A DNA stretch of 64,000 nt from Eledone cirrhosa (taxonomy: Eukaryota), in assembly GCA_964016885.1 (NCBI GenBank), contig OZ024743.1, positions 26,474,001 through 26,538,000 on the forward strand, in the 5' to 3' direction. Under the pieces are notes generated by a model. That model was not told the DNA's origin. It did no database searches and worked only from the letters and a program-made list of their open reading frames with translations. Both the position numbers and the translations under genes were made by a program. Positions 1 to 64,000 of this stretch are shown here, in pieces. Within the stretch, counting starts at the first letter, position 1, and each line of letters opens with the position of its first letter.

Positions 1-1479
1 TGTTTTTGTTTCATTTCCTTTCATCACAGCTAAGGTTATGCTGGAGCTCTGCCTTATAGTAGTTAAGTGTTATGATATTTTTTAATAAAATACAAGTGAC
101 TCTGTAATGTGGTTGATGGTAGGAAGGGCATCCAGCTGTAGGAAACCTACCAAACAAAGAGTCAGGAGTACTCTTCTGCTGTGTCTAAGACATGACAACC
201 TCCCTATTGCTGGTACCATGATACATTACACTTGAGAGAGCACAGGAACATTTGTAAACAAGATGCTGGCTCCCAGTGGGAACATAAGTAAGTGAAATAC
301 AGGCTTCCAGCTGATGTAAGAGGCCAGTAGCTCCACTTGAGTACTAACTTCATCTGTAATGCCTTGTCCAACCCTTGTTAGCAAGAAAAATGGATGTTAA
401 AGGGTGATGATGATTAAGTCAATATATGTGTATATTTATAATATAATGAGAATAAACCTTCAAAATAGTATAATACTACCAAACAAATTTTAGCAAGAAA
501 TATAGACAATTGACACAAGAACTTTGCCTTTGAACTCTGAAACATGGCAAAATTTGAATTCAGAATGTAAAGGTTTGGAGTTAAATACCAAAAACTGTTG
601 TTTCTCCCACTTTCTGCTCCTGTGGATTGAAATATTAAATTACTAGAGTTTGCCCCACCGTACAATGAATAATTTTTGGAGTATTATATTTTTATCAATG
701 AGTAACATCAAGTAATGTTACATAGATAAGATAACTCTAATTTCATGGTGCTTATATAAACAAAAAATGAAATGAATATAGCTATAACTTAAACAAAGAT
801 AAAAAAAAATTCTCATCTGAATATTTGTTATCAATAAAAATAATACTATGATATTCTGATATTGAGGTAGGGGTGGTTTTCAGGTGCATGTGTTTTTATT
901 GGCAGCATGACCCTCCAATGTATAACAATATATATATATATCATCATCATCATTTAATGTCTATTTTCCATGCTTGCATCAGTAAGGCTGTCATGTTATG
1001 AGGCTAGACAAGTCAGATGACCATGTCTTGCTCATACATGTTTTAGCTTGGTTTTCTATGTCTGAATTAACTTCCTAATACCAATTGCTTTACAGGGTAG
1101 ACTGGGTGTTTTTTATCGTGTTACCAGCATGGCCACCATATATTTGGAATGTGTATGACCAAATGCAATAACCGTAATAATAATTGTGAAAATCAGGTTA
1201 AGTAACTCTGAAGGTGGAAAAAAGTGGACAGAAGTGCCTCTCTTCACTTTATTTATAGGTGAGAAACGATAATGATGTGTAATATTCATGCCTTTAGTAG
1301 AAAACATTAACAAGGCATATTTAACTGGAGATTGAAAGTTTGTAGAATTGGTTTACTAAATAGTTCACCTTTGAACTAAACTAAAATGTCTACAGAAGGT
1401 CACTCAAACTGTGTGATATTCATGCCTTTTATAATGATATTAGTAACATAGCTAAAGTTAAATGGCTTTAACTAGAATC

Positions 1480-2035
1480 AAGCTGTTTCTGCCATGTTTT
1501 CTAAAACCAAATACATTCACCATCAACAAACATCAAGTAGATGAGTTTAATTACCTTGGCGTATATACCAACTCATCAAATGATATAAACAACAGGATAG
1601 CACAAGTATGGCCTGCTGTGACCTCGTTAGATAAGGTGTGGAAATCTGACATAATCACAAAAACAAAAGTTAGATTATTCAAAGCTACTGTGGAATCAAT
1701 CTTACTGTATCTCTGAATCATGATCAGTGACAAAACTTATCTCCAAAGCTTTAGATGGTTTTTACACTTGAATGCTAAGAAGGATAACAAAACATCAAAC
1801 ATCTTGACTGTGTTACAAATAAAATTCTCTACAGCGACCTCCCACTCATTAGCCATACCAAGAGAAGCCACAAATCTGCTACAAAACCTTACTATGGGAG
1901 CCCACTAATGTGAAACACAAATTCAGAAGACCTCTCAAGACATTAAAAAGAATCACTGAAGAAGATACAGAATTGACCAGTGAAGGTAGTTAATGTTGGA
2001 TCGTGTGAAATGGAAAGATTTTATCACGTCACCAC
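1480..2035 (+). mobile_element. Decayed LINE (RTE-like) RT C-terminal fragment
   Basis: VDEFNYLG...DINNRIAQ.W...LDKVWKS...TKVRLFKATVESILLY in ORF 1462-1716. Confidence 0.75.
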
Positions 2036-2329
2036 AAAAAAAGTAGATGAATCTAATAGCAGCAGTAGTAGTTGGAGGATGAGGAAGAATCAAAATTAGC
2101 TCACAAGACCAACTTATTTCTTACATTCTGCTAACTATACACATAAAATATAGTTATTGATTTCAAGATACAAAAGTCAGATATTTGGAGGAAGAGAGTA
2201 AAATAATATATTCTGAAATCCATGCCTTTCCTAGTAGTGAAAGTTATGAGAACTGAAACTGGGTTATAATCTTGATTTGCTCTAAAGTTATTGAAAAGCA
2301 TTTAAAATAGTGTATACATAAAATTTGTA

Positions 2330-3025
2330 TTGAAGTTCAGAGCTAATTGGAATGATGGACAGTTTATCTCCATGTATAAAGTGTGTATTGAGGGAGCTAC
2401 AGATGGAGAGAATACTGAACTGGATATTGGGAATGATGTGAAGATGGAAGGTGTGAAAACATTTTGTTACCTTGGAGAGAATGGATCAGACTCTGTGACA
2501 GTATCTAGAATGAGATGTGCATGGAAGCAGTTCTGGAAACTGCTTCCATGTGGTGTACTAATGAAGAGGGGAGTGTCATTAAAACTGAAGGGAAAGGTGT
2601 ATGTTGCATGTGTGAGGAGTGTCATGATTTATGGGGTGATGAACATAGAGCAACAGAAAAGGCTGGAAAGAATGGAATTGAAAATGGTTGAGTGGATGAA
2701 TGAAATATCACTGAGAAAGAAGACAAATCATAAATTGCAGAGGATGATAGGAATCGGGCCAGTGATAAATATTGTGAAGAGAAATAGAATGAGATAGTTG
2801 GATCATGTGTCGTGAAAGGGTGAAAAAAGAGACGAAAGTGAATATGGGTGGAAGTAAGGGATTGAGAAGACCCAAAAAGACATGGATAAAGATGCCGGGG
2901 AAAGAAATTAAACCCAGGGAGTTCGTGAGGAGGGATGCAGATGATAGAGAAAATGAAGAAGCTTGTCATGAGGGCCTGCTGAGCTAACCCTTACTATAAC
3001 AAGGAAAATGACCTTAAAACTTGTT
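2330..3025 (+). mobile_element. Decayed RTE LINE 3' fragment
   Basis: TFCYLG...RMRCAWKQF...LKGKVYVACVRSVMIYG and RPKKTW. Confidence 0.8.
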
Positions 3026-3605
3026 TCTACCTCCATATACTTGAATGTAAGGGAGCTTCCACATGGCCATTCGACCTACTAGAAAGAGTAGTCAATATCC
3101 CATCAATCACATTTTACAATCTTAGAAAAGGAACAAAACGTTGGATAATGTTGATCTTGATACACAAAATTACTGGGTGGTCATAGCTGAAAAGGTTTTG
3201 ATCATAAATTTGATTAAAACTCATCTACAACCTGAATAAAGTGTAAAAATCCTGGAAAGTAGTTGTTTAAGATTTGGGATGGAATCTTCATAAATGAGAA
3301 TTGTCTGAAATTGGAGCAGGCTATAACAACTAGCAAGAGATATAACAGCTTCTAATTTAGGCAAAAAAGGCCAGAGGGAAAAGTTGTCTCAGTATTTAAC
3401 TGGTACTTTATTTTATCGACTTCGGAAGGATAAAAGGCAAAGTTAACCCCGGCAGGATTGGAACTTAGAACATAAAGGTTTGTTATTAAATACCGAGCAT
3501 TTTGCCCAACTATCTAATGATTCTGTCAAGCCACCATTCTAATAAGAATTTTAGAAACAGAAAATCTGTAACAGTGTACTTTTATTTCAAAACACTCAAA
3601 ATAAC

Positions 3606-6600
3606 TTTATATATAGAGCATATAAATAAATTTACAGTAGAATAACATAACAAATATGTTTTAAATATATACATAAATAACATTACAAATGCTTAGATAA
3701 CATTATAAATTGTTCGTGATTCTTTCAGAAAAACATATTCTTTTAATGTTACAATATTAAATAAAATGTAAAGGAAGGGGTGAACAACGGAGCCAACACC
3801 AGAGCAAAAGACAGCAACATCGCGAAGTGATTTTTGAGGCAAGCCAGCACACTCGCAGTGTTGCCTCAGGTAATGGCGAGGCTAATGCACTGGAACAACC
3901 AAGCGCCCTCGCGAGATTTGCCAGTTACCTCTATTAGGCGAGCCTCCAGTGAAGAGAGGAACCTCGCAGTCAGCGGCCCAACTCCTCCAAACGTCTCAAA
4001 ACCAACAGGCTGAAAAATGTAGCTGGCCGTCAGATCAGGGTATTTGAGGGTCTTACTCCGCTCGGCTGTGGTAGCTGTGGCTCTCGTCCTAATTGCAGCA
4101 TCCAGGATGTGGGAAAGAGCAAAAGAGTCACTAACAGTGACGTCCCAGACAAGGCACCTGCCTCTCGACCCTTCAGGTCTTTTGCCGTCACTTCTGGACA
4201 ACCTAGATGGTTGTAAGATTGAGGGGAAGTTCGCCCAGGCCAAAGCTCTCCTGAGAATGAGGTTTAGCTCTGTGTGATGCGTGAAGCGGCCGGCATTCAG
4301 GTGGCAAGAAAGACCGTGGAGTCGAGGAGTTTGCCGCATCGGCATCTCAAACCCATGAAGACATCAGCTCCCACTCTGAGAGCGATGGAGACACAAAGTT
4401 CGTCCAGGCTGAGTAGGCCACCATAGTTGGCCACGGGTAGGGCATCAAACCAGTTGCCTGAGTATTTGGCACTGGCAGATAGTAAGCGGTACCTTGCAAA
4501 CTGATCTGACTGGACGAAGACGGAGTTGAAGGTGGCCTTCGAACTTATGCTGTCCCAAGTTCTCTGACTTCAACTATCCTCCATCTTCTCAGGAGGCGAC
4601 AAGCCCAACTCATTCCATTGCTGGAGAATTTCACCCAACTCCCTGTTGGAACTAGTCCATGTTGGAGAGCATGCTGCTCACCAGAGTGGAGGAAAAGAAG
4701 CAGGAGAGAAAGAGAGGGACGAACACTTACGAAGACCAAGACCCCCAAATCGCTTGGGCAACGCAACCTGATTGTGGGACTCTGGAGAGAGTCTAACATT
4801 GACCAGACACTCGAGTCTCTCGAAGATTAGGTCGTCAAAGCGTTGGAGGCAAGACGGAAATCTGTGAGAGGGCTGACCCTGAGCTGATAGAGAAGCTTAG
4901 GAATAGACAGATAGTTCCAGAGTATGTAGAAACCTTGATGGGCTTCGATAACCTCAATATTCTTCAGCAACTGCTCAAGGCCAACCATCTTCGATTGGAA
5001 GATTGACTCGAAGGCAAGGTCTGTGATTGGGGCTCCTAAGGAGCACCAAGTTGACAGGGTAGGGACCGTGATGGAAGGGAAGGACTCTACAAACAGGTCG
5101 ATTAGCTGTTGGTGTTCAGGATCCAGAGCTCACATTTGGAGCTATTGACCTGGAGACCCCAGCGACCAAGCTCCTCAACTATTTTGTTGGCAGTGGTAAG
5201 AACCATATCCGAAGTTCCCCCCAAACAACCATCGTTGAGGTACCAGACATTGCGGTCCAACTCAACCCTCATCTTGGTGACGTCATCAATGCCCAGTGCA
5301 AACAGAGCAGGCCCAAGTGGGTCACCCTGTTGGACTCCTGAGGCAGAGGTGATGGTTAGGTCACAGAAAGAGAGGTAGGAGGGCTCCTGATAAGCCTGCC
5401 AAGCAAAGTGGTAGAGTTGTGGGACCCTCTCTCTTACTGAGCCGAGAACGACGTCGTGGCTGACGGAGTTAAAAGCATTCCTGAGGTCAAGTTTGAGGAT
5501 GACCTTGGGGGACGAGGAGGGCAAGTTGGTAAATGCTCTGGTAGCATGGACAGCAGCCTCACATCCCAACTTGGTACCCACCCCCAGCTGGATGGGGGAA
5601 AATTTCTCCGCCAGTGAGTCAGCGACCAACAGCAAAGGCGCCTTTGCAGTGAGGCAGCGAAGGCTGAAGCCAACCGCAATGGGGAGCAGGTTTCCGTTGG
5701 GCTTGGTGAGATCAAATAGCTTCACACCTAAGAACAGTGGGCAGATGAACGGGAGAACGTTCATTGAAGAGAACTGATTCACAAACTGAGTCAGACTCTC
5801 CAAGAGCTTGAGTCCGGCGTCACCGGCCGATAAGGAGATACCATCCTTGAGGTGTTGAGGACGAAGGCCGTCAATTCCCATGCCTGACCCAGCGGGGAAG
5901 GATAAAATCACCTTTCTGATGATATCGGTGGTGTAAACCAGTCTCGAGTATTCTGGTGGTTCGGGCCAATGTAGCTGATCATCTGGGGGTGCCGATGGGT
6001 GCTTCTTTTTCAGTCTCTCAAGAGAATCAGAGTTGCACAGAGCAAGGGAAGATAGAGAAGAGGAGACGGACAGTCCCTTTAATGTCAAATTCGCTGAATT
6101 TGGCATTGACCGCTCGCTTGAGGTCTATCGGTTGTCTGTTGGTGGACACCGGGCTCGATGTCGAACTGAGGTGAGACGTGGTTGGGGTAGACTCAAACAG
6201 CTGGAACTGCTGCTTGAGAGAGGACGTGAGGGAATCCGAATTTGCATTGTGCACATGAAGAGAGATGAGAGGAAACAAAAACAATTTCTGCCGGTCAGAC
6301 CTAATGTTGGACGAGCAAACATTTTTCAATAAATTAGACATGCAAAGCTATTCCGAGCTCCCTTAGGGATCCGGTTAACGAGCTTTGATTTGGAGAAACC
6401 CTGGAGGGGTGTGGCAAAGTCCTTGGTAGAGAGTTGGTCATCGAAGCGTGGGGCATCCCCATGGAATACATCGGAGCTGAAGTGGCACCGATTACAGGTC
6501 CAGTATTGAAGCCTTTCGGCTTGAGCTTTGGTGATGCTGACACAGCTTCTGTGGTAGCTTGCGTGGCATAGGTGACATTTAATTGTCTTTAAGTACTGGC

Positions 6601-7300
6601 TAGTGCAGGCACAGACAGTGCCATCAGGTGGTGGGCTGGCAGCAGCCAGCATTGGAATTCGGTGGAGGGAGTGAGTCAGTAAAGAAGGCAGCAGTGGTTC
6701 TAACGGTGGGACTAGAGCAGAGGTTGGGTGGTGGGCTAACAGTTGTAGGGGTGGTGGGGTTGGCTGGGTTCAATTCGTTCGGAATCTGCGGTGAAGAGAA
6801 GGATGGGGTAGGTGGGGACAAGTTAGCTCCTCTCGTGCGTACTGAAGTTGGTGAAGAATGAGAGGTCGAAGGCTGACCGGTTGTCACATAGTCATTCCAC
6901 CAAGCTGGTCTCTTGGTCGTTCGACGCATGCCTCCGCCACTTAGAGTGGATTAGGTTAAAGTGGTGGCAACGTTATCAATCGGCAATCGTCGGTGATAGT
7001 TCGATCGAAACATCGGGCCGTTGTGCGCGAGGACGAAGTAAGGGGTGAGCAGAGGGAGGGATAGAAAGTGGTGAAGGGGAGGGGGGATTATGAGTGCGTG
7101 GAGATGAGTGTGGTCATGTGAGAGGCAGGTAAATACAGTGGAAGAGAAAGAGCAATGAAGATGCAAAGAGAAGGAAAATTAAAATGTTAGAAGTACAAAA
7201 TCTAAGGCTGTGAGTTTGTGTAATATTTGGCATGGGTAAATCCGCGGTAAAATCAGAAATTGTGAGTTTGTGTAAATATCCGCATGGGCAAGGCTGCAGT
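3606..7300 (-). mobile_element. Near full-length, decayed CRE-like non-LTR retrotransposon (Pro/Ser-rich N-terminus, PHD finger, RT, CCHC, restriction-like endonuclease)
   Basis: ORF 6326-6652 has a C4HC3-type PHD pattern. ORF 5102-6106 has RT motifs (QLGVG, LDLRNAFNSV, GVQQGDPLGPALF, WYLNDG where YLDD is expected). ORF 3866-4345 has RLE motifs (DGKRP.G, LVWDVT, K..KY, F.P..FETFG). Several frameshifts and stops. The 3' UTR is shared with the copy at 22071. The 5' boundary is approximate. Confidence 0.88.
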
Positions 7301-7472
7301 AAAGTCAAAACCTGAATGATAGTGATACAAGATGTTTACAATTACAGAGTGATTACATTACTGGTCCCGAATTCTATCAAGTGGTCAAAGCTTCTAATTC
7401 TGTGAAATAGAATGGAAGTATGGCTTGACCTTTCAGACATACCTGTCTATGAATAGATTCAGGTTATTTCAA

Positions 7473-7650
7473 ACAGACCTGTCAACCTCTAAAAATCCAA
7501 ACGGGGAGTACCATGGAAAAACAGTGCCCCAGAACGGGGAGATTTTACATAATGGAAGCCATACCAATTTTCTCAAGAGAAGACACCCTTCACACATCCC
7601 AAAAGCTATTGCAAAACTTCTCGTCAGACGGGGAGAGTTGACAGGTCTGT
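7473..7650. mobile_element. Small non-autonomous DNA transposon (14-bp TIR acagacctgtcaac, internal acgggga repeats)
   Basis: acagacctgtcaac at 7473-7486 and gttgacaggtctgt at 7637-7650; three acggggag motifs inside; no clear TSD. Confidence 0.6.
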
Positions 7651-8409
7651 AGAGGGGGTCTATTTTTTCGTTTGTTTTCTTTTGGCATAAGGTAATTCTG
7701 AATGCGCGTACATGTAAAGAATGTTCACGTACTACCCTGCTTTAAGGAAATGGAAAATCTAATATTCTGGACAGATTTTGTTTAATCATTTCTCACTTAT
7801 AGCGTTGAATATCAATATATCCTATAATCCAAGGGAAGTAACTTTACTAAAGGCTAGAATATGGCATAGCTTCTCTCGATTCAGAGACCAACTTCACTTA
7901 CTCACTTGCTATTATGAGGCTTCCCACTCATCAACTTCACATTTCACCACCACCACTACTACTACAAATGAACGAATCAACCAGGCAACAACAAAAGAAA
8001 AACTCAGAACAACCTCCGCTAAAAGCCAACTAAGATCGAAAGATGGACATGAAGGCTTGGTCGGTAATTGGGGCTCCAAGTTAACACTAAGTTAATGAGG
8101 GAGAAACCGCGATGGAGGGGAAGGACTATGTGAACAGATCAACAGTCAGCTGATGTAAAGATGCTATTGTGTAGCACTAGGTTAGCCCTGTTTCAGAAGA
8201 TCGATGATCTTTCGCATGCCAGCTGTAATTATCCCGTCTTTTCTCTGGTGTATTGTTGTATCTAGAACTTAATAGAATGTATCGTAATTTTTCAAGATAG
8301 TAGGGGTCATTTTAAAGAAATTTGGCAGCTATCCAGCAGATTCAACAACTACGAAAAAGGTGTTTTGTTAAGAGTCGGCTTACATTGCCAAGTGAAGGCA
8401 AGTGCCAAC

Positions 8410-8493
8410 AAAACATCACGTGATCGAAGTACTTCCGCTTAAGACGTAACTTCCAGAATTACGTTTTACAGCTAAATAAAGTTTACTGTTAGG
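8410..8493 (+). promoter_or_regulatory. Putative TATA-less promoter of NFKBIL1 (E-box CACGTG, ETS-like ACTTCCG, CpG-containing)
   Basis: cacgtg at 8417 and acttccg at 8431, within 80 nt of the ATG; CpGs retained in otherwise CpG-poor DNA. Confidence 0.4.
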
Positions 8494-8690
8494 ATGTCTA
8501 CATGCGGTAGGGATCGACAAAAATTGTTCAATAATGTTGTTAAGTACATTCGAGATAATCGTCCAAGTCGAGCGAAAGAATACATTAAGAAACATAGACT
8601 CGGAAAATATCTTAAGAAGTTTACGGATATCAACGGCGAAAACCTCCTTCATATATGTTGTCAGTCAACCAATTCAAGACGTTTTCTAAG
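8494..8690 (+). CDS. NFKBIL1: NFKBIL1 coding exon 1 (MSTCGRDRQK...GENLLHICCQSTNSRRFL)
   Basis: ATG at 8494, open frame to donor AG|GTAAAT at 8691; contains the first ankyrin-like motif. Confidence 0.8.
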
Positions 8691-8730
8691 GTAAATATAT
8701 ATTTATATATATACAATGATATTAAATATT

Positions 8731-8792
8731 TATTCTATTATATATATTTCAAGGGTACCAAAAACTTTGGTACGCTTTCATCAGATAAAATA
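8731..8792 (-). ncRNA. Inverted copy of the same hammerhead motif
   Basis: Reverse complement of 8841-8902 with one difference, leaving only one stem II mismatch. Confidence 0.75.
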
Positions 8793-8840
8793 CAAAGAGT
8801 GTTTTATAAATTTTGACATAGCCAAGGAAACATACCTTTG

Positions 8841-8902
8841 TATTTTATCTGATGAAAGCGCACCAAAGTTTTTGGTACCCTTGAAATATATATAATAGAA
8901 TA
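8841..8902 (+). ncRNA. Type I hammerhead ribozyme motif (PLE-type, palindromic stem III), sense strand of NFKBIL1 intron 1
   Basis: tattttat-CTGATGA-aagcgcaccaaa-gtt-tttggtaccctt-GAAA-tatata-TA-atagaata: stem I 8 bp with one G-U, stem II 12 positions with 2 mismatches, stem III ATATATAT self-complementary. Confidence 0.75.
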
Positions 8903-9603
8903 AATATGGCTTCCATTTATTTAATATCATTGAATATTTACTCCAGAAATTTGTCGAGTGCTCTGAATCAGTTATAAACATTTATATTTGTTGAATTTCC
9001 AATAAATTAAATATCCCTTTTGCTTATATATATATATATATATATATATGATTTGTGTATGTGTATTTTTAAAAAAAGTACTTTATAAGGCTTTTCTTTT
9101 TTGGCCAAAATGCATTTTTGTAATAATTCATAAAATGAGCGTTATTCTTCCAACACAAAGTTAAATAAGTATTATACTGTTTGTTCATATCGCCATATAT
9201 ATATATAATTAGGAGGCGAAGCAAGTCGAACAGAACGGACATAGCTTCGACCGTTTCCTCACTCTCTCAATACACAACTAAGTTCGTATTATTAAAATTT
9301 AAACCCAGCTGGCCAGAGTGCACACTTTCGTTAATCAATGAGGAAGACGACCCATATCTATCTATCTATATATTCAGGTTTGAGGTTCACCACTGGATAG
9401 AGCTGGTCAATTCCGTATGGTCAATCGCAATGTAATAATATAGAGAGTACTCAACGTAAAGCAGTTCAACCGTCTTTGTTTTTGTAGTTGGTGGTGCTAT
9501 TACGGAGTTAAATATAATGCAATGACAGGAGGCTCGATTTGTGTAAATCCTTGAAAGGTTTATTATACTATTTTATCTATTACATTCACGTATTATATTT
9601 CGA

Positions 9604-9661
9604 ATACCTGATGATATCACCGGATTCATACGGAACTCGGTCATTGAAATAATCATAGTAT
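9604..9661 (+). ncRNA. Degenerate hammerhead-like motif within a second foldback (arms ~9512-9570 and 9656-9714)
   Basis: atac-CTGATGA-tatcaccg...cggtcatt-GAAA-taatca-TA-gtat; stems short or imperfect. Confidence 0.5.
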
Positions 9662-10734
9662 AATAAACATTTCAATGATTTACACAAATCCAACCTCCTG
9701 TCATTTCATTATATATATATATATAATACTTTATTAGATCAAGCTTGTGACTAGGACTTTCTCTTGTGTATTCACAGTGTTGTCAGACAAGACAGCCTTG
9801 TCAGATGCTCATGAGAATGCATATAAAAAACTCTAGAGTCACAAAACTTAACTTTGTCCTTAATAAGGAATATATTAATATCTATTATCGTTAAGAGTAC
9901 TCATTCTTGCGATCGTAAATAATAAGCACCATAGACCGCCATTTGTACATTTATTTATGATTCAGTCTCATCTGCATGGTTACAGTTATTTATTGCACCA
10001 TAGTTTGGGAGATTAAGATATTACTCTGTTGATCTCCAACCTACCTTATAATGTATACATCTTAAGTATGGTCATTTGGCACCTGGTAAGGGTAATTATA
10101 TTCATACCAAGGTAGAGATGATTCTTTTCTGAGTATCGATAATGTGAAACAGTACTGACTGCCGCTAGACCATCAAAATAATGATTTGATAAATTTAGTC
10201 AACACACTACTGCAATCTTTAATATTACGGTTGTAATATGAACGTCATTAAATGTTATTAAAGAAACAACGCGGATTTATATATATATATATATTATATG
10301 CCAATATTAATATCTTTATATTTCACAATTGTTTGATTCAATACAACAACGACTGACCACACATGTGGCATTGCTAGTTTAGTGACTTCCTCTGACTTTG
10401 TTTCCTCATAACTTTCTTAATACATTTTTTCTAATCAAATCTTTGCAAAGATCAAGTTTTTTAAGTCGATAAAATGTTTTTTTTTTATATTATAGTTGGC
10501 AGTATCGGTGTAGTGTCGAACAATTTTGCTTTATGGCATAGCGTTACGGCCCATTACGATCTGAGTTCAAATCCTACCGAAATTAGCTTTGCCTTTCATC
10601 CTTACAGGGTTTATAAAATAAAGTACCAGTAATGCCCTTGGGTCGATTTAATCAACTTTCCCCTTCCCCAAAATTCTTGGCCTTGTGCTTAAATCAGAAA
10701 CCAATATTATAGTTCCTGTGGTGTGCCAGATTTA

Positions 10735-11330
10735 AACTCCTCAGTTATGGCCTGAAGAACAATAATTAACAGAGGTGGACAGATGAGTGAGTCCTAGTTG
10801 AACCACAACTGCACTTCAAATTCATCATATTACTCATTGCCAACATTTACTTAGCTGACTGCACTTCTGTACATTTCTTGCACGAAATGACCATTCATCT
10901 GCACATAGCTTCTTTAACGCCCACCAAATTACAGAATGGGAAACCTGGTTAAATGCTTTTTCCAGGTCAACAAATGTCAAGTACAGGGGCTTGCTCTTAT
11001 TCAGGTGCTTCTGCAGTTGTTTCACCAGAATGAGGACATTGGTGGTACTTCTTCACACACTTATTCCTGAGAGGGTCATGGGGGCAGAGTCCTCAAACAC
11101 CCCTTCCAACAGGTCCTGTCAGAAGCAACCGTCTGCAACTGATCCGGCTGGATCCCTAACCATCACCAGCCAAGCTTATGGATGTTATTCAACCATCTTG
11201 CTTGGGGTCTACCCCTGGGTCTCTTGCAGGATAGTTTTTGCCTGTAAAATCTGTTCATAAAGCCAAACTGCATCTCATCTAACTTAATCCTGTCCCTAAT
11301 TTTGTCCATATGTCTGCATGGCTTTCTAGC
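10735..11330 (-). mobile_element. RTE RT fragment (FVDLEKAF) abutting an RTE 3'-end fragment (11047-11330)
   Basis: ORF 10834-11025 has LYLTFVDLEKAF...IWWAL; 11047-11270 matches 32344-32615. Confidence 0.75.
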
Positions 11331-11438
11331 TTAAGAGACAATATTGTTCTTGTGTCATGATTGAAATTTTGCATATAAAATTATAAGAATAGAGGTTCAA
11401 ATCTCATTGAAGGTGCTGTGCTGGGCTGTTTCAATAAC

Positions 11439-11623
11439 TGTTTCTACTTTTGGCACAAGGCCAGCAATTACCCAGTGCATTACTGGTACTTTATTTTATC
11501 GACCCCGTAAGGATGAAAGGCAAAGTCAACCTCGGCGGGATTTGAACTCAGATCGTAAAGGGACGTAACTATGCTGGAAAGCATGGCGTCCGACCCTCTA
11601 CCGATACTGCCAATCCACCGCCA
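11439..11623 (-). mobile_element. Full-length tRNA-derived SINE (family A) with a 19-bp target-site duplication
   Basis: gctgggctgtttcaataac at 11420-11438 and 11624-11642; B-box-like gagttcaaatccc on the minus strand. Related copies lie near 3340-3540, 10495-10710, 15108-15270, 15845-16045, 23530-23720, 29520-29620, 38880-39280, 47340-47870, 48750-49510 and 53225-53620. Confidence 0.88.
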
Positions 11624-12261
11624 GCTGGGCTGTTTCAATAACCTCAGCTTATTAAGGGTTCAGAACAAGAAAATACATTTGTCCTAATCAGTTAATTCCC
11701 AAGCCTATTACAACCACTGATTCATAGAAACTCTGTCTTTTCTCTCAGCTACAACAGCCTCTGCTTATTTGGACTGGCAAGCTGCATACACCAAAGATAT
11801 GAAAGCCAGGGATTTGGTGAGGCAGAGATACAGACAATCAGGAAAGATGGAGAAACTTGTTATGGAACCCACAAATTTAGTGCCTGCTTTAGTAGGAAAG
11901 ATGCTTGTTGTTGTAGAGCTTTAACTCTCTTTATTTCTCTCACTACCCATGTTTTTCTTGAAAACATTAAACTGCAGTAGTTTAACGTGAACAGTTGCAT
12001 CAATCTAGAAGCTCCCATAAAGGTTGTGGGTATTACCTAGCTGCTGATTTTTTTCTTTCTAATAAGACAGTTTGTTTTTCCTCTATACAATCTAGATCAG
12101 AAAGAGATATGCCCTTACTAGTGTGATCACTCTGCAGCTGATGTAAGTTAGAGTAAGGTTCAGTGTTGATTTGTAATACTCATCTCTCATAAACTTAATT
12201 ACCTTAGAATGTCTTATGTTAATGACTGAATGATGTTAACTTGTTTTATATTTTAAAACAG

Positions 12262-12377
12262 ATATCTTTTACGTAAAGAGGTTGATCCCTTACAAATTGA
12301 CTGTAATGGAAATTTACCCCATCACTACGCAGTACATCAAGTCTTAAATATTGAAGATCCATATGAAGCACATTTTG
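12262..12377 (+). CDS. NFKBIL1: NFKBIL1 coding exon 2 (YLLRKEVDPLQIDCNGNLPHHYAVHQVLNIEDPYEAHF)
   Basis: Acceptor ttttaaaacAG, donor G|GTAAGT; ankyrin D-x-x-G-N-x-P-x-H pattern; phase matches exon 1. Confidence 0.85.
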
Positions 12378-13337
12378 GTAAGTAATAGTTCCTGCAAAAG
12401 TAACTATAATAGTAATGACTATATTTTCCTACTTATAAAATTAAACATTTTCAGAGAATTGGAGTTGGCTGGTTTATCTCTTAACATCCTGTACCACATG
12501 AAATCACATTGGCAACAAGACATTCTTGAAAAGTACAAAACACTATGACTGCATCACATTAAAAAATAATAATTCAAATGGTGACCTTGAGGAGAAGATT
12601 CTTCTTCTTTGGCCAAGTTTACACTCACGAAAAGAGTTATAAGTTGTTTTGTTTTTTATCTACTTTATATTACCTACTGTCAGGAGCTGGTACTTGATCT
12701 ACCTGGTACAGTCTCTGATCAGAGCCATATTGGTCTGCCACCTTATCATTTGACCGGGATTGTAATTTTCTTTACAAACTATGTACTACCTGATGTGCAG
12801 CAGCCTATTCCATCAAATGGACATCTTCCTTGGCTACAAGGCATTCCCACCATCGTGCCATATTCTGTTGTTTTCTTTGCTAAGGCATTTGACATATAAC
12901 CTTCAGTATTTTATTGTAAAGTGCCTACTAAGTAAAGGTTCACTGCTGTAAAAAGCAAGAGTATTTTATAATCATTCGGTTATTCTAAATAGAATATTAG
13001 TCTAATGATTGTTTTCATAGCAAGAAATTGTTCTTCTCGCTCCACATAATGATGTAATAAATTAAAGTGTCTTTTGTGGTTATGAAAACGGAAAAGGAAG
13101 GAAAAAGCAAGGGCTCTAGGGTCACAGGAGAGGAGGAAGGGGAGGGTGATGGTTTTGTGTTGCATTTACAACCATAAATATATTATGCAACAAGCTGGCT
13201 CTTATCCATAGGAAAAGATATCTCATTTGCTTATTCAATATTACTTTATAATAACTTAATATTATTTGATTTCAAATTATAATCCTCAATATTTTAGTCT
13301 CGTATTACAAAATATCTTTTTTATATTTCTACTTCAG

Positions 13338-13462
13338 TCTTTCATGATTTTGTTCAGCCATTTCTGGATACCTTCCCCTCCTGTTTGACGATAAAAAACA
13401 AGTTTGGACATTCAACAGAGGATTTATTGTTACAATTTTGTTGTAATCAAAATATTTATCAG
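13338..13462 (+). CDS. NFKBIL1: NFKBIL1 coding exon 3 (FHDFVQPFLDTFPSCLTIKNKFGHSTEDLL...NIYQ)
   Basis: Acceptor tttctacttcAG, donor CAG|GTAATT; ankyrin-cap-like KNKFGHSTEDLL; phases consistent. Confidence 0.82.
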
Positions 13463-15107
13463 GTAATTTATCTTTATTACTCAGATATTTCGTTCATACA
13501 GAACAAGAATGAAAAAAATTATGTGGTGAGATGTACATGTATTTTTGAAGAGAGTTAAATAGCTACAACTGGAAATTGAAACCATGTCACATACTTAACT
13601 CAATAAGTACTACATGTACACCAGCAGTTTTTAATCTAAGGGTCACTGTATAATTCTGAAAGGGTCATGCATATAATTTTTTTAACTTTTGAAAGATTTG
13701 ATAAAATGCTCATGAATATGTTATACAACAAACCATAAGCATATGAGTTACAACAAAACATTTACGGCAAACAAAAAATGAGGAGTATTTCCCAAAGAAA
13801 TGTATCAAATGTTAATTCTATTAAATTTTTGGAGAATTGTTTATATTTAGATATCAAAAAAGAGGTCACAGGAAATTACTGATTTGTCAAAAATGTAAAA
13901 AGGTGGAAGCTGCTGTTCTACATCTTGATTTTTCTCCAGATATTTCATTAACCCTTTCAGTACAACCCACCCAAAACTGCCTGCTGCTATGGAACAAAGC
14001 CATCCATTTTAAATGGTTCTGATTTAAATTGATATAGAATTAGCATCTTAATTATTGACAAAATTTTAGTAAATCCCTTCGAATTTTTCAGTGATTAATT
14101 CAAATACAGTGTATTTTATTAGAAATATGGTAATAAAAGGGTTAACATGTTAGGTTAGTAGTATTGATGAACATACTAGAGAGATGGACTGGTTCCTCTA
14201 CTGTCTAAGCATCTAAGTTCAAACAGCGTTTGATTTAATTTTGCACTTATCCCTCCAAGTATAATAAATCATTCAATTGCATCTTCCATGGAAATATGCT
14301 CTTGTAAAATGGACCTCTGCCAAATTCTGACAATGAGTGTTCCAGTTTGATCATCAAAGTGTGTAAATGACTGAGTATTCCACATATATTCTTGGGAAAA
14401 TTTGGTGCAATATAGTGCAACAAGGCTAGCCCTTTGAATTACAGTACAGTCCAACCAATGAGCTTCTAAACAGTTTTCATCTACCCAATTTGACTCACAA
14501 AGCTTGGATTGACTCAAAGATATGTAAAGACACATGCCCAACATGCCATGCAATGAGATAGAACCCAGTACTTCATGATTTTAATGTAAATTTCTTAACA
14601 TTCAGCCATACCTAAGAAACAAATTACTATAAACACACTCGTTATCTGTTGGTGTTTTTAAACCCTTTCGTTACCAAATTTCTAATGAAATACACTTCTT
14701 ATGCATTTCAAATAATTTTTTAAATAATCAAGAATTTGAGTGGATTAAGTAAAATTACTAACTTTGACATTAATAAGTTTGTGTCAGGAACAAAATGTAA
14801 CAACATTTTTTTTTTCTTTTTATATTAAATTATGGTGGAAGGTTTTTAGATAAATATAACTAATTTAAAATGTGAGGTTTTGTATCATGTCAGCTGTCAG
14901 GACACTGCATCCTTCAAGACTTCCATGCTTCCCAAAATTTGCCAACAATACACCTGATATTCTCCATACACACACATGCATATATCATCACTCATACACT
15001 GTTCACTTTCCTGACATTTGTTCATCATTCTATGTACTATACATGCACCTTTAATGAGTTGTAGTGCACCTGAGCACTACACAATAATTTTCATTATTAT
15101 TATTATC

Positions 15108-15270
15108 GGTGAATTGGCAGTATCGGTAGAGGGCCGGACGTTAAGTCCCTTTACAGTCTGAGTTCAAATCCCGTTGAGGTTAACTTTGCCTTTCATCCTT
15201 ACGGGGTCGATAAAATAAAGTACCAGTAATGTACTGGGTAATTGCTGGCCTTGTGCCAAAAGTAGAAACA
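15108..15270 (+). mobile_element. SINE family A copy nested inside a TTAA MITE
   Basis: Same body as 11439-11623; attattatc flanks both sides. Confidence 0.8.
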
Positions 15271-15527
15271 ATTATTATCATAGAATCATAGGTAGTTTCA
15301 GGCAGTTTATTATTGAAAGGGTTAAAGAATTTATTCTGTTGCCTATGGCTGTCTATCATAGTATCTTAACGAATTATTTTCTAAATATTTATAAAGTACA
15401 CTATTATCTTATATGTAACTTTCTTTAGACAAATGGCATGAAAGTGGCAGTTTAATGAATCATCTTGTATTGTTAATTGTATCTCTTGTTCTTAACTACC
15501 AAACTAATTAATAGATGCCTTTTTCAG

Positions 15528-15642
15528 ATACCAGACACCTCATATGAAAGTAAAAATAGAAATGAAGAACAAGAATGGCAGTCTAAACTAGAAGCTGCCT
15601 GTGAAGATGAATATGAAAGAAACTGGGGAACATATGAAAAAG
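15528..15642 (+). CDS. NFKBIL1: NFKBIL1 coding exon 4 (IPDTSYESKNRNEEQEWQSKLEAACEDEYERNWGTYEK)
   Basis: Acceptor ctttttcAG, donor AAG|GTTCGT; EWxxKL acidic segment typical of the family. Confidence 0.82.
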
Positions 15643-16238
15643 GTTCGTCTTCAGTTAATATTTTTGATTTTGTCCTCATTGATGTTTATGTGATTGCCAT
15701 TCAAAGTTTCTTGAGACGTTACCACTATTTGCAATAAAGGGTATCTTTCTTTATGCAAAAGACTGATAAATTATATGAAATGCAATAATTAACACTACAA
15801 TAATTAAAAGCAGATATTGGATTGATACATTTGTACTGTCACTACGTTCTGAGTACAAATCTTGCCAAGGTTAACTTTGCTTTCAACCCTATGGGGTCGA
15901 TAAAATAAAGTACTGAGATAATTGCTGGCCTTGTGCCAAATGTAGAAACAATTATTTGGAGAGAAGTACCAGTCACGCACTGGGATCAATTTAATCAACT
16001 TTCCCGTCCCCAAAATTACTGGCCTTGTTCCTAAATCAGAAACCATTATTTGGAGAGAAAAAACATGTCCATATTAAAAATATCCACATTATAACACATA
16101 AGACTTAATGTTATATCAAATATTTACTTTGTTTATTGTTGCTTTTGTTTCATTTCTTGCTAAAAATAATATTTTATTTATTGTACTACAAACAATTGAA
16201 ATTAACTTTGACTTGAAAATTATATTTTTCTTATGCAG

Positions 16239-16768
16239 ACTACTTTGAAAATGACAAGGAATGGGAATCTTTTGATTCATGGACCAACAGAATTTCAGCT
16301 GAGAGAAAGAGGAAAAAGGAATCTTGGCAATATGAATACAGCTTTAGGAAATCTCATAAAAAGTCACAAAAAAAGAAAACACAGCAATCAGTTCCAGATC
16401 ACAGTGTTCCAAAACCTGAAAAGAAACTTTCTGAGAGAAAACTCTCTGAGGTTGAATTTTTAAGGAATGAAAAGAAATACAAAAAGTTGTTAAATGGAAA
16501 CCCCAAAGAAGTTCTTTCTTATGATAGCATCCCATGGCCAATGGACAACCAAGGAATGTTCCTTTCTTATAAAAATGTGGACAAACTTCATATTGACAAC
16601 ACATCAGATAACAAAATGCTGATTCGAAAATTGCAACGTCGATGGCACCCTGATAAGTTTATACAGAACTTTGGAAACCGTTTGCTTGAATCAGAGAGAG
16701 ACCAAATTATTGACCAAATTAATGAAATAGCCAAAGCACTGAATAAAATAAATGAAAAATTGCTTTGA
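16239..16768 (+). CDS. NFKBIL1: NFKBIL1 terminal coding exon (DYFENDKEWESFDSW...IPWP...RWHPDKF...EKLL*)
   Basis: Acceptor tttttcttatgcAG; open 530-nt frame that includes ORF 16487-16768. Confidence 0.9.
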
Positions 16769-17909
16769 AGAAAAATTTTGTACTGTGATAAAATTTCATT
16801 CCAAATTAATTTCACTGTAAAAAAAAAAAAAAGAAACATTTGAAATGCCTTAGTTGCAATTCATGTGTTAAATAAAATATTATATGAATTTAAATGATTT
16901 TTTTCCCCTTAAATTAGTGTGAATGGAATGTTTTTTTGTTTTTTCTCTATCAATTTGTACACGTCTATTTTTCCCTTCTTACTGTTAAGTACTCAACTGA
17001 GAAGTTTAACATCTTGCAGTCTGAAGCAAACAGGTTTATCTGCCTTGCACAACACAAAATACCGAGTTGGAATAAGCAGAGAAGTTTTTGCTCTTAGCAA
17101 CTGTATATGTGGTGATGAGAAAAAGAGTTTTCTTATATGTGAGTGGGGTGGAAATTGGAAGGGAAATTTCAGTAGCTTTATCTCTGGGAATACTACATAA
17201 AAAGCCATATTAGTTTAAGAAGTTGTAAAGCTTATCTAGAGATCTTCTTGGCAAGATTGCAATTTGAATGTTGGAAATGTATTCTTGCTAACCATCTTAC
17301 AGATATTGTGGTGGCGTGTAAATGTCCAAGTGCCTTTGTGTTGTAGACAGTGTCCTTTAACATAGTTCAAGGGAACCACTTGGTGATCTTGGATTTGTGA
17401 GAGTTGCTGCTAGTTCTACAAGAGCCAAAATTGAAACACATTTGCTGCTAAGGATAGCATTCTACAAGCATAGCTCCAATCACTTGTGAGGTGGGTTGCC
17501 TTATTTACTAGTGGTTAGATAATCTGGTGGTTGTGAAAAGAAATCACAAGTGGATGGAAAGTCAGTATGTTAGTCTGATTTGAATTGATGAGAAAACTAA
17601 CTGATGCTGACAATTTTCAACATTCTACATATCTTGGACCTAAATAGTTTCTTGGGGGAGTTAGTCTAGTTTTCCTCTTGTTAATAATCTTACACTAGAG
17701 TTGTTGTTGTTAGTGTGGGAGGGATGTTGTATTATCTCAACTGGGTAATTTAAAGTTGAGTTCAGCACTTTTAGACCATCAAAACATGGTTATCAAGCCA
17801 ACAATGAAGCTTCTGCTCAATCGTCCAACATGCTATAAATGCCCCTAAAGCTCCTTTAATTCATACCTTAGACATTGATATACAAAATGACAGGTTAATT
17901 ACAGGTAGT

Positions 17910-18228
17910 AGTAGTGACACTCCGTCAGTTACGAGTATTTCTGTTGATATGATCAACGGAACAGCCTGCTCATGAAATTAACGTGCGAGTGACTGAGCAT
18001 TCCACAAACACACATACCTTTAACGTAGTTCTCAGGGAGATTCAGCATGACACAATGTGACAAGGCTGGCCCTTCGAATTACAGGTACAACTCATTTTTG
18101 CCAGCTGAGTGGACTGGAGCAACATGAAATAAAGTGTCTTGCTCAAGGACAACATGCTGCTGGAAATCAAACTCACAACCTTACAATCATGAGCTGAATA
18201 CCCTAACCACAAAGCCATGTGCCTTCAC
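17910..18228 (-). mobile_element. tRNA-derived SINE (family B)
   Basis: Minus strand gaaggcacatggctttgtggttaggg...ccttgagcaagacactttatttc...ctccagtccactcagctg. Related copies at ~35117-35225, 37290-37600, 43085-43240 and 55785-56080. Confidence 0.8.
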
Positions 18229-20620
18229 ATAATCACAAGTAAAAACACCTTTAATTATACATTTACTTGATCAGTCTCTGGGGCCAAACAACACTCATCA
18301 ATGAAAGTTAAATGTTATAACTATGGATATTATGTGAATTAGTGACACAAGCCACTTATTCTATTTGACAGTCTATTTTCCCTTTGATTCAATCAACTAT
18401 AAACCTTACATACTTATATTTTATTATGTACAACAAACATATTTTAATGAAAGATTTTTCAGAAGTCACTAGATTATCAAATTCATTAAAATTATTGTTA
18501 TATTTCTAATGAAAGACACTGCCTATGATTTTCACATCATTTTGAAAATAATCAAGAATTTAGAAAGATTTAGTAATATAACTAAATTACTCATTATTTA
18601 ACTGGTGTTCAAAGCACAATTTTACAAGGTTCTTACATAAAAATATGATGGGATATTTTAAGATGAATGTAGACACTTTGAAACAAATAGTTTTGTAACA
18701 TGGAATGAAGAGCAATTTGGTATCAAGAGTTGACATTTACTACAAAACCTCATGAAAGTCCCTACTGGACTATTTTTAGAGCTAAATTCCATAACACACA
18801 CACGGTAAAATATTTAGAGTGTTGGATAAGACACCTTGTGATATTTGTTCTAGCTCTTTGAACACTGAGTGGAAATTCCAGCTAGGTGCCAATTTCCAGG
18901 GCTATCTACCTGACTACTGGAGTATTCTACCCAAAATGCACTTGGCCCATGCAGACACATAAACATAATACCAGCATAATAAAAATTACCATTTATTTAA
19001 CTTTCTTACCTTTTTTTTTTTCTGTTTCATAGTTTCATAGACTACTAGCCTCCCTATCATACATTTTAAATAAGAACATTGATATGTTAGGATAATATAA
19101 TAAATAAATTGATAATGGTATAAACTTTTGGAGGAAATTTGTTACATTTTGTGCTGAGAGAAATCGTATTACTTCCTGAGGCTACAATCTCTGAAATATT
19201 ACATTTGACTACTCTAGAATAGTTTTCACCACATGCCACTGTCTACCCATTCTGTCTTTTAATTATCCTGGCCATTAAAATATATACAAATAGGAACAAT
19301 GCAAAAGAAAGAAAAATTGTATACTACACAAACACCACAACAAAAACAAATCTGACAAAAATTGAGAGAAAATGTTTTCAAAATCAACACGAGCTGTTAT
19401 TACAAATATTATTAAAATAATTTTTAAAAGAACGATTTAAATAAAAGAAATATCTATAAAGTTCAAAATTTTCATATTTTTCAACAACATACATAAAATC
19501 AGAAAGAGAAAAAATTTTGCATTTTGGAGGATGCAATCAGTTTTGATGTCCTACTACTCTGACAGCCAATTCTGTTGCCAGAGAGGATGAGGAGGGAACT
19601 GGATGCTTCTGCCCCTACTTCTCAATGGGCACCCTAAAATTTAGAAAATAAAGTTTTTTAAAAATCGTCCTGAAATCCATTCCTTGGCCACTCAAAATGT
19701 TCTGAAATACCTAAGCACCAAAGCCTGATGACAGGACTACTCTCAACTTGCCTGTGCCAATTAATATAGCACATCATATGGATTCTATCACTCCAGCCTC
19801 TACATATATTCAGCAATCAATTCTCATGTATCACATAAAAATATATTTTAACTTGGTTGTCATTCTGTTTGCAAATTTGTGAGAAACGATTTTACAAGGA
19901 AAGTGAACTTAAGCGTTCCTTCATACTGCAGTATTTTTCAAATACTCTATAGATATTAGTTATTTATAGTATTCTATCATTCAGGAGCTGAATGATAGAA
20001 TACTTTTTGAGTGATAGTCTAATAGAGGAATCCCAACCTGCTACAGATAGCACTTAAATCTCTTTTTAATCACACTCTACTGTCTTTAAAAAAAAGGAAC
20101 ATATCAGATAAGGTAATCTGAGATAAATTGTTTTAAAAGACAGGATGAATATGCAGGACCATCACCAGGCTTGGGTACTTGGTGGAGAATGGGTGCTTCA
20201 GAACACTTTGGGTATGTGCTCTAATTCCCTAGAGGATTTTTTGATCAGTTTCTTTAGTTAACCTTTTTGGATTGGTTTTTAAATAAATATTTGGCCTTTT
20301 TTTCGTGTTCTGAGAAGAAAAGTTTGTAAGGAAAATATTTCAGAACAATTTTTATAAACCCCATTTTCTAAATACACCATTGAAAAATAAGGGGAGGGGC
20401 AGTGCATCCATTCCTCTTTGGTAGTAGGTAGGCCAGTGACCATGGCAAAGCAATAGGCTCGTTTGATCAGGGTTGACCTGATGATAAACAAAGCGCAAAA
20501 GGTTTGCTCAGACAAGATTGAACAACAGCTATTACTCTGTGAACTTATGTTTAATTTGTCATGAGAGTATTCTTGAATTGAAAAAAAATAATAAATTGTT
20601 ATGCTGCCAATCTTCTCTGA

Positions 20621-20769
20621 CAAGTAAAGAAAGATAACTATGGCTGTTTAGAGACAAGTGAAAAGTAAATGAGAGACTCCGTCAATCATTCACCGATAAC
20701 AAGTAAAGGGAGATAACTCTGGACTTTACCACAACCACCACAAATGTTTTTGGCCTATGTCAAGTGAGT
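20621..20769 (+). promoter_or_regulatory. Candidate ATG5 promoter / non-coding first exon
   Basis: Two copies of caagtaaagRRagataactMtgg (20621-20643, 20700-20722), consensus donor AA|GTGAGT at 20764 and a locally raised CpG count. ATG5 appears to need an upstream exon. Inference only. Confidence 0.35.
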
Positions 20770-22070
20770 AACATATTTCTTTTTTACTATTACTTCTCTT
20801 TCTTTCTGCAACAATTTAAACACTTTATTCTCTTATACTTTCGGACGACCTTATCTTTCTGTAGAAACTATTTACGGAACAATTTAATTGTGTGATTAAA
20901 GTGAAATAACTAATTAGAGTTTGCTAAACATTAGTCTTTTATATGCCCTAGCCCCAACAATCTACTTCATTTGTTATTTATAATTATACGATTGTTGACA
21001 TCCAAAGCTAAATTACTAAGAGTAAGTATTCGATAGTAAGCACTTTGACCATTCCTTTCTCCTTAAAACCTCAAATATCTATCCCTGCCAATAATTTCCA
21101 TAAATTCCTAACCCGTTGCAATTCGAATTAAACATTATCTCACCCAGTTATCTCCAGCCCCTAGTTTATGAAGACTTGAAATGTCTGCCACACCTCTTCA
21201 GACTTAAAGTATCGTGGAGTTTGATTAAACTAATTCACTTTCAACAATCTTAACCTTTAACTAAATATATTTTTGTGTTTATAAGCTGTGAACATTTACA
21301 TATAACTATTAAACAAATATAAAGCTATTTATTTTATCTATAGTAGTATATAAAATGTTACTCTCTTTCACAGTACTCTAATGTTTTCAATAGCTATATT
21401 TTGACTGATTCGTGTTTTGTTTAGTGTACTCAATGATCGTGTTGTGTTGTTGTTTTTTTTGTATAATGAAATGACCGACCAATTTCATCCTTGTTTGAAG
21501 ATGTTCCAGGCTTATTAATTCTTATCCTGTTGTCGACATGGTGCTGGTCTTGAGTAGGCTGCTTAACTAAAAGCGTCACACTCAATAATGAAAGTATTGT
21601 TTTCTAACATTTCACCTCTCTTGGGCTTGATGGTTCACTTCGTTTAGCTTAATGTATAATGAATGTTATGCGTTAAAATATCGCTAGCTTTATTTCAATT
21701 TTCCGATCAGCTCTGATCAAGTAGAATTACAATCAAAGGCGTTCCAGCTGTGACCATCCTATCATTTTCCAGTCGTAGTTTATCTAAGACTACTGTGTCA
21801 GTCGACAATCTTTGATTTGAGGGAGATTTGACTGTTATTTCTAGCGGGTAGATCAAGTGACCATGTAGAGGTTTCCTCATTACTTCGTGCAGTATCAAGA
21901 ATATACTGGATAAGTTTAATCATACTGGATAAGTATTTCTGATTAACTTAAGTCAATTTCGAAACCGTCCTAGATTTTATGATACAAAGTTGTATATTTT
22001 AAAGTGTTTCTATTCATCTATAAACACTCCGTTGTGATTTTATGTAAAAATAAGTTTTTTTCCTGAATAC

Positions 22071-22747
22071 TTTTTTTTTTAATATATATACAAAGCATAT
22101 AAATAAATTTACAGTAGAATAATAACAAATATGTTTTAAATATATACATAAATAACATTACAAATGCTTAGATAACATTATAAATTGCTCGTGATTCTTT
22201 CAGAAGGGTATATTCTTTTAATGTTGCAATTTTAAAGAAAATGTAAAGGAAGGGTTGAACAACCGAGCCAACACCAGAGTAAAAGACAGCAACGTCGCGA
22301 GGAGTACTGGGCAACCTCTCTAATGATTTTTGAGGCAAGCCAGTACACTCGCAGTGTTGCCTCGGGTGATGGCGAGGCTAATGCGCTGGAACAATCAAGC
22401 ACCCTCGCGAGATTCGCCAGTTACCTCTATTAGGCGAGCCGCCAGTGAAGAGAGGAACCTCGCAGTCAGCGGCCCAACTCCCCCAAACGTCTCAAAGGCC
22501 ACAGGCTGAAAAATGTAGCTGGCCGACAGATCAGAGTATTTGAGGGTTTTACTCCGCTCGGCTGCGGAAACTGGCTCTCGTCCTAACCGCAGCATCCAGG
22601 ATGTGGGAAGAAGCAAAAGAGTCACTAACAGTGACGTCCAGACAAGGCACCTGCCTCTCGACCAGGGGCACAGGGTAAGGCCGTCATGTCTTTTGCCGTC
22701 ACTTCTGGACAACCCAGATGGTAGTAAGATTGAGGGGATGTTCGCCC
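22071..22747 (-). mobile_element. 5'-truncated copy of the same CRE-like element (RLE, 3' UTR, A10 tail)
   Basis: Highly similar to 3606-4236; T10 at 22071-22080 is the poly(A) tail on the minus strand; ORF 22395-22712 reads DGKRHDGLTLCPWSRGRCLVW. Confidence 0.9.
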
Positions 22748-23529
22748 CCAGCCTAATACAGAGAAATAAATCTCTACATTTTCAAAATCATTTGAAAATT
22801 ATAGGCAGTGTCCCTCATTAAAGATATAGTAACAAAAGGCTTAAAATGTTTTGTTTGTTTTTTTAAATAGTTTATTATCATATAACAAATATATAAGATT
22901 AAATAGAAGTACACACATGTAATCAATTAATTATTGCTAGGAAGCTTATAAATATTATACACAAAAATAGTTTATTTTTAAATTGCATGTTTCCCGCATG
23001 TATGTGTAGTACTGCCCTTAACTTGATATTTCAATGCAGCATAATTGATATTTTATCATTTTGTCCCTTAAACTTTTACAGATGTTGTGGCTAATTAACT
23101 GTTTCAACAGGATTTATTTCAAGCTAGCTCATGGGTCAGATTTTGGGATTAAAGGTTCTAATCTGAATCTATGAGAGAAAAAAAGTTGTCCATCAACTAA
23201 GAAACCTTCACTCAACAGTACTCTGTAAGTCTCTTGTCTCTTTTACTATTACTGTGATAATACTGTCCCTCTAGACCTGTTAGCTATTTAATACTTCTAC
23301 TTAACCCTTTAGTATTTATATTACTCTATATATACTATTGTATTTTTGTGGTAAAGGCGTTACCTCATAATATGAGATCTATGATATTTTTATATTATTT
23401 ATTTTGAGAACAATACCTTAACATCAGTATGAGTGGCCAGAATGGCCTGTTTGAGCAGAAAGAGGTGAGAGAATTATGGCCGGATGTGGCCAGTTTAAAT
23501 GTTGAAGGGTTAAACCAGTACACTTCCTA

Positions 23530-23720
23530 TAATAATAATTGTTTCTACTTTAGGCACAAGGCCAGCAATTATCCAGTGCATTACTGGTACTTTATTTTAT
23601 CGACCCCGTAAGGATGAAAGGCAAAGTCAACCTCGGCGGGATTTGAACTCAGATCATAAAGGGACGTAACTATGCTGGAAAGCATGGCGTCCGACCCTCT
23701 ACCGATACTGCCAATCCACC
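23530..23720 (-). mobile_element. SINE family A copy
   Basis: Near-identical to 11439-11623. Confidence 0.85.
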
Positions 23721-24392
23721 AATAATGAAATTATTGTGTACAGTGCTCGTTATGTCTTGTGTTTCTCATCTCAAAACTCTGTACTTAACTTTATCCAATC
23801 ATGCCTTATCTAGTTATGCCCACCTTTAGAATATGACTCCCCCTTGTGTGTGGTTCAACCACACAACCTGCGCATTAGATTCTTATTTACCACTACTACT
23901 ACTACTACTACTATTACTAGAGATACCCAACATGGCTTCATTCAGTTATATACTGTTGCAGGGGGTCTGGAACAGTCATGACTTCTACCCACTCTGCTCA
24001 CCTATACACATATATCTCTTTAGAATTAATATAAAGCAATACCAGGGATTGTCAATGTCACTTGAATGCCTGTTGCTTCACTCACCACATTATGTTGATT
24101 TTAATTATGTAATAAGTTCTAGCTAGAGTTTATGTTGGAGCCAGTTGGGCTGTCCATGGTCAATGGCAAGAGGCCTTAATCTTTGCCCTTGAGCTAGAAG
24201 TAAATGCCCCATATGCAGTGCCGGATTTAGGACAAATGAGGCCCTGCGCTAGTTAAGTTATGAGGCCCTGAAGGACATAACAAATTTTTTTGGCAGGAAG
24301 TGGAGGTAAAGAGGAGCAGAGCAATATACATCTTCCATAATCTTATAAGTATTAGTTCTTTTTTTCTTTCTGTTTGTTTAGGTGACGGGAAT

Positions 24393-24407
24393 ATGCTGGG
24401 TGTATAA
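24393..24407 (+). promoter_or_regulatory. Short upstream ORF (M-L-G-V-stop) ending 1 nt before the ATG5 start codon
   Basis: atg ctg ggt gta taa c ATG, inside the same exon downstream of acceptor 24381. Confidence 0.65.
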
Positions 24408-24408
24408 C

Positions 24409-24522
24409 ATGGCTGAAGACCGAGAGATTCTTCGTGAAGTCTGGGAAGGACGAATTCCAGTATCTTTCAGTTTGTCTCCAGATGAAATTGTCAACGAACA
24501 ACCTGATCCATTTTTTTATTAC
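24409..24522 (+). CDS. ATG5: ATG5 coding exon 1 (MAEDREILREVWEGRIPVSFSLSPDEIVNEQPDPFFYY)
   Basis: ATG in acATGG context; donor GTATGT at 24523; an acceptor AG at 24380-24381 implies an upstream non-coding exon. Confidence 0.93.
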
Positions 24523-24779
24523 GTATGTTAATTGGAATCGTCATTAGTTTTCTTTAACAAATTCCTGTTCATTTTGTTTTCTTTACAATACTAAACTATA
24601 TTATAATAACTGTACATCCTTTTTATTTGTCTGTTACATAAATACTACAATCTGTAAAAAAAAAAAAAAAACCTTCTAAAATTCATATTTAAAATTCACA
24701 GAACACATATGTGAGGCAAAATACATAGGTTGCACTTGTTCTTAACTGCTTTCATTCATTCATTCATACCAGAAATCAA

Positions 24780-25400
24780 TATTCTTTGACAATAGTGGTG
24801 TCACTCTCTCTCTCAACATTCATAACCATTCGTCTATCTCATTTCCTGGTGAGGATGAAGTCAATTTGGTTTATATATCCCTCTGATTGGTAGGTAATCA
24901 TGTGGTTGGCTGGTTCCTGAAGTTTGTTTTTGCAAATGGTTAGGTCATATGCATTGCAGAACTCCAGAAGCCTAAACCCCTCCTTGTTTCTTGTACCATG
25001 CCCATTGAAGTCACCAGCCATGATAATGAGGCCACTGTTATTCGTCATTAAGGTAATCTATAAGAGAGGACTTGATAGAAGTTACCTTTCTGATCTCCTG
25101 CAAGTCCAGCTTATGAAGCATATGCAGAGATTATAGTAGCTGTTGTATCGTCCAAAGGTAGCCTAGGTCTAATTATCCTATTACACACCCTGACTACCTC
25201 AATTATCTTGTACTTCCTCCCCATTTCTCAGTTAATAGTAACCACCTCATCCCCAGGTGAATCTGGCCGAAGCCATCCTCCATCTCACTTCTTGCACATG
25301 GCATACTTCCACTCATCTCTGCTCTAGCATCTCCACAACCTCACCGTACCTACCCTTTATCATGTTGACATTTATAAGTAGCAACTCTGAAATTTTGTCC
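24780..25400 (-). mobile_element. RTE LINE AP-endonuclease fragment in an ATG5 intron
   Basis: IMAGDFNGH...RNKEGFRLLEFC...ITYQS...QIDFIL in ORF 24839-25048. Confidence 0.8.
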
Positions 25401-26144
25401 GATAGGCAGAGAATTGCCTAGCTGTTTTGTTGTTCTGGTCATGAAAGTAAGAGGTGGATATGTGCTATCATCTCACATTCATTAGCTATTTTCCTGTAAT
25501 ATAATGAATTATCACTTGGATACTCTGTATTCACTGCCAGCAAAAGCATCTACTGAAAGCTACCATTGATCACTAGGTTTAATATAGCCTAAAATGATGG
25601 GGAGCGAGAAAGAGAAGGGGAGAGCAACATGAATCTTTACCTAGAGGCATCCATTTACACTTGCTTAAATATTATACAATTGGTTTTAAGAGTGGTCTAA
25701 ACATAAGTGGACTTGCCAAGGTACAAACTTTGTCTTTTCTAAGTGTGGAGGGAAGAAGGGGGGAAAATGTCTTCTAGTGAAGTTTATTTAAATCTCTTCT
25801 CTATAGAATCTTTTCTCCAATGGATTAGAGAAAATGAGTGGGCAGTTTATAGGTATAATACTCACTAACACATACAATTACTAACAGATGAGTTAGTGAA
25901 ACATAGTTTATTAAAGTTTGGAGAAGACACTGAATTTTACTTATTTCAGCATAAAACAATGGATTATGTATTAGTATAATGTAATTATAACTAGTATCTT
26001 TGAAATGATTTATTCTTTAGGAAACAATTCATTTGTCAAAAAATGCATTCTGTCCCTCAGTTTGTCAGCGTTTTTGTTTTCTCTCATTGCTTCTGAAATT
26101 CATTTGTTTAGAATAGTGTATAAACACTGGTATTGTATTTATAT

Positions 26145-26699
26145 GAGAGATAGACGGTAGTCACGGAATAGGCAGACCTAGAAAAACCTGGGACGAGCTG
26201 ATAAACTCCGACATCACACACTTACACCTCTCCAAGACAATGTCACTGGACCGAGACCTTTGGCGGTACTCAGTAACAGAGAAGACCCGCCTTACCTAAA
26301 TATATAGTAAAACCTACTCCAGCCAGTAGGCATCTCTAACAAAATACACCCCGTCCCACCACCACCACCCCCACCCCATCCACACCACCCCGTTCTATGT
26401 AAAGTTATGTTGGTGCCGCGCCATCCAGGCCGAAACAAATGAGATCGTGTAGGTGTCACGACAAAAAAACACACAGTCCACGCTGTAATGTGGCCGTGTA
26501 GGCAACACGGTAAAAACCTCCCAGACCCACACTGTAAATGTGGTTGGTGTTAGGAAGGGCATCCAACTGTAGAAAACCTGCCAGACAGTCCTATGCGAGC
26601 AAGACAATCACTCTTGCTTCAAGTGGGACTACCCCCGTCCAAACCCATGCAAGCGTGGAACACGGACGTTAAACGTTGATGATGATGATGATGATGATG
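26145..26699 (+). mobile_element. RTE LINE 3' end with 3' UTR and (GAT)n tail
   Basis: GRPRKTWDELI...DRDLWR, then ggttggtgttaggaagggcatcc...aacccatgcaagcgtgg...(gat)n. The same UTR is scattered at ~110-415, 940-1130, 31000-31400, 35280-36900 and 57320-57380. Confidence 0.8.
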
Positions 26700-27335
26700 G
26701 AGGAAAATAAGAGTTTCTATGTTCCTGTCTGCTGAATATATTTTCTACTCTGCTCACCTTTATCATTCAGTAAAACTTATTAAAGGTGATCTTTGCTTGC
26801 TTTTCATCTTTTCAGGATTGAAATTACTAGTTGAGGGCATTGGTTTGATGGAATTGCTAGAATGTCTGTTCTGGCTTTTTGCATTTTGTGTTCAAATTCC
26901 ACCTACAAGCTGATGATCATTGCAAGAGCACCTTGTCTAACCTACAATTGGTCAGTGTGGACAAGTAGGCCTACAACCAACATAGTTAACCCTTTAGCAT
27001 GTATATTACTCTCTATATACTATTGTATTTTTTTGGTAATGGCTTTATCTTACATAATTATCTCACAAAGTATCGAATCTATGAGATTTTGATGTTATTT
27101 ATTTTGAGAACGATACCTTAACATCAGCAACTAGTTATAGCTGGTTTGAACAGAAAGAAGTGAGAGAATTCTGGCTGGATACAGCCGGTTTAAATGCTAG
27201 AGGGTTAAGCCAGTTATGCTGAGGCTTTCTTTCATTCAACTGTAGATCAATAAGCTTAAAACATTTGTTCTATTGTTAACCCTTTCCACTTATTACTATG
27301 ATAATATGATGTATTCTATTCCATTTCTTTTTCAG

Positions 27336-27463
27336 TTACTTGTACCTCGGTTAAGTTATTTTCCATTGGTGACAGACAAAGTGCAAAAATACTTCCAAAA
27401 GTTTCTTGATACTGAGATACAAGGTGAATTCTGGTTAGAATTTGAAGGCCAGCCATTAAAATG
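27336..27463 (+). CDS. ATG5: ATG5 coding exon 2 (LLVPRLSYFPLVTDKV...EGQPLKW)
   Basis: tttttcAG acceptor, TG|GTAAGA donor, 128 nt. Confidence 0.95.
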
Positions 27464-27688
27464 GTAAGATGTTCCTGTGGCAATATTTTAATGGAATGGT
27501 ATGTGTTAATAACAGGATAAAGAGTCCTCTTTATCCTGCAGTGTCTTCATTCAGAGACAGTAAGCAGGAAAAGGCTATGAGCTCTGCTTTGTCTTCTCAA
27601 AATTAATATATGATTATTTTATGTTTCATGTGCTAAGGAAAATACATAGATATATAAATAAATCTTTTCTTTTGTCTTGTATTCACAG

Positions 27689-27767
27689 GCATTACCCTGT
27701 AGGAGTTCTTTTTGATCTTTATGGTTCTGAGGAAAATCTACCTTGGAAACTTACTGTTCACTTTCAG
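27689..27767 (+). CDS. ATG5: ATG5 coding exon 3 (HYPVGVLFDLYGSEENLPWKLTVHFQ)
   Basis: attcacAG acceptor, CAG|GTAATC donor, 79 nt. Confidence 0.95.
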
Positions 27768-28706
27768 GTAATCTCTGCTGACTAAAATGTTTCAGCTTCT
27801 GTTGGTCATTTGTTCTTTAGATAGTCTCTTTTATGTAAGATTATTGTAAATCTTAGTAGAGCCTTGCAAACACAAGTTGTTAATGAAACATTTATTGATG
27901 TTAATGTTGAGTTGTAGATTACACATGGTATATAAATAACAACAGACATTTACTGAGGTATGGGTGTGACTCCATAAATGTAATGGAGCTGTATTTATTA
28001 TATCTTGGTTGATTGACTTTGGTGAAACTTGAGTAACTGTCAGCCGAGATACATATTACAATGAAATATTTAGTTACAATCCATAACTACAGAAGCCTTG
28101 GGCATGGATATATAAGATGATCAATACATAGATTTGGGTCAAACATCTTGTTTTCAAAGTAAGACATACTTCCCATTTAGGAAACAGTAAGGAGTTTGTT
28201 GAATATTTTCAAGTGAAATTATTACAAAGAAGTTCCCTTACTGGTTTGTGTACAAATCTTTTAGGTCTTCATAATTTAATGTCTGTCTTCCTTGTTAGAC
28301 AGACATGACAGCAATTCTGATATCTTCTATAACCAGTGAAACAATGTAAATTAGCTCTTTTGTCACTATATGTCTAATGAAAAATCCTGCATATAATTTC
28401 AAAATAATTTTGAAAATAATGAAAACTTTGGAGGGATTTAATAATAATATAACTAACTTTTTTCATTAATTATCTTATGTTTAGAGCATGAGGTTCTTAT
28501 AAAAGATTTTGATGGTAGGACTTTAAATAAATATATACACTTTAAAACAAACAGCTTCATGTCATAAGAGCAGAAGCAGTTTCAGACAGTTTGGTAACAA
28601 AAGAGTTAGACTTCATTTAGAAACCCAGAATTGCAAATCTTCTGGTTCTTGAAAGTAAAATTTAAAATATCCCAAATCTATAAACCATTCTAATTTTTTT
28701 TTCTGA

Positions 28707-28967
<261 letters not shown>

Positions 28968-30339
28968 TGAATCTTTGTCTCTTAATTTTTCTTAATTAGT
29001 CAGAGGAGCAGGAGGAGGTGCAGCACTTATGGCCTTTGTAAGCCCAGCCAACTTGGCTAAATGAATGTACTTGATATTTATAATGAATTTCTTTAGACTG
29101 ATATATGTGAATACATGGATGGTAGGTAGAGTATTGCAGACAGCTTTAGCTCTAAGAAGAATTAGACAAAGTTTTTAGTGTTGTCTCTGACAGATATGAC
29201 ATAGTAAGAATGAGGGAAGGTAAGTACATTAGATGGGTTTAAGTGAACATGGTGTGCATCCTACTGACTCAGAAGAACAGAGGCCATTGTATTATCTGTA
29301 GAGATTTAAAAAGAAAAAAATATTTTTGTGATTCAGTGGTTGTATGTTGGTGAGTTAGGTTTTGCCAATCAATCAGTTAGGATACATCCATCTCCCTTTT
29401 GAATGCCTGTGTATAGCACTATCACTGAGCTTTGTTAAGGAAGGTTAGCTATTGATCAGAATTAAAATATGTTGTCTCTTATGATGAAACTTAGTTTTTG
29501 AGGTGTAATTTTTTGATATTATGCCGAGGTTAACTTTGCCTTTCATCCTTACGGGGTCGATAAAATAAAGTACCAGTAATGCACTGGGTAATTGCTGGCC
29601 TTGTGCCAAAAAGTAGAAAGATCAGAAGAAAATTGTGAGGACATATATTTGTAGTGACTTTGAGGAATTTAATCATGTGTTGTTCATGTTTATAGAGAAT
29701 GCTATGCAGGATTGTAGTTTTTGTACTGTTGAGGGAAATTTTGTTTGATATGTCAGTTAGCAGATATTTTCAAGATTTTTCTTGGAACTAATGCAAGTTT
29801 TATATGAATACATAGATGATGTCAGTTTGTGAAAGGATTGAAAAAGAATGGTTTTATCATTGTGCTTACAATAGCAAGTAGATCATTAACCCTTTTGATA
29901 TCATACTGCTTCAAATTACTCTTCATATTATATTATAAAACTGTTTGTTTTAAAGTGTTTAAATTTATCTAAGACCCTTCTATCATAATTTTATGTAAGA
30001 ACCTTTATGTTCCAACACCAACTTAATGAGAAAATTAGTTATATTACTAAATTCTTTCAAATTCTTGATTATTTTCAAAATCATTTGAAAACTGTGTCTT
30101 TTATTAGAATTATCATAACAAAAGAAGCATATTGGTAACATAACCAATTCTTGGAGTACACCAGAGTTGATGACTGCAGGTCAAAGAAACCTTCCAGCAG
30201 TGGAGTAGCTCTCATGCCAAACACAATTGAATGATATACTGATGTTAAGGATGAGACCACTGGTGTGTGATGTAGGAGAACAAGTCTTCAATAGATCTGG
30301 CTTTATTGAAACTATACAGGAAAGAGTGTGTGTGTCTGA

Positions 30340-30570
<231 letters not shown>

Positions 30571-32343
30571 TAATCAGTAAAGCCTTTGTAAAAATAAGCA
30601 TGTTTGTATTTCATTAATACATTATATCACAACTAACAGAGTATCCAGATAACCTAATAGAAAATAATTGCAAAGCAAACTGCTAGAGATATTGAATAGA
30701 TTCCTTAACCCCTTAGCATTTAAACTGACCGTATCTGGCCAGAATTCCTTCACCTCTTTCTGTTTAAATTGGCTGTAACCAGCTACATATACTGATGTTA
30801 AGGTATTGTTCTCTAAATAAATAATATCAAAATCTCATAGGTTCGATGTTATGTGAGATAAAGACTTTACTGTGAAAATATAATAGTAAATATAGAGTAA
30901 TGTAAATGCTAATGGGTTAAAACCATCCAACTTTTTGTTTAGAGTTTAAAATTGAAAGCTAGCTTGATATGGGTTAAGCTTTCCATCATCACCTTCATAA
31001 TCATTTAACACCTGTTTCCCCTATCAGCAAGGGTTCAACAGGTTGTTACTTGATTGGAGCTACTGTTCTTGCACTCAACAGAGTTCACTATGCATTTTAT
31101 TATAGCACCAGCACTTAGGAGGTTGTCATGTCTTTGACACAACTCTTCAGTCCTTTTAACCCATTTTTTTTTTGTTTCTACAGCTGGATGCCCTTCCTAT
31201 CACTAAACACCTTACAGTGTATACTGACTACATTTTTTGTGGCTCCAGCTCTAGACAGGTGGTTGTGTCATAACTGAAGGGTCTTCTCAACTCTTTTTGG
31301 TATGGTTTCTACAGCTGGAAGCCCTTCCTAACACCAACCACTTTACAGAGTGTACTAGCTGTGTTTTAGCATGGCACTAGTACTAGGGTGATTGTCATAG
31401 TAGACGAATAAGTATGATGTCATGGGTAAGTGGGGGGTGGGGGTGACAGTATAATATGGGGAGGATAATAAGTATAAAGTTATGTGTGTATGACGGGTGT
31501 GGTTGGATTCAAAGAGTAATGTGGGGGAGGAGAAGTAATGAGAAAGGACAACTCCACAAGTACCACCCACTGAGATTTCTCTGTACCTCCTTATATAGTT
31601 GTCATCCTCCACATACATAATTTTCTTTGTAGAAATATTCCAGAACTTCTCTTGATAAAACATATGAACTGTGTAATCTTTTACTGAGTAAAAAGTTAAG
31701 ACAGGGGGAAACATATAGTATTGTAACATCATATTAGAAGTATTTCGGTAGTATGTTAGTGATGGCCTGAAGTAGATGAAATTTTGTTGTATCTTAGCTT
31801 GAATGGAATCAAGATATCATTAAAGTAATTGTAATAATGGTAGATAAAATATATTTATGATGGAAATAGTAGTTAGAAAACAACTTGCTGAAAATATGAT
31901 TACAGTTGCACCAGAATTTCCTTTGCATGGTAGAAAGCTATAGATATTTCCAATTCATCCCTTACTCATTTGATGGGATACACATGGCATATTATTATTG
32001 CTCTATAAACACAGTATTTGAGTGAGGGAGAGTGGTTGGTTATGTACATAGTCTTCCTACTTTCAATACATTCTTTGTCATGGAGATAAACAAAACAAAA
32101 AAAAAACATGTCAATCACAGTAAGTTATGTATTACATTGTTAGTACTGGGTGACTATATCGATGTTAGTTTGCTTAGTTTTGTATTATATGTACCACTTA
32201 TACATCCTTTCTGGGGGAAAAAGTAATTAAAGATTGAGTGCATCATTACATCAGGTAAAATAATTTAGATGTTACATTAGATTTTAGCTTTAACCCTTTC
32301 ATTACTATATTTCTAATAAAAGATTCTGCTTACAATTTTCAAA

Positions 32344-32615
32344 TCTTCTTCTTCGCCCACTTATTCCTGAGAGGGTCTTGGGGGTAGAGTCCTCAAACAC
32401 TCCTTCCAGTAGGTCCTGTCAGAAGCACCCATCTCCAACTGATCCAGCTGGATCCCCAAGTGTGACCAGCCAAGCTCATGGATGTTATCCAACCATTTTG
32501 CTCTAGGTCTTCTCCTAGATCTCATGACAGTTGGTTTTGCCCGTAAAATTTGTCCAGCGATTCTTTCCTGGGGTATTCTAACCACATGCCCGAATTGAGA
32601 GATCACAGCTCCGAT
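32344..32615 (-). mobile_element. 5'-truncated RTE 3' end with (GAA)n tail and 10-bp TSD, nested in a TTAA MITE (32294-32824)
   Basis: ORF 32361-32624 reads FGHVVRI...RPRAKW; aattttcaaa at 32334-32343 and 32616-32625. Confidence 0.85.
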
Positions 32616-32950
32616 AATTTTCAAAGAATTTTGAAAATAATCAAGAATTTGGATGGAGTTTTTAAAATAATTAACTTTCTCATTATAAAGTTGGTGTTAT
32701 AAAGTTGAAGCATAACTCAACAAACAATTTTACATAAAATTATGATGGAATGTTTTTAGGTATATATAAACAGTTAGGAATTGTAGAACCAGGGATGGTT
32801 TCGGGTTGTTTAGCATTAAAAGGGTTAATAAAAACATAATTTGTTTGGTAACAGATTTGGCTGTGATGAAAATTTGATGCTTTTATAAATATGTTTTCTT
32901 CTTTATTATTGATGACTTATATAGTTTTGTTGTTATGTTTTCTATTACAG

Positions 32951-33062
32951 TCAGACGGTTCATTTTCTCAGCAATTATTCAAACCTATTGATGAAAATGG
33001 CACTGTACATTTGCTGTCTGATTTGATGCTACAGGCTCTACCTGATTTCAATGGAGATGAAA
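32951..33062 (+). CDS. ATG5: ATG5 coding exon 6 (SDGSFSQQLFKPIDENG...DFNGDE)
   Basis: tctattacAG acceptor, A|GTAAAT donor; phase 1 matches the next exon. Confidence 0.9.
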
Positions 33063-33908
33063 GTAAATTATATATTTCAGCTATTTTATTTTTACACTTT
33101 ATGAAAATGGTTTTCCCTTTTTAAGCTGGAATGAAGTTAGTTAAGGCCTAGACTTTATCAACCCTTTAGCATTTAAACCAGCCTTATCCGGCCAGAATTC
33201 TCTCACCTCTTTCTTTTCAAACCAGCTGTAACCGGTCACTCATACTGATGTTAAGATATAGTCCTCAAAATAAATAATATCAAAATCTTGTAGATTCGAT
33301 ATTATGTGAGATGAAGCCTTTACCACAAATAAATGCTAAAGGGTTAAAGTAATTTATTTCAAATCTTTCCAATGTAAAAAATGTAGTAAATAATTATTAA
33401 GGTCTTGTAGGTGGTAGTTTAGCAGAAGTGTTGGACTGACTGTCATGCAGGGTTTAGTTTTGTGATTTCAAATTCCACAAGAAGCAAGTTTACCTCTCAT
33501 CACTCAGAAGCCAATAAAATGAATACAGGTAATATACTTGGATCAGTCCAGTGAACCCTTATAAATTTGTGGCCTTGTGCCAATATAAGGAAACATTTTT
33601 AATGGAAGTCTTGAATTTTAAAAGAAAAAAGAGAAAAAACATTTATGATGATAATATAAAACTTGTGGAGTTAAATAGGGATTAGTCAAAGTTAAATCAA
33701 TCTGTAAAATATTGCTTCAAAAAGGACCCATTGATGAGCATGAAGTTTTTCATGTGACCTGAAAAACTAATGCTTACTTTAGCAGAGCGTCATCATCATC
33801 ATCATCATCGTTTAATGTCTATCTTCCATGCTAGCATGGTTGCCTTAAAATGATTGCTGCTGATGCTGGTACCATATTATCACTTGTTAAAAATATATAA
33901 TTTTATAA

Positions 33909-34070
<162 letters not shown>

Positions 34071-37000
34071 TTGGAGGACAAGACATCTCTTTATATTGCA
34101 AAACCATCCATGTAACAAGTTCACTGTTATTGAAAATTGAATCAAAACTGATTTTTGCTTATTTCTCCATTTGAATTTGGTTTGCTGAGAATGTAACTGA
34201 CTCTTCTGATAAATACAATATATATTAATTTATAATTGAACTGAAGTGATCTAGATAAATTTAAAAAAGAATACTTATTATATATATTATAATGCTTATT
34301 GGTATATATGAAAAGTAACTTTTAATTTATGCTGAAGATAAGCAATGAAAACTGATATAAAATCTTATAATCTCATGTCAATTTATTTTTTTTAAACCTT
34401 GTTAAACTTCAATAATATCCTCTGAAGACAGAATGTTAATATATTTTCGTATTTGTGTCACCTGAATTTCAAGTAATCAACAGCCACAGTAAAGTGATTC
34501 TGTTGTTGTTTCCTACATATAAGATCCTAATGAATCCATTCTAGAAACTCACTTCTCTGTAAACATCATCTTCTGGAGTGTGTCTTGTCTTTAACAAGCA
34601 AATTTAGGAAATATATTTTGTATGAAAAATAGTCAGATGCTTGCTTGATCCTAGTAGCAAATATTTTTAATGTTTTGTTTTATCAGAAAGTAGAAATGTC
34701 TTTGCTGAGTAAACTGGTGCCTGTGTAGACACATTATTGGCATCAATTGCTGCAATAAAGAAATGTGAAGATTACTGCAGCTAGCAAGCAGATACTTTTG
34801 TTATTTTTTCTGTGGGCTTTAGCAATTTGAGATCAGCTCTCTAGAATTTATCCAGGTCTTCATTGGTCTTCCTCTACTGTGGCCCCTTTCCACTCTACTA
34901 TACTAGAAAGCATCATCAAACACAACTTTTTTCAGATATGTAAGGATATATTTTTATAAAATTGTTTAAAATATTTTGTTGGGAGAAAAATAGTTATTAA
35001 TGTCAAACTGGGTAAAGTTATAATTATTGTTAGATAGGAATTGAAACTAAGTAGAAATTCTGATTGTTTTTGGTCATGCTGTGACATTCCTGAGAAAATA
35101 CCTATTAACATATATACACATGGCTTAGTGGTTAGAGCATTGGCCTTGCAATCGAATGTTGTTTCCTTGAGCAAGACACTTTATTTCACATTGCTCCAGT
35201 TTACTCAGCTGTAGAAATGAGATGATAGGACTGGGATCCCTATCATTCCACTGCAGAGTGGTTGTGGAGGTGCCACAGCAAAAAAGCACCCAGCACTCAC
35301 TGTAAATGAGGTTGGTGTTAGGAAGGGCATCCAGCTGTAGAAATCAAGCCAGAAACAGTTCCCATCCCACCCTTGCAAGCAGGGAAAAGCAGACGTAAAA
35401 TGATGATGATGATATATATAAACTGTTAGATTGTATCTGTAACCTCGACTTAAGAATTATGTGAAACGGATATGTATCTATGAAATACTCAGCCACTTTA
35501 CAGACAACTTCAATGACAGGAGAATCCATCATATATATCATATTCATCACCGTTTGGAGTGTTGGCATGGGTTAGACGAGCTATCCTGTTGTGAGCAATA
35601 CTAGGTCAGGTGTCCATGTTATGCTCATGAACCGATTTTTGGCTTGGTTTCTACAGCTGGATGCCCTTCCTACAGAACTGTTGTATGTCATCATCATCAT
35701 TTTACATCCATTCTTCCACGCTAGCATGGGTTAGACAGGTTGTCCTGTTGTGGGCAATGTCAGGTCGGGTGACCTTATCTTGCTCATACAGGAACTGATT
35801 TTGGCTTTATTTCTACAGCTGGGTGCTTTTTTTCCATGGCGCCTACACGACCACTTTACTCTGTGCACTGGGTGCTTTTTTTGTTGTGACACCTCCCCGA
35901 CCACTTTGCAGTGGGAGAGGGTGAGGGCATATTGTTCAGATTCGGCTTGTTCCCATGGAATATATATATATATATACACACAAACATATATATATATATC
36001 ATCATCACCGTTAGTGGTATGGACTTGTAATGTGTATGGAGGATGACAGTTGTATCAAAAGATGCAGGGCGCTTGAAGTTGAAGGAAACTATGAAAAAGG
36101 AAGACCTAGGAAAACATGGGATAAAGCTAGGTTTGCACAGTTAAACCTTTCATAAGTGATGATTCAGGATCAAGACCTCCAACGATCTGCTGTACTGCAG
36201 AAGACTCACCTTCTCATATACACAGGATGAAGTAAACATCTAGAGAACACTTGTCTGCACTAGATTTCACCCTAACCTGCTCATACATCTTCCTGCATCA
36301 TAATACTCACCCCCAACCTACAGACTCATTTCACCTCCCAACCCTCACTTTCTACAACCCTTGATACACCTGGCCAACCTATGCATACAAGCATGGAAAG
36401 ATGGACCTGCTCTTCCATAGACTTACCACCACAACAAAAAGCACTAAAACCACCCAGTATGGTGATTGTGCTAATGACACAACAAAAAGCACCCAGTCTA
36501 CCCTGCAAGGCAGTCTTACTGGTTACATGTCATGACAAAAAATACTCAGTCCATCCTGTAAGGTGGTTGTACTGGTGACATGACAAAAAAGCACTCAGTC
36601 CACCCTATAGATGGTCGTTTTGATGCCATGATAAAAAGCTCACAGTCTATGCTATAATGTGGTTGGCATTAGGAAGGGCATCCAGCCACAGAAACCAAGT
36701 CAGAAACAGTTCTATATGAGCAAGACATGGTCATCTAAGCTGACTTGTCTCATAACTTAATAACCCATCTAACTCAAGCAAGTGTGGAAAAATAGATGTT
36801 AAATAATGATATATCATTACCCAATAATTTTTATGTCCGTTTTTTCATGCTTGCATGGGTTGGATGGGTCTTTCTCAGCACAACATCTCTCCACTTGTTG
36901 CATTCCTTCCTCATCTCCTCTGCATATATGTATATATAGCTAATTACCAAGTTTCTTATCCATAAGAGTTGCATTGCAATGTTTTGTTGATAAACAAATG

Positions 37001-37289
37001 TAAGTAGGTAAGAGTACTCCATGTCAGTTGTATATATCCAGCATTGTGGTTGTGATCAAATGCAATGGAGTTTCTAAGTATGAATTATCAGACAGACATT
37101 ACATAATCATATCTATTGCATAATATGATCAATAGCATCAGTGTGGGACTGTTATGCAATCATTACAACAGCAACTGGCATGACATCATCAGATGTTAAC
37201 ACAATTATGTGAAGGAGTTAATATGCCATAGGCAAACACTTCAATGTTTGCGAAAGTCCAGTGAACACGTGTGTGTGTATATGTATGTG

Positions 37290-37600
37290 GTGAAGGCACA
37301 TGGCTTTGTGGTTAGAGCATTGGATTCACAATTGTGAAGTTGTGAGTTTGATTCCCAGGCTGGGCAATGCGTTGTAACCTTGAGCAAGACACTTTATTTC
37401 ACATTGCTCCAGTTCACTCAGCTGCAGAAATGAGTTGCCATTTCATTGGTACCAAGTTGTATTGGTCTTTGCTTTTCTCTTGGATAAAATCAGTGGTGTG
37501 GAGAGGGGAGACTGGTATGCATGGGAAACTGCTGGTCTTCCACAAAAACATTTTGCCTGGGCCTGTGCCTTGGAGATTTGGCCCAAATGTTTGCAGTCAA
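37290..37600 (+). mobile_element. SINE family B copy
   Basis: gaaggcacatggctttgtggttagagc head and ccttgagcaagacactttatttcacattgctccag core. Confidence 0.8.
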
Positions 37601-37829
37601 GAGCCAGGTGGAGGTGTTAAACTAGGTGATAGATATATATCAAGAAAACTAGTGTCTCTTGAGTGAGGTTTGACTGTTATTCTTTCTCAGATCAAGCCAC
37701 TGCATTGACACTTCTTAATTTTAGTGTGTGTAATTGTGGTGGAGGATGTAGTTGTATGTGTAGTGAGGTGGTTTGTGTTGTGATAAGATGGACAGTAGTG
37801 ATGGTTCTAGTAGCCATAATAATGCAGTT

Positions 37830-38858
37830 GGCAGTAGTGGTATCACCTATTATTATAGCAGTTGACTGTGGTGGTATCACCTATTATAGCACTGGTGGTA
37901 TCACCTATTATTATAGCAGTTGACAGTGGTGGTATCACTTATTATTATGGCAGTGGTGGTATCACCTATTATTATGGCAGTGGTGGTATCATCTATTATT
38001 ATGGCAGTGGTGGTATCACCTATTATTATAGCAGTGGTGGTATCACCTATTATTATGGCAGTGGTGGTATCACCTATTATTATGGCAGTGGTGGTATCAC
38101 CTATTATTATGGCAGTGGTGGTATCACCTATTATTATAGCAGTTGACAGTGGTGGTATCACTTATTATTATGGCAGTGGTGGTATCACCTATTATTATGG
38201 CAGTGGTGGTATCATCTATTATAGCAGTTGAGAGTGGTAATATCACCTATTATAGCAGTTGAGAGTGGTAATATCACCTATTATTTTAGTAATGGTGGGT
38301 GGTATCACCTATTATTATAGCAGTGGTGGTATCACCTATTATTATAGCAGTGATGGTATCACCTATTATTATAGCAGTGATGGTATCACCTATTATTATA
38401 GCAGTGATGGTATCACCTATTATTATAGCAGTGGTGGTATCACCTATTATTATAGCAGTTGACAGTGGTGGTATCACTTATTATTATAGCAGTGGTGGTA
38501 TCACCTATTATTATAGCAGTGGTGGTATCACCTATTATTATAGCAGTGGTGGTATCACCTATTATTATAGCAGTGGTGGTATCACCTATTATTATAGCAG
38601 TGGTGGTATCACCTATTATTATAGCAGTGGTGGTATCACCTATTATAGCAGTTGATAGTGGTGGTATCACCTATTATTATAGCAGTGGTGGTATCACCTA
38701 TTATTATAGCAGTGGTGGTATCACCTATTATTATAGCAGTGGTGGTATCACCTATTATAGCAGTTGATAGTGGTGGTATCACCTATTATTATGGCAGTGG
38801 TGGCATCACCTATTATTATAGCAGTTGACAGTGGTGGTATCACCTATTATTATGGCAG
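37830..38858. repeat. 27-bp minisatellite (RGCAGTGGTGGTATCACCTATTATTAT)n, about 38 units, with periodic 7-nt insertion variants
   Basis: Directly visible tandem array; the repeated peptides in the ORF track (SSGGITYYY, AVVVSPIII) reflect the 27-nt period. Confidence 0.97.
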
Positions 38859-39339
38859 ACACAATAATCACTACTACTTGAATAATAATATTTTCTAACA
38901 TAGTTACAAGGCTAAAAATATGTAATGAGGATGGGGTGGGTTTAGTTGATTAAATAAACCCAATACTTGACTGGTATTTTATTTTATTGAATCTGCAAAA
39001 GATTCAAGTTAACCTCAGCAGTATTTGAACTAAAGAACCAGAACAGATACTACTCCTCTAATATTTCTACCAATCCACAGCCCACAACAATAATTGCTTA
39101 CTCAAACACAAGGACAGAGATGTTTTTTTTGTGGGGAAAGGAGCAATCAATTATATCAGTACCAATACTTGATTGGTACTTTATTTTATCAATCTCGGAA
39201 GGATAAAAAAAAAATGTTGACCTGAGCAGGATTTGAACTCAGAAAGTAAGAGCTGTAATTAAACACCACAGGGTATTTCTGTTCAGAAAATGAATGATGA
39301 TCATCAGAAGCATGATTCTGTTATGATGATTATATTATG

Positions 39340-40165
39340 ATTTTATGTCTGTTTTTTCATGCTTGCATAGGTTTTTTTTATTTGTTTATTTTTTGCAGCA
39401 CAGCATCTCACCACTTGTTGTGGTCCTTTGTCATCTCCCCTGTGAGATTCATTGATTTGAGATCAGCTTTCACAACCTCTGTCCAGATATTCTTGGTTTT
39501 CCTCTACTGGGATTTCTTGGTACTTCTTCACCCAATGATCATCATCCATATACATCACATAACCATATAAGCAGTCTTCTTTCCTGCTCACTACATCTGA
39601 TTCCTCTTATATCCAGTTTTTCTCTCAGCCCATCTATGCTTTGTCATTCTGGCACATCCATTGGAGCATACTTGCTTCATTTCTCTCTAGCCATTGCATA
39701 TCCTCTGCATTCATTAATCATATCTCACTACCATGCAACTTTGCACACAGGCATCATACAGTCAGCCTTTCTTTCATAGAGAGAAATCTTTTGATGTCAA
39801 CAGAGGGTGTAGCTCCCTGAACTTTTTCATCCCGTTCTTATCCTAGTTGCTATGCTCTCAGTGCAACTACCTCCACCATTAATTAGATCACCTAGGTACC
39901 AGAAGCTATCAACCACTTCTATGGGTCCTTCTTGAGATTAGAAAAAGTTTATTTCACTGATGCTCTTACTACACTCTACTCCTGTGCATCCGCCTCATAC
40001 AAAGTCTACCTTTTTCTATTAGTCTGCCTGTTATCCCACTGCACCTCTTGTGTAGCCAAGATTTATATTGTGTACATTGTATAGGTTTCTACTTACCCCT
40101 TTTCTACATATCAAGCAGGGCCACTTCCCTAATGGGATCATGGTCCTGTCTTCTTTCCTTCTTAG
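39340..40165 (-). mobile_element. Decayed RTE LINE fragment
   Basis: Minus-strand remnants of the F.YLGD and GKPRISG segments and the RTE 3' UTR (atgcaagcatg); homologous to 61170-61780. Confidence 0.7.
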
Positions 40166-42447
40166 CACACATCATGATAATGGTAAGAAGTTTTATCTAG
40201 CCGGGAGAGCTATTTAAAGAAACTAAAGCTCTAAACTTCTGCATTATTTGGAGCAGTAGTCATAGTAACATTGTTTAGCCCCTGGTTAGACCTTATGAAG
40301 CACATCTATGATCAAAGACATGCAGTCATGACCATCCAATATTTTTTCTGGATACAGTATATCGAAGACTACATTAAACAGTGTCCTTCCTTTTTTTTGA
40401 GATGATAATGTGTGATTTGAAGAAGATTTAGCTCTAATTTCTATCGCCTGATGTTGGTAGAAGTTGCATACATATCTCACAAATAGACTTGTGATTATAG
40501 TGTTTTCTAAAAGAGTTGGGAAAGAAGCATTAGCACTAATTGCAAGTGGTTTTAGTAGTAAGAGGATAGCAATAATAGTGGTAACAACAGTGATACAGTA
40601 GTTGTAGTAGTAGTATTTATTATGCTCTGACTTCTCATCTCTATCCAACAGCATCACCATCATCATATCTGTATGGCTGACACAATCATCCTATTTGTGG
40701 TCTTATCATTACACACCATCATGTACCTTCACCCCAACCATTACTACAAACACACCTACGTCCCCCACTATTTCAGACACCTGTCACCATCCTTGTATTA
40801 TTACATATATCACCCATCACCACCATTACACATTCATAAACCTTTATCAGTTCTATGTTATTATATATATTATCACTTTATACAACTTAACAAGTGAGAG
40901 TCTCTATGTGGTCACTTCATCTGCTAGAAATAACAGCCAAATCTTTCTTAATCCTTTCATTACCATATTTCTTACAAAATACATTCTCTGAGTTTCAAAC
41001 ATTCTTTGAAAATGATTAAGAATATTAAAGGATTTAATAAAATAACTTAATCCTTATTTTAATAAGTTGATGTTAGGAACACATCTTAGCACAATCATCA
41101 TCATCATCATTTAAGGTCCATTTTCCATGTTAGCATGGGTAGGACCCATGTTCTTACATAAAATTATGCTGGAAGGTTTTATAAATGAGAAGTGTATCTT
41201 AGGACCGGAAGCAAGTTGGTATTGAATGGGTTAAATCACACCACACTTATTAAAAAAAGAACACATTCAATAAAATAGTCATGGCTTACTTACACATAGG
41301 AAAAAGACGGGTGGTTCTAGCTGGAATGCCTTTGATCATAGGCCTGCTAGATCAGGACAGACATTTGATCAAACAACAATAATGGCTTCTCTACATGCAC
41401 CACAAATACTCAGACTGCCTCCATATAATAAATTACTTGTGGAAGTGTGCAACACATGCTTCAATGAAAATTAAAAAAGAAAGGAGCTGATTGTCATATC
41501 AGACTTTGTAACTCCTTACAGAAAGAAGCAGAATTTGAATTCAGAACACACAGAGCCAGATTTGATTCTGCCCTACCCCACTGAACAGTTTATTTATTGA
41601 TCCCTGAAAGGATGAAAGGCAAAGATGACCTAGACAGGATCTGAAGTCAGAGCTGGAAAAAATATAGAGGATTTTAATCCAATGCTCAACAACTCTGCCA
41701 ATCCAATAATTAGGAGATGGTATATTTGGAGCCCTTACAAATCATGACATAGGTTTGCTTGATTAAAGTTAACCAAGGCTACATATCACCATCACACTTA
41801 ATATGCTACAGAAAGTAGACAAATCATTTCTTTAAAAAGGCAGGATGATCGTGGCTAGAATGTCATTGATCATAGGTTTGCTAGGGATAAACAACAATTA
41901 TTAAATAAAACAGGAATATTTTAATTTGGTATTTTTTTTTACAGCTGGATGCTGTTCCTATCACTAACTCATTTACAGCAGAGTCTCAACCACCACTAGA
42001 TAGACTGTCTTAGGCAGGTTTAGCACATTTCTTAAGCAAATGCATTGAACTAATTAATAACCTTGTTTAGATTTTAACATAATTAGCTGTATGTTATATT
42101 TAGATGATGAAACTGTATTATCCAGTGGTAAGATAATGTTAATGCATCTTCATTGTTCCTATCTTATTTAGCTTTACTTGCTGTATACCCTTTCACAACT
42201 ATATTTGCAAACTAGGAATTAAATATCTTTAACTTTATATCATCATCATAATCGTTTAATGATAAACACAGTAATGCTCTACTGATACTGCCAATTCACT
42301 GACATTCTTGCAAATGAAAATTGGAATTGGGTTAAAATTTGGTAAATGTTAGCAAATTTATTGATGCTGTAAAATAAATTTTCAGCTAAAAATTTTAAGT
42401 CTTGGGCCCAAAATGGACTTGACTGTTGATAATTATTCATGAATTAA

Positions 42448-42653
42448 CCCTTTAGCATTTAAACCAGCCATACCAGCTAGAATTCACTACCCCCTTTCTG
42501 TTCAAACTGGCCATAACTGGCCACTCATACTGACATTAAAGTATTGCTCTCAAAATAAATAATAACATCATCAAAATCTCGTAGATTCCATATTATGTGA
42601 GATAAGCCTTTACCGTGATAATATAATAGTAGAGTATAGAAAATGCTAAAGGG
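42448..42653. mobile_element. piggyBac-type MITE family 1 (TIR CCCTTTAGCATTT, TTAA TSD)
   Basis: ttaa|ccctttagcattt...aaatgctaaaggg|ttaa. Other copies at ~23305-23509, 26990-27204, 30709-30916, 33162-33343, 42850-43064 and a partial at 56310-56492. Confidence 0.85.
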
Positions 42654-42849
42654 TTAAACAGAATAAAATCTTTATAATGTCAAGTACAATACTTTGGCAG
42701 ATATACTGAAATGTGGCATGATAGAAAGTGTGTGTTGAATTTCCATCGGTTACTATGATCAGTGTTTCAATTGTTGGATCAATAAAACAGTGAGCTCGTG
42801 AAATTAACATCCAACTAGCTGAGCATTCAAATGACATGTGCACCTTTAA

Positions 42850-43064
42850 CCCTTTAGTATTTAAACCAGCTGTATCCGGTAAGAATTCTCTCACCTCTCT
42901 CTGTCAAGACCGGCTGTAACTGACCACTCATACTGATGTTAATGTATTGTTCTCAAAATAAATAATATCAAAATCTCATAGATATATTATGTGAGATAAT
43001 TATGAGGAAAAGCTTTACTGTGAAAATAAAATAGTATATATAGAGTAATGTAAATACTAAAGGG
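42850..43064. mobile_element. piggyBac-type MITE family 1 copy
   Basis: ttaa|ccctttagtattta...taaatactaaaggg|ttaa. Confidence 0.85.
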
Positions 43065-43779
43065 TTAATACAATTTTTTGCGAGGTTCAGTGTGATACAT
43101 TGACAAGTGTAACCATTTGAATTACAGGTACCACTCCTTTTTGTGAGCTGAGTTTGTAAAAGAAAGTGTCTTACTCAAGGACACAATGCTGCTGAAAAAT
43201 GAACTCACAACCATATAATCATGAGCCAAACACCCTCATATATAACATCGTTATCAGTGGTTGTCTTCTTGATAATTTGTTGATAATCAGTTGATATGAA
43301 CAAAATTAGGGTTTCTAAAGACTGAAATGTTAATCCTAAATAATATATGAGCTAGTTGTCAAATGTCAAAAGGGATGTATAAAGAAGGCATTGTAGTCAT
43401 GTATGATAAATGTTTAGTAGTTATGTAGTAGTGAGCAAAACGTCTTTAACAGATTTACACACTTGAGCTTCTATAATTATTGCTGAGTGTTTGTTTACTT
43501 CACACCAGAGTCCTGTACCTAAACTAACCAGTATTCTATACATGTTTACACTTTAACAAGAGAACACAATAACAAACACTTCAGCATTATAAGAACTAAA
43601 GAGGCATATAAACAAAGGTTAAAACAATGATCAATGTTGATTTCAGATTCTCTCTTTGTTTTCACCTTTTAATTCCAAATGTCTTTGATAGCTTGAATAA
43701 CATGTTGGCACAATATATCATTTATTAACCCTTTCATTACCATTTTTTCTAATGAAAAATACTGCCTATGATTTTAAAG

Positions 43780-44590
43780 GGACTTGTGGAAGGGTTTGCT
43801 ACAGTATGAGATTGATGGACAGCTTCTTCTTGTTTTGAATACCTTAGTATTTGTGTTCAGAAAAATTGTGCTAAGTGTGGGTGTCAGACCCTACCAAAGG
43901 TGCATATTGTCATCTCATATATTCATAAACTTCACAAACAAGATTGACATGTGCAGTCAGGTTGGAGGTGGTATCAAAGCAGGTGGATGTAGGATCAGAC
44001 GACATGTTGTTACTTAACTCTTTGGAAGGTGATCTCCAACTTGCAAGAGATAGGTTTGCTGCTGAGTGCTGCAGGGCAGGAATAAAAATCAGTGCTGTGA
44101 AGACAGATATTCATTCTCTAGAGTACACCTGCACTGTGCTCTCTCCATATGAGTAGAGCTACACTCAAGCAGGTGGAAATGTTCATAAGTAATGGAAAGC
44201 AAGATCCTGAATTAAAAGCATGAATTGCAGGAGCTGATGCAATAATGTGCTAGCTTCAATATTAAGTTATGAGAAAGGAGGTAGATGTAAAAGCCAAACT
44301 TGCTATCTACAATTCAGTATTTGTATCTACCCTTACCTATGGTCATGAATCTTGGATAATGACCAAATGAATACAATCATGAATAAAATGGGATTTCTCT
44401 GAAGGGTATTTGGAATAAGTAATGTTACATGATAGGTGCATAGCTTGGAGATCTGGGAATCACTCCAGCTACTTCTCCACATTGAGAGATCACAGATCAG
44501 ATACTACAGACATGTGGTTAGAATGTCTAAGGAAAGAATCACTGGACAAATTTTAAAAGCAAAGCCAACAGGAGACCTAGAGGACTCTAC
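43780..44590 (+). mobile_element. Decayed RTE LINE RT fragment
   Basis: GVR..CILS..IFI, DDMLLL, ISAVKT and IERSQIRYYRHVVRM..ERI in ORFs 43784-44690. Confidence 0.78.
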
Positions 44591-44610
44591 TTCTACAAAC
44601 CTCTCAAAAC

Positions 44611-44975
44611 TACTGTATATACTCAAATATAAGTTGACCCCAACAATTTTATATCTGAGAAATAGGCAAAAATTCAATCCACTTTTATAAGCCGTAGCAA
44701 GTAGTCAACACATTATTTTTAGGTGGTGCAGTTTTGAAATTCTCATGAACTTTTTATTTCACAATTCCATTATGTAATAAAATTTTACCAATTTCTGATC
44801 GTTTTGAAGGCCATATTCATTCAAAATATATTTAAAAAAAACAATAGGAAATATGAACCAGTGCAATATTCACTCCCAAAGTGAAACCAGTGTAATATTC
44901 ACCCCCAAAGTGAAAATATTTTCTAAGTTGGTGAAAATCGGCAAAATATTGACCTTGAATATAAGCCACTCCATT
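44611..44975. mobile_element. Tigger/pogo-like MITE remnant
   Basis: Terminus tactgtatatactcaaatataag with internal repeats of (aa)tataagcc; a ~29-bp tandem duplication near 44855-44915. Confidence 0.4.
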
Positions 44976-47900
44976 TTACCATTGATTTTTTTTTTGTCAT
45001 ATATTTTGTGGCTTATATGAGATAAGTGGGTAAAGAAGAGTAAAAACTTTAACTTTTAATGTGATGTAGTCATAATGCTGTTTTATACTGTGGTTCCATG
45101 TGATATAGGTTGTTAAGAGTTATTGGGTGATAGAAGTGTATTGTATTTAATACTAGGTTAAAAAAAAAATGATCAATTATTGCAGTATTCAAATATCATT
45201 AAACAATGGAATGTATAATATGGAAAATTGTAGTAGTAGCCAGTAATAGAATCAACAAAAAAAAAAAAAATGAAAGTTTTAAAAATAATAAAAGACTGGA
45301 AACAAAACTGGTGTGTTAATAAATATTTTTATTTATCATTTCTCATGGTGATGGTAGCAGCAGCAGCAATATTAAAATATTTATAACAGAAAAAAAGGAC
45401 TTGAATTACTTACAACTGTAAAAAGGCAAGCATGGAATAAAATGGCTGATTAGAGTAAATACAAATAGTCAAAAAATACATCGATGAGAATAAAAGATAA
45501 AAATATGAAAACTTCTAAACTAACATCAAAAATATCTACAGATAATTTTGAAAAAAAAAAACATACTTTTTTTGTTTTTACACAAAAGATATATGATTTG
45601 TTTATAAAATTGTGTAATATATCAACTATGGACATTAGAAAATTGGTCCAACTACAAAAATATTCTTATAAAATCATAGAGAAATACATCATTTTGAATA
45701 TACAACTGAAATTTTGTTTTTGAAATATATACACCTGCATATAATTTTAGTTTTCTAAAAGTGTATACACACACACACATGTATATAATGCTATTGTTTA
45801 ATCAGAAGTAAAATTGGACATGAATCTTTCTTCATGTGATTGCTGCAAGAGTCAGCAAGCTAAAGAATTAAAATAAGTTAATCCTTCCATGGACAATAAA
45901 TCTACAAAGAGTCAATGCTCAATGTTGATTTCTGTAGTGATATACTCCTTGATATGGCCCTAGTCTATTATAGATAACTCATACTTAACAGAGAGCTCTG
46001 TAAACTGAGATGTAGAATTAAGTGAACTGTCTTAGCAACAACAAAATAGTCTACAGTGGGATATTATAAACACGAGTGGGTTGCTTGCTTCATTATAATT
46101 GTGTGTGTGTGACAAAGAGAAAGAGATGGTTATTGGCACGGCATAGACGAGCTAAATACATGAGCCATCTGTTTCATATGGTTAAAAACAAAGAAACATA
46201 AGGGAGCTAAAATATTCTCATTTGTTTGAAGTTGATATGTCCCAAATGGAGAGACAAGCCCAAATGGATGACAAATAAAAATAAATTAAGATAAAAATAA
46301 TTTATATATCACAGAGCAAGTGATAGGTTACAATGTGTTTATATCATGTATTATAATGTATTATTTATCACACAGTGTATTTTGTGTTGTGGTGTGTTTT
46401 ATATATCCCAAGGTGTGTTATATGCAACAGTATGCTAAACATTATATAGTATATATCACATAATGTGTTATATTTTACATATCACCCAGTTTAAAAAAGT
46501 CAAAGGCAGTTAGGTGCATACCTCACAGAGTGAAGGGTCAGATATTTCATATTGCATATTTGGTAGACTTAATCTTTTGCACAATTTAACACCACCAGTA
46601 CCTGCCTCACTTGCTGCCTTTAACAGACTCTCTTCTGTTGTGAGCATTTGGGCCAGTTCTCTGGTTTGAGGAAAACTTGCACCCACCAGTCTGGAAGGCC
46701 CTGAATAGGGTCATGGATGCTTTCTTTTCTCCTCTGGTTAAGCATATATAAATATATATAATGCATTAAATATTACACATCATTTAGCATATTATCAATC
46801 ACATTATATTACATGTTATGACACACATCACATATTTTATCATATATCACATAGTATATTGTCAAATTGGATATCATGTTACATATCTCACATTGTGTTA
46901 TCTGTATTAGGTTTCATTTGTAACCAAGATATCAATTAACCCTAAACAAAATTTTACTTGTATATTCAACATTAACAAAGACAATAGAATAGTTAACATA
47001 ACACTGCAGCAGTTGTCAGTGTGTTTAATAGTGAAATAATAGGTTATCAACATTATTATCACAACACATTCAAAGACACTTGAATTAAAAACTACAAAAC
47101 TGTTTAGTGCAAGTCTAAAGACAACATGAAAAAAATGTCATAGAAACTGCACAAGTGAGTCACTTCTTCGCAATATCAATTTGGTGAGTGAGATTATAAG
47201 CAGTAAAGTTAAGGTAAGATGTAAACCAAGGTATTTGTGTCTGTTTCATTGGCAACAAGATTCTTTTGATAAACACTGTCTTAATACAACCATATAATTA
47301 TGATGAGGATAAAAACACAATAACTTTCAGAATAATAATAATGGTTTATAATTTTGGCATATGGCCTGCAATTTTGAGAGAGGAGAAGTTGATTACATCA
47401 ACCTCAGTACTTACTTGACTGGTACTTTATTTTATTGACTCTGGAAGGGTGAAAGGTCACATTGACCTCAACAGGATTTGAACTCAGAATGTACAAAGCC
47501 AAATGAAATACTATAAAGAATTTTGTTTGATATCCTCATGATTCTGCCAATCTACTGCCTTTTCAGAACAACAACAATAATGGTTTCTGATTTAGGCACA
47601 AGGCCAGCAATTTTTTGGGGGGTAGGGGGAAAGTCGATTAAATTAACCCCAGTGCGTTACTGGTGCTTTATTTTATCAACTCCTATGATTTCTAACATAG
47701 GTTCAAGACCAAACATTTTGGGCGAGGGATCTATAATTAATATCAGCAATTGCTTTGTGCATGTCAAAGTTGATCTTGGCAGGATTTAGACTTAAAACAA
47801 AAGGGACTTAACTATATGCAACACAAGCATTTTATCAGGCATTCTGTTTCTACTGTTTACTGCTCTTGGCAATAATAATAATGAGGTATGAAATGAAGAA

Positions 47901-49524
47901 TAGTACGCATAATAACAAGGGTCTAAAAAGTGGTAAGATGCCCAGGCATGCCAACACCCCAAAGACACTAGAAATTAGGCCGTAGAGAGTGCAACAATAC
48001 ACAGTTTATAAATCACTTTTCCAGCAGGCTAATAATAGATATGTGTATATAAACCTATGAATGTATATATCTATATTTATATGTTTCTGTTTCTGTAGGA
48101 ATGCTAGTGTGACTGAAAGAATGATTAATGTATACATGTGTATAAATGGCTATGTTTGAATGCAAATAAAATTGGAGATCACAAAAAGAAGAAAAACAAA
48201 TCTCCCAAAAAGATGTTTAAACTTTGGTATAGTGAAGGGGAGGATATCAAATTTCATATACAAGTATGACGTTTGAAATTTATGGAGGAAAGGAAAGATA
48301 TTAATGCCTCTAAAGAGGCATTAAGAACTTAACTCTTTAAATATAATATTTCTAATAAAATACACTGCCAATCTGTTACAATTGATTTTGAAGATAACCA
48401 AAAATTAAAAGGAATTTAATAAAATAACCAACTTTTTCATTATTAATCCTCTTGGCGCTGTGGGCAACTGAAATTACCAATAGAGTAATTTCCACTTAAT
48501 ACACAATACAGTATCAAGGGAGGTAATTCATAAAACATTCAGCCTCCAGAAGGTTAAGTTGATGTTTGAAGCATAACTTAACAAAAAGTCCTTGCAGAAA
48601 ATTATGATAGAAGATGTTAATATAAATATAAACACTTTAAAAACAAGCAGTTTTGTATCATGGAAACAGGGGCACTTTCAGGTAGTTTGGTATCAAAAAG
48701 GTTAAGTGAATTGAGTCAACTGAACTGTGGTCTTATTCGCTTTTAAGATTGGAACAATGCAACAAATTTGGAGTGGGGATACAGTTGATTAAGTCAACTC
48801 CATTACTTGATTGGTATTTTATCAATCTTGGAAGTGCAAGACAAAGTTGACTCTGCAGGATTTTAGCTCAGAATATAAATGGATGTAACTAAATGTTGCA
48901 AAACATTTTTATTTATCAGATGCTTTACCAATTCTGTCATTATTATTATAATTTCAAAATTTGGTTCAAGACCACATATTTATAGTAATGTGAGGTTGTG
49001 ATGTTAATGTCTTTTCTAGACACAACACCACTCTTTATAGGAAAAGTAAAACCCAATCACAGCAGCAAAAATTAATTATTGGAATTTAACTTGATGTCCT
49101 AGTATTTGAGCCAACTCAATAATAATAATAATTGTTTCTACTTTTGGCACAAGGCCAGCAATTTGAAGGGAAAGAGAAAGTCGATTAAATTGACCCCAAT
49201 GCATTACTGGAACTTTATTTTATTGACCCTGTAAAGATGAAAGGCAAAGCTAACCTCAGCAGGATTTGAACTCAGAATGTAAAGGGCCGTAACTTTATGC
49301 AGCAAAGCATGTTGTCCAACACTCTACTGATACTGCCAATCCACAATAACAATAACAATAACAATGGTTTCTAATTTAGGTGCAAGGCCAGCATTTTGAG
49401 GAAAGATGATTCAATGAAATTGACCTCCAGTACTTGACAGTTACTTTATTTTATTGACCCCAGAAGGAAGAAAAGCAGTTGACCTCAACAGGATTTGAAC
49501 TTAACAATAATAATAATAATTATT

Positions 49525-51385
49525 ATTTCATTCATTTTTCCAACAGGGCCCATTCATATTTACAGAAACATATAGGGATGTACTAAGATAATTTTACCAT
49601 CACAGTGGGTGGGACAAGACATAAAACATTGATAACATAAACACAGATAAATTAAACAATGTATATAAATATAAATAAAACAAATAGAGGTAACCCACAT
49701 CCACAGAAGTGAGAAGCTGCCACCTGGGTTTGATCAGTACGCTCATGATGCTGAACACTATCTGCTGCTCAAAATGTTGAGTCCCATAAGCGCCTGTGAC
49801 AATTTAGATGTCGGAGTAGGTAAGAAAGATCCCGTGTCATCTTAGTAGCTAAAGTATAACTGTTCATAGGCTTAATATTGTTCTTCACAGGCTATCTCTT
49901 GTATGCTCCACACAATTGAAGCCCATCTCATCATAAAGTCTACACTTGATCTTTTCTTAGATCTTCCTGTATGTTGTTTAAAAGGAAATCCATCAGTTGG
50001 TCATTTGTATTATGATGCACTGCAAACATCAAACGTTTCCAGGAGATGGCCTCCCCTACACACATTCTACTCACCTTACTTGGGATACATTTTTCATTTT
50101 AGAGGGAGGTTTCTTATTTTTTTTATTTTACTCTTTCCACAACACTTGACAATCTGCCACCCCTGTTTATTGTCCCTCTCCTCAATGTTGCAAGACAATG
50201 GGATGGTGCTCCTGGTTCTAGTGGAGAAAAGGAGTTCCTTATTGCTGGCTTTTGGAACTGAAGATAAGACAATTTCTTCCACTACTTCTGGAGTCTTGAC
50301 CGGTGGTGCTTTGAGAACTGAAATTTCTGTGGTTTGCTGTCTCTGCTATTCATTCCTACTTCTTGAGTTATTCCAGGCTGAAACTCTTCAAATGACTCTT
50401 ACTACATGTGCAGTAGCTGGGCTTTCTATCCTGCATCACCAGCTTTGTTGCTTTGCTTTCTGGATCCACAATAGGACACAGCTCTGGAATGACCGTGATC
50501 TTCAGGAATCATCAGGTCTTGGATGTCCATACACATTCTTCCCAACATTGTTTTAATCCCTTCAACACTCATCTTCTGCTTGTACTATTCCACAAAGGGT
50601 TAATGTCATCACTAATATCCTTCACTGTGTTGCATTGTCCATGTATTGTGACTCAAACCTAAAGACAGGTGTATGATGCACTAACTCTGCCAGCACTCAA
50701 TTTCGAAAGACAAGCATAAGATCCCATAAGTCCTACTCTGATCAATGAAAGAAATATTGCTCCACATATCAACTAGTGCCACCCCCAGTTGATGCTTGGA
50801 GGGTATAAGGTACCTGTGATTTTTAAGATGCAGAGATATATGACTTTCTTCCTTGCCCATTCTTGAATTAATCTCAGGTAGTGTTTTCGTTGGCCACATA
50901 TCTTTGCCATAACATTTTCTCTACTTGGTCACACATATTGATCTCCTCTTTATTGCTAGTAACACTACTAAAAGAATGACTCTTCCTGTCTGTATTATTC
51001 AAAACAACACACTTGCCCATTAAATTTTGATTGCTTTTAACAATATTGTTCAAATTGATGTTAAATATTAAAATATTTTTTTGTGTACAATGCATGAGTC
51101 TTGCTGTGATATTGAGTTTGGTCTCCTTTTACCCTTATTTTGTTTGTTCTCCATGTAGTTATGTTAATTTTCAGTTTTAAAGGAGTGTTTCTCTGCCAGG
51201 AAGCCGCCATGAATTAGATGTAAACAAAAACACAAAAATAAAAGTATTTCCAAAAATGACAGACTTATGCCTTCCTCAGTATGGCGGTAGATATTCTAGG
51301 ATGTTCTTTGTTGAAAATTATCAAAAAAGAAATGTTTTCTTCGGGTGTACTTGGTAAAAAATTCAAAATTGTCTAGTTTTGTGAC
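49525..51385 (-). mobile_element. Possible highly decayed, internally deleted non-LTR element between (AAT)n tracts
   Basis: A-rich, coding-like minus strand with broken frames, bounded by (aat)n on both sides; no diagnostic motif recognised. Confidence 0.3.
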
Positions 51386-53224
51386 ACATATGTACATGGT
51401 GAACATAATAATAATAATAATGACAACAAGGTTTCCATAAACCTCAGAGGCTCATAAAATTTGAACTTATTAATGAATTGAGAAGATTTATGAGGCTAAA
51501 AGATGACTTTTTCCTGGATAAGATATCAATCTCATATGTGTAGTGAATATGATCTAATGACTCATCAACTGTTAATCCAGTTTGTTATCCACATATGCAC
51601 ATTAAAACTCTATATCTCAATGATGATGATGATTTTCTCCATTGAATATGATTAAAGTTTTTGGTACCTTAGTAAAGACTTTTATCTCAGGTAACACAAT
51701 AGTTACCAATGAGTAAACTAGACTTAACAAAAACATTGGAGATGAAAAATGAAAAAAAAAAATAATAATAATAAACGAAAAGAAAAAATGGAAAAAAATG
51801 CAGTTTGTGAAAGCAAGTTGTGAAAAAGTAGACGATAAAAACTAGAAGTGTTTGTTTTGTTTTTCGTATTTACAAAGTTTAGGTATGCAATCAATAATCT
51901 GCATGCTATTGTTGGAGTTTCATTGTTTTGTGCAGAAATAATTCAGTGAAGAGACACCAGAGAGAAAAAAAAAACATGGACAATTACTTTTGTTCAAAAA
52001 TACTAGCTTTATGCAAGCAAAGATTTTGGTTTAATAATAGTAGCATGGCAAAGCTGGATAAGAATGGCTGAGAAGAAGAGAGTGCAGAGAAAGCAAAAAA
52101 TAAATTAATAATGCCTTGATACCATTTGAAGATGTTCTTTTGTAGAAGACAATGATATGGTTGAAATGAGAACAGTTTAGCGCAATGTAATGAGTCAAAA
52201 ATGATTTCTAACAGCAATGATTCAGAAAAAATAGAATTTATTCAGTAACTTCCATTTGGACATGGAAGACATAAAACTGTTATATCTAATTTTAAGCTTC
52301 ATGAAAACTGAGATGAGAATCACAGAATAGAAATGTTGGCATCAAGTTCTTTTTCTGGTTTTTACTTTCTTGCTAAACAAAACATGTAGCTAAAGGCTTC
52401 AATTCAAGCCTTTATTTGTTTATATATACAATCTAAGCAGCAAAAACAAATAGAGTGACTAGACTTATGAAAAAGTTGCAAAATTCCCCAATAAAGCCAT
52501 AAATTGGTAATAGTGCACCAGTTAAATTTAAAAAATTGGAAATTTTAGATTTTTTTAAAAAGCAGAATATTTTACATGTTTTTTTTTCTTTTTGTTGTTG
52601 CACCATAGAAGAATGGGAAAGCCCAGAGTTTAATATGGATGTCAAACTATTATTATATGCATATTTTAAATATATAAGGTGAAGATGAATATATTTTAAA
52701 TAGACTGACGAATATCCACCAAAGAACATGTATACAAAACCAACAAAAAAAGCAACATAATTTCTATTTGCATTAAGCTTTCTTTTTTTTTTTTTCTTCC
52801 ATTCAGTCATGGATTATTAACTCAGTTTACTCAGCTATATTTAGTTCCATAACAATTATGTACAATTATGACAAACATTGAAATAGAATAGCTATGTCTA
52901 GTGGTCCATTCATTTTCAGAACAGGTTAGAGGATAAGGAGAGGAGCAGTGGTGGTGATGGCAGGGGAGCTGCAGATAAATATAAATCAGAATGTTTAAGA
53001 GTGTTCTATATTTTGATTCACCATTATTATAATTGAATAAGAATAGAAACAGAAGCTACAAAATGAAATAGGGAGGAAGTGGTTTAAATAAGAACAGGGT
53101 TCCAGAACAGTTAATAGCAATGAAATAAAGATGGTTCTTTGTTTTTTAAATTCCTATTTTTTTTTAGACATGCAGAATTTTATTTCACATAGATTTCTCA
53201 TTCATTACCAAATAATAATAATTA

Positions 53225-53615
53225 TTATTATTTCTATGTTTGGCACAAGGCCAGCAATTATTCCAGTGCATTACTGGTGCTTTATTTTATCGACCCCCCA
53301 TAAGGATGAAAGGCAAAGTTAACCTCGGCGGGATTTGAACTCAGACTGTAAAGAGGCGTAACTCTATGCTGGAAAGCATGGCGTCCGACCCACTACTGAT
53401 ACTGCCAATGTAATAATGATTTCTACTATAGGCACACGGGGAAAGTCGATTAAATCCACCCCAGTGTGTTACTGGTGCTTTATTTTATCGACCCCTGTAA
53501 GGATGAAAGGCAAAGCTAACCTCAACGGGATATTAACTCAGAATATAAAGAGCCGTAACTCCATGCTGTAAAGCATGGTGTCCAACGCTCTACCGATGCT
53601 GCCAATCCACAATAA
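53225..53615 (-). mobile_element. Two tandem SINE family A copies
   Basis: Two successive bodies ttttatcgacccc...aaggatgaaaggcaaag...tgccaat separated by short (aat)n. Confidence 0.85.
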
Positions 53616-54840
53616 TAATAATTTGCTATAAATAAGAGAGAAAAAATAGAAGCTATGATAATACCACAATATGTTGCGAGGAAGATTTGTGGTGAGAGTT
53701 GACACAGGAAGAATATTTTGTATTTTAATTGAAAATATATATACAAACAGATGTATATTGTAAATGTTTCGAACAACATTCAAAACATTAGCAATGATGA
53801 ATAACAGTGGAAATTAACTTTTGGAGTGTTTCATTTTAATAGTGTTAAAATATGTTGAAAACAAATTTACATCACACACCTATGTAGGTTTAACTGGCCC
53901 ATCATAAAAATAAATGGAAAATTAAATTTCTTGCTCAAGAATACACCATATCACCTGGTTCAGGAACTGAGCCTATGAGCTTATGATCATAATTCCATGC
54001 AGTGAGATTAGATATGTCAGTTTGACATAGTTCACATGTGGCATTTAAGATAGTCATGTCAGTATGTGTGATAAACTCTCTAACACATGTATTAAATATA
54101 TATCACTGGAAATAATTTCAGTCATCACAAGCTTAAAATAGAGAAATGAGAGTATGTGTGTGTATATTGCTGGTAATGGCTACCTTTCTGAGTAAGAGAA
54201 CTCAGTGTATAAGTATTGAGATTAAATTGTTCAGTAACTGTAAGACATTCTATACATTTGTGTGGTATCAATATTTTATACATGCTTTTCAATACTGGCA
54301 TGTGTTGGATAAGACATTTATTTTGAGACAGCTTTCTATGGTCAGATGCCCTTCTTGGTGCCAAGCCTATTTTTTAAAGTAATGTACTTGTTCCACTGTA
54401 CTTCAGACATCAAAGCACTGCAGGAAATTGCATTGTTTACAGGGGACATAAACAAGCAGTGCCAATGCAAACATAAACAAGCACACACAAGTCCCAAACA
54501 ATTGATCACTATAGATAATAGTTGAGAAAATAAAGTCAATTACCATTGGAGAGAGAAACAAGTGGACATAGGAGCCTCTGTTTATTTTTCTGTCTCTAAA
54601 GGTAATTTCCCTAATTTCTCTGTATATGTGACTCACATTTTCAAATTTCAAACACTCCCAGTACTTTGATGATTCATAAGGTTTGTATACATACATATAT
54701 ATATACACAGCAGGCTTTCACACAGCCCCCATCAACAAATTTCACTCACAAGGCATTGCTTAGTAAACTTCATAATCACACAGACAACTTGTATGTATAT
54801 ATCTGTTTGTGTGTGTGTGCGCATATATATATATATATAA

Positions 54841-55135
54841 TGTACCCCCGGTTATTCATGGAATTTTCCTCAGAACCTAACTAATAGAAATCACCGCATA
54901 TTCGCAGAATCGTAAATATCTTCCGCAATTTTTATGGTTTTTTTTCATGGAAATATATATTTTTTCACGCTATTTAATGCTAAATTATTAACAACAATAT
55001 ACCATATTTGCCTGTCTATATTTTACGCTATTTTTTTATGTTTATAGGCATTTTTAGGGACCACGTCCAATATTCGTGGTTTTCCACTCTTCGTGGGTGT
55101 TCTAGGAACGTAACCCGCATGAATACCAGGAGACA

Positions 55136-55141
<6 letters not shown>
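54841..55141. mobile_element. pogo/Tigger-like MITE
   Basis: Imperfect TIR ccccggttattcatg...catgaataccagg; CpG-retaining interior flanked by TA/TG microsatellites. Confidence 0.5.
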
Positions 55142-55167
<26 letters not shown>

Positions 55168-56932
55168 GAGAGAGAGACAAACAGAAAAGAACAAACACAA
55201 CATCAATTGTGTATCTAGGTCCCCATGTGCCTCAGATAGGTCTGTTGCTGACACCACTAAACACAAAAATCAGATCAATATTATACTGGATGCAACATAA
55301 TTATGAAAAATCAAACTATGCTGTATTCAATAAAAATGTAGTATAATGGGTTACAGTGAGGTTTTGAGGTAGACTGCAATGCCATATATATGGGTCAATA
55401 ATATGTATTACCTCCATGCCATGAGCTAATGCGGAAGCCTCCATGTGATTGCTTGACTTGCTAGAAATAGCAGTTAAGTCTTTCTCATATCAAACCATAA
55501 CATTTTTTTAAAAGGGAAAGTATCACAGATTACTAAGCCTGGACCCCACGCCCACCAAAATAAAAAAAAACATAGTCCTGGCTGGAATGCTTTTGACCAT
55601 GAGTCTGCTGAATCAGGGTTGACCAAGAGTTAAACAACAACAATCACATTATGTCACTGACCTACAGAATCAAAGGTATTGAATAACAGCAAAAATGAAT
55701 TCCCAAGCAAGTTAAAATCAGTCAAGACTAGCGGCCTATCAGGCCAGGATGCCAGTATATTGCTGACTTAATCTCCAGCTGTTGTTAGTACTCATTTTTA
55801 ACTGAGTGGACTGGAACAATGTGAAATGAAGTGTCTTGCTCAAGAACACAATGCAATGCCTGGTTCATCTCACACTGATGCAGGCTTAGCTGGTCTCCTC
55901 CTACAAGGTCACATTTCATAGGTTTTTTGGGTGTTTTAATGGAAGGGACCACAATTCTATCAGGAAAACCAACCTGAAGTGAAGTATCCTGCACAAGAAC
56001 ACAACAAAGTGTCCTGTTCAGGAATCGAACCAGTGACCTTATGAAATATGAGTCTAATACCTTAACCACTAAGCCATATGAGCTTGTTTTGAACAACTGT
56101 CTTACTTATCTAAATAATAAATCAACATATCAAACTTCATGATATCTGAGGAAGGTGGGACTCAGAAACCCATTCAACAAAGTATTTTATGTGTAGCAGT
56201 TTGTTTATTAGGGGATGATAAGGAAGCAGAGAAATCCAGTGGTCCACAAACTACTGGATTATAATGCAGGGAAAAGCGGACGTAAAATGATGATGATGAT
56301 GATGATGATTACTCTATATATCTACTATTATATTTTTATTTTCACAGTCAAGGTTTTACCTCACATAATATCGAATCTGAGATTTTGATATTTATTTTGA
56401 GAACAACACCTTAACATTGGTATGAGTGGCCGGTTACAACTGATTTGAACAGAAAGAGGTGCGAGAATTCTGGCTGGATATGGCCAGTTTAAATAACAAT
56501 ATATGGGCATCATCTACCTTTCACATAGAATAGAATCACAGTTAGCTAGACTATTAACACTTTTAAACAACACTTTGCTCCACACTGTTTCTATTAGTAT
56601 TCAAATCTTGGACTGAAATCTGTTTATTAGATTTTAGCAGTTAAATATTTTCCTTTTATTACTGAGTTAGTTATTTCACTTACTCTCTCATAATTATTGG
56701 TTATTTTGATAATTAAAACATAACAGCATATTATATTTTAGTTTAAAATATGGTCAGAACAGGTTTAAGATTTTCTGCAATCAAAAGTATGAAGGTTCAT
56801 ATCCTATTACACTAGTCCTTGACAAAGTTACTTGTAAATAGGTATGACTGCGAAGTTGTACAGTTCAGTGCTGTACCGACTGGGTGGAAATACTTTAGAA
56901 CTAACAAATATTTCCTTTCAGTGAAGCTTTAA

Positions 56933-57152
56933 CCCTTTTGATATCAAACCAACTGAAACTAGCCTGGTTCTATTATACAAAATATTTGTTTTAAAGTGTT
57001 ATATTTATCTAAAGACCTTCCATCATAATTTTATGTAACAACCTTTGTTGTATTATGCTTCAGACACTAACTTGATAATGAGAAAGTGTTATTTTAAAAA
57101 TTATTTGAAAATCAAAGGCAGTATTTTTCATTAGAAATATGGTAACAAAGGG
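56933..57152. mobile_element. piggyBac-type MITE family 2 (ccctttcRttacc / cccttttgata termini, TTAA TSD)
   Basis: ttaa|cccttttgata...ggtaacaaaggg|ttaa. Other copies at ~13952-14141, 14663-15321, 18490-18735, 28355-28608, 29891-30125, 32294-32824, 40950-41232, 48332-48702 and 59503-59725. Confidence 0.78.
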
Positions 57153-57502
57153 TTAACAGCTCATTAGAATAGTTTCTATTTACTTTTCTCACAGCAGACA
57201 TCCAAATGTTTACACTTTCAAAATCATCTGATCCATACTATTAGATAGACATAAAATGATTATACAAATGTTCACATACACGATGAAAGAGTACGACGAT
57301 TGGTGAGATGCTGTGCTGAAAAGGACCTGTCCAACCTCATGCAAGCGTGGAAAAGCAGCCATAAAAATGAAGATGATGATTACATGTCTGTTTCTTTCAG
57401 TGTGTCTGCGAGGACATATATTTCAAGGAAATGTTAACACACATTCAATACATATATCTATTTTTCATTAATGGTAAAACTATATAAGAGAGAGAGAGAG
57501 GT

Positions 57503-57526
57503 GGGGGGGGGGGGGGGGGGGGGGGG
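57503..57526 (+). repeat. G24 homopolymer following (GA)n
   Basis: Directly visible. Confidence 0.85.
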
Positions 57527-57782
57527 CAGAGAATCAGACTACAGCACTTGAATCAATTGCAATATATGACTGATTCATAATTTATCAAGCATGCTAAGAT
57601 CCAAAGAAAAAAATTCAAGTCATAGTAGGATCCGAATTTGAGAAAAAATATTGTAAATGTTGCCAATAAGAAACACACGCACCAGTTGCTTTCACTTCAA
57701 TTTATTATATATTTATAAATTTATAAATTTACAAATCTATAAATTTCTGGTTGGTTCCACACCCAGATAGTTGTTTATATAT

Positions 57783-57827
57783 AGTCATAGTCCTTTCGTC
57801 ACACACTCTGTGACCTCTTCAGTGACT
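57783..57827 (-). ncRNA. Mirror-copy hammerhead motif in the left arm of the PLE palindrome
   Basis: Reverse complement of 59198-59242. Confidence 0.78.
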
Positions 57828-59197
57828 GGGGATTCCTTTTTTCGTTTCTGTGCCTTTCCTTTCTTCTATCCTACGCCATTTTGTTTCTGTGTGTGTGTTG
57901 TGTGCTCAGTTTGCGCATGCGCCACATCCGGGTGTCTGTGTGTGTTTGTGTTCATTTATCTATTTGTTTATTTATTTACATGTTATTGGTTGGTTGTTTG
58001 TTCTATGTGTGTGTGTGTTTTCATTTTGTCCTTAATTGTAAGTTGTGATGTTGCTGTTCCACTCATATTTTCTATTTAATTTTGGTTGTAATTCTTTTAT
58101 GTTTATTGCCTCAACATTGCATCTTTTCTGTGTGTAGATTCTATTTTTATTTCTATGTTCTCTAATTTACCCTTGTGTTCTATCTTAGCATGTTGGTAGA
58201 GTACAGATGATTCTTTATCTTGAAGGTCTCGCCAGTGTTCATTTATCCGTTCCCCTATACTACGAGCTGTCTCACCTATGTACACTATATTTTTGTTTCT
58301 ACATTGTCCTTCAGTACATCTTATGCTATACACTACATTTCTAGTTTTACAGTTAATATGGGGGCTTATTTTACAGGTTATACATTTCTTATCTATACAT
58401 GAGGGTCTTTGAAACGGGTATGTCTTGCTAATAAGTGTTAATAAGTGTTTTTACGGAGGTACCTCCGTAAAAACACTTATTAGCAAGACATACCCGTTTC
58501 AAAGACCCTCATGTATAGATAAGAAATGTATAACCTGTAAAATAAGCCCCCATATTAACTGTAAAACTAGAAATGTAGTGTATAGCATAAGATGTACTGA
58601 AGGACAATGTAGAAACAAAAATATAGTGTACATAGGTGAGACAGCTCGTAGTATAGGGGAACAGATAAATGAACACTGGCGAGACCTTCAAGATAATAAA
58701 GAATCATCTGTACTCTACCAACATGCTAAGATAGAACACAAGGGTAAATTAGAGAACATAGAAGGCGAGACCTTCAAGATAATAAAGAATCATCTGTACT
58801 CTACCAACATGCTAAGATAGAACACAAGGGTAAATTAGAGAACATAGAAATAAAAATAGAATCTACACACAGAAAAGATGCAATGTTTAGACAAATTACA
58901 GAGGCAATAAACATAAAAGAATTACAACCAAAATTAAATAGAAAATATGAGTGGAACAGCAACATCACAACTTACAATTAAGGACAAAATGAAAACACAC
59001 ACACACACACATAGAACAAACAACCAACCAATAACATGTAAATAAATAAATAAATAAACAAATAGATAAATGAACACAAACACACACAGACACCCGGATG
59101 TGGCGCATGCGCAAACTGAGCACACAACACACACACAGAAACAAAATGGCGTAGGACAGAAGAAAGGAAAGGCACAGAAACAAAGAAAGGAATCCCC

Positions 59198-59242
59198 AGT
59201 CACTGAAGAGGTCACAGAGTGTGTGACGAAAGGACTATGACT
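59198..59242 (+). ncRNA. Minimal type I hammerhead ribozyme motif in the PLE pLTR
   Basis: agtca-CTGAAGA-g-gtcaca-gagtg-tgtgac-GAAA-ggac-TA-tgact: stem I 5 bp, stem II 6 bp, intact core; predicted cleavage after 59237. Confidence 0.78.
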
Positions 59243-60140
59243 ATATATAAACAACTATCTGGTTGTGGAACCAACCAGAAATTTATAGATTTGTAGATTT
59301 GTAAATATATAATAAATTGAAGTGAAAGCAACTGGTGCGTGTGTTTCTTATTGGCAACATGACTCTCCCAAAGTATAACAATATCGGTTTCAACACACGA
59401 TTTCAGATAAAGAATCTTGCTAAACAAATTCAGAAACGAAATATTGTAAATGATTTGTTAGGAACTTGTTTGTGTGTGTGTATGTTAAATCTTCACTTTT
59501 TAACTCTTTTCATACCAACCACCCCTAGTTATATGATACAAAGCTGTTTATTTTAAAGAGTTTATATTTATCTGGGAATCTTCCATCATAATTTTGTTCC
59601 AAATACCAACTTAATAATAAGAGCAAGAGAGTTATATTACTAAATCCCTCCAAATTTCTGATTATTTTCAAAATGATTTGAAAACCATAGACAGTAATTT
59701 CATAACAAATATGATTATGAAAGGGTTAAGCTAATTTGTGCTAGAAATAACAGCCAAATCTTCCTCAACTCACACTCTACTTAGTTAACAAAAGTTTATA
59801 TTAATGTAAACGAGGTTGCACTATGCCTAGAAAAAAAGTCACATTGGTCACAATCAAGGCTAACATAGGCTTATAGTTAAATAACTCTATTGTACTACTA
59901 ATAATTATTAGGAATATTAACCACATTGATCTGACTGATCTTGGATGGCCTGCGAAGGTTATTGGCACAGCCTTCCCCTTCCTCCCTCCACAACCTGCAG
60001 TAAAACACAAAATTATTCTCAGACAGATGAAAAATAACTTTAATGAAATTCTGTCACAGTATTAAAACATGTTTAAAATGTATGTATATAGGCAGATGTA
60101 TTATTCTGCCAGTTAGTGGGAGTGTATATATGTATATGTA

Positions 60141-60258
60141 TATATAATAATTGTTTCTACTTTAGGCACAAGGCCAGCAATTACCCAGTGCATTACTGGT
60201 ACTTTATGCACTGGGTAATTGCTGTCCTTGTGCCTAAAGTAGAAACAATTATTATATG
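60141..60258. repeat. Foldback of the SINE family A 3' end (~52-bp stem, 12-nt loop)
   Basis: ataataattgtttctactttaggcacaaggccagcaattacccagtgcat-tactggtacttt-atgcactgggtaattgctgtccttgtgcctaaagtagaaacaattattat; one mismatch. Confidence 0.9.
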
Positions 60259-61078
60259 TATATATAATAATATTGGATATAAATAGAAGTTGTAGCTGCC
60301 ATATAGCAGGTACTAATCGAGTTGTTTGAGACAATCACAAAGCACTCAATAGAGCGAGAAGTTAAACATTATAGCCCAGAATAAAACAAGTTATAAAGTG
60401 TGACACCAAGAAAAATGACTGAAGGCAGCGGCCATACATATACCACAACCATGATAAATACAAAAAGGTTGAAGACTATGTATATATGTGTGTGTATATA
60501 TACACCCACACACCCACATGTGAAATTAGATGTTTGAATATATACAAAAGTTATTCTCAGTTTATAACTAATTATTACTACTAATAAATTATTTTTTATT
60601 CTTATCTTCTTTATACGAAACCATTTAATTCTTCGAGGTAAAAACTGTATTCAATTTATTTTACTTGCCTTACTTTCCTTATAGACACTAGGTTTTTATA
60701 GATTTTGTTATTTTCTCAAGTTAGCATGGGTGGGATAGTAGTGATAAAAATGCATATTGTTGGAAGTATTGCATATTGGTGTGACCTTGCTGTTAATAAG
60801 TGAACAATATGTGAGAATGAGGTAAACAATCATGAACAAGGTTCATAATTATGTGGTCATTTGACCTGCTAAACATTGCAACCACATCTCCATCACATAC
60901 TATTGGGTTTTTTTAAAGAAAAAAAAAAGAAGACATTTTTTAGTCTTTAATATGCTGTCTGGAAAAACAAGGTGGTCATAGCAAGAATGGTTTTGATCAT
61001 AGGCCTTCTCTATATATCTTTCTCTCTATATATATACATGTTTCTACATATATATATATATATGGTTATTTATTTGTT

Positions 61079-61122
61079 GTCAAAGCTCTTTAGTCACACA
61101 TTCTGTGACCTCCTCAGTGACT
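61079..61122 (-). ncRNA. Decayed hammerhead / pLTR relic related to the 57.7-59.4 kb PLE
   Basis: Minus strand agtca-CTGAGGA-g-gtcaca-gaatg-tgtgac-TAAA-gagc-TT-tgac; GAAA is mutated to TAAA. Adjacent cctacaccatcttg resembles cctacgccattttg of the pLTR. Confidence 0.55.
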
Positions 61123-61169
61123 AATTTATTTTGTCTCTCTCTTTTGTTGTCCTACACCATCTTGTACCT

Positions 61170-61780
61170 GTTTTTCCCTGCTTGTAGGGGTTGGACGGGC
61201 CTTTCTCTGTACGTTCCTTCATCATCTCCTCTGGGACTCCCAGTGATTTGAGGTCAGCTCTCACAACTTCTGCTCAGGTTTTTTTTGGTCTACTTCTACT
61301 GTAGCTTCCTTCCACTTCTTCACCCAGCAATCACTGTCCATACCAACGCAGTCTTCTCTCCTGCACACCACCTCGGATTCTCCTTAAACCCAGCTTTTCT
61401 CTCAACTCACCCAAACTCTGCTTTTCTCTCACACTTACATTACACATTCAATGGAGCATGGTTGCTTTATTTCTCTTGTCTATGCATGTGTTTCAGTTAC
61501 AGCCCATGTTTCACTACCATGCAGCATCACACTTCGCACATAGGTGCAATACAGTCATCCTTTTGTAAGTAGGGAGAAACCATTTGTGGTCAACAGTGGG
61601 CGTAGCTCTCTCAACTTTTTCCATCCTTATTCTAGCTATTATGCTCTCAGAGCACCTTCCTCCATTGCTAATTACATCACCTAGATAGCAGAAGCTACCA
61701 ACCACTTCTATGGGTCCTTCCTGTGATTGGAATAGGTTTATGTCACTGGTTTTCTTCCTCTCAGTTACCCCTGTGCATCA
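61170..61780 (-). mobile_element. Decayed RTE LINE 3' fragment
   Basis: ORF 61514-61705 reads VGSFCYLGDVIS.GG.CSESIIARIR. Confidence 0.78.
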
Positions 61781-62052
61781 TCCACACACACACACATATA
61801 TATATATATATTGTTGTTGTTGAACAACATTTAGCTGCTTGGGGTACATAGACAAATTAAGTGACATCCAAGAACACACGTCTTTCACAGAGGATTTGGC
61901 AACTATTATTAATAGTTGGAACTGAGAATGAAGACTAAAATGTCTGGTGCAGCGATACACAAACACTTACAAACCTTAACATTCTATCGAGTCAGGCATG
62001 ATTTCACATATTTTAAGATCACTAAATAGAACTGATCTTTTACGTACTAGAG

Positions 62053-62267
62053 CAGTGATTCCCAACGTGGGGCGCACACCCCGCTGGGAGCAATTTGTAA
62101 GTGATATAATACAACCAAACTTCTTGATTGCCTAAGTTTTAGGTTTGTTTAATTAAAGGATTTCTACTTTACATTTACAAAACTCAGTTTGTTTTTATAT
62201 CAAAAAGGGACATTAACATTTTAGATGTTGAGGTGGAGCATGGAGCAAAAAAGGTTAGGAACCACTG
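62053..62267. mobile_element. hAT/Charlie-like MITE
   Basis: cagtgattcccaac...gttaggaaccactg termini; degenerate 8-bp flanks tactagag / tatcaaag. Confidence 0.65.
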
Positions 62268-64000
62268 TATCAAAGTTATGAGTAGAAGGTAATATGGTAT
62301 TGAGCTATTCATACCTTCTTAAAAAATGTATAAAGTGACTAAATGTGTCAAAAATCAGTTTTTCCAACCGAAAATTACTCTTGTTGAATAGTGTGTGTGT
62401 TGTTATGTTGCACCTTTGTAAAGCTGTTTTAAAACAATCGTTAAAACTACACTTAATATGTATTGCAATATATGAAGAGAACAAGTATAGTAGTCATAAA
62501 AGAAACAGACAATGAAGATCCAGAAAGATATAATCAGAGCAGACTTGAGAACAGAAGAAAATACATTTGACAGTTCTGTGAGCTGTCGATCATGAATTTA
62601 TTCAGTTATGGGGTTCATTAAGATACTGTTGTACTTTGATGTATTGATCACGTTTACAAATATTAGTTCTGAAATTGTATATTTACACGAGAAAAGTAAA
62701 AATGGCAAGTTTTTTAAAACTAAAATATCATGACTGCCTTTTCAGAACTGCATGCTTATACATTCTACCCCGAACCACGAGAAAAGAATCTGTGGTTGAT
62801 TGATCTGCGCGAAACAGCAGCTAAATCTCTTTCAAATTACACTCTTCCGCCCTTAAACAAGAAAAACATTTGACAATGGGTAATTTTTTGTTTTAAGTAT
62901 CATGAAAGCAAAATTCAGCAATCTCCCTACATAGTCGGTAATACAATAAAACTAATAGGTGTTTGCTTTGAAACTGAAGGTTTTTCGAGAGGGCCACCTG
63001 GTTCTACAGATGGTGGAATGACAAAAGTTTAGATGTGTTCTTGTGCTTGTCTCAGATTGAAGTACTTTTCTTTTATTGTCCTTCAGCAATTATTGCTAGA
63101 CAACTGCATTATAACTAATTGTTGGCATGCCTAACTGCCAAATCACAGCTTGCTCACAGCCATGCAACAAAACGTATGAACACGTCGTTGTCATCAACAG
63201 AACGTGTTTTATGAAATGTGTTAGATATTATTTATTATCCGATATAATTTAATTTTACAGTCATTAATATAGATTATAATAATTTTCTTTCATATTCTAT
63301 TAATTGTTCGGACTTTAATATGCAGATAAATCAAATACCATTTAATTCAATTCTTTCACTTTCGTGATACTTAAAACGAAACATTACCGGACAATGTAGT
63401 TGTCGATATATAGGAAATATATCGAATATACAGGACGGAATGGTCGCAACTGAAATGCATATGACCATAGGTCTGTTCTGACAGTGCTGACTTAGAGCTA
63501 AACGATAACCTAAACATCGTCTATTTATCCATATTCTTTAGCCAAAGAGTTTGGTATTATTACTGGTTAGTATAATTAAAAATTAACTGAATAAAGGGTA
63601 CGGTTAGATTAAGATACAGAACATATGGACAGCTGTTAAAGATAACATTTTTGTAAACACTCCTGATATTCATCTTTTGACTTATGAAAATAAATGAAAA
63701 GAATGTTCTACATAATTATTTTTATCTTTCTTTCCTCAAAATCTGGTTTAATTTTAATTCAACATTCCACAAAAGATATCCTGACGCCATGTCACAACCT
63801 CTACAAAAATATCCTCATCCTATTTGATATTAACATTACCTGTTCTTGTATATCAGCTAAACTAATTGGTTATTAAGAATTATACTAGCAGCTATTTCTT
63901 AATAATCTTTCGTTTTAATTATTATGAAAGTGTAAGAAAGTCAGCTATATCTATACACAATCGGCAATAAAGTAAAAGTTTAACGAGAGAACCACAGCCT

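Follow-up and report, generated by a model that had tools for sequence, protein, structure and literature searches.

A head-to-head pair of truncated Penelope-like pLTR ends with hammerhead motifs in NFKBIL1 intron 1 of Eledone cirrhosa, a likely neutral insertion

At the start of intron 1 of a gene of Eledone cirrhosa two hammerhead motifs lie head-to-head in an inverted repeat. A sequence-only reading of this locus proposed a ribozyme/anti-ribozyme switch, in which the sense hammerhead would be locked by its own antisense until editing or unwinding released it, and kept as a fallback a neutral relic tolerated because it is masked. Is the arrangement peculiar to this gene, or is it what a retroelement leaves behind? 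We have examined the locus within a window of 64,000 nt (contig OZ024743.1, 26,474,001 to 26,538,000), whose coordinates are used throughout, together with related copies across the genome. Our answer is that it is very probably a 312-bp insertion in (TA)n, in which two 5'-truncated pLTR ends from a Penelope-like element (PLE) of the Hydra clade are arranged head to head; it is likely a neutral relic, with its hammerheads predicted to be locked in a hairpin.

The identity of the host gene as the NFKBIL1 orthologue holds. The last exon is 64% identical to Argonauta hians NFKBIL1 (E 5e-68) and 72% identical to a protein of Octopus vulgaris. The name rests on these homologues and on weak ankyrin matches within them; an Atlas search with exon 5 returned unnamed clusters only. 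In run X1 a contig of 1,441 nt has 8199-8690 spliced to exons at 12262, 13337, 15524 and 16237, and with the exon translations it places intron 1 at 8691-12261. Run X1 is on record not listed as RNA, and behaves as RNA because it contains this spliced contig. Removal of intron 1 at the normal donor is seen in this one contig from one run, with no expression levels. No locus-specific intron contig was present in run X1. All the runs consist of contigs from a single study, which are blind to RNA ends, strand, level and editing. The A>G and T>C differences in X1 are all shared with DNA run X2 and derive from other copies, so they are uninformative on editing. Downstream of NFKBIL1 on the same strand lie ATG5 exons (Pfam ATG5_UblA and ATG5_HBR, 27564-28970 (+)). 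Just upstream of the window there is an uninterrupted 395-aa ORF (L068:1990-3174 (+)), possibly a retrocopy or single-exon gene, and presumably resembling acid ceramidase.

The insertion comprises 312 bp (8714-9025) within a (TA)n run. The features are as follows, where C3 is the hammerhead core residue of that number.

8199..8690, + strand: NFKBIL1 exon 1, with ATG at 8494 and donor GT at 8691-8692 (from the spliced contig, translations and homologues)
8693..8713, no strand: left (TA)n-rich target run (from the sequence)
8714..8838, - strand: left copy, a 5'-truncated pLTR starting ~55-60 nt upstream of C3
8731..8792, - strand: left-copy hammerhead, C3 at 8784, predicted cut after 8739, stem II intact
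8798..8835, - strand: pLTR upstream of the left-copy hammerhead, earlier called a spacer (from alignment)
8836..8838, no strand: 3-nt junction overlap of the two copies (from alignment; rows L001/L031)
8836..9025, + strand: right copy, a 5'-truncated pLTR starting at C3-13 and continuing past site 1 (8932) into the tail
8841..8902, + strand: right-copy hammerhead, C3 at 8849, G12 at 8883, predicted cut after 8894
8933..9025, + strand: 93-nt tail, which in near-full-length copies follows the 5' pLTR and precedes the ORF start codon
9026..9049, no strand: right (TA)n target run (from the sequence)

The left copy ends at the short end, site 1 (C3+99), and has a 27-nt deletion downstream of its hammerhead, near 8727. 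The right copy ends at site 2 (C3+192) and has a 14-nt deletion near 8909. Both deletions lie where L049 and L050 have lost sequence too. This anatomy bears out much of what had been described, including the TA-rich tracts on both flanks (8693-8713 and 9026-9049) and the 72-nt inverted arms (8726-8797 and 8836-8907), which are 99% complementary with one mismatch and 38 nt between them. The inverted repeat is real, but its extent is 8714-8932, interrupted by the 27-nt and 14-nt deletions. The 38-nt spacer (8798-8835) was given the right length, but alignment makes it an extra 5' part of the left-copy pLTR. The element does lie at the start of intron 1, but it begins 23 nt into the intron, not 35.

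The pLTR also carries a strong splice-donor-like site ~59 nt upstream of C3 (L071:235-250; window 8828-8838 (-)), and there are acceptor-like sites within the tail (window 8945-8946). Together these sites suggest a putative 5'UTR intron enclosing the hammerhead. A genome search for spliced retro-copies, with the donor at ~C3-59 joined to the acceptor at 8945-8946, found none. PLEs retain introns, so the missing retro-copies say little.

Each arm contains a complete type I hammerhead core, as had been recognized, with C3 at 8849(+) and 8784(-). We use the established hammerhead residue numbering and take the core adenosines to be required. In both motifs stem I has 8 bp, one of them G-U, and stem III is palindromic (self-complementary) as previously reported. 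Stem II comprises 10 pairs with one internal C-C mismatch. In the right copy a T-to-C change at 8861 breaks one stem II pair, and the first stem II pair is A-U. Cleavage of this copy is predicted after 8894, the very position that had been expected. The left-copy hammerhead is antisense within the NFKBIL1 pre-mRNA. A descriptor scan of the 64-kb window returned four hammerhead motifs, and none in each of 10 shuffles. The suggested comparison with the Rfam hammerhead model gave no match: the 11 and 8 matches returned by the scans were all to hairpin-type miRNA models, under their gathering scores. Stem II covariation was analyzed in 15 related copies, hand-picked for diversity from 77 distinct motifs. 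Both sides had changed in 7 of the 10 pairs, and 93.7% of the cells paired compared with 40-54% in slid controls; kinship among the 15 copies inflates the shuffle test. This covariation argues that the hammerhead fold was under selection in the past, within the retroelement lineage.

What was that retroelement? A search with the RT/EN ORF gave 4,411 candidates. At 8 of the 12 loci examined a hammerhead is found on the ORF strand, within the locus in L070-L074, L078 and L080, and further out in L069, where it is seen as L061. In L070, L074 and L078 the order is ORF, 3'UTR and hammerhead on one strand, and L074 is a whole unit of pLTR-tail-ORF-pLTR-tail-(TA)n. A pLTR of the type at the NFKBIL1 locus is linked in L070 and L071 to an ORF with RT followed by GIY-YIG, and the near-full-length parents L070, L071 and L074 carry the same pLTR, which supports the Penelope-like origin put forward earlier. 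For L061-L063 the inverted partners lie at distances of 1.3-5.2 kb, and at two of these loci the long arm contains RT/EN fragments. Every ORF copy examined has frameshifts or stops.

The diagnostic marks of the Hydra clade are defined in the part of Craig et al. (PMC8557442) available to us, and the family carries them. There is a single ORF with RT, then GIY-YIG at the C terminus, contiguous with the pLTR in copies that are frameshifted. The RWK motif reads RWR in L071 and L072, as it does in the listed member Hydra-1_Crog (PMC8557442 supplement, in the portion seen). DKG is replaced by DKT, as SDKTNNLY in L071, L072 and L078 and as in Hydra-1_Obim, and the CxCx5C linker is CNCRIKSNC. Read by eye, the GIY-YIG core is without CCHH and has one Cys inside it, and CxxC and CxH flank the conserved E and N (CKLC..E..N..CRH in L080 and L074). 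The protein has a YRDD motif and is collinear by eye with Hydra-1_Obim. The target is (TA)n and the pLTR hammerhead is sense to the ORF. The hammerhead-to-hammerhead distance in L074 is ~3.27 kb, where Hydra elements are 'generally' <3 kb in the same text (PMC8557442). Pfam and PDB searches with the ORF returned no direct match; among Atlas neighbors at 0.94-0.95, RVT_1 or GIY-YIG is annotated on 21-49% of members. On its motifs, target and pLTR hammerhead we place the parent as a Hydra-clade Penelope-like retroelement. Its region containing both 3' end sites and the start codon (L071:375-545) is well folded (z -3.95), and in the predicted fold a small hairpin contains site 1, and site 2 adjoins a multiloop.

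The family is abundant. The 25-nt hammerhead core motif has 1,379 exact matches in the genome (control 0). Similarity searches gave 3,706 first-look candidates with the locus, of which 40 were scored, and 2,506 with the tail alone. The first 100 of the 1,379 matches include 13 divergent pairs within 5 kb, two of which have equal spacing and may be one duplicated locus, with no convergent pair and one direct. The first 30 matches correspond to 27 distinct position-sampled loci. An inverted partner is present at 15 of these, 13 within 1.5 kb and the others at 1.6 and 2.8 kb. The remaining 12 have none among blast matches of at least 45 nt within ~7 kb, and one of these is a direct tandem. Inversion is common, not obligatory. 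Extrapolating 15/27 to the 1,379 matches puts the number of inverted pairs in the genome at about 690, as a rough lower bound. The same TA runs also contain nested copies of related hammerhead subfamilies, at least four in number, whose stem II changes are compensatory (L025, L030, L054, L091 and L111).

The ends of the arms follow a rule. Of 142 arm ends, 136 are at site 1 (C3+99) or site 2 (C3+192). Among 56 de-duplicated adjacent pairs, 48 combine one short end with one 93-nt-tailed end and 7 are unclassifiable; thus the 49 classifiable pairs contain one with two short ends and none with two tails. Two of the three pair samples were picked by tail-containing queries, a bias against short-short pairs. 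In the sample chosen by the motif, once 3 duplicates had been removed, 10 pairs were mixed, none had like ends and 1 could not be classed. The flanks at site 1 begin TATATA in 35 of 59 cases, most others being TA/TG variants, and those at site 2 begin ATATAT in 47 of 56. At the other end of the arms, 51 of the 112 5' starts in the 56 pairs (L002-L110) fall 61-80 nt upstream of C3. This truncation hot spot possibly marks the pLTR transcription start or an RT stop. We also considered that hammerhead cleavage sets the 5' ends and rejected it, as no arm start of 112 falls in the +40 bin and three fall in the +30 bin. The junctions show 55 distinct start combinations among the 56 pairs; the arms either overlap or are separated by a short insert (-15 to +26 nt). 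The different junctions indicate that pairs arise anew at insertion. The two arms within one insertion have 44 minor variants in common, a number reached in 0 of 500 permutations; gene conversion after insertion could be an alternative source of such variants.

These observations fit two priming events by one complex, given the one-of-each ends, the like-sourced arms and the clustered 5' ends. The GIY-YIG endonuclease of the element would cut both strands of the TA run, and each free 3' end would prime reverse transcription on element RNA, one at site 1 and the other at site 2, 93 nt downstream. Both cDNAs would stop early, and the truncated products would be joined, here at the 3-nt overlap, giving two outward-facing pLTR ends. 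That a single complex cuts both strands, primes cDNA at each site and has its truncated products joined is probable. An Anolis PLE provides a precedent: both strands are cleaved and extended, and two start sites delimit a tail, according to the part of PMC11167929 available to us.

Could the palindrome instead move or form as a unit, as a MITE-like or fold-back DNA element or by fold-back after insertion? The element is short with long inverted arms in TA-rich DNA, and variants are common to the arms of one locus, as such an origin would lead one to expect. Against this, neither the junctions nor the lengths are uniform, differing in 55 of 56 pairs. A single-copy fold-back does not give the fixed asymmetry of one short and one tailed end, and some left arms are kilobases long and contain an RT-EN ORF. 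This origin is scarcely credible. The question is then whether the pair does anything in NFKBIL1. RNA 8691-8945 is predicted to fold into a single hairpin of -122.8 kcal/mol (z -22.6), an energy matched by 0 of 200 shuffles. The hammerhead fold in this context is -45.0 kcal/mol, a cost of ~78 kcal/mol, so the physical masking that had been envisaged is predicted. Masking on both strands is automatic for any inverted pLTR pair. A switch, in which ADAR editing or unwinding freed the sense hammerhead so that the pre-mRNA was cut after 8894, would draw on an intact core preceded by its antisense arm, and A-to-I editing in metazoans falls mainly on young inverted repeats (PMC9989829, in the part seen), so that ADAR editing of this hairpin is likely by analogy. 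Yet the energetic cost in context stands against release, and even the isolated sense arm adopts the monomer hammerhead fold with P ~2e-5, in a model without tertiary contacts. Random editing of the 82 duplex adenosines was simulated at 10-75%, letting inosine either behave as G or stay unpaired, and an intact core was unmasked in 0 of 320 trials. Heavy editing destroys core adenosines: at 50% editing the five were kept in only 1 of 40 trials. The pre-mRNA strand has one sense copy only, the one with the stem II mismatch, and in the available part of PMC4209133 a single minimal PLE motif gave no detectable cleavage and dimers low cleavage. The Anolis PLE hammerhead required the PLE protein, with no reads ending at its cut site (PMC11167929, as far as seen). 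Nor do the cores show any sign of selection after insertion: their substitutions are 0.029 per site compared with 0.014 downstream, so they are no better kept than the flanks. Since 57 of 71 cores are intact, two intact cores at one locus are expected ~64% of the time, and the divergence of the arms at NFKBIL1 is typical of the family. Finally the inverted pair is generic, present at 15 of the 27 sampled loci and already in print (PMC4209133 and PMC8557442, each in part). The proposed switch is not supported and is highly improbable; no natural intronic hammerhead released by editing was found in the literature, judged from listings.

A different role would leave the origin unchanged and have the hairpin modestly tune the splicing of intron 1 through pairing of the tail with the donor, with no cleavage. 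Only 23 nt separate the element and the donor, and tail bases 8934-8942 are predicted to pair with the exon 1 donor (P 0.97-0.99). Opening the donor would cost 5.3-5.8 kcal/mol compared with 3.6 kcal/mol without the element, an increase of 1.7-2.2 kcal/mol, and the hairpin may also hide a cryptic acceptor at 8945-8946. On the other hand the donor is transcribed ~245 nt ahead of the tail, and the spliced contig (one contig, one run, no levels) uses the normal donor. The likeness of donor and tail is the top score among 60 site-1 flanks, but it is reached by 229 of 19,852 random 45-mers (1.2%), so that ~0.7 would be expected by chance. Such tuning is unlikely. Homology-guided targeting of the donor was rejected as chance. 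A stronger version, that the hairpin has been co-opted as a splicing rheostat of NFKBIL1, with the tail sequestering the donor and variable ADAR editing loosening the pairing, is very unlikely. If it were true, editing of the AU-rich duplex would vary with tissue or condition and so change the removal of intron 1, and the hammerhead would be a passenger. We infer instead that the insertion is neutral; the fallback reading of a relic is the likely one, and the inverted pair is the usual insertion product of the family. The hammerhead would be part of the retroelement life cycle, its cutting needing a second same-sense copy or an element protein. In the host pre-mRNA the antisense arm would be made first and the hairpin would then form; editing of it by ADAR is likely, as for other young inverted repeats, and splicing would remove the intron.

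Other elements occur in the window. A 1.7-kb fold-back at 57657-59360, 49 kb away, contains a second, unrelated head-to-head hammerhead pair (57822-/59203+). It has a GIY-YIG EN fragment with a CxxC linker and CCHH, and is from another PLE family with the same geometry, which we take to be Neptune-like. A head-to-head fold-back of the abundant dispersed repeat D3-D6, presumably SINE-like, is present at 60139-60259 with flanking TA/TAA runs. A broken non-LTR retrotransposon lies at 3700-7050 (-), with RVT_1 at 5105-6124 and a PHD-like Cys-rich stretch, and a related fragment is found near 22200-22800. There is a tandem array of 27-nt period (D1/D2) at 37831-38858.

The NFKBIL1 locus itself is ordinary, one among several hundred such pairs. 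The value lies in the data set on PLE integration, in which each inverted pair has one short and one 93-nt-tailed end; the like-sourced arms and the 5' ends clustered 60-80 nt upstream of the core belong to the same rule. The part of PMC8557442 seen poses as an open question how PLEs come to have tandem and inverted ends. Hammerhead-plus-antisense hairpins in octopod introns would be a routine PLE footprint, a caution for motif scanners, and are likely a bulk source of dsRNA for editing.

How does the family compare with known systems? The comparisons are with those parts of the cited sources that were available. Like the Hydra-clade PLEs (Craig et al. 2021, PMC8557442; Hydra-1_Obim of Octopus bimaculoides and Penelope-13_HM) it has a C-terminal GIY-YIG without CCHH, the DKT, RW(K/R), CxCx5C, CxxC and CxH motifs, a (TA)n target and a pLTR hammerhead. 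It differs from Hydra-1_Obim in its hammerhead sequence, its clear pLTR and a unit of ~3.27 kb compared with 2.5 kb, and from PLEs generally in a tail of 93 nt compared with 30-40 bp. The arrangement has precedents. Inverted 5'-truncated PLE copies are described, with the tail often at one end only (PMC8557442); a 5'-truncated inverted copy of Penelope-13_HM has a hammerhead on both strands (PMC8557442 supplement S1/S2); and Schistosoma has dual minimal hammerheads, one on each strand and separated by 100-700 bp (PMC4209133). No literature on octopus, Penelope and hammerhead was found beyond PMC8557442, judged from listings. We regard the element as a new PLE family of a known clade with a known arrangement; Repbase or the paper supplements may already hold the family or the one-of-each rule.

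The ribozymes share with minimal PLE hammerheads (Cervera and de la Pena 2014, PMC4209133) the type I topology, a long helix II and a tiny palindromic helix III. The conserved core and short palindromic helix III are both present, and point to the dimer-type minimal hammerhead proposed earlier. Unlike those hammerheads, where the first helix II pair is a conserved G-C, here it is A-U (of 98 arms, 94 have the A and 97 the U, rather than G10.1-C11.1), there is no extra base after A9 and helix I has 8 bp. Non-LTR retrozymes (PMC7229834; bioRxiv 10.64898/2026.07.22.740005) are likewise short non-coding hammerhead repeats related to PLE pLTRs. They form head-to-tail tandem arrays, whereas the NFKBIL1 locus is a head-to-head pair, with no such array in 7000-18000. 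The integration pattern most resembles that of PAc (Poseidon) (Frangieh et al. 2024, PMC11167929), which has two fixed 3' ends with the tail between them near the ORF start and an AT-rich target, and which cuts and extends both strands in vitro. The PAc start site showed no strand difference in vitro (PMC11167929). In the Eledone family the two sites, separated by 93 nt, both lie upstream of the start codon, and each inverted pair uses one of each.

What the first reader, a model, noticed from the sequence alone, without database searches (positions are those of the whole stretch)
57646..59452. 1.7-kb spacer-less Penelope-like palindrome with GIY-YIG nuclease, TSD and ORF restart
Seen: ~800-900 bp arms meet with no spacer at ttacggaggt|acctccgtaa (58460/58461). 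Each arm carries the Cys cluster and GIY-YIG C-terminus, the 3' UTR and an HHR. The right arm continues 78 nt into ATG ACT CTC... (MTLPKYNNIGFNTRFQIKNLAKQIQKR) before a 14-bp TSD. The arms have private lesions: right, an 86-bp tandem duplication (58678-58763, 58764-58849); left, 13-bp and 3-bp deletions and a 10-bp duplication. This argues against a read-foldback artefact. Established: PLEs form direct or inverted pLTR structures, and perfect long palindromes are usually unstable. Inference: a snapshot of fold-back priming during PLE insertion. The repaired C-terminus (DAMFRQITEAINI...PKLNRKYEW) may belong to the Naiad/Chlamys or Neptune group.
Basis: partly seen in the sequence, partly recalled or inferred. 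Interest (0 to 1): 0.75.

Follow-up and report, generated by a model that had tools for sequence, protein, structure and literature searches.

The report
Fold-back insertion of a Penelope-like retrotransposon
This is a real 1.8-kb spacer-less palindrome made of two 5'-truncated, decayed copies of a high-copy Penelope-like retrotransposon flanked by one target-site duplication, and it is likely an ordinary by-product of how these elements insert (the new cDNA copying back on itself), a structure already described for this class.

Summary
Two arms (57660-58460 minus strand; 58461-59358 plus strand) meet without a spacer at AGGT|ACCT. An exact 14-bp repeat flanks them. Both arms encode the Cys-rich linker and GIY-YIG nuclease of a Penelope-like element (PLE), then a 3' UTR with a hammerhead-like motif that Rfam does not detect.

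The family has over 2,300 copies in a 3.0-Gb genome and a unit of about 4.1 kb. RT lies upstream of a C-terminal nuclease, and most copies sit in (TA)n repeats. The right arm's extra ~80 nt is the known PLE "tail". In full-length tandem copies it is the start of the next ORF (MTLPKYNN...).

New points:
- The fold point is a native 8-bp palindrome, AGGTACCT.
- Two other loci have short inverted stubs (19 and 11 nt) at the same centre.
- Four of 8 unselected simple 5' ends also carry snap-back stubs.
- Head-to-head pairs are common: 12 such pairs against 0 tail-to-tail among 100 sites.

The best reading is cDNA snap-back self-priming at insertion, a hypothesis already published for PLEs. The element is not Naiad/Chlamys, because the nuclease is C-terminal and no in-frame TGA is conserved. 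Its motifs are Neptune/Nematis-type. This is a new member of a known kind, of low to moderate interest.

The parts
57646..57659 (.). Left copy of the target-site duplication, AAATATTGTAAATG.
   Evidence: It is identical to 59439-59452.
57660..58031 (-). Left arm 3' UTR (pLTR part). Its outer end is ...TTGGCAA(CAT), with no tail.
   Evidence: Alignment A1. The genome match ends at query 900, the only one of 41 3'-end matches to stop there.
57783..57827 (-). Left-arm hammerhead-like motif, the mirror of 59198-59242.
   Evidence: It is the exact reverse complement of the right-arm motif. No Rfam hit.
58032..58460 (-). Left-arm remnant of the ORF 3' end: CX4CxxC linker, GIY-YIG nuclease with CCHH, and stop TAA at 58032-58034. 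It is broken by a 13-bp deletion (~58113), a 3-bp deletion (~58219) and a 10-bp duplication (58431-58450).
   Evidence: (PF01541, E = 2.9e-5).
58457..58464 (.). Palindrome centre AGGT|ACCT. It coincides with an 8-bp palindrome native to the element (native context GACCAGGTACCTCC).
   Evidence: The native 27-mer across it occurs 2318 times in the genome.
58461..58981 (+). Right-arm remnant of the ORF 3' end (linker plus GIY-YIG nuclease), with stop TAA at 58979-58981. It is frame-shifted by the exact 86-bp tandem duplication at 58678-58763 / 58764-58849.
58982..59358 (+). Right-arm 3' UTR (pLTR part).
   Evidence: Alignment A1. The same sequence precedes the ATG in full-length tandem copies.
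59198..59242 (+). Right-arm hammerhead-like motif. Helix I is AGUCA/UGACU, followed by the core CUGAAGA and an extra G. Helix II is GUCACA/UGUGAC, followed by GAA and a short helix III. The predicted cut is after A59237.
   Evidence: Manual parse. The centroid fold shows helices I and II, but z is only -1.1. The motif is invariant in 5 aligned copies. Rfam gives no hit. [quoted passage not shown]
59359..59444 (+). The 'tail': the first ~80-86 nt of the element's ORF (ATG ACT CTC..., MTLPKYNNIGFNTRFQIKNLAKQIQKR). It ends at the family's main 3' terminus, ...GAAACGAAATAT. The last 6 nt overlap the TSD.
   Evidence: In one search, 31 of 41 3'-end matches stop at this site and 9 of 41 stop at an earlier AATAT site.
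59439..59452 (.). Right copy of the target-site duplication.

Best explanation
The palindrome is one 5'-truncated insertion of a (TA)n-targeting Penelope-like retrotransposon, and its second, inverted arm was likely made during insertion by the nascent cDNA snapping back on itself. Steps shown and steps inferred are marked below.

1. The nuclease nicked an AT-rich site (inferred).
2. Reverse transcription started at the family's usual internal site, ...GAAACGAAAUAU, about 83 nt into the next unit's ORF. This gave the right arm with its tail. That the right arm ends at the usual site is shown; the priming itself is inferred.
3. cDNA synthesis ran about 0.9 kb to the element's own 8-bp palindrome, AGGTACCT (the position is shown).
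4. The 3' end then switched from the RNA onto an antisense cDNA strand and copied it back outward for about 0.8 kb (inferred).
5. The new end was joined to the other side of the target at a 3-nt CAT/ATG overlap, leaving an 8-14-bp TSD (the overlap is shown, the joining inferred).
6. Both arms later decayed independently by about 1.2-1.4% substitutions plus indels (shown).
For: Element identity:
- Both arms carry a GIY-YIG domain.
- Natural longer copies carry an RT (YVDD) upstream in the same ORF and a C-terminal nuclease.
- Tandem units have a period of 4027-4087 bp, with the 3' UTR running straight into the ATG.
- In one search, 13 of the 14 non-window 3' ends shown lie in (TA)n.

Single event:
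- There is one exact 14-bp TSD.
- The arms are each other's nearest neighbours among 29 family sequences. Their distance is 0.0116, and the left arm's next nearest is 0.0228.

Fold point:
- The native sequence across the centre is an 8-bp palindrome.
- The same centre recurs at two other loci with different flanks. L027 has a 19-nt inverted stub and L028 an 11-nt stub.
- L056 has a 32-nt stub with a 1-nt spacer, starting 6 nt further 5'.

Snap-back is family-wide:
- Eight simple 5' ends were not chosen for palindromes (L002, L004, L005, L006, L008, L009, L037, L038). Four of them have symmetric stubs.
- Those four are L005 (233-nt arm), L009 (13 nt), L038 (38 nt) and L037 (8 nt, no spacer).
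- L009 has an 11-nt loop and L038 a 4-nt loop, both of native sequence. A loop of native sequence is what an intramolecular hairpin leaves.

Head-to-head bias: among the first 100 listed sites of the native 27-mer there are 12 -/+ pairs within 5.3 kb and 0 +/- pairs.

Arm ends: the right arm ends at the main site (31 of 41 matches), and the left arm ends at a site used by no other scored copy (1 of 41). This is expected if the left arm is the secondary copy.

Literature, passages read:
- PMC3846280 (Discussion) infers self-priming from palindromes at PLE inverted junctions.
- PMC8557442 describes inverted 5'-truncated copies and the tail as typical of PLEs.
- PMC11167929 shows internal RT initiation, which explains the tail.
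Against: - A hairpin with no loop at all, as at AGGT|ACCT and in L037, cannot form within one strand. At these sites the switch may be onto a second cDNA molecule, which blurs the line with the twin-priming rival.
- L027 and L028 cluster together in the family tree (support 0.994). They may not be fully independent of each other.
- No read or long-read evidence spanning the centre could be obtained.
- The other head-to-head pairs examined are asymmetric: 11 of the 12 pairs, and likewise the 9 non-window pairs. The fully symmetric long form is therefore uncommon.
- No biochemical evidence exists for this family.
Confidence: 0.65

Rival explanations
1. Twin target-primed reverse transcription. 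Both nicked target strands primed cDNA synthesis on element RNA. The two cDNAs both reached the AGGTACCT palindrome, annealed to each other through it, and were filled in.
For: A purified PLE protein cleaves and extends both target strands in vitro and is predicted to be a dimer (PMC11167929, main text read). An 8-nt self-complementary 3' end can pair between two molecules but not within one. Both outer junctions show short overlaps with the target: AAATAT on the right and CAT on the left. In L033, L034 and L035 both arms end at the canonical 3' site.
Against: It cannot explain inverted stubs of 8-38 nt that stop far from any RT start site (L009, L037, L038, L027, L028, L056). It also cannot explain loops of native sequence. 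The left arm does not end at either canonical start site; it is 1 of 41. Two cDNAs stopping at the same nucleotide needs an extra assumption.
Confidence: 0.2
2. Post-insertion DNA-level event. An ordinary 5'-truncated copy was later duplicated in inverted orientation by fold-back repair or a replication template switch.
For: Short palindromes can nucleate fold-back inversions during DNA repair (general knowledge, not tested here).
Against: A copy truncated at ACCT would lack the AGGT half of the palindrome, so the microhomology would not exist at the DNA level. The TSD abuts the outer end of the left arm directly, so the inverted segment would have had to land exactly at the old 5' junction. 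The same kind of junction recurs at many independent insertions of this family.
Confidence: 0.05
3. Assembly artefact, such as a fold-back chimeric read or misjoined inverted copies.
For: PLE tandem and inverted structures are known to trouble assemblies (PMC8557442, PMC3846280). No spanning read evidence was obtained here.
Against: The two flanks are different unique sequences sharing only the 14-bp TSD. A chimeric fold-back read would mirror the flank as well. The arms differ by 11 substitutions and 7 indel events, including an 86-bp duplication. The same centre exists at two other loci.
Confidence: 0.04
4. Retrotransposed copy of a pre-existing palindromic master. An RNA read through an older palindrome was copied as a whole.
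For: Three loci share the identical centre. Two of them are close relatives.
Against: No other locus with long arms at this centre exists in the genome. Two of the three stubs are 19 nt or shorter, which is unlikely if 5' truncation fell at random along an 800-nt arm. The window's arms are closer to each other than to L027 or L028.
Confidence: 0.04

Closest known systems
Canonical EN+ Penelope-like elements with inverted pLTR structures (Penelope of Drosophila virilis; Pen2/Pen3 of Adineta vaga; PMC3846280, PMC8557442)
   Same: A single ORF with RT followed by a C-terminal GIY-YIG nuclease. Partial tandems (pLTR). An inverted 5'-truncated copy at the 5' side. A tail on one end only, a short TSD, and palindromes at the inverted junction. 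AT-rich targets. An N-rich low-complexity insert in the ORF.
   Different: Here the direct copy is itself truncated at the fold point, so the whole insert is one symmetric palindrome with no single-copy body. The tail is longer (56-86 nt against the 30-40 nt quoted). The host genome's closest named relatives are Octopus vulgaris hypothetical proteins at 67% identity.
Neptune / Nematis clades of PLEs (Arkhipova 2006, as cited in PMC8557442)
   Same: C-terminal nuclease, a CX2-5CxxC linker (here C-IDKK-C-IT-C), a CCHH motif with two Cys between GIY and YIG, and a (TA)n insertion bias.
   Different: No phylogeny against named reference elements could be run. The 'DKG' motif reads DKS in this family. 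Assignment between Neptune and Nematis is open.
PAc (Poseidon of Anolis carolinensis) in vitro system (PMC11167929)
   Same: 3' ends of insertions fall at two discrete sites inside the start of the next unit's ORF, and the sequence between them is the tail.
   Different: In this family both sites are AATAT|CG, and the flanks are (TA)n, so a few nucleotides of primer-template overlap are possible. [quoted passage not shown] The hammerhead-like motif lies about 120 nt upstream of the ATG rather than across it.
L1 5' inversions by twin priming, and RT snap-back (self-primed) cDNA synthesis (recalled, no call)
   Same: Inverted segments are created at insertion by use of a second primer or template, with microhomology at the junction.
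   Different: L1 twin priming inverts a different part of the same RNA and does not duplicate sequence. Here the same segment is present twice.

Membership tests
Penelope-like elements (EN+, C-terminal EN) | RT and GIY-YIG nuclease in one ORF, with the nuclease C-terminal | tested here: met
   L012's natural 362-aa open frame runs from the RT C-terminal region through the linker and GIY-YIG to the stop. L014's 698-aa frame covers the RT (YIDD) to the linker. PF01541 matches the window arms. RVT_1 is only weak, E = 6.4e-4, below the cut-off. Homologues P0090 and P0044 carry RVT_1 and/or a C-terminal GIY-YIG.
Penelope-like elements (EN+, C-terminal EN) | Partial tandem organisation (pLTR) | tested here: met
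   The 3' UTR is followed directly by the ATG of the next unit in L017, L018, L019, L023 and L025. The ATG-to-ATG period is 4027-4087 bp in 4 loci.
Penelope-like elements (EN+, C-terminal EN) | 'Tail' extension on one end of the insert | tested here: met
   The right arm runs 80-86 nt beyond the left arm's end. The family 3' ends stop at two sites, 31 of 41 and 9 of 41 (sequences).
Penelope-like elements (EN+, C-terminal EN) | Inverted 5'-truncated copy adjacent to the 5' end | tested here: met
   Ten of 17 loci are head-to-head. There are 12 -/+ pairs against 0 +/- pairs among 100 sites.
Penelope-like elements (EN+, C-terminal EN) | Hammerhead ribozyme motif in the pLTR | tested here: inconclusive
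   All core nucleotides and helices I and II can be drawn by hand at 59198-59242, and the motif is invariant in 5 copies. No Rfam hammerhead hit appears at E <= 1 or E <= 10. The fold z-score is -1.1. No covariation is available.
Penelope-like elements (EN+, C-terminal EN) | CCHH motif, with two Cys between GIY and YIG | tested here: met
   It is read directly in VVYSIRC-TEGQ-C-RNKNIVYIGET...LYQH-AKIE-H. The assignment of the two His residues is by inspection only.
Penelope-like elements (EN+, C-terminal EN) | RT groups with PLE/TERT RTs in a phylogeny | not tested
   No named reference PLE or TERT sequences were available to the tools. There was no PDB match, and the Atlas neighbours are unnamed.
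Neptune / Nematis clades | CX2-5CxxC Zn-finger-like linker upstream of GIY-YIG | tested here: met
   SC-IDKK-C-IT-CK is present in both arms and in other copies. The feature definition comes from PMC8557442.
Neptune / Nematis clades | Placement within the clade by RT/EN phylogeny | not tested
   No reference sequences were available.
Naiad / Chlamys clades | N-terminal GIY-YIG nuclease preceding the RT | tested here: not met
   The nuclease follows the RT and is followed by the stop codon and the 3' UTR.
Naiad / Chlamys clades | Selenocysteine-coding in-frame TGA (some Naiads) | tested here: not met
   Twenty in-frame stop positions were found in 8 copies, each private to one copy. Only 2 are TGA, each in a single copy. 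Frames are open for 874 and 1042 aa from the ATG.
Hydra clade | CCHH absent; linker CxCX5C; length under 3 kb | tested here: not met
   CCHH is present, the linker is CX4CxxC, and the unit is about 4.1 kb. Only the (TA)n targeting is shared.

The most novel reading that the evidence does not exclude
This high-copy family preserves thousands of 5' junctions that record how PLE cDNA synthesis ends. Snap-back self-priming is the default way the 5' end is made, and short native palindromes such as AGGTACCT act as hot spots that turn an insertion into a perfect palindrome. A census of this one genome could settle the long-open question of how PLE inverted pLTRs arise.
Probability: 0.4. Interest if true: 0.5.

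Novelty: new member of a known kind. Interest (0 to 1): 0.3.

Why it matters
How Penelope-like elements build their tandem and inverted repeat structures is still unsettled. Self-priming was proposed from a few rotifer copies, and both-strand extension was seen in vitro. This locus adds nothing new in kind.

The family around it is more useful. It has over 2,300 copies, little-diverged (pairwise distances about 1-3% among 29 sampled sequences), with hairpin stubs whose loops are native sequence and with a recurrent fold point at a native palindrome. That makes it a good natural data set for telling snap-back from twin priming.

For genome annotation, the palindrome should be masked as a dead PLE fragment. 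It is not a gene or a regulatory hairpin.

Tried and rejected
- Read support. The second, on 57745-59270, returned only short contigs of about 60-110 nt from this high-copy repeat, none bridging the centre informatively. No conclusion can be drawn on spanning support, RNA, siRNA or editing.
- Rfam. Only chance-level hits appeared: mir-1305 on the palindrome centre at 30.7 bits against a gathering score of 63, plus sRNA71, MIR7807 and snoU83B. All were rejected.
- Pfam RVT_1 on family ORFs is below the cut-off or absent. There was no PDB sequence match. ESM Atlas neighbours are unnamed clusters carrying HTH_animal/DUF8422, so no clade name was obtained. The local Pfam copy lacks PF26215 and PF28514, which appear in the precomputed lists.
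- Earlier findings of this scan: none for this genome.
- L040 matched the fold-back pattern. It proved to be an ordinary copy with two substitutions (CC>GG) and was dropped.
- Two independent insertions at one site were considered and rejected. The arms share the same truncation nucleotide and a single TSD, and they are nearest neighbours in the family tree.
- Symmetric fold-backs at the other 18 native palindromes of 8 bp or more were not tested. The search patterns would have had to be constructed sequences.
Full report
**Observation.**
- Two arms, 57660-58460 (minus sense) and 58461-59358 (plus sense), meet with no spacer at ACGGAGGT|ACCTCCGT.
- Aligned, they share 786 positions with 11 substitutions (98.6% identity) and 7 indel events.
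- The right arm has an exact 86-bp tandem duplication at 58678-58763 / 58764-58849.
- The left arm has a 10-bp duplication next to the centre (58431-58450), a 3-bp deletion (~58219) and a 13-bp deletion (~58113).
- Three further length differences lie in simple-repeat stretches.
- Other genomic copies carry one 86-bp unit and none of the left-arm lesions, so each lesion is private.
- AAATATTGTAAATG is exact at 57646-57659 and 59439-59452.
- As single-stranded DNA the centre folds at z = -11.6 against shuffles.

**What the arms encode.** Read outward from the centre, both arms give KTYPFQRPSC-IDKK-C-IT-C...VVYSIRC-TEGQ-C-RNKNIVYIGETARSIGE...
- Pfam GIY-YIG matches at E = 2.9e-5 (left arm) and 5e-3 (right arm, cut by the duplication).
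- The frame ends ...DAMFRQITEAINIKELQPKLNRKYEWNSNITTYN*.
- A 3' UTR of about 377 nt follows the stop codon.

**The family.** The window lies in a 3.0-Gb genome.
- The arm sequence has 3654 first-look candidates. A 27-mer of native sequence across the fold point occurs 2318 times exactly.
- Longer natural copies show an RT (motif YVDD or YIDD) upstream of the linker and nuclease in the same frame. The nuclease is therefore C-terminal.
- In five loci the 3' UTR (...CTTATTGGCAAC) runs straight into ATGACCCTCCCAAAGTATAAC... and on into the ORF.
- From that ATG the frame stays open for 874 aa (L032) and 1042 aa (L030), into the RT. The ATG-to-ATG period is 4027-4087 bp.
- Thirteen of the 14 non-window 3' ends printed lie in (TA)n. 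The window copy sits instead in an AT-rich unique site.
- The closest named relatives are hypothetical proteins of Octopus vulgaris, at 67% identity. Other relatives carry RVT_1 and GIY-YIG.

**The 'ORF restart' is the PLE tail.**
- Of 41 3'-end matches, 31 stop at ...GAAACGAAAT(AT), query 979/980. Nine stop at ...AACAATAT (query 924). One, the window's left arm, stops at query 900.
- Both common ends are AATAT|CG sites inside the first 86 nt of the ORF.
- This matches the published account. A tail on one end of the insert is typical of PLEs (PMC8557442, passages and section 11 read). It corresponds to two internal RT start sites in the beginning of the next ORF (PMC11167929, main text read).
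- The first 6 nt of the window's TSD (AAATAT) equal the element's canonical end, so the duplication proper is 8-14 bp. The left junction shares CAT with the element.

**Clade.**
- Naiad and Chlamys have an N-terminal nuclease (PMC8557442). That feature was tested here and is not met.
- Twenty in-frame stop positions in 8 copies are each private to one copy. Only two are TGA, each in a single copy. Nothing points to selenocysteine.
- Hydra lacks CCHH, has a CxCX5C linker and is under 3 kb. Here CCHH and CX4CxxC are present and the unit is about 4.1 kb.
- Penelope/Poseidon lacks the linker.
- The motifs and the (TA)n bias therefore fit Neptune/Nematis. No phylogeny could be run, and the 'DKG' motif reads DKS.

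**Hammerhead.**
- No Rfam hammerhead model matches.
- By hand, 59198-59242 (mirror 57783-57827) reads as follows:
  - helix I AGUCA/UGACU
  - core CUGAAGA
  - one extra G
  - helix II GUCACA/UGUGAC
  - GAA
  - a 2-bp helix III
  - a cut after A59237
- The motif is invariant in five copies, so there is no covariation. The fold is not better than shuffles (z = -1.1). I count it as likely but unproven.

**Origin of the inverted arm.**
- The native element reads GACCAGGTACCTCC at the fold point. The centre is therefore a native 8-bp palindrome.
- The same centre occurs at two other loci with unrelated flanks. L027 has a 19-nt inverted stub followed by unique DNA. L028 has an 11-nt stub, inserted in the TATATA of an older copy.
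- A fourth pattern hit, L040, is only a mutated ordinary copy and was dropped.
- L056 has a 32-nt stub with a 1-nt spacer, starting 6 nt further 5'.
- The phenomenon is not confined to this site. Eight simple 5' ends were not chosen for palindromes, and four of them carry symmetric stubs:
  - L005 has a 233-nt arm.
  - L009 has a 13-nt stub with an 11-nt loop of native sequence.
  - L038 has a 38-nt stub with a 4-nt loop of native sequence.
  - L037 has an 8-nt stub with no spacer.
- A loop of native sequence is what a hairpin formed by one cDNA strand leaves behind.
- Long inverted arms are also the rule. Ten of 17 loci are head-to-head.
- Among the first 100 listed sites of the native 27-mer there are 12 -/+ pairs within 5.3 kb and no +/- pair. 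Eleven of those 12 are asymmetric junctions, most with blast-estimated overlaps of a few nucleotides.
- The window's palindrome is thus the symmetric, full-length extreme of a common outcome.
- The two arms are each other's nearest neighbours among 29 family sequences, as expected for one event.

**Mechanism and rivals.**
- I favour snap-back. The cDNA primed at the canonical site (right arm) reached AGGTACCT, switched onto antisense cDNA, copied back about 0.8 kb, and was joined to the other target end at CAT. This explains why the left arm alone ends at a non-canonical site.
- The hypothesis is in print. PMC3846280 (Discussion read) infers PLE self-priming from palindromes at inverted junctions.
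- The main rival is priming from both nicks, with the two cDNAs annealing through the palindrome. It is supported by both-strand extension in vitro (PMC11167929) and by the fact that a loop-less hairpin cannot form in one strand. It does not explain the short stubs.
- A later DNA-level duplication, an assembly artefact and a palindromic master copy are each unlikely, for the reasons given in the Rival explanations section.
- One caveat: L027 and L028 cluster together (support 0.994), so they may not be two fully independent recurrences.

**Limits.** Read evidence could not be obtained. No clade phylogeny, ribozyme assay or small-RNA data were available.

**Verdict.** The structure is a known and, in this family, common by-product of PLE insertion. 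I class it as a new member of a known kind, with interest of about 0.3.

Noticed in passing
window 57489-57529: A (GA)n run is followed by a G homopolymer of about 30 nt, 130 bp left of the insertion.
   Followed up: no
window 56963-57156 and 59524-59729: Direct repeats of about 200 bp at 80-81% identity lie on either side of the insertion. They are probably two copies of a short dispersed repeat and are not part of the PLE.
   Followed up: partly
window 60126-60273: An AT-rich inverted repeat has 68-nt arms, 91% complementary, with a 12-nt spacer (I8).
   Followed up: no
L015 2099-2477; L032 4746-4917: Two other perfect palindromes, unrelated in sequence to this PLE, sit beside family copies. 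One has 189-nt arms with a 1-nt spacer, the other 86-nt arms with no spacer. Perfect palindromes may be frequent in this genome.
   Followed up: no
L031 / L032, about 260-420 aa from the ATG: The family ORF has a long Asn/Thr-rich low-complexity stretch between the N-terminal domain and the RT. It recalls the Asn-rich inserts described in rotifer Penelope ORFs (PMC3846280).
   Followed up: no
L013 (element-sense coordinates 1742-2194): A different reverse-transcriptase ORF (motif YRDDALL) lies beside the inverted arm of that copy, which it appears to interrupt.
   Followed up: no
P0080: A protein model named dynein regulatory complex subunit 6-like in Octopus vulgaris matches this PLE ORF at 77% identity over 21% of the query. 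A PLE fragment is probably included in a host gene model.
   Followed up: no
L054 about 4040-4055: Another copy's 5' end falls a few nucleotides past the same native palindrome and is joined to an asymmetric inverted partner. This may mean cDNA ends cluster around this site.
   Followed up: partly
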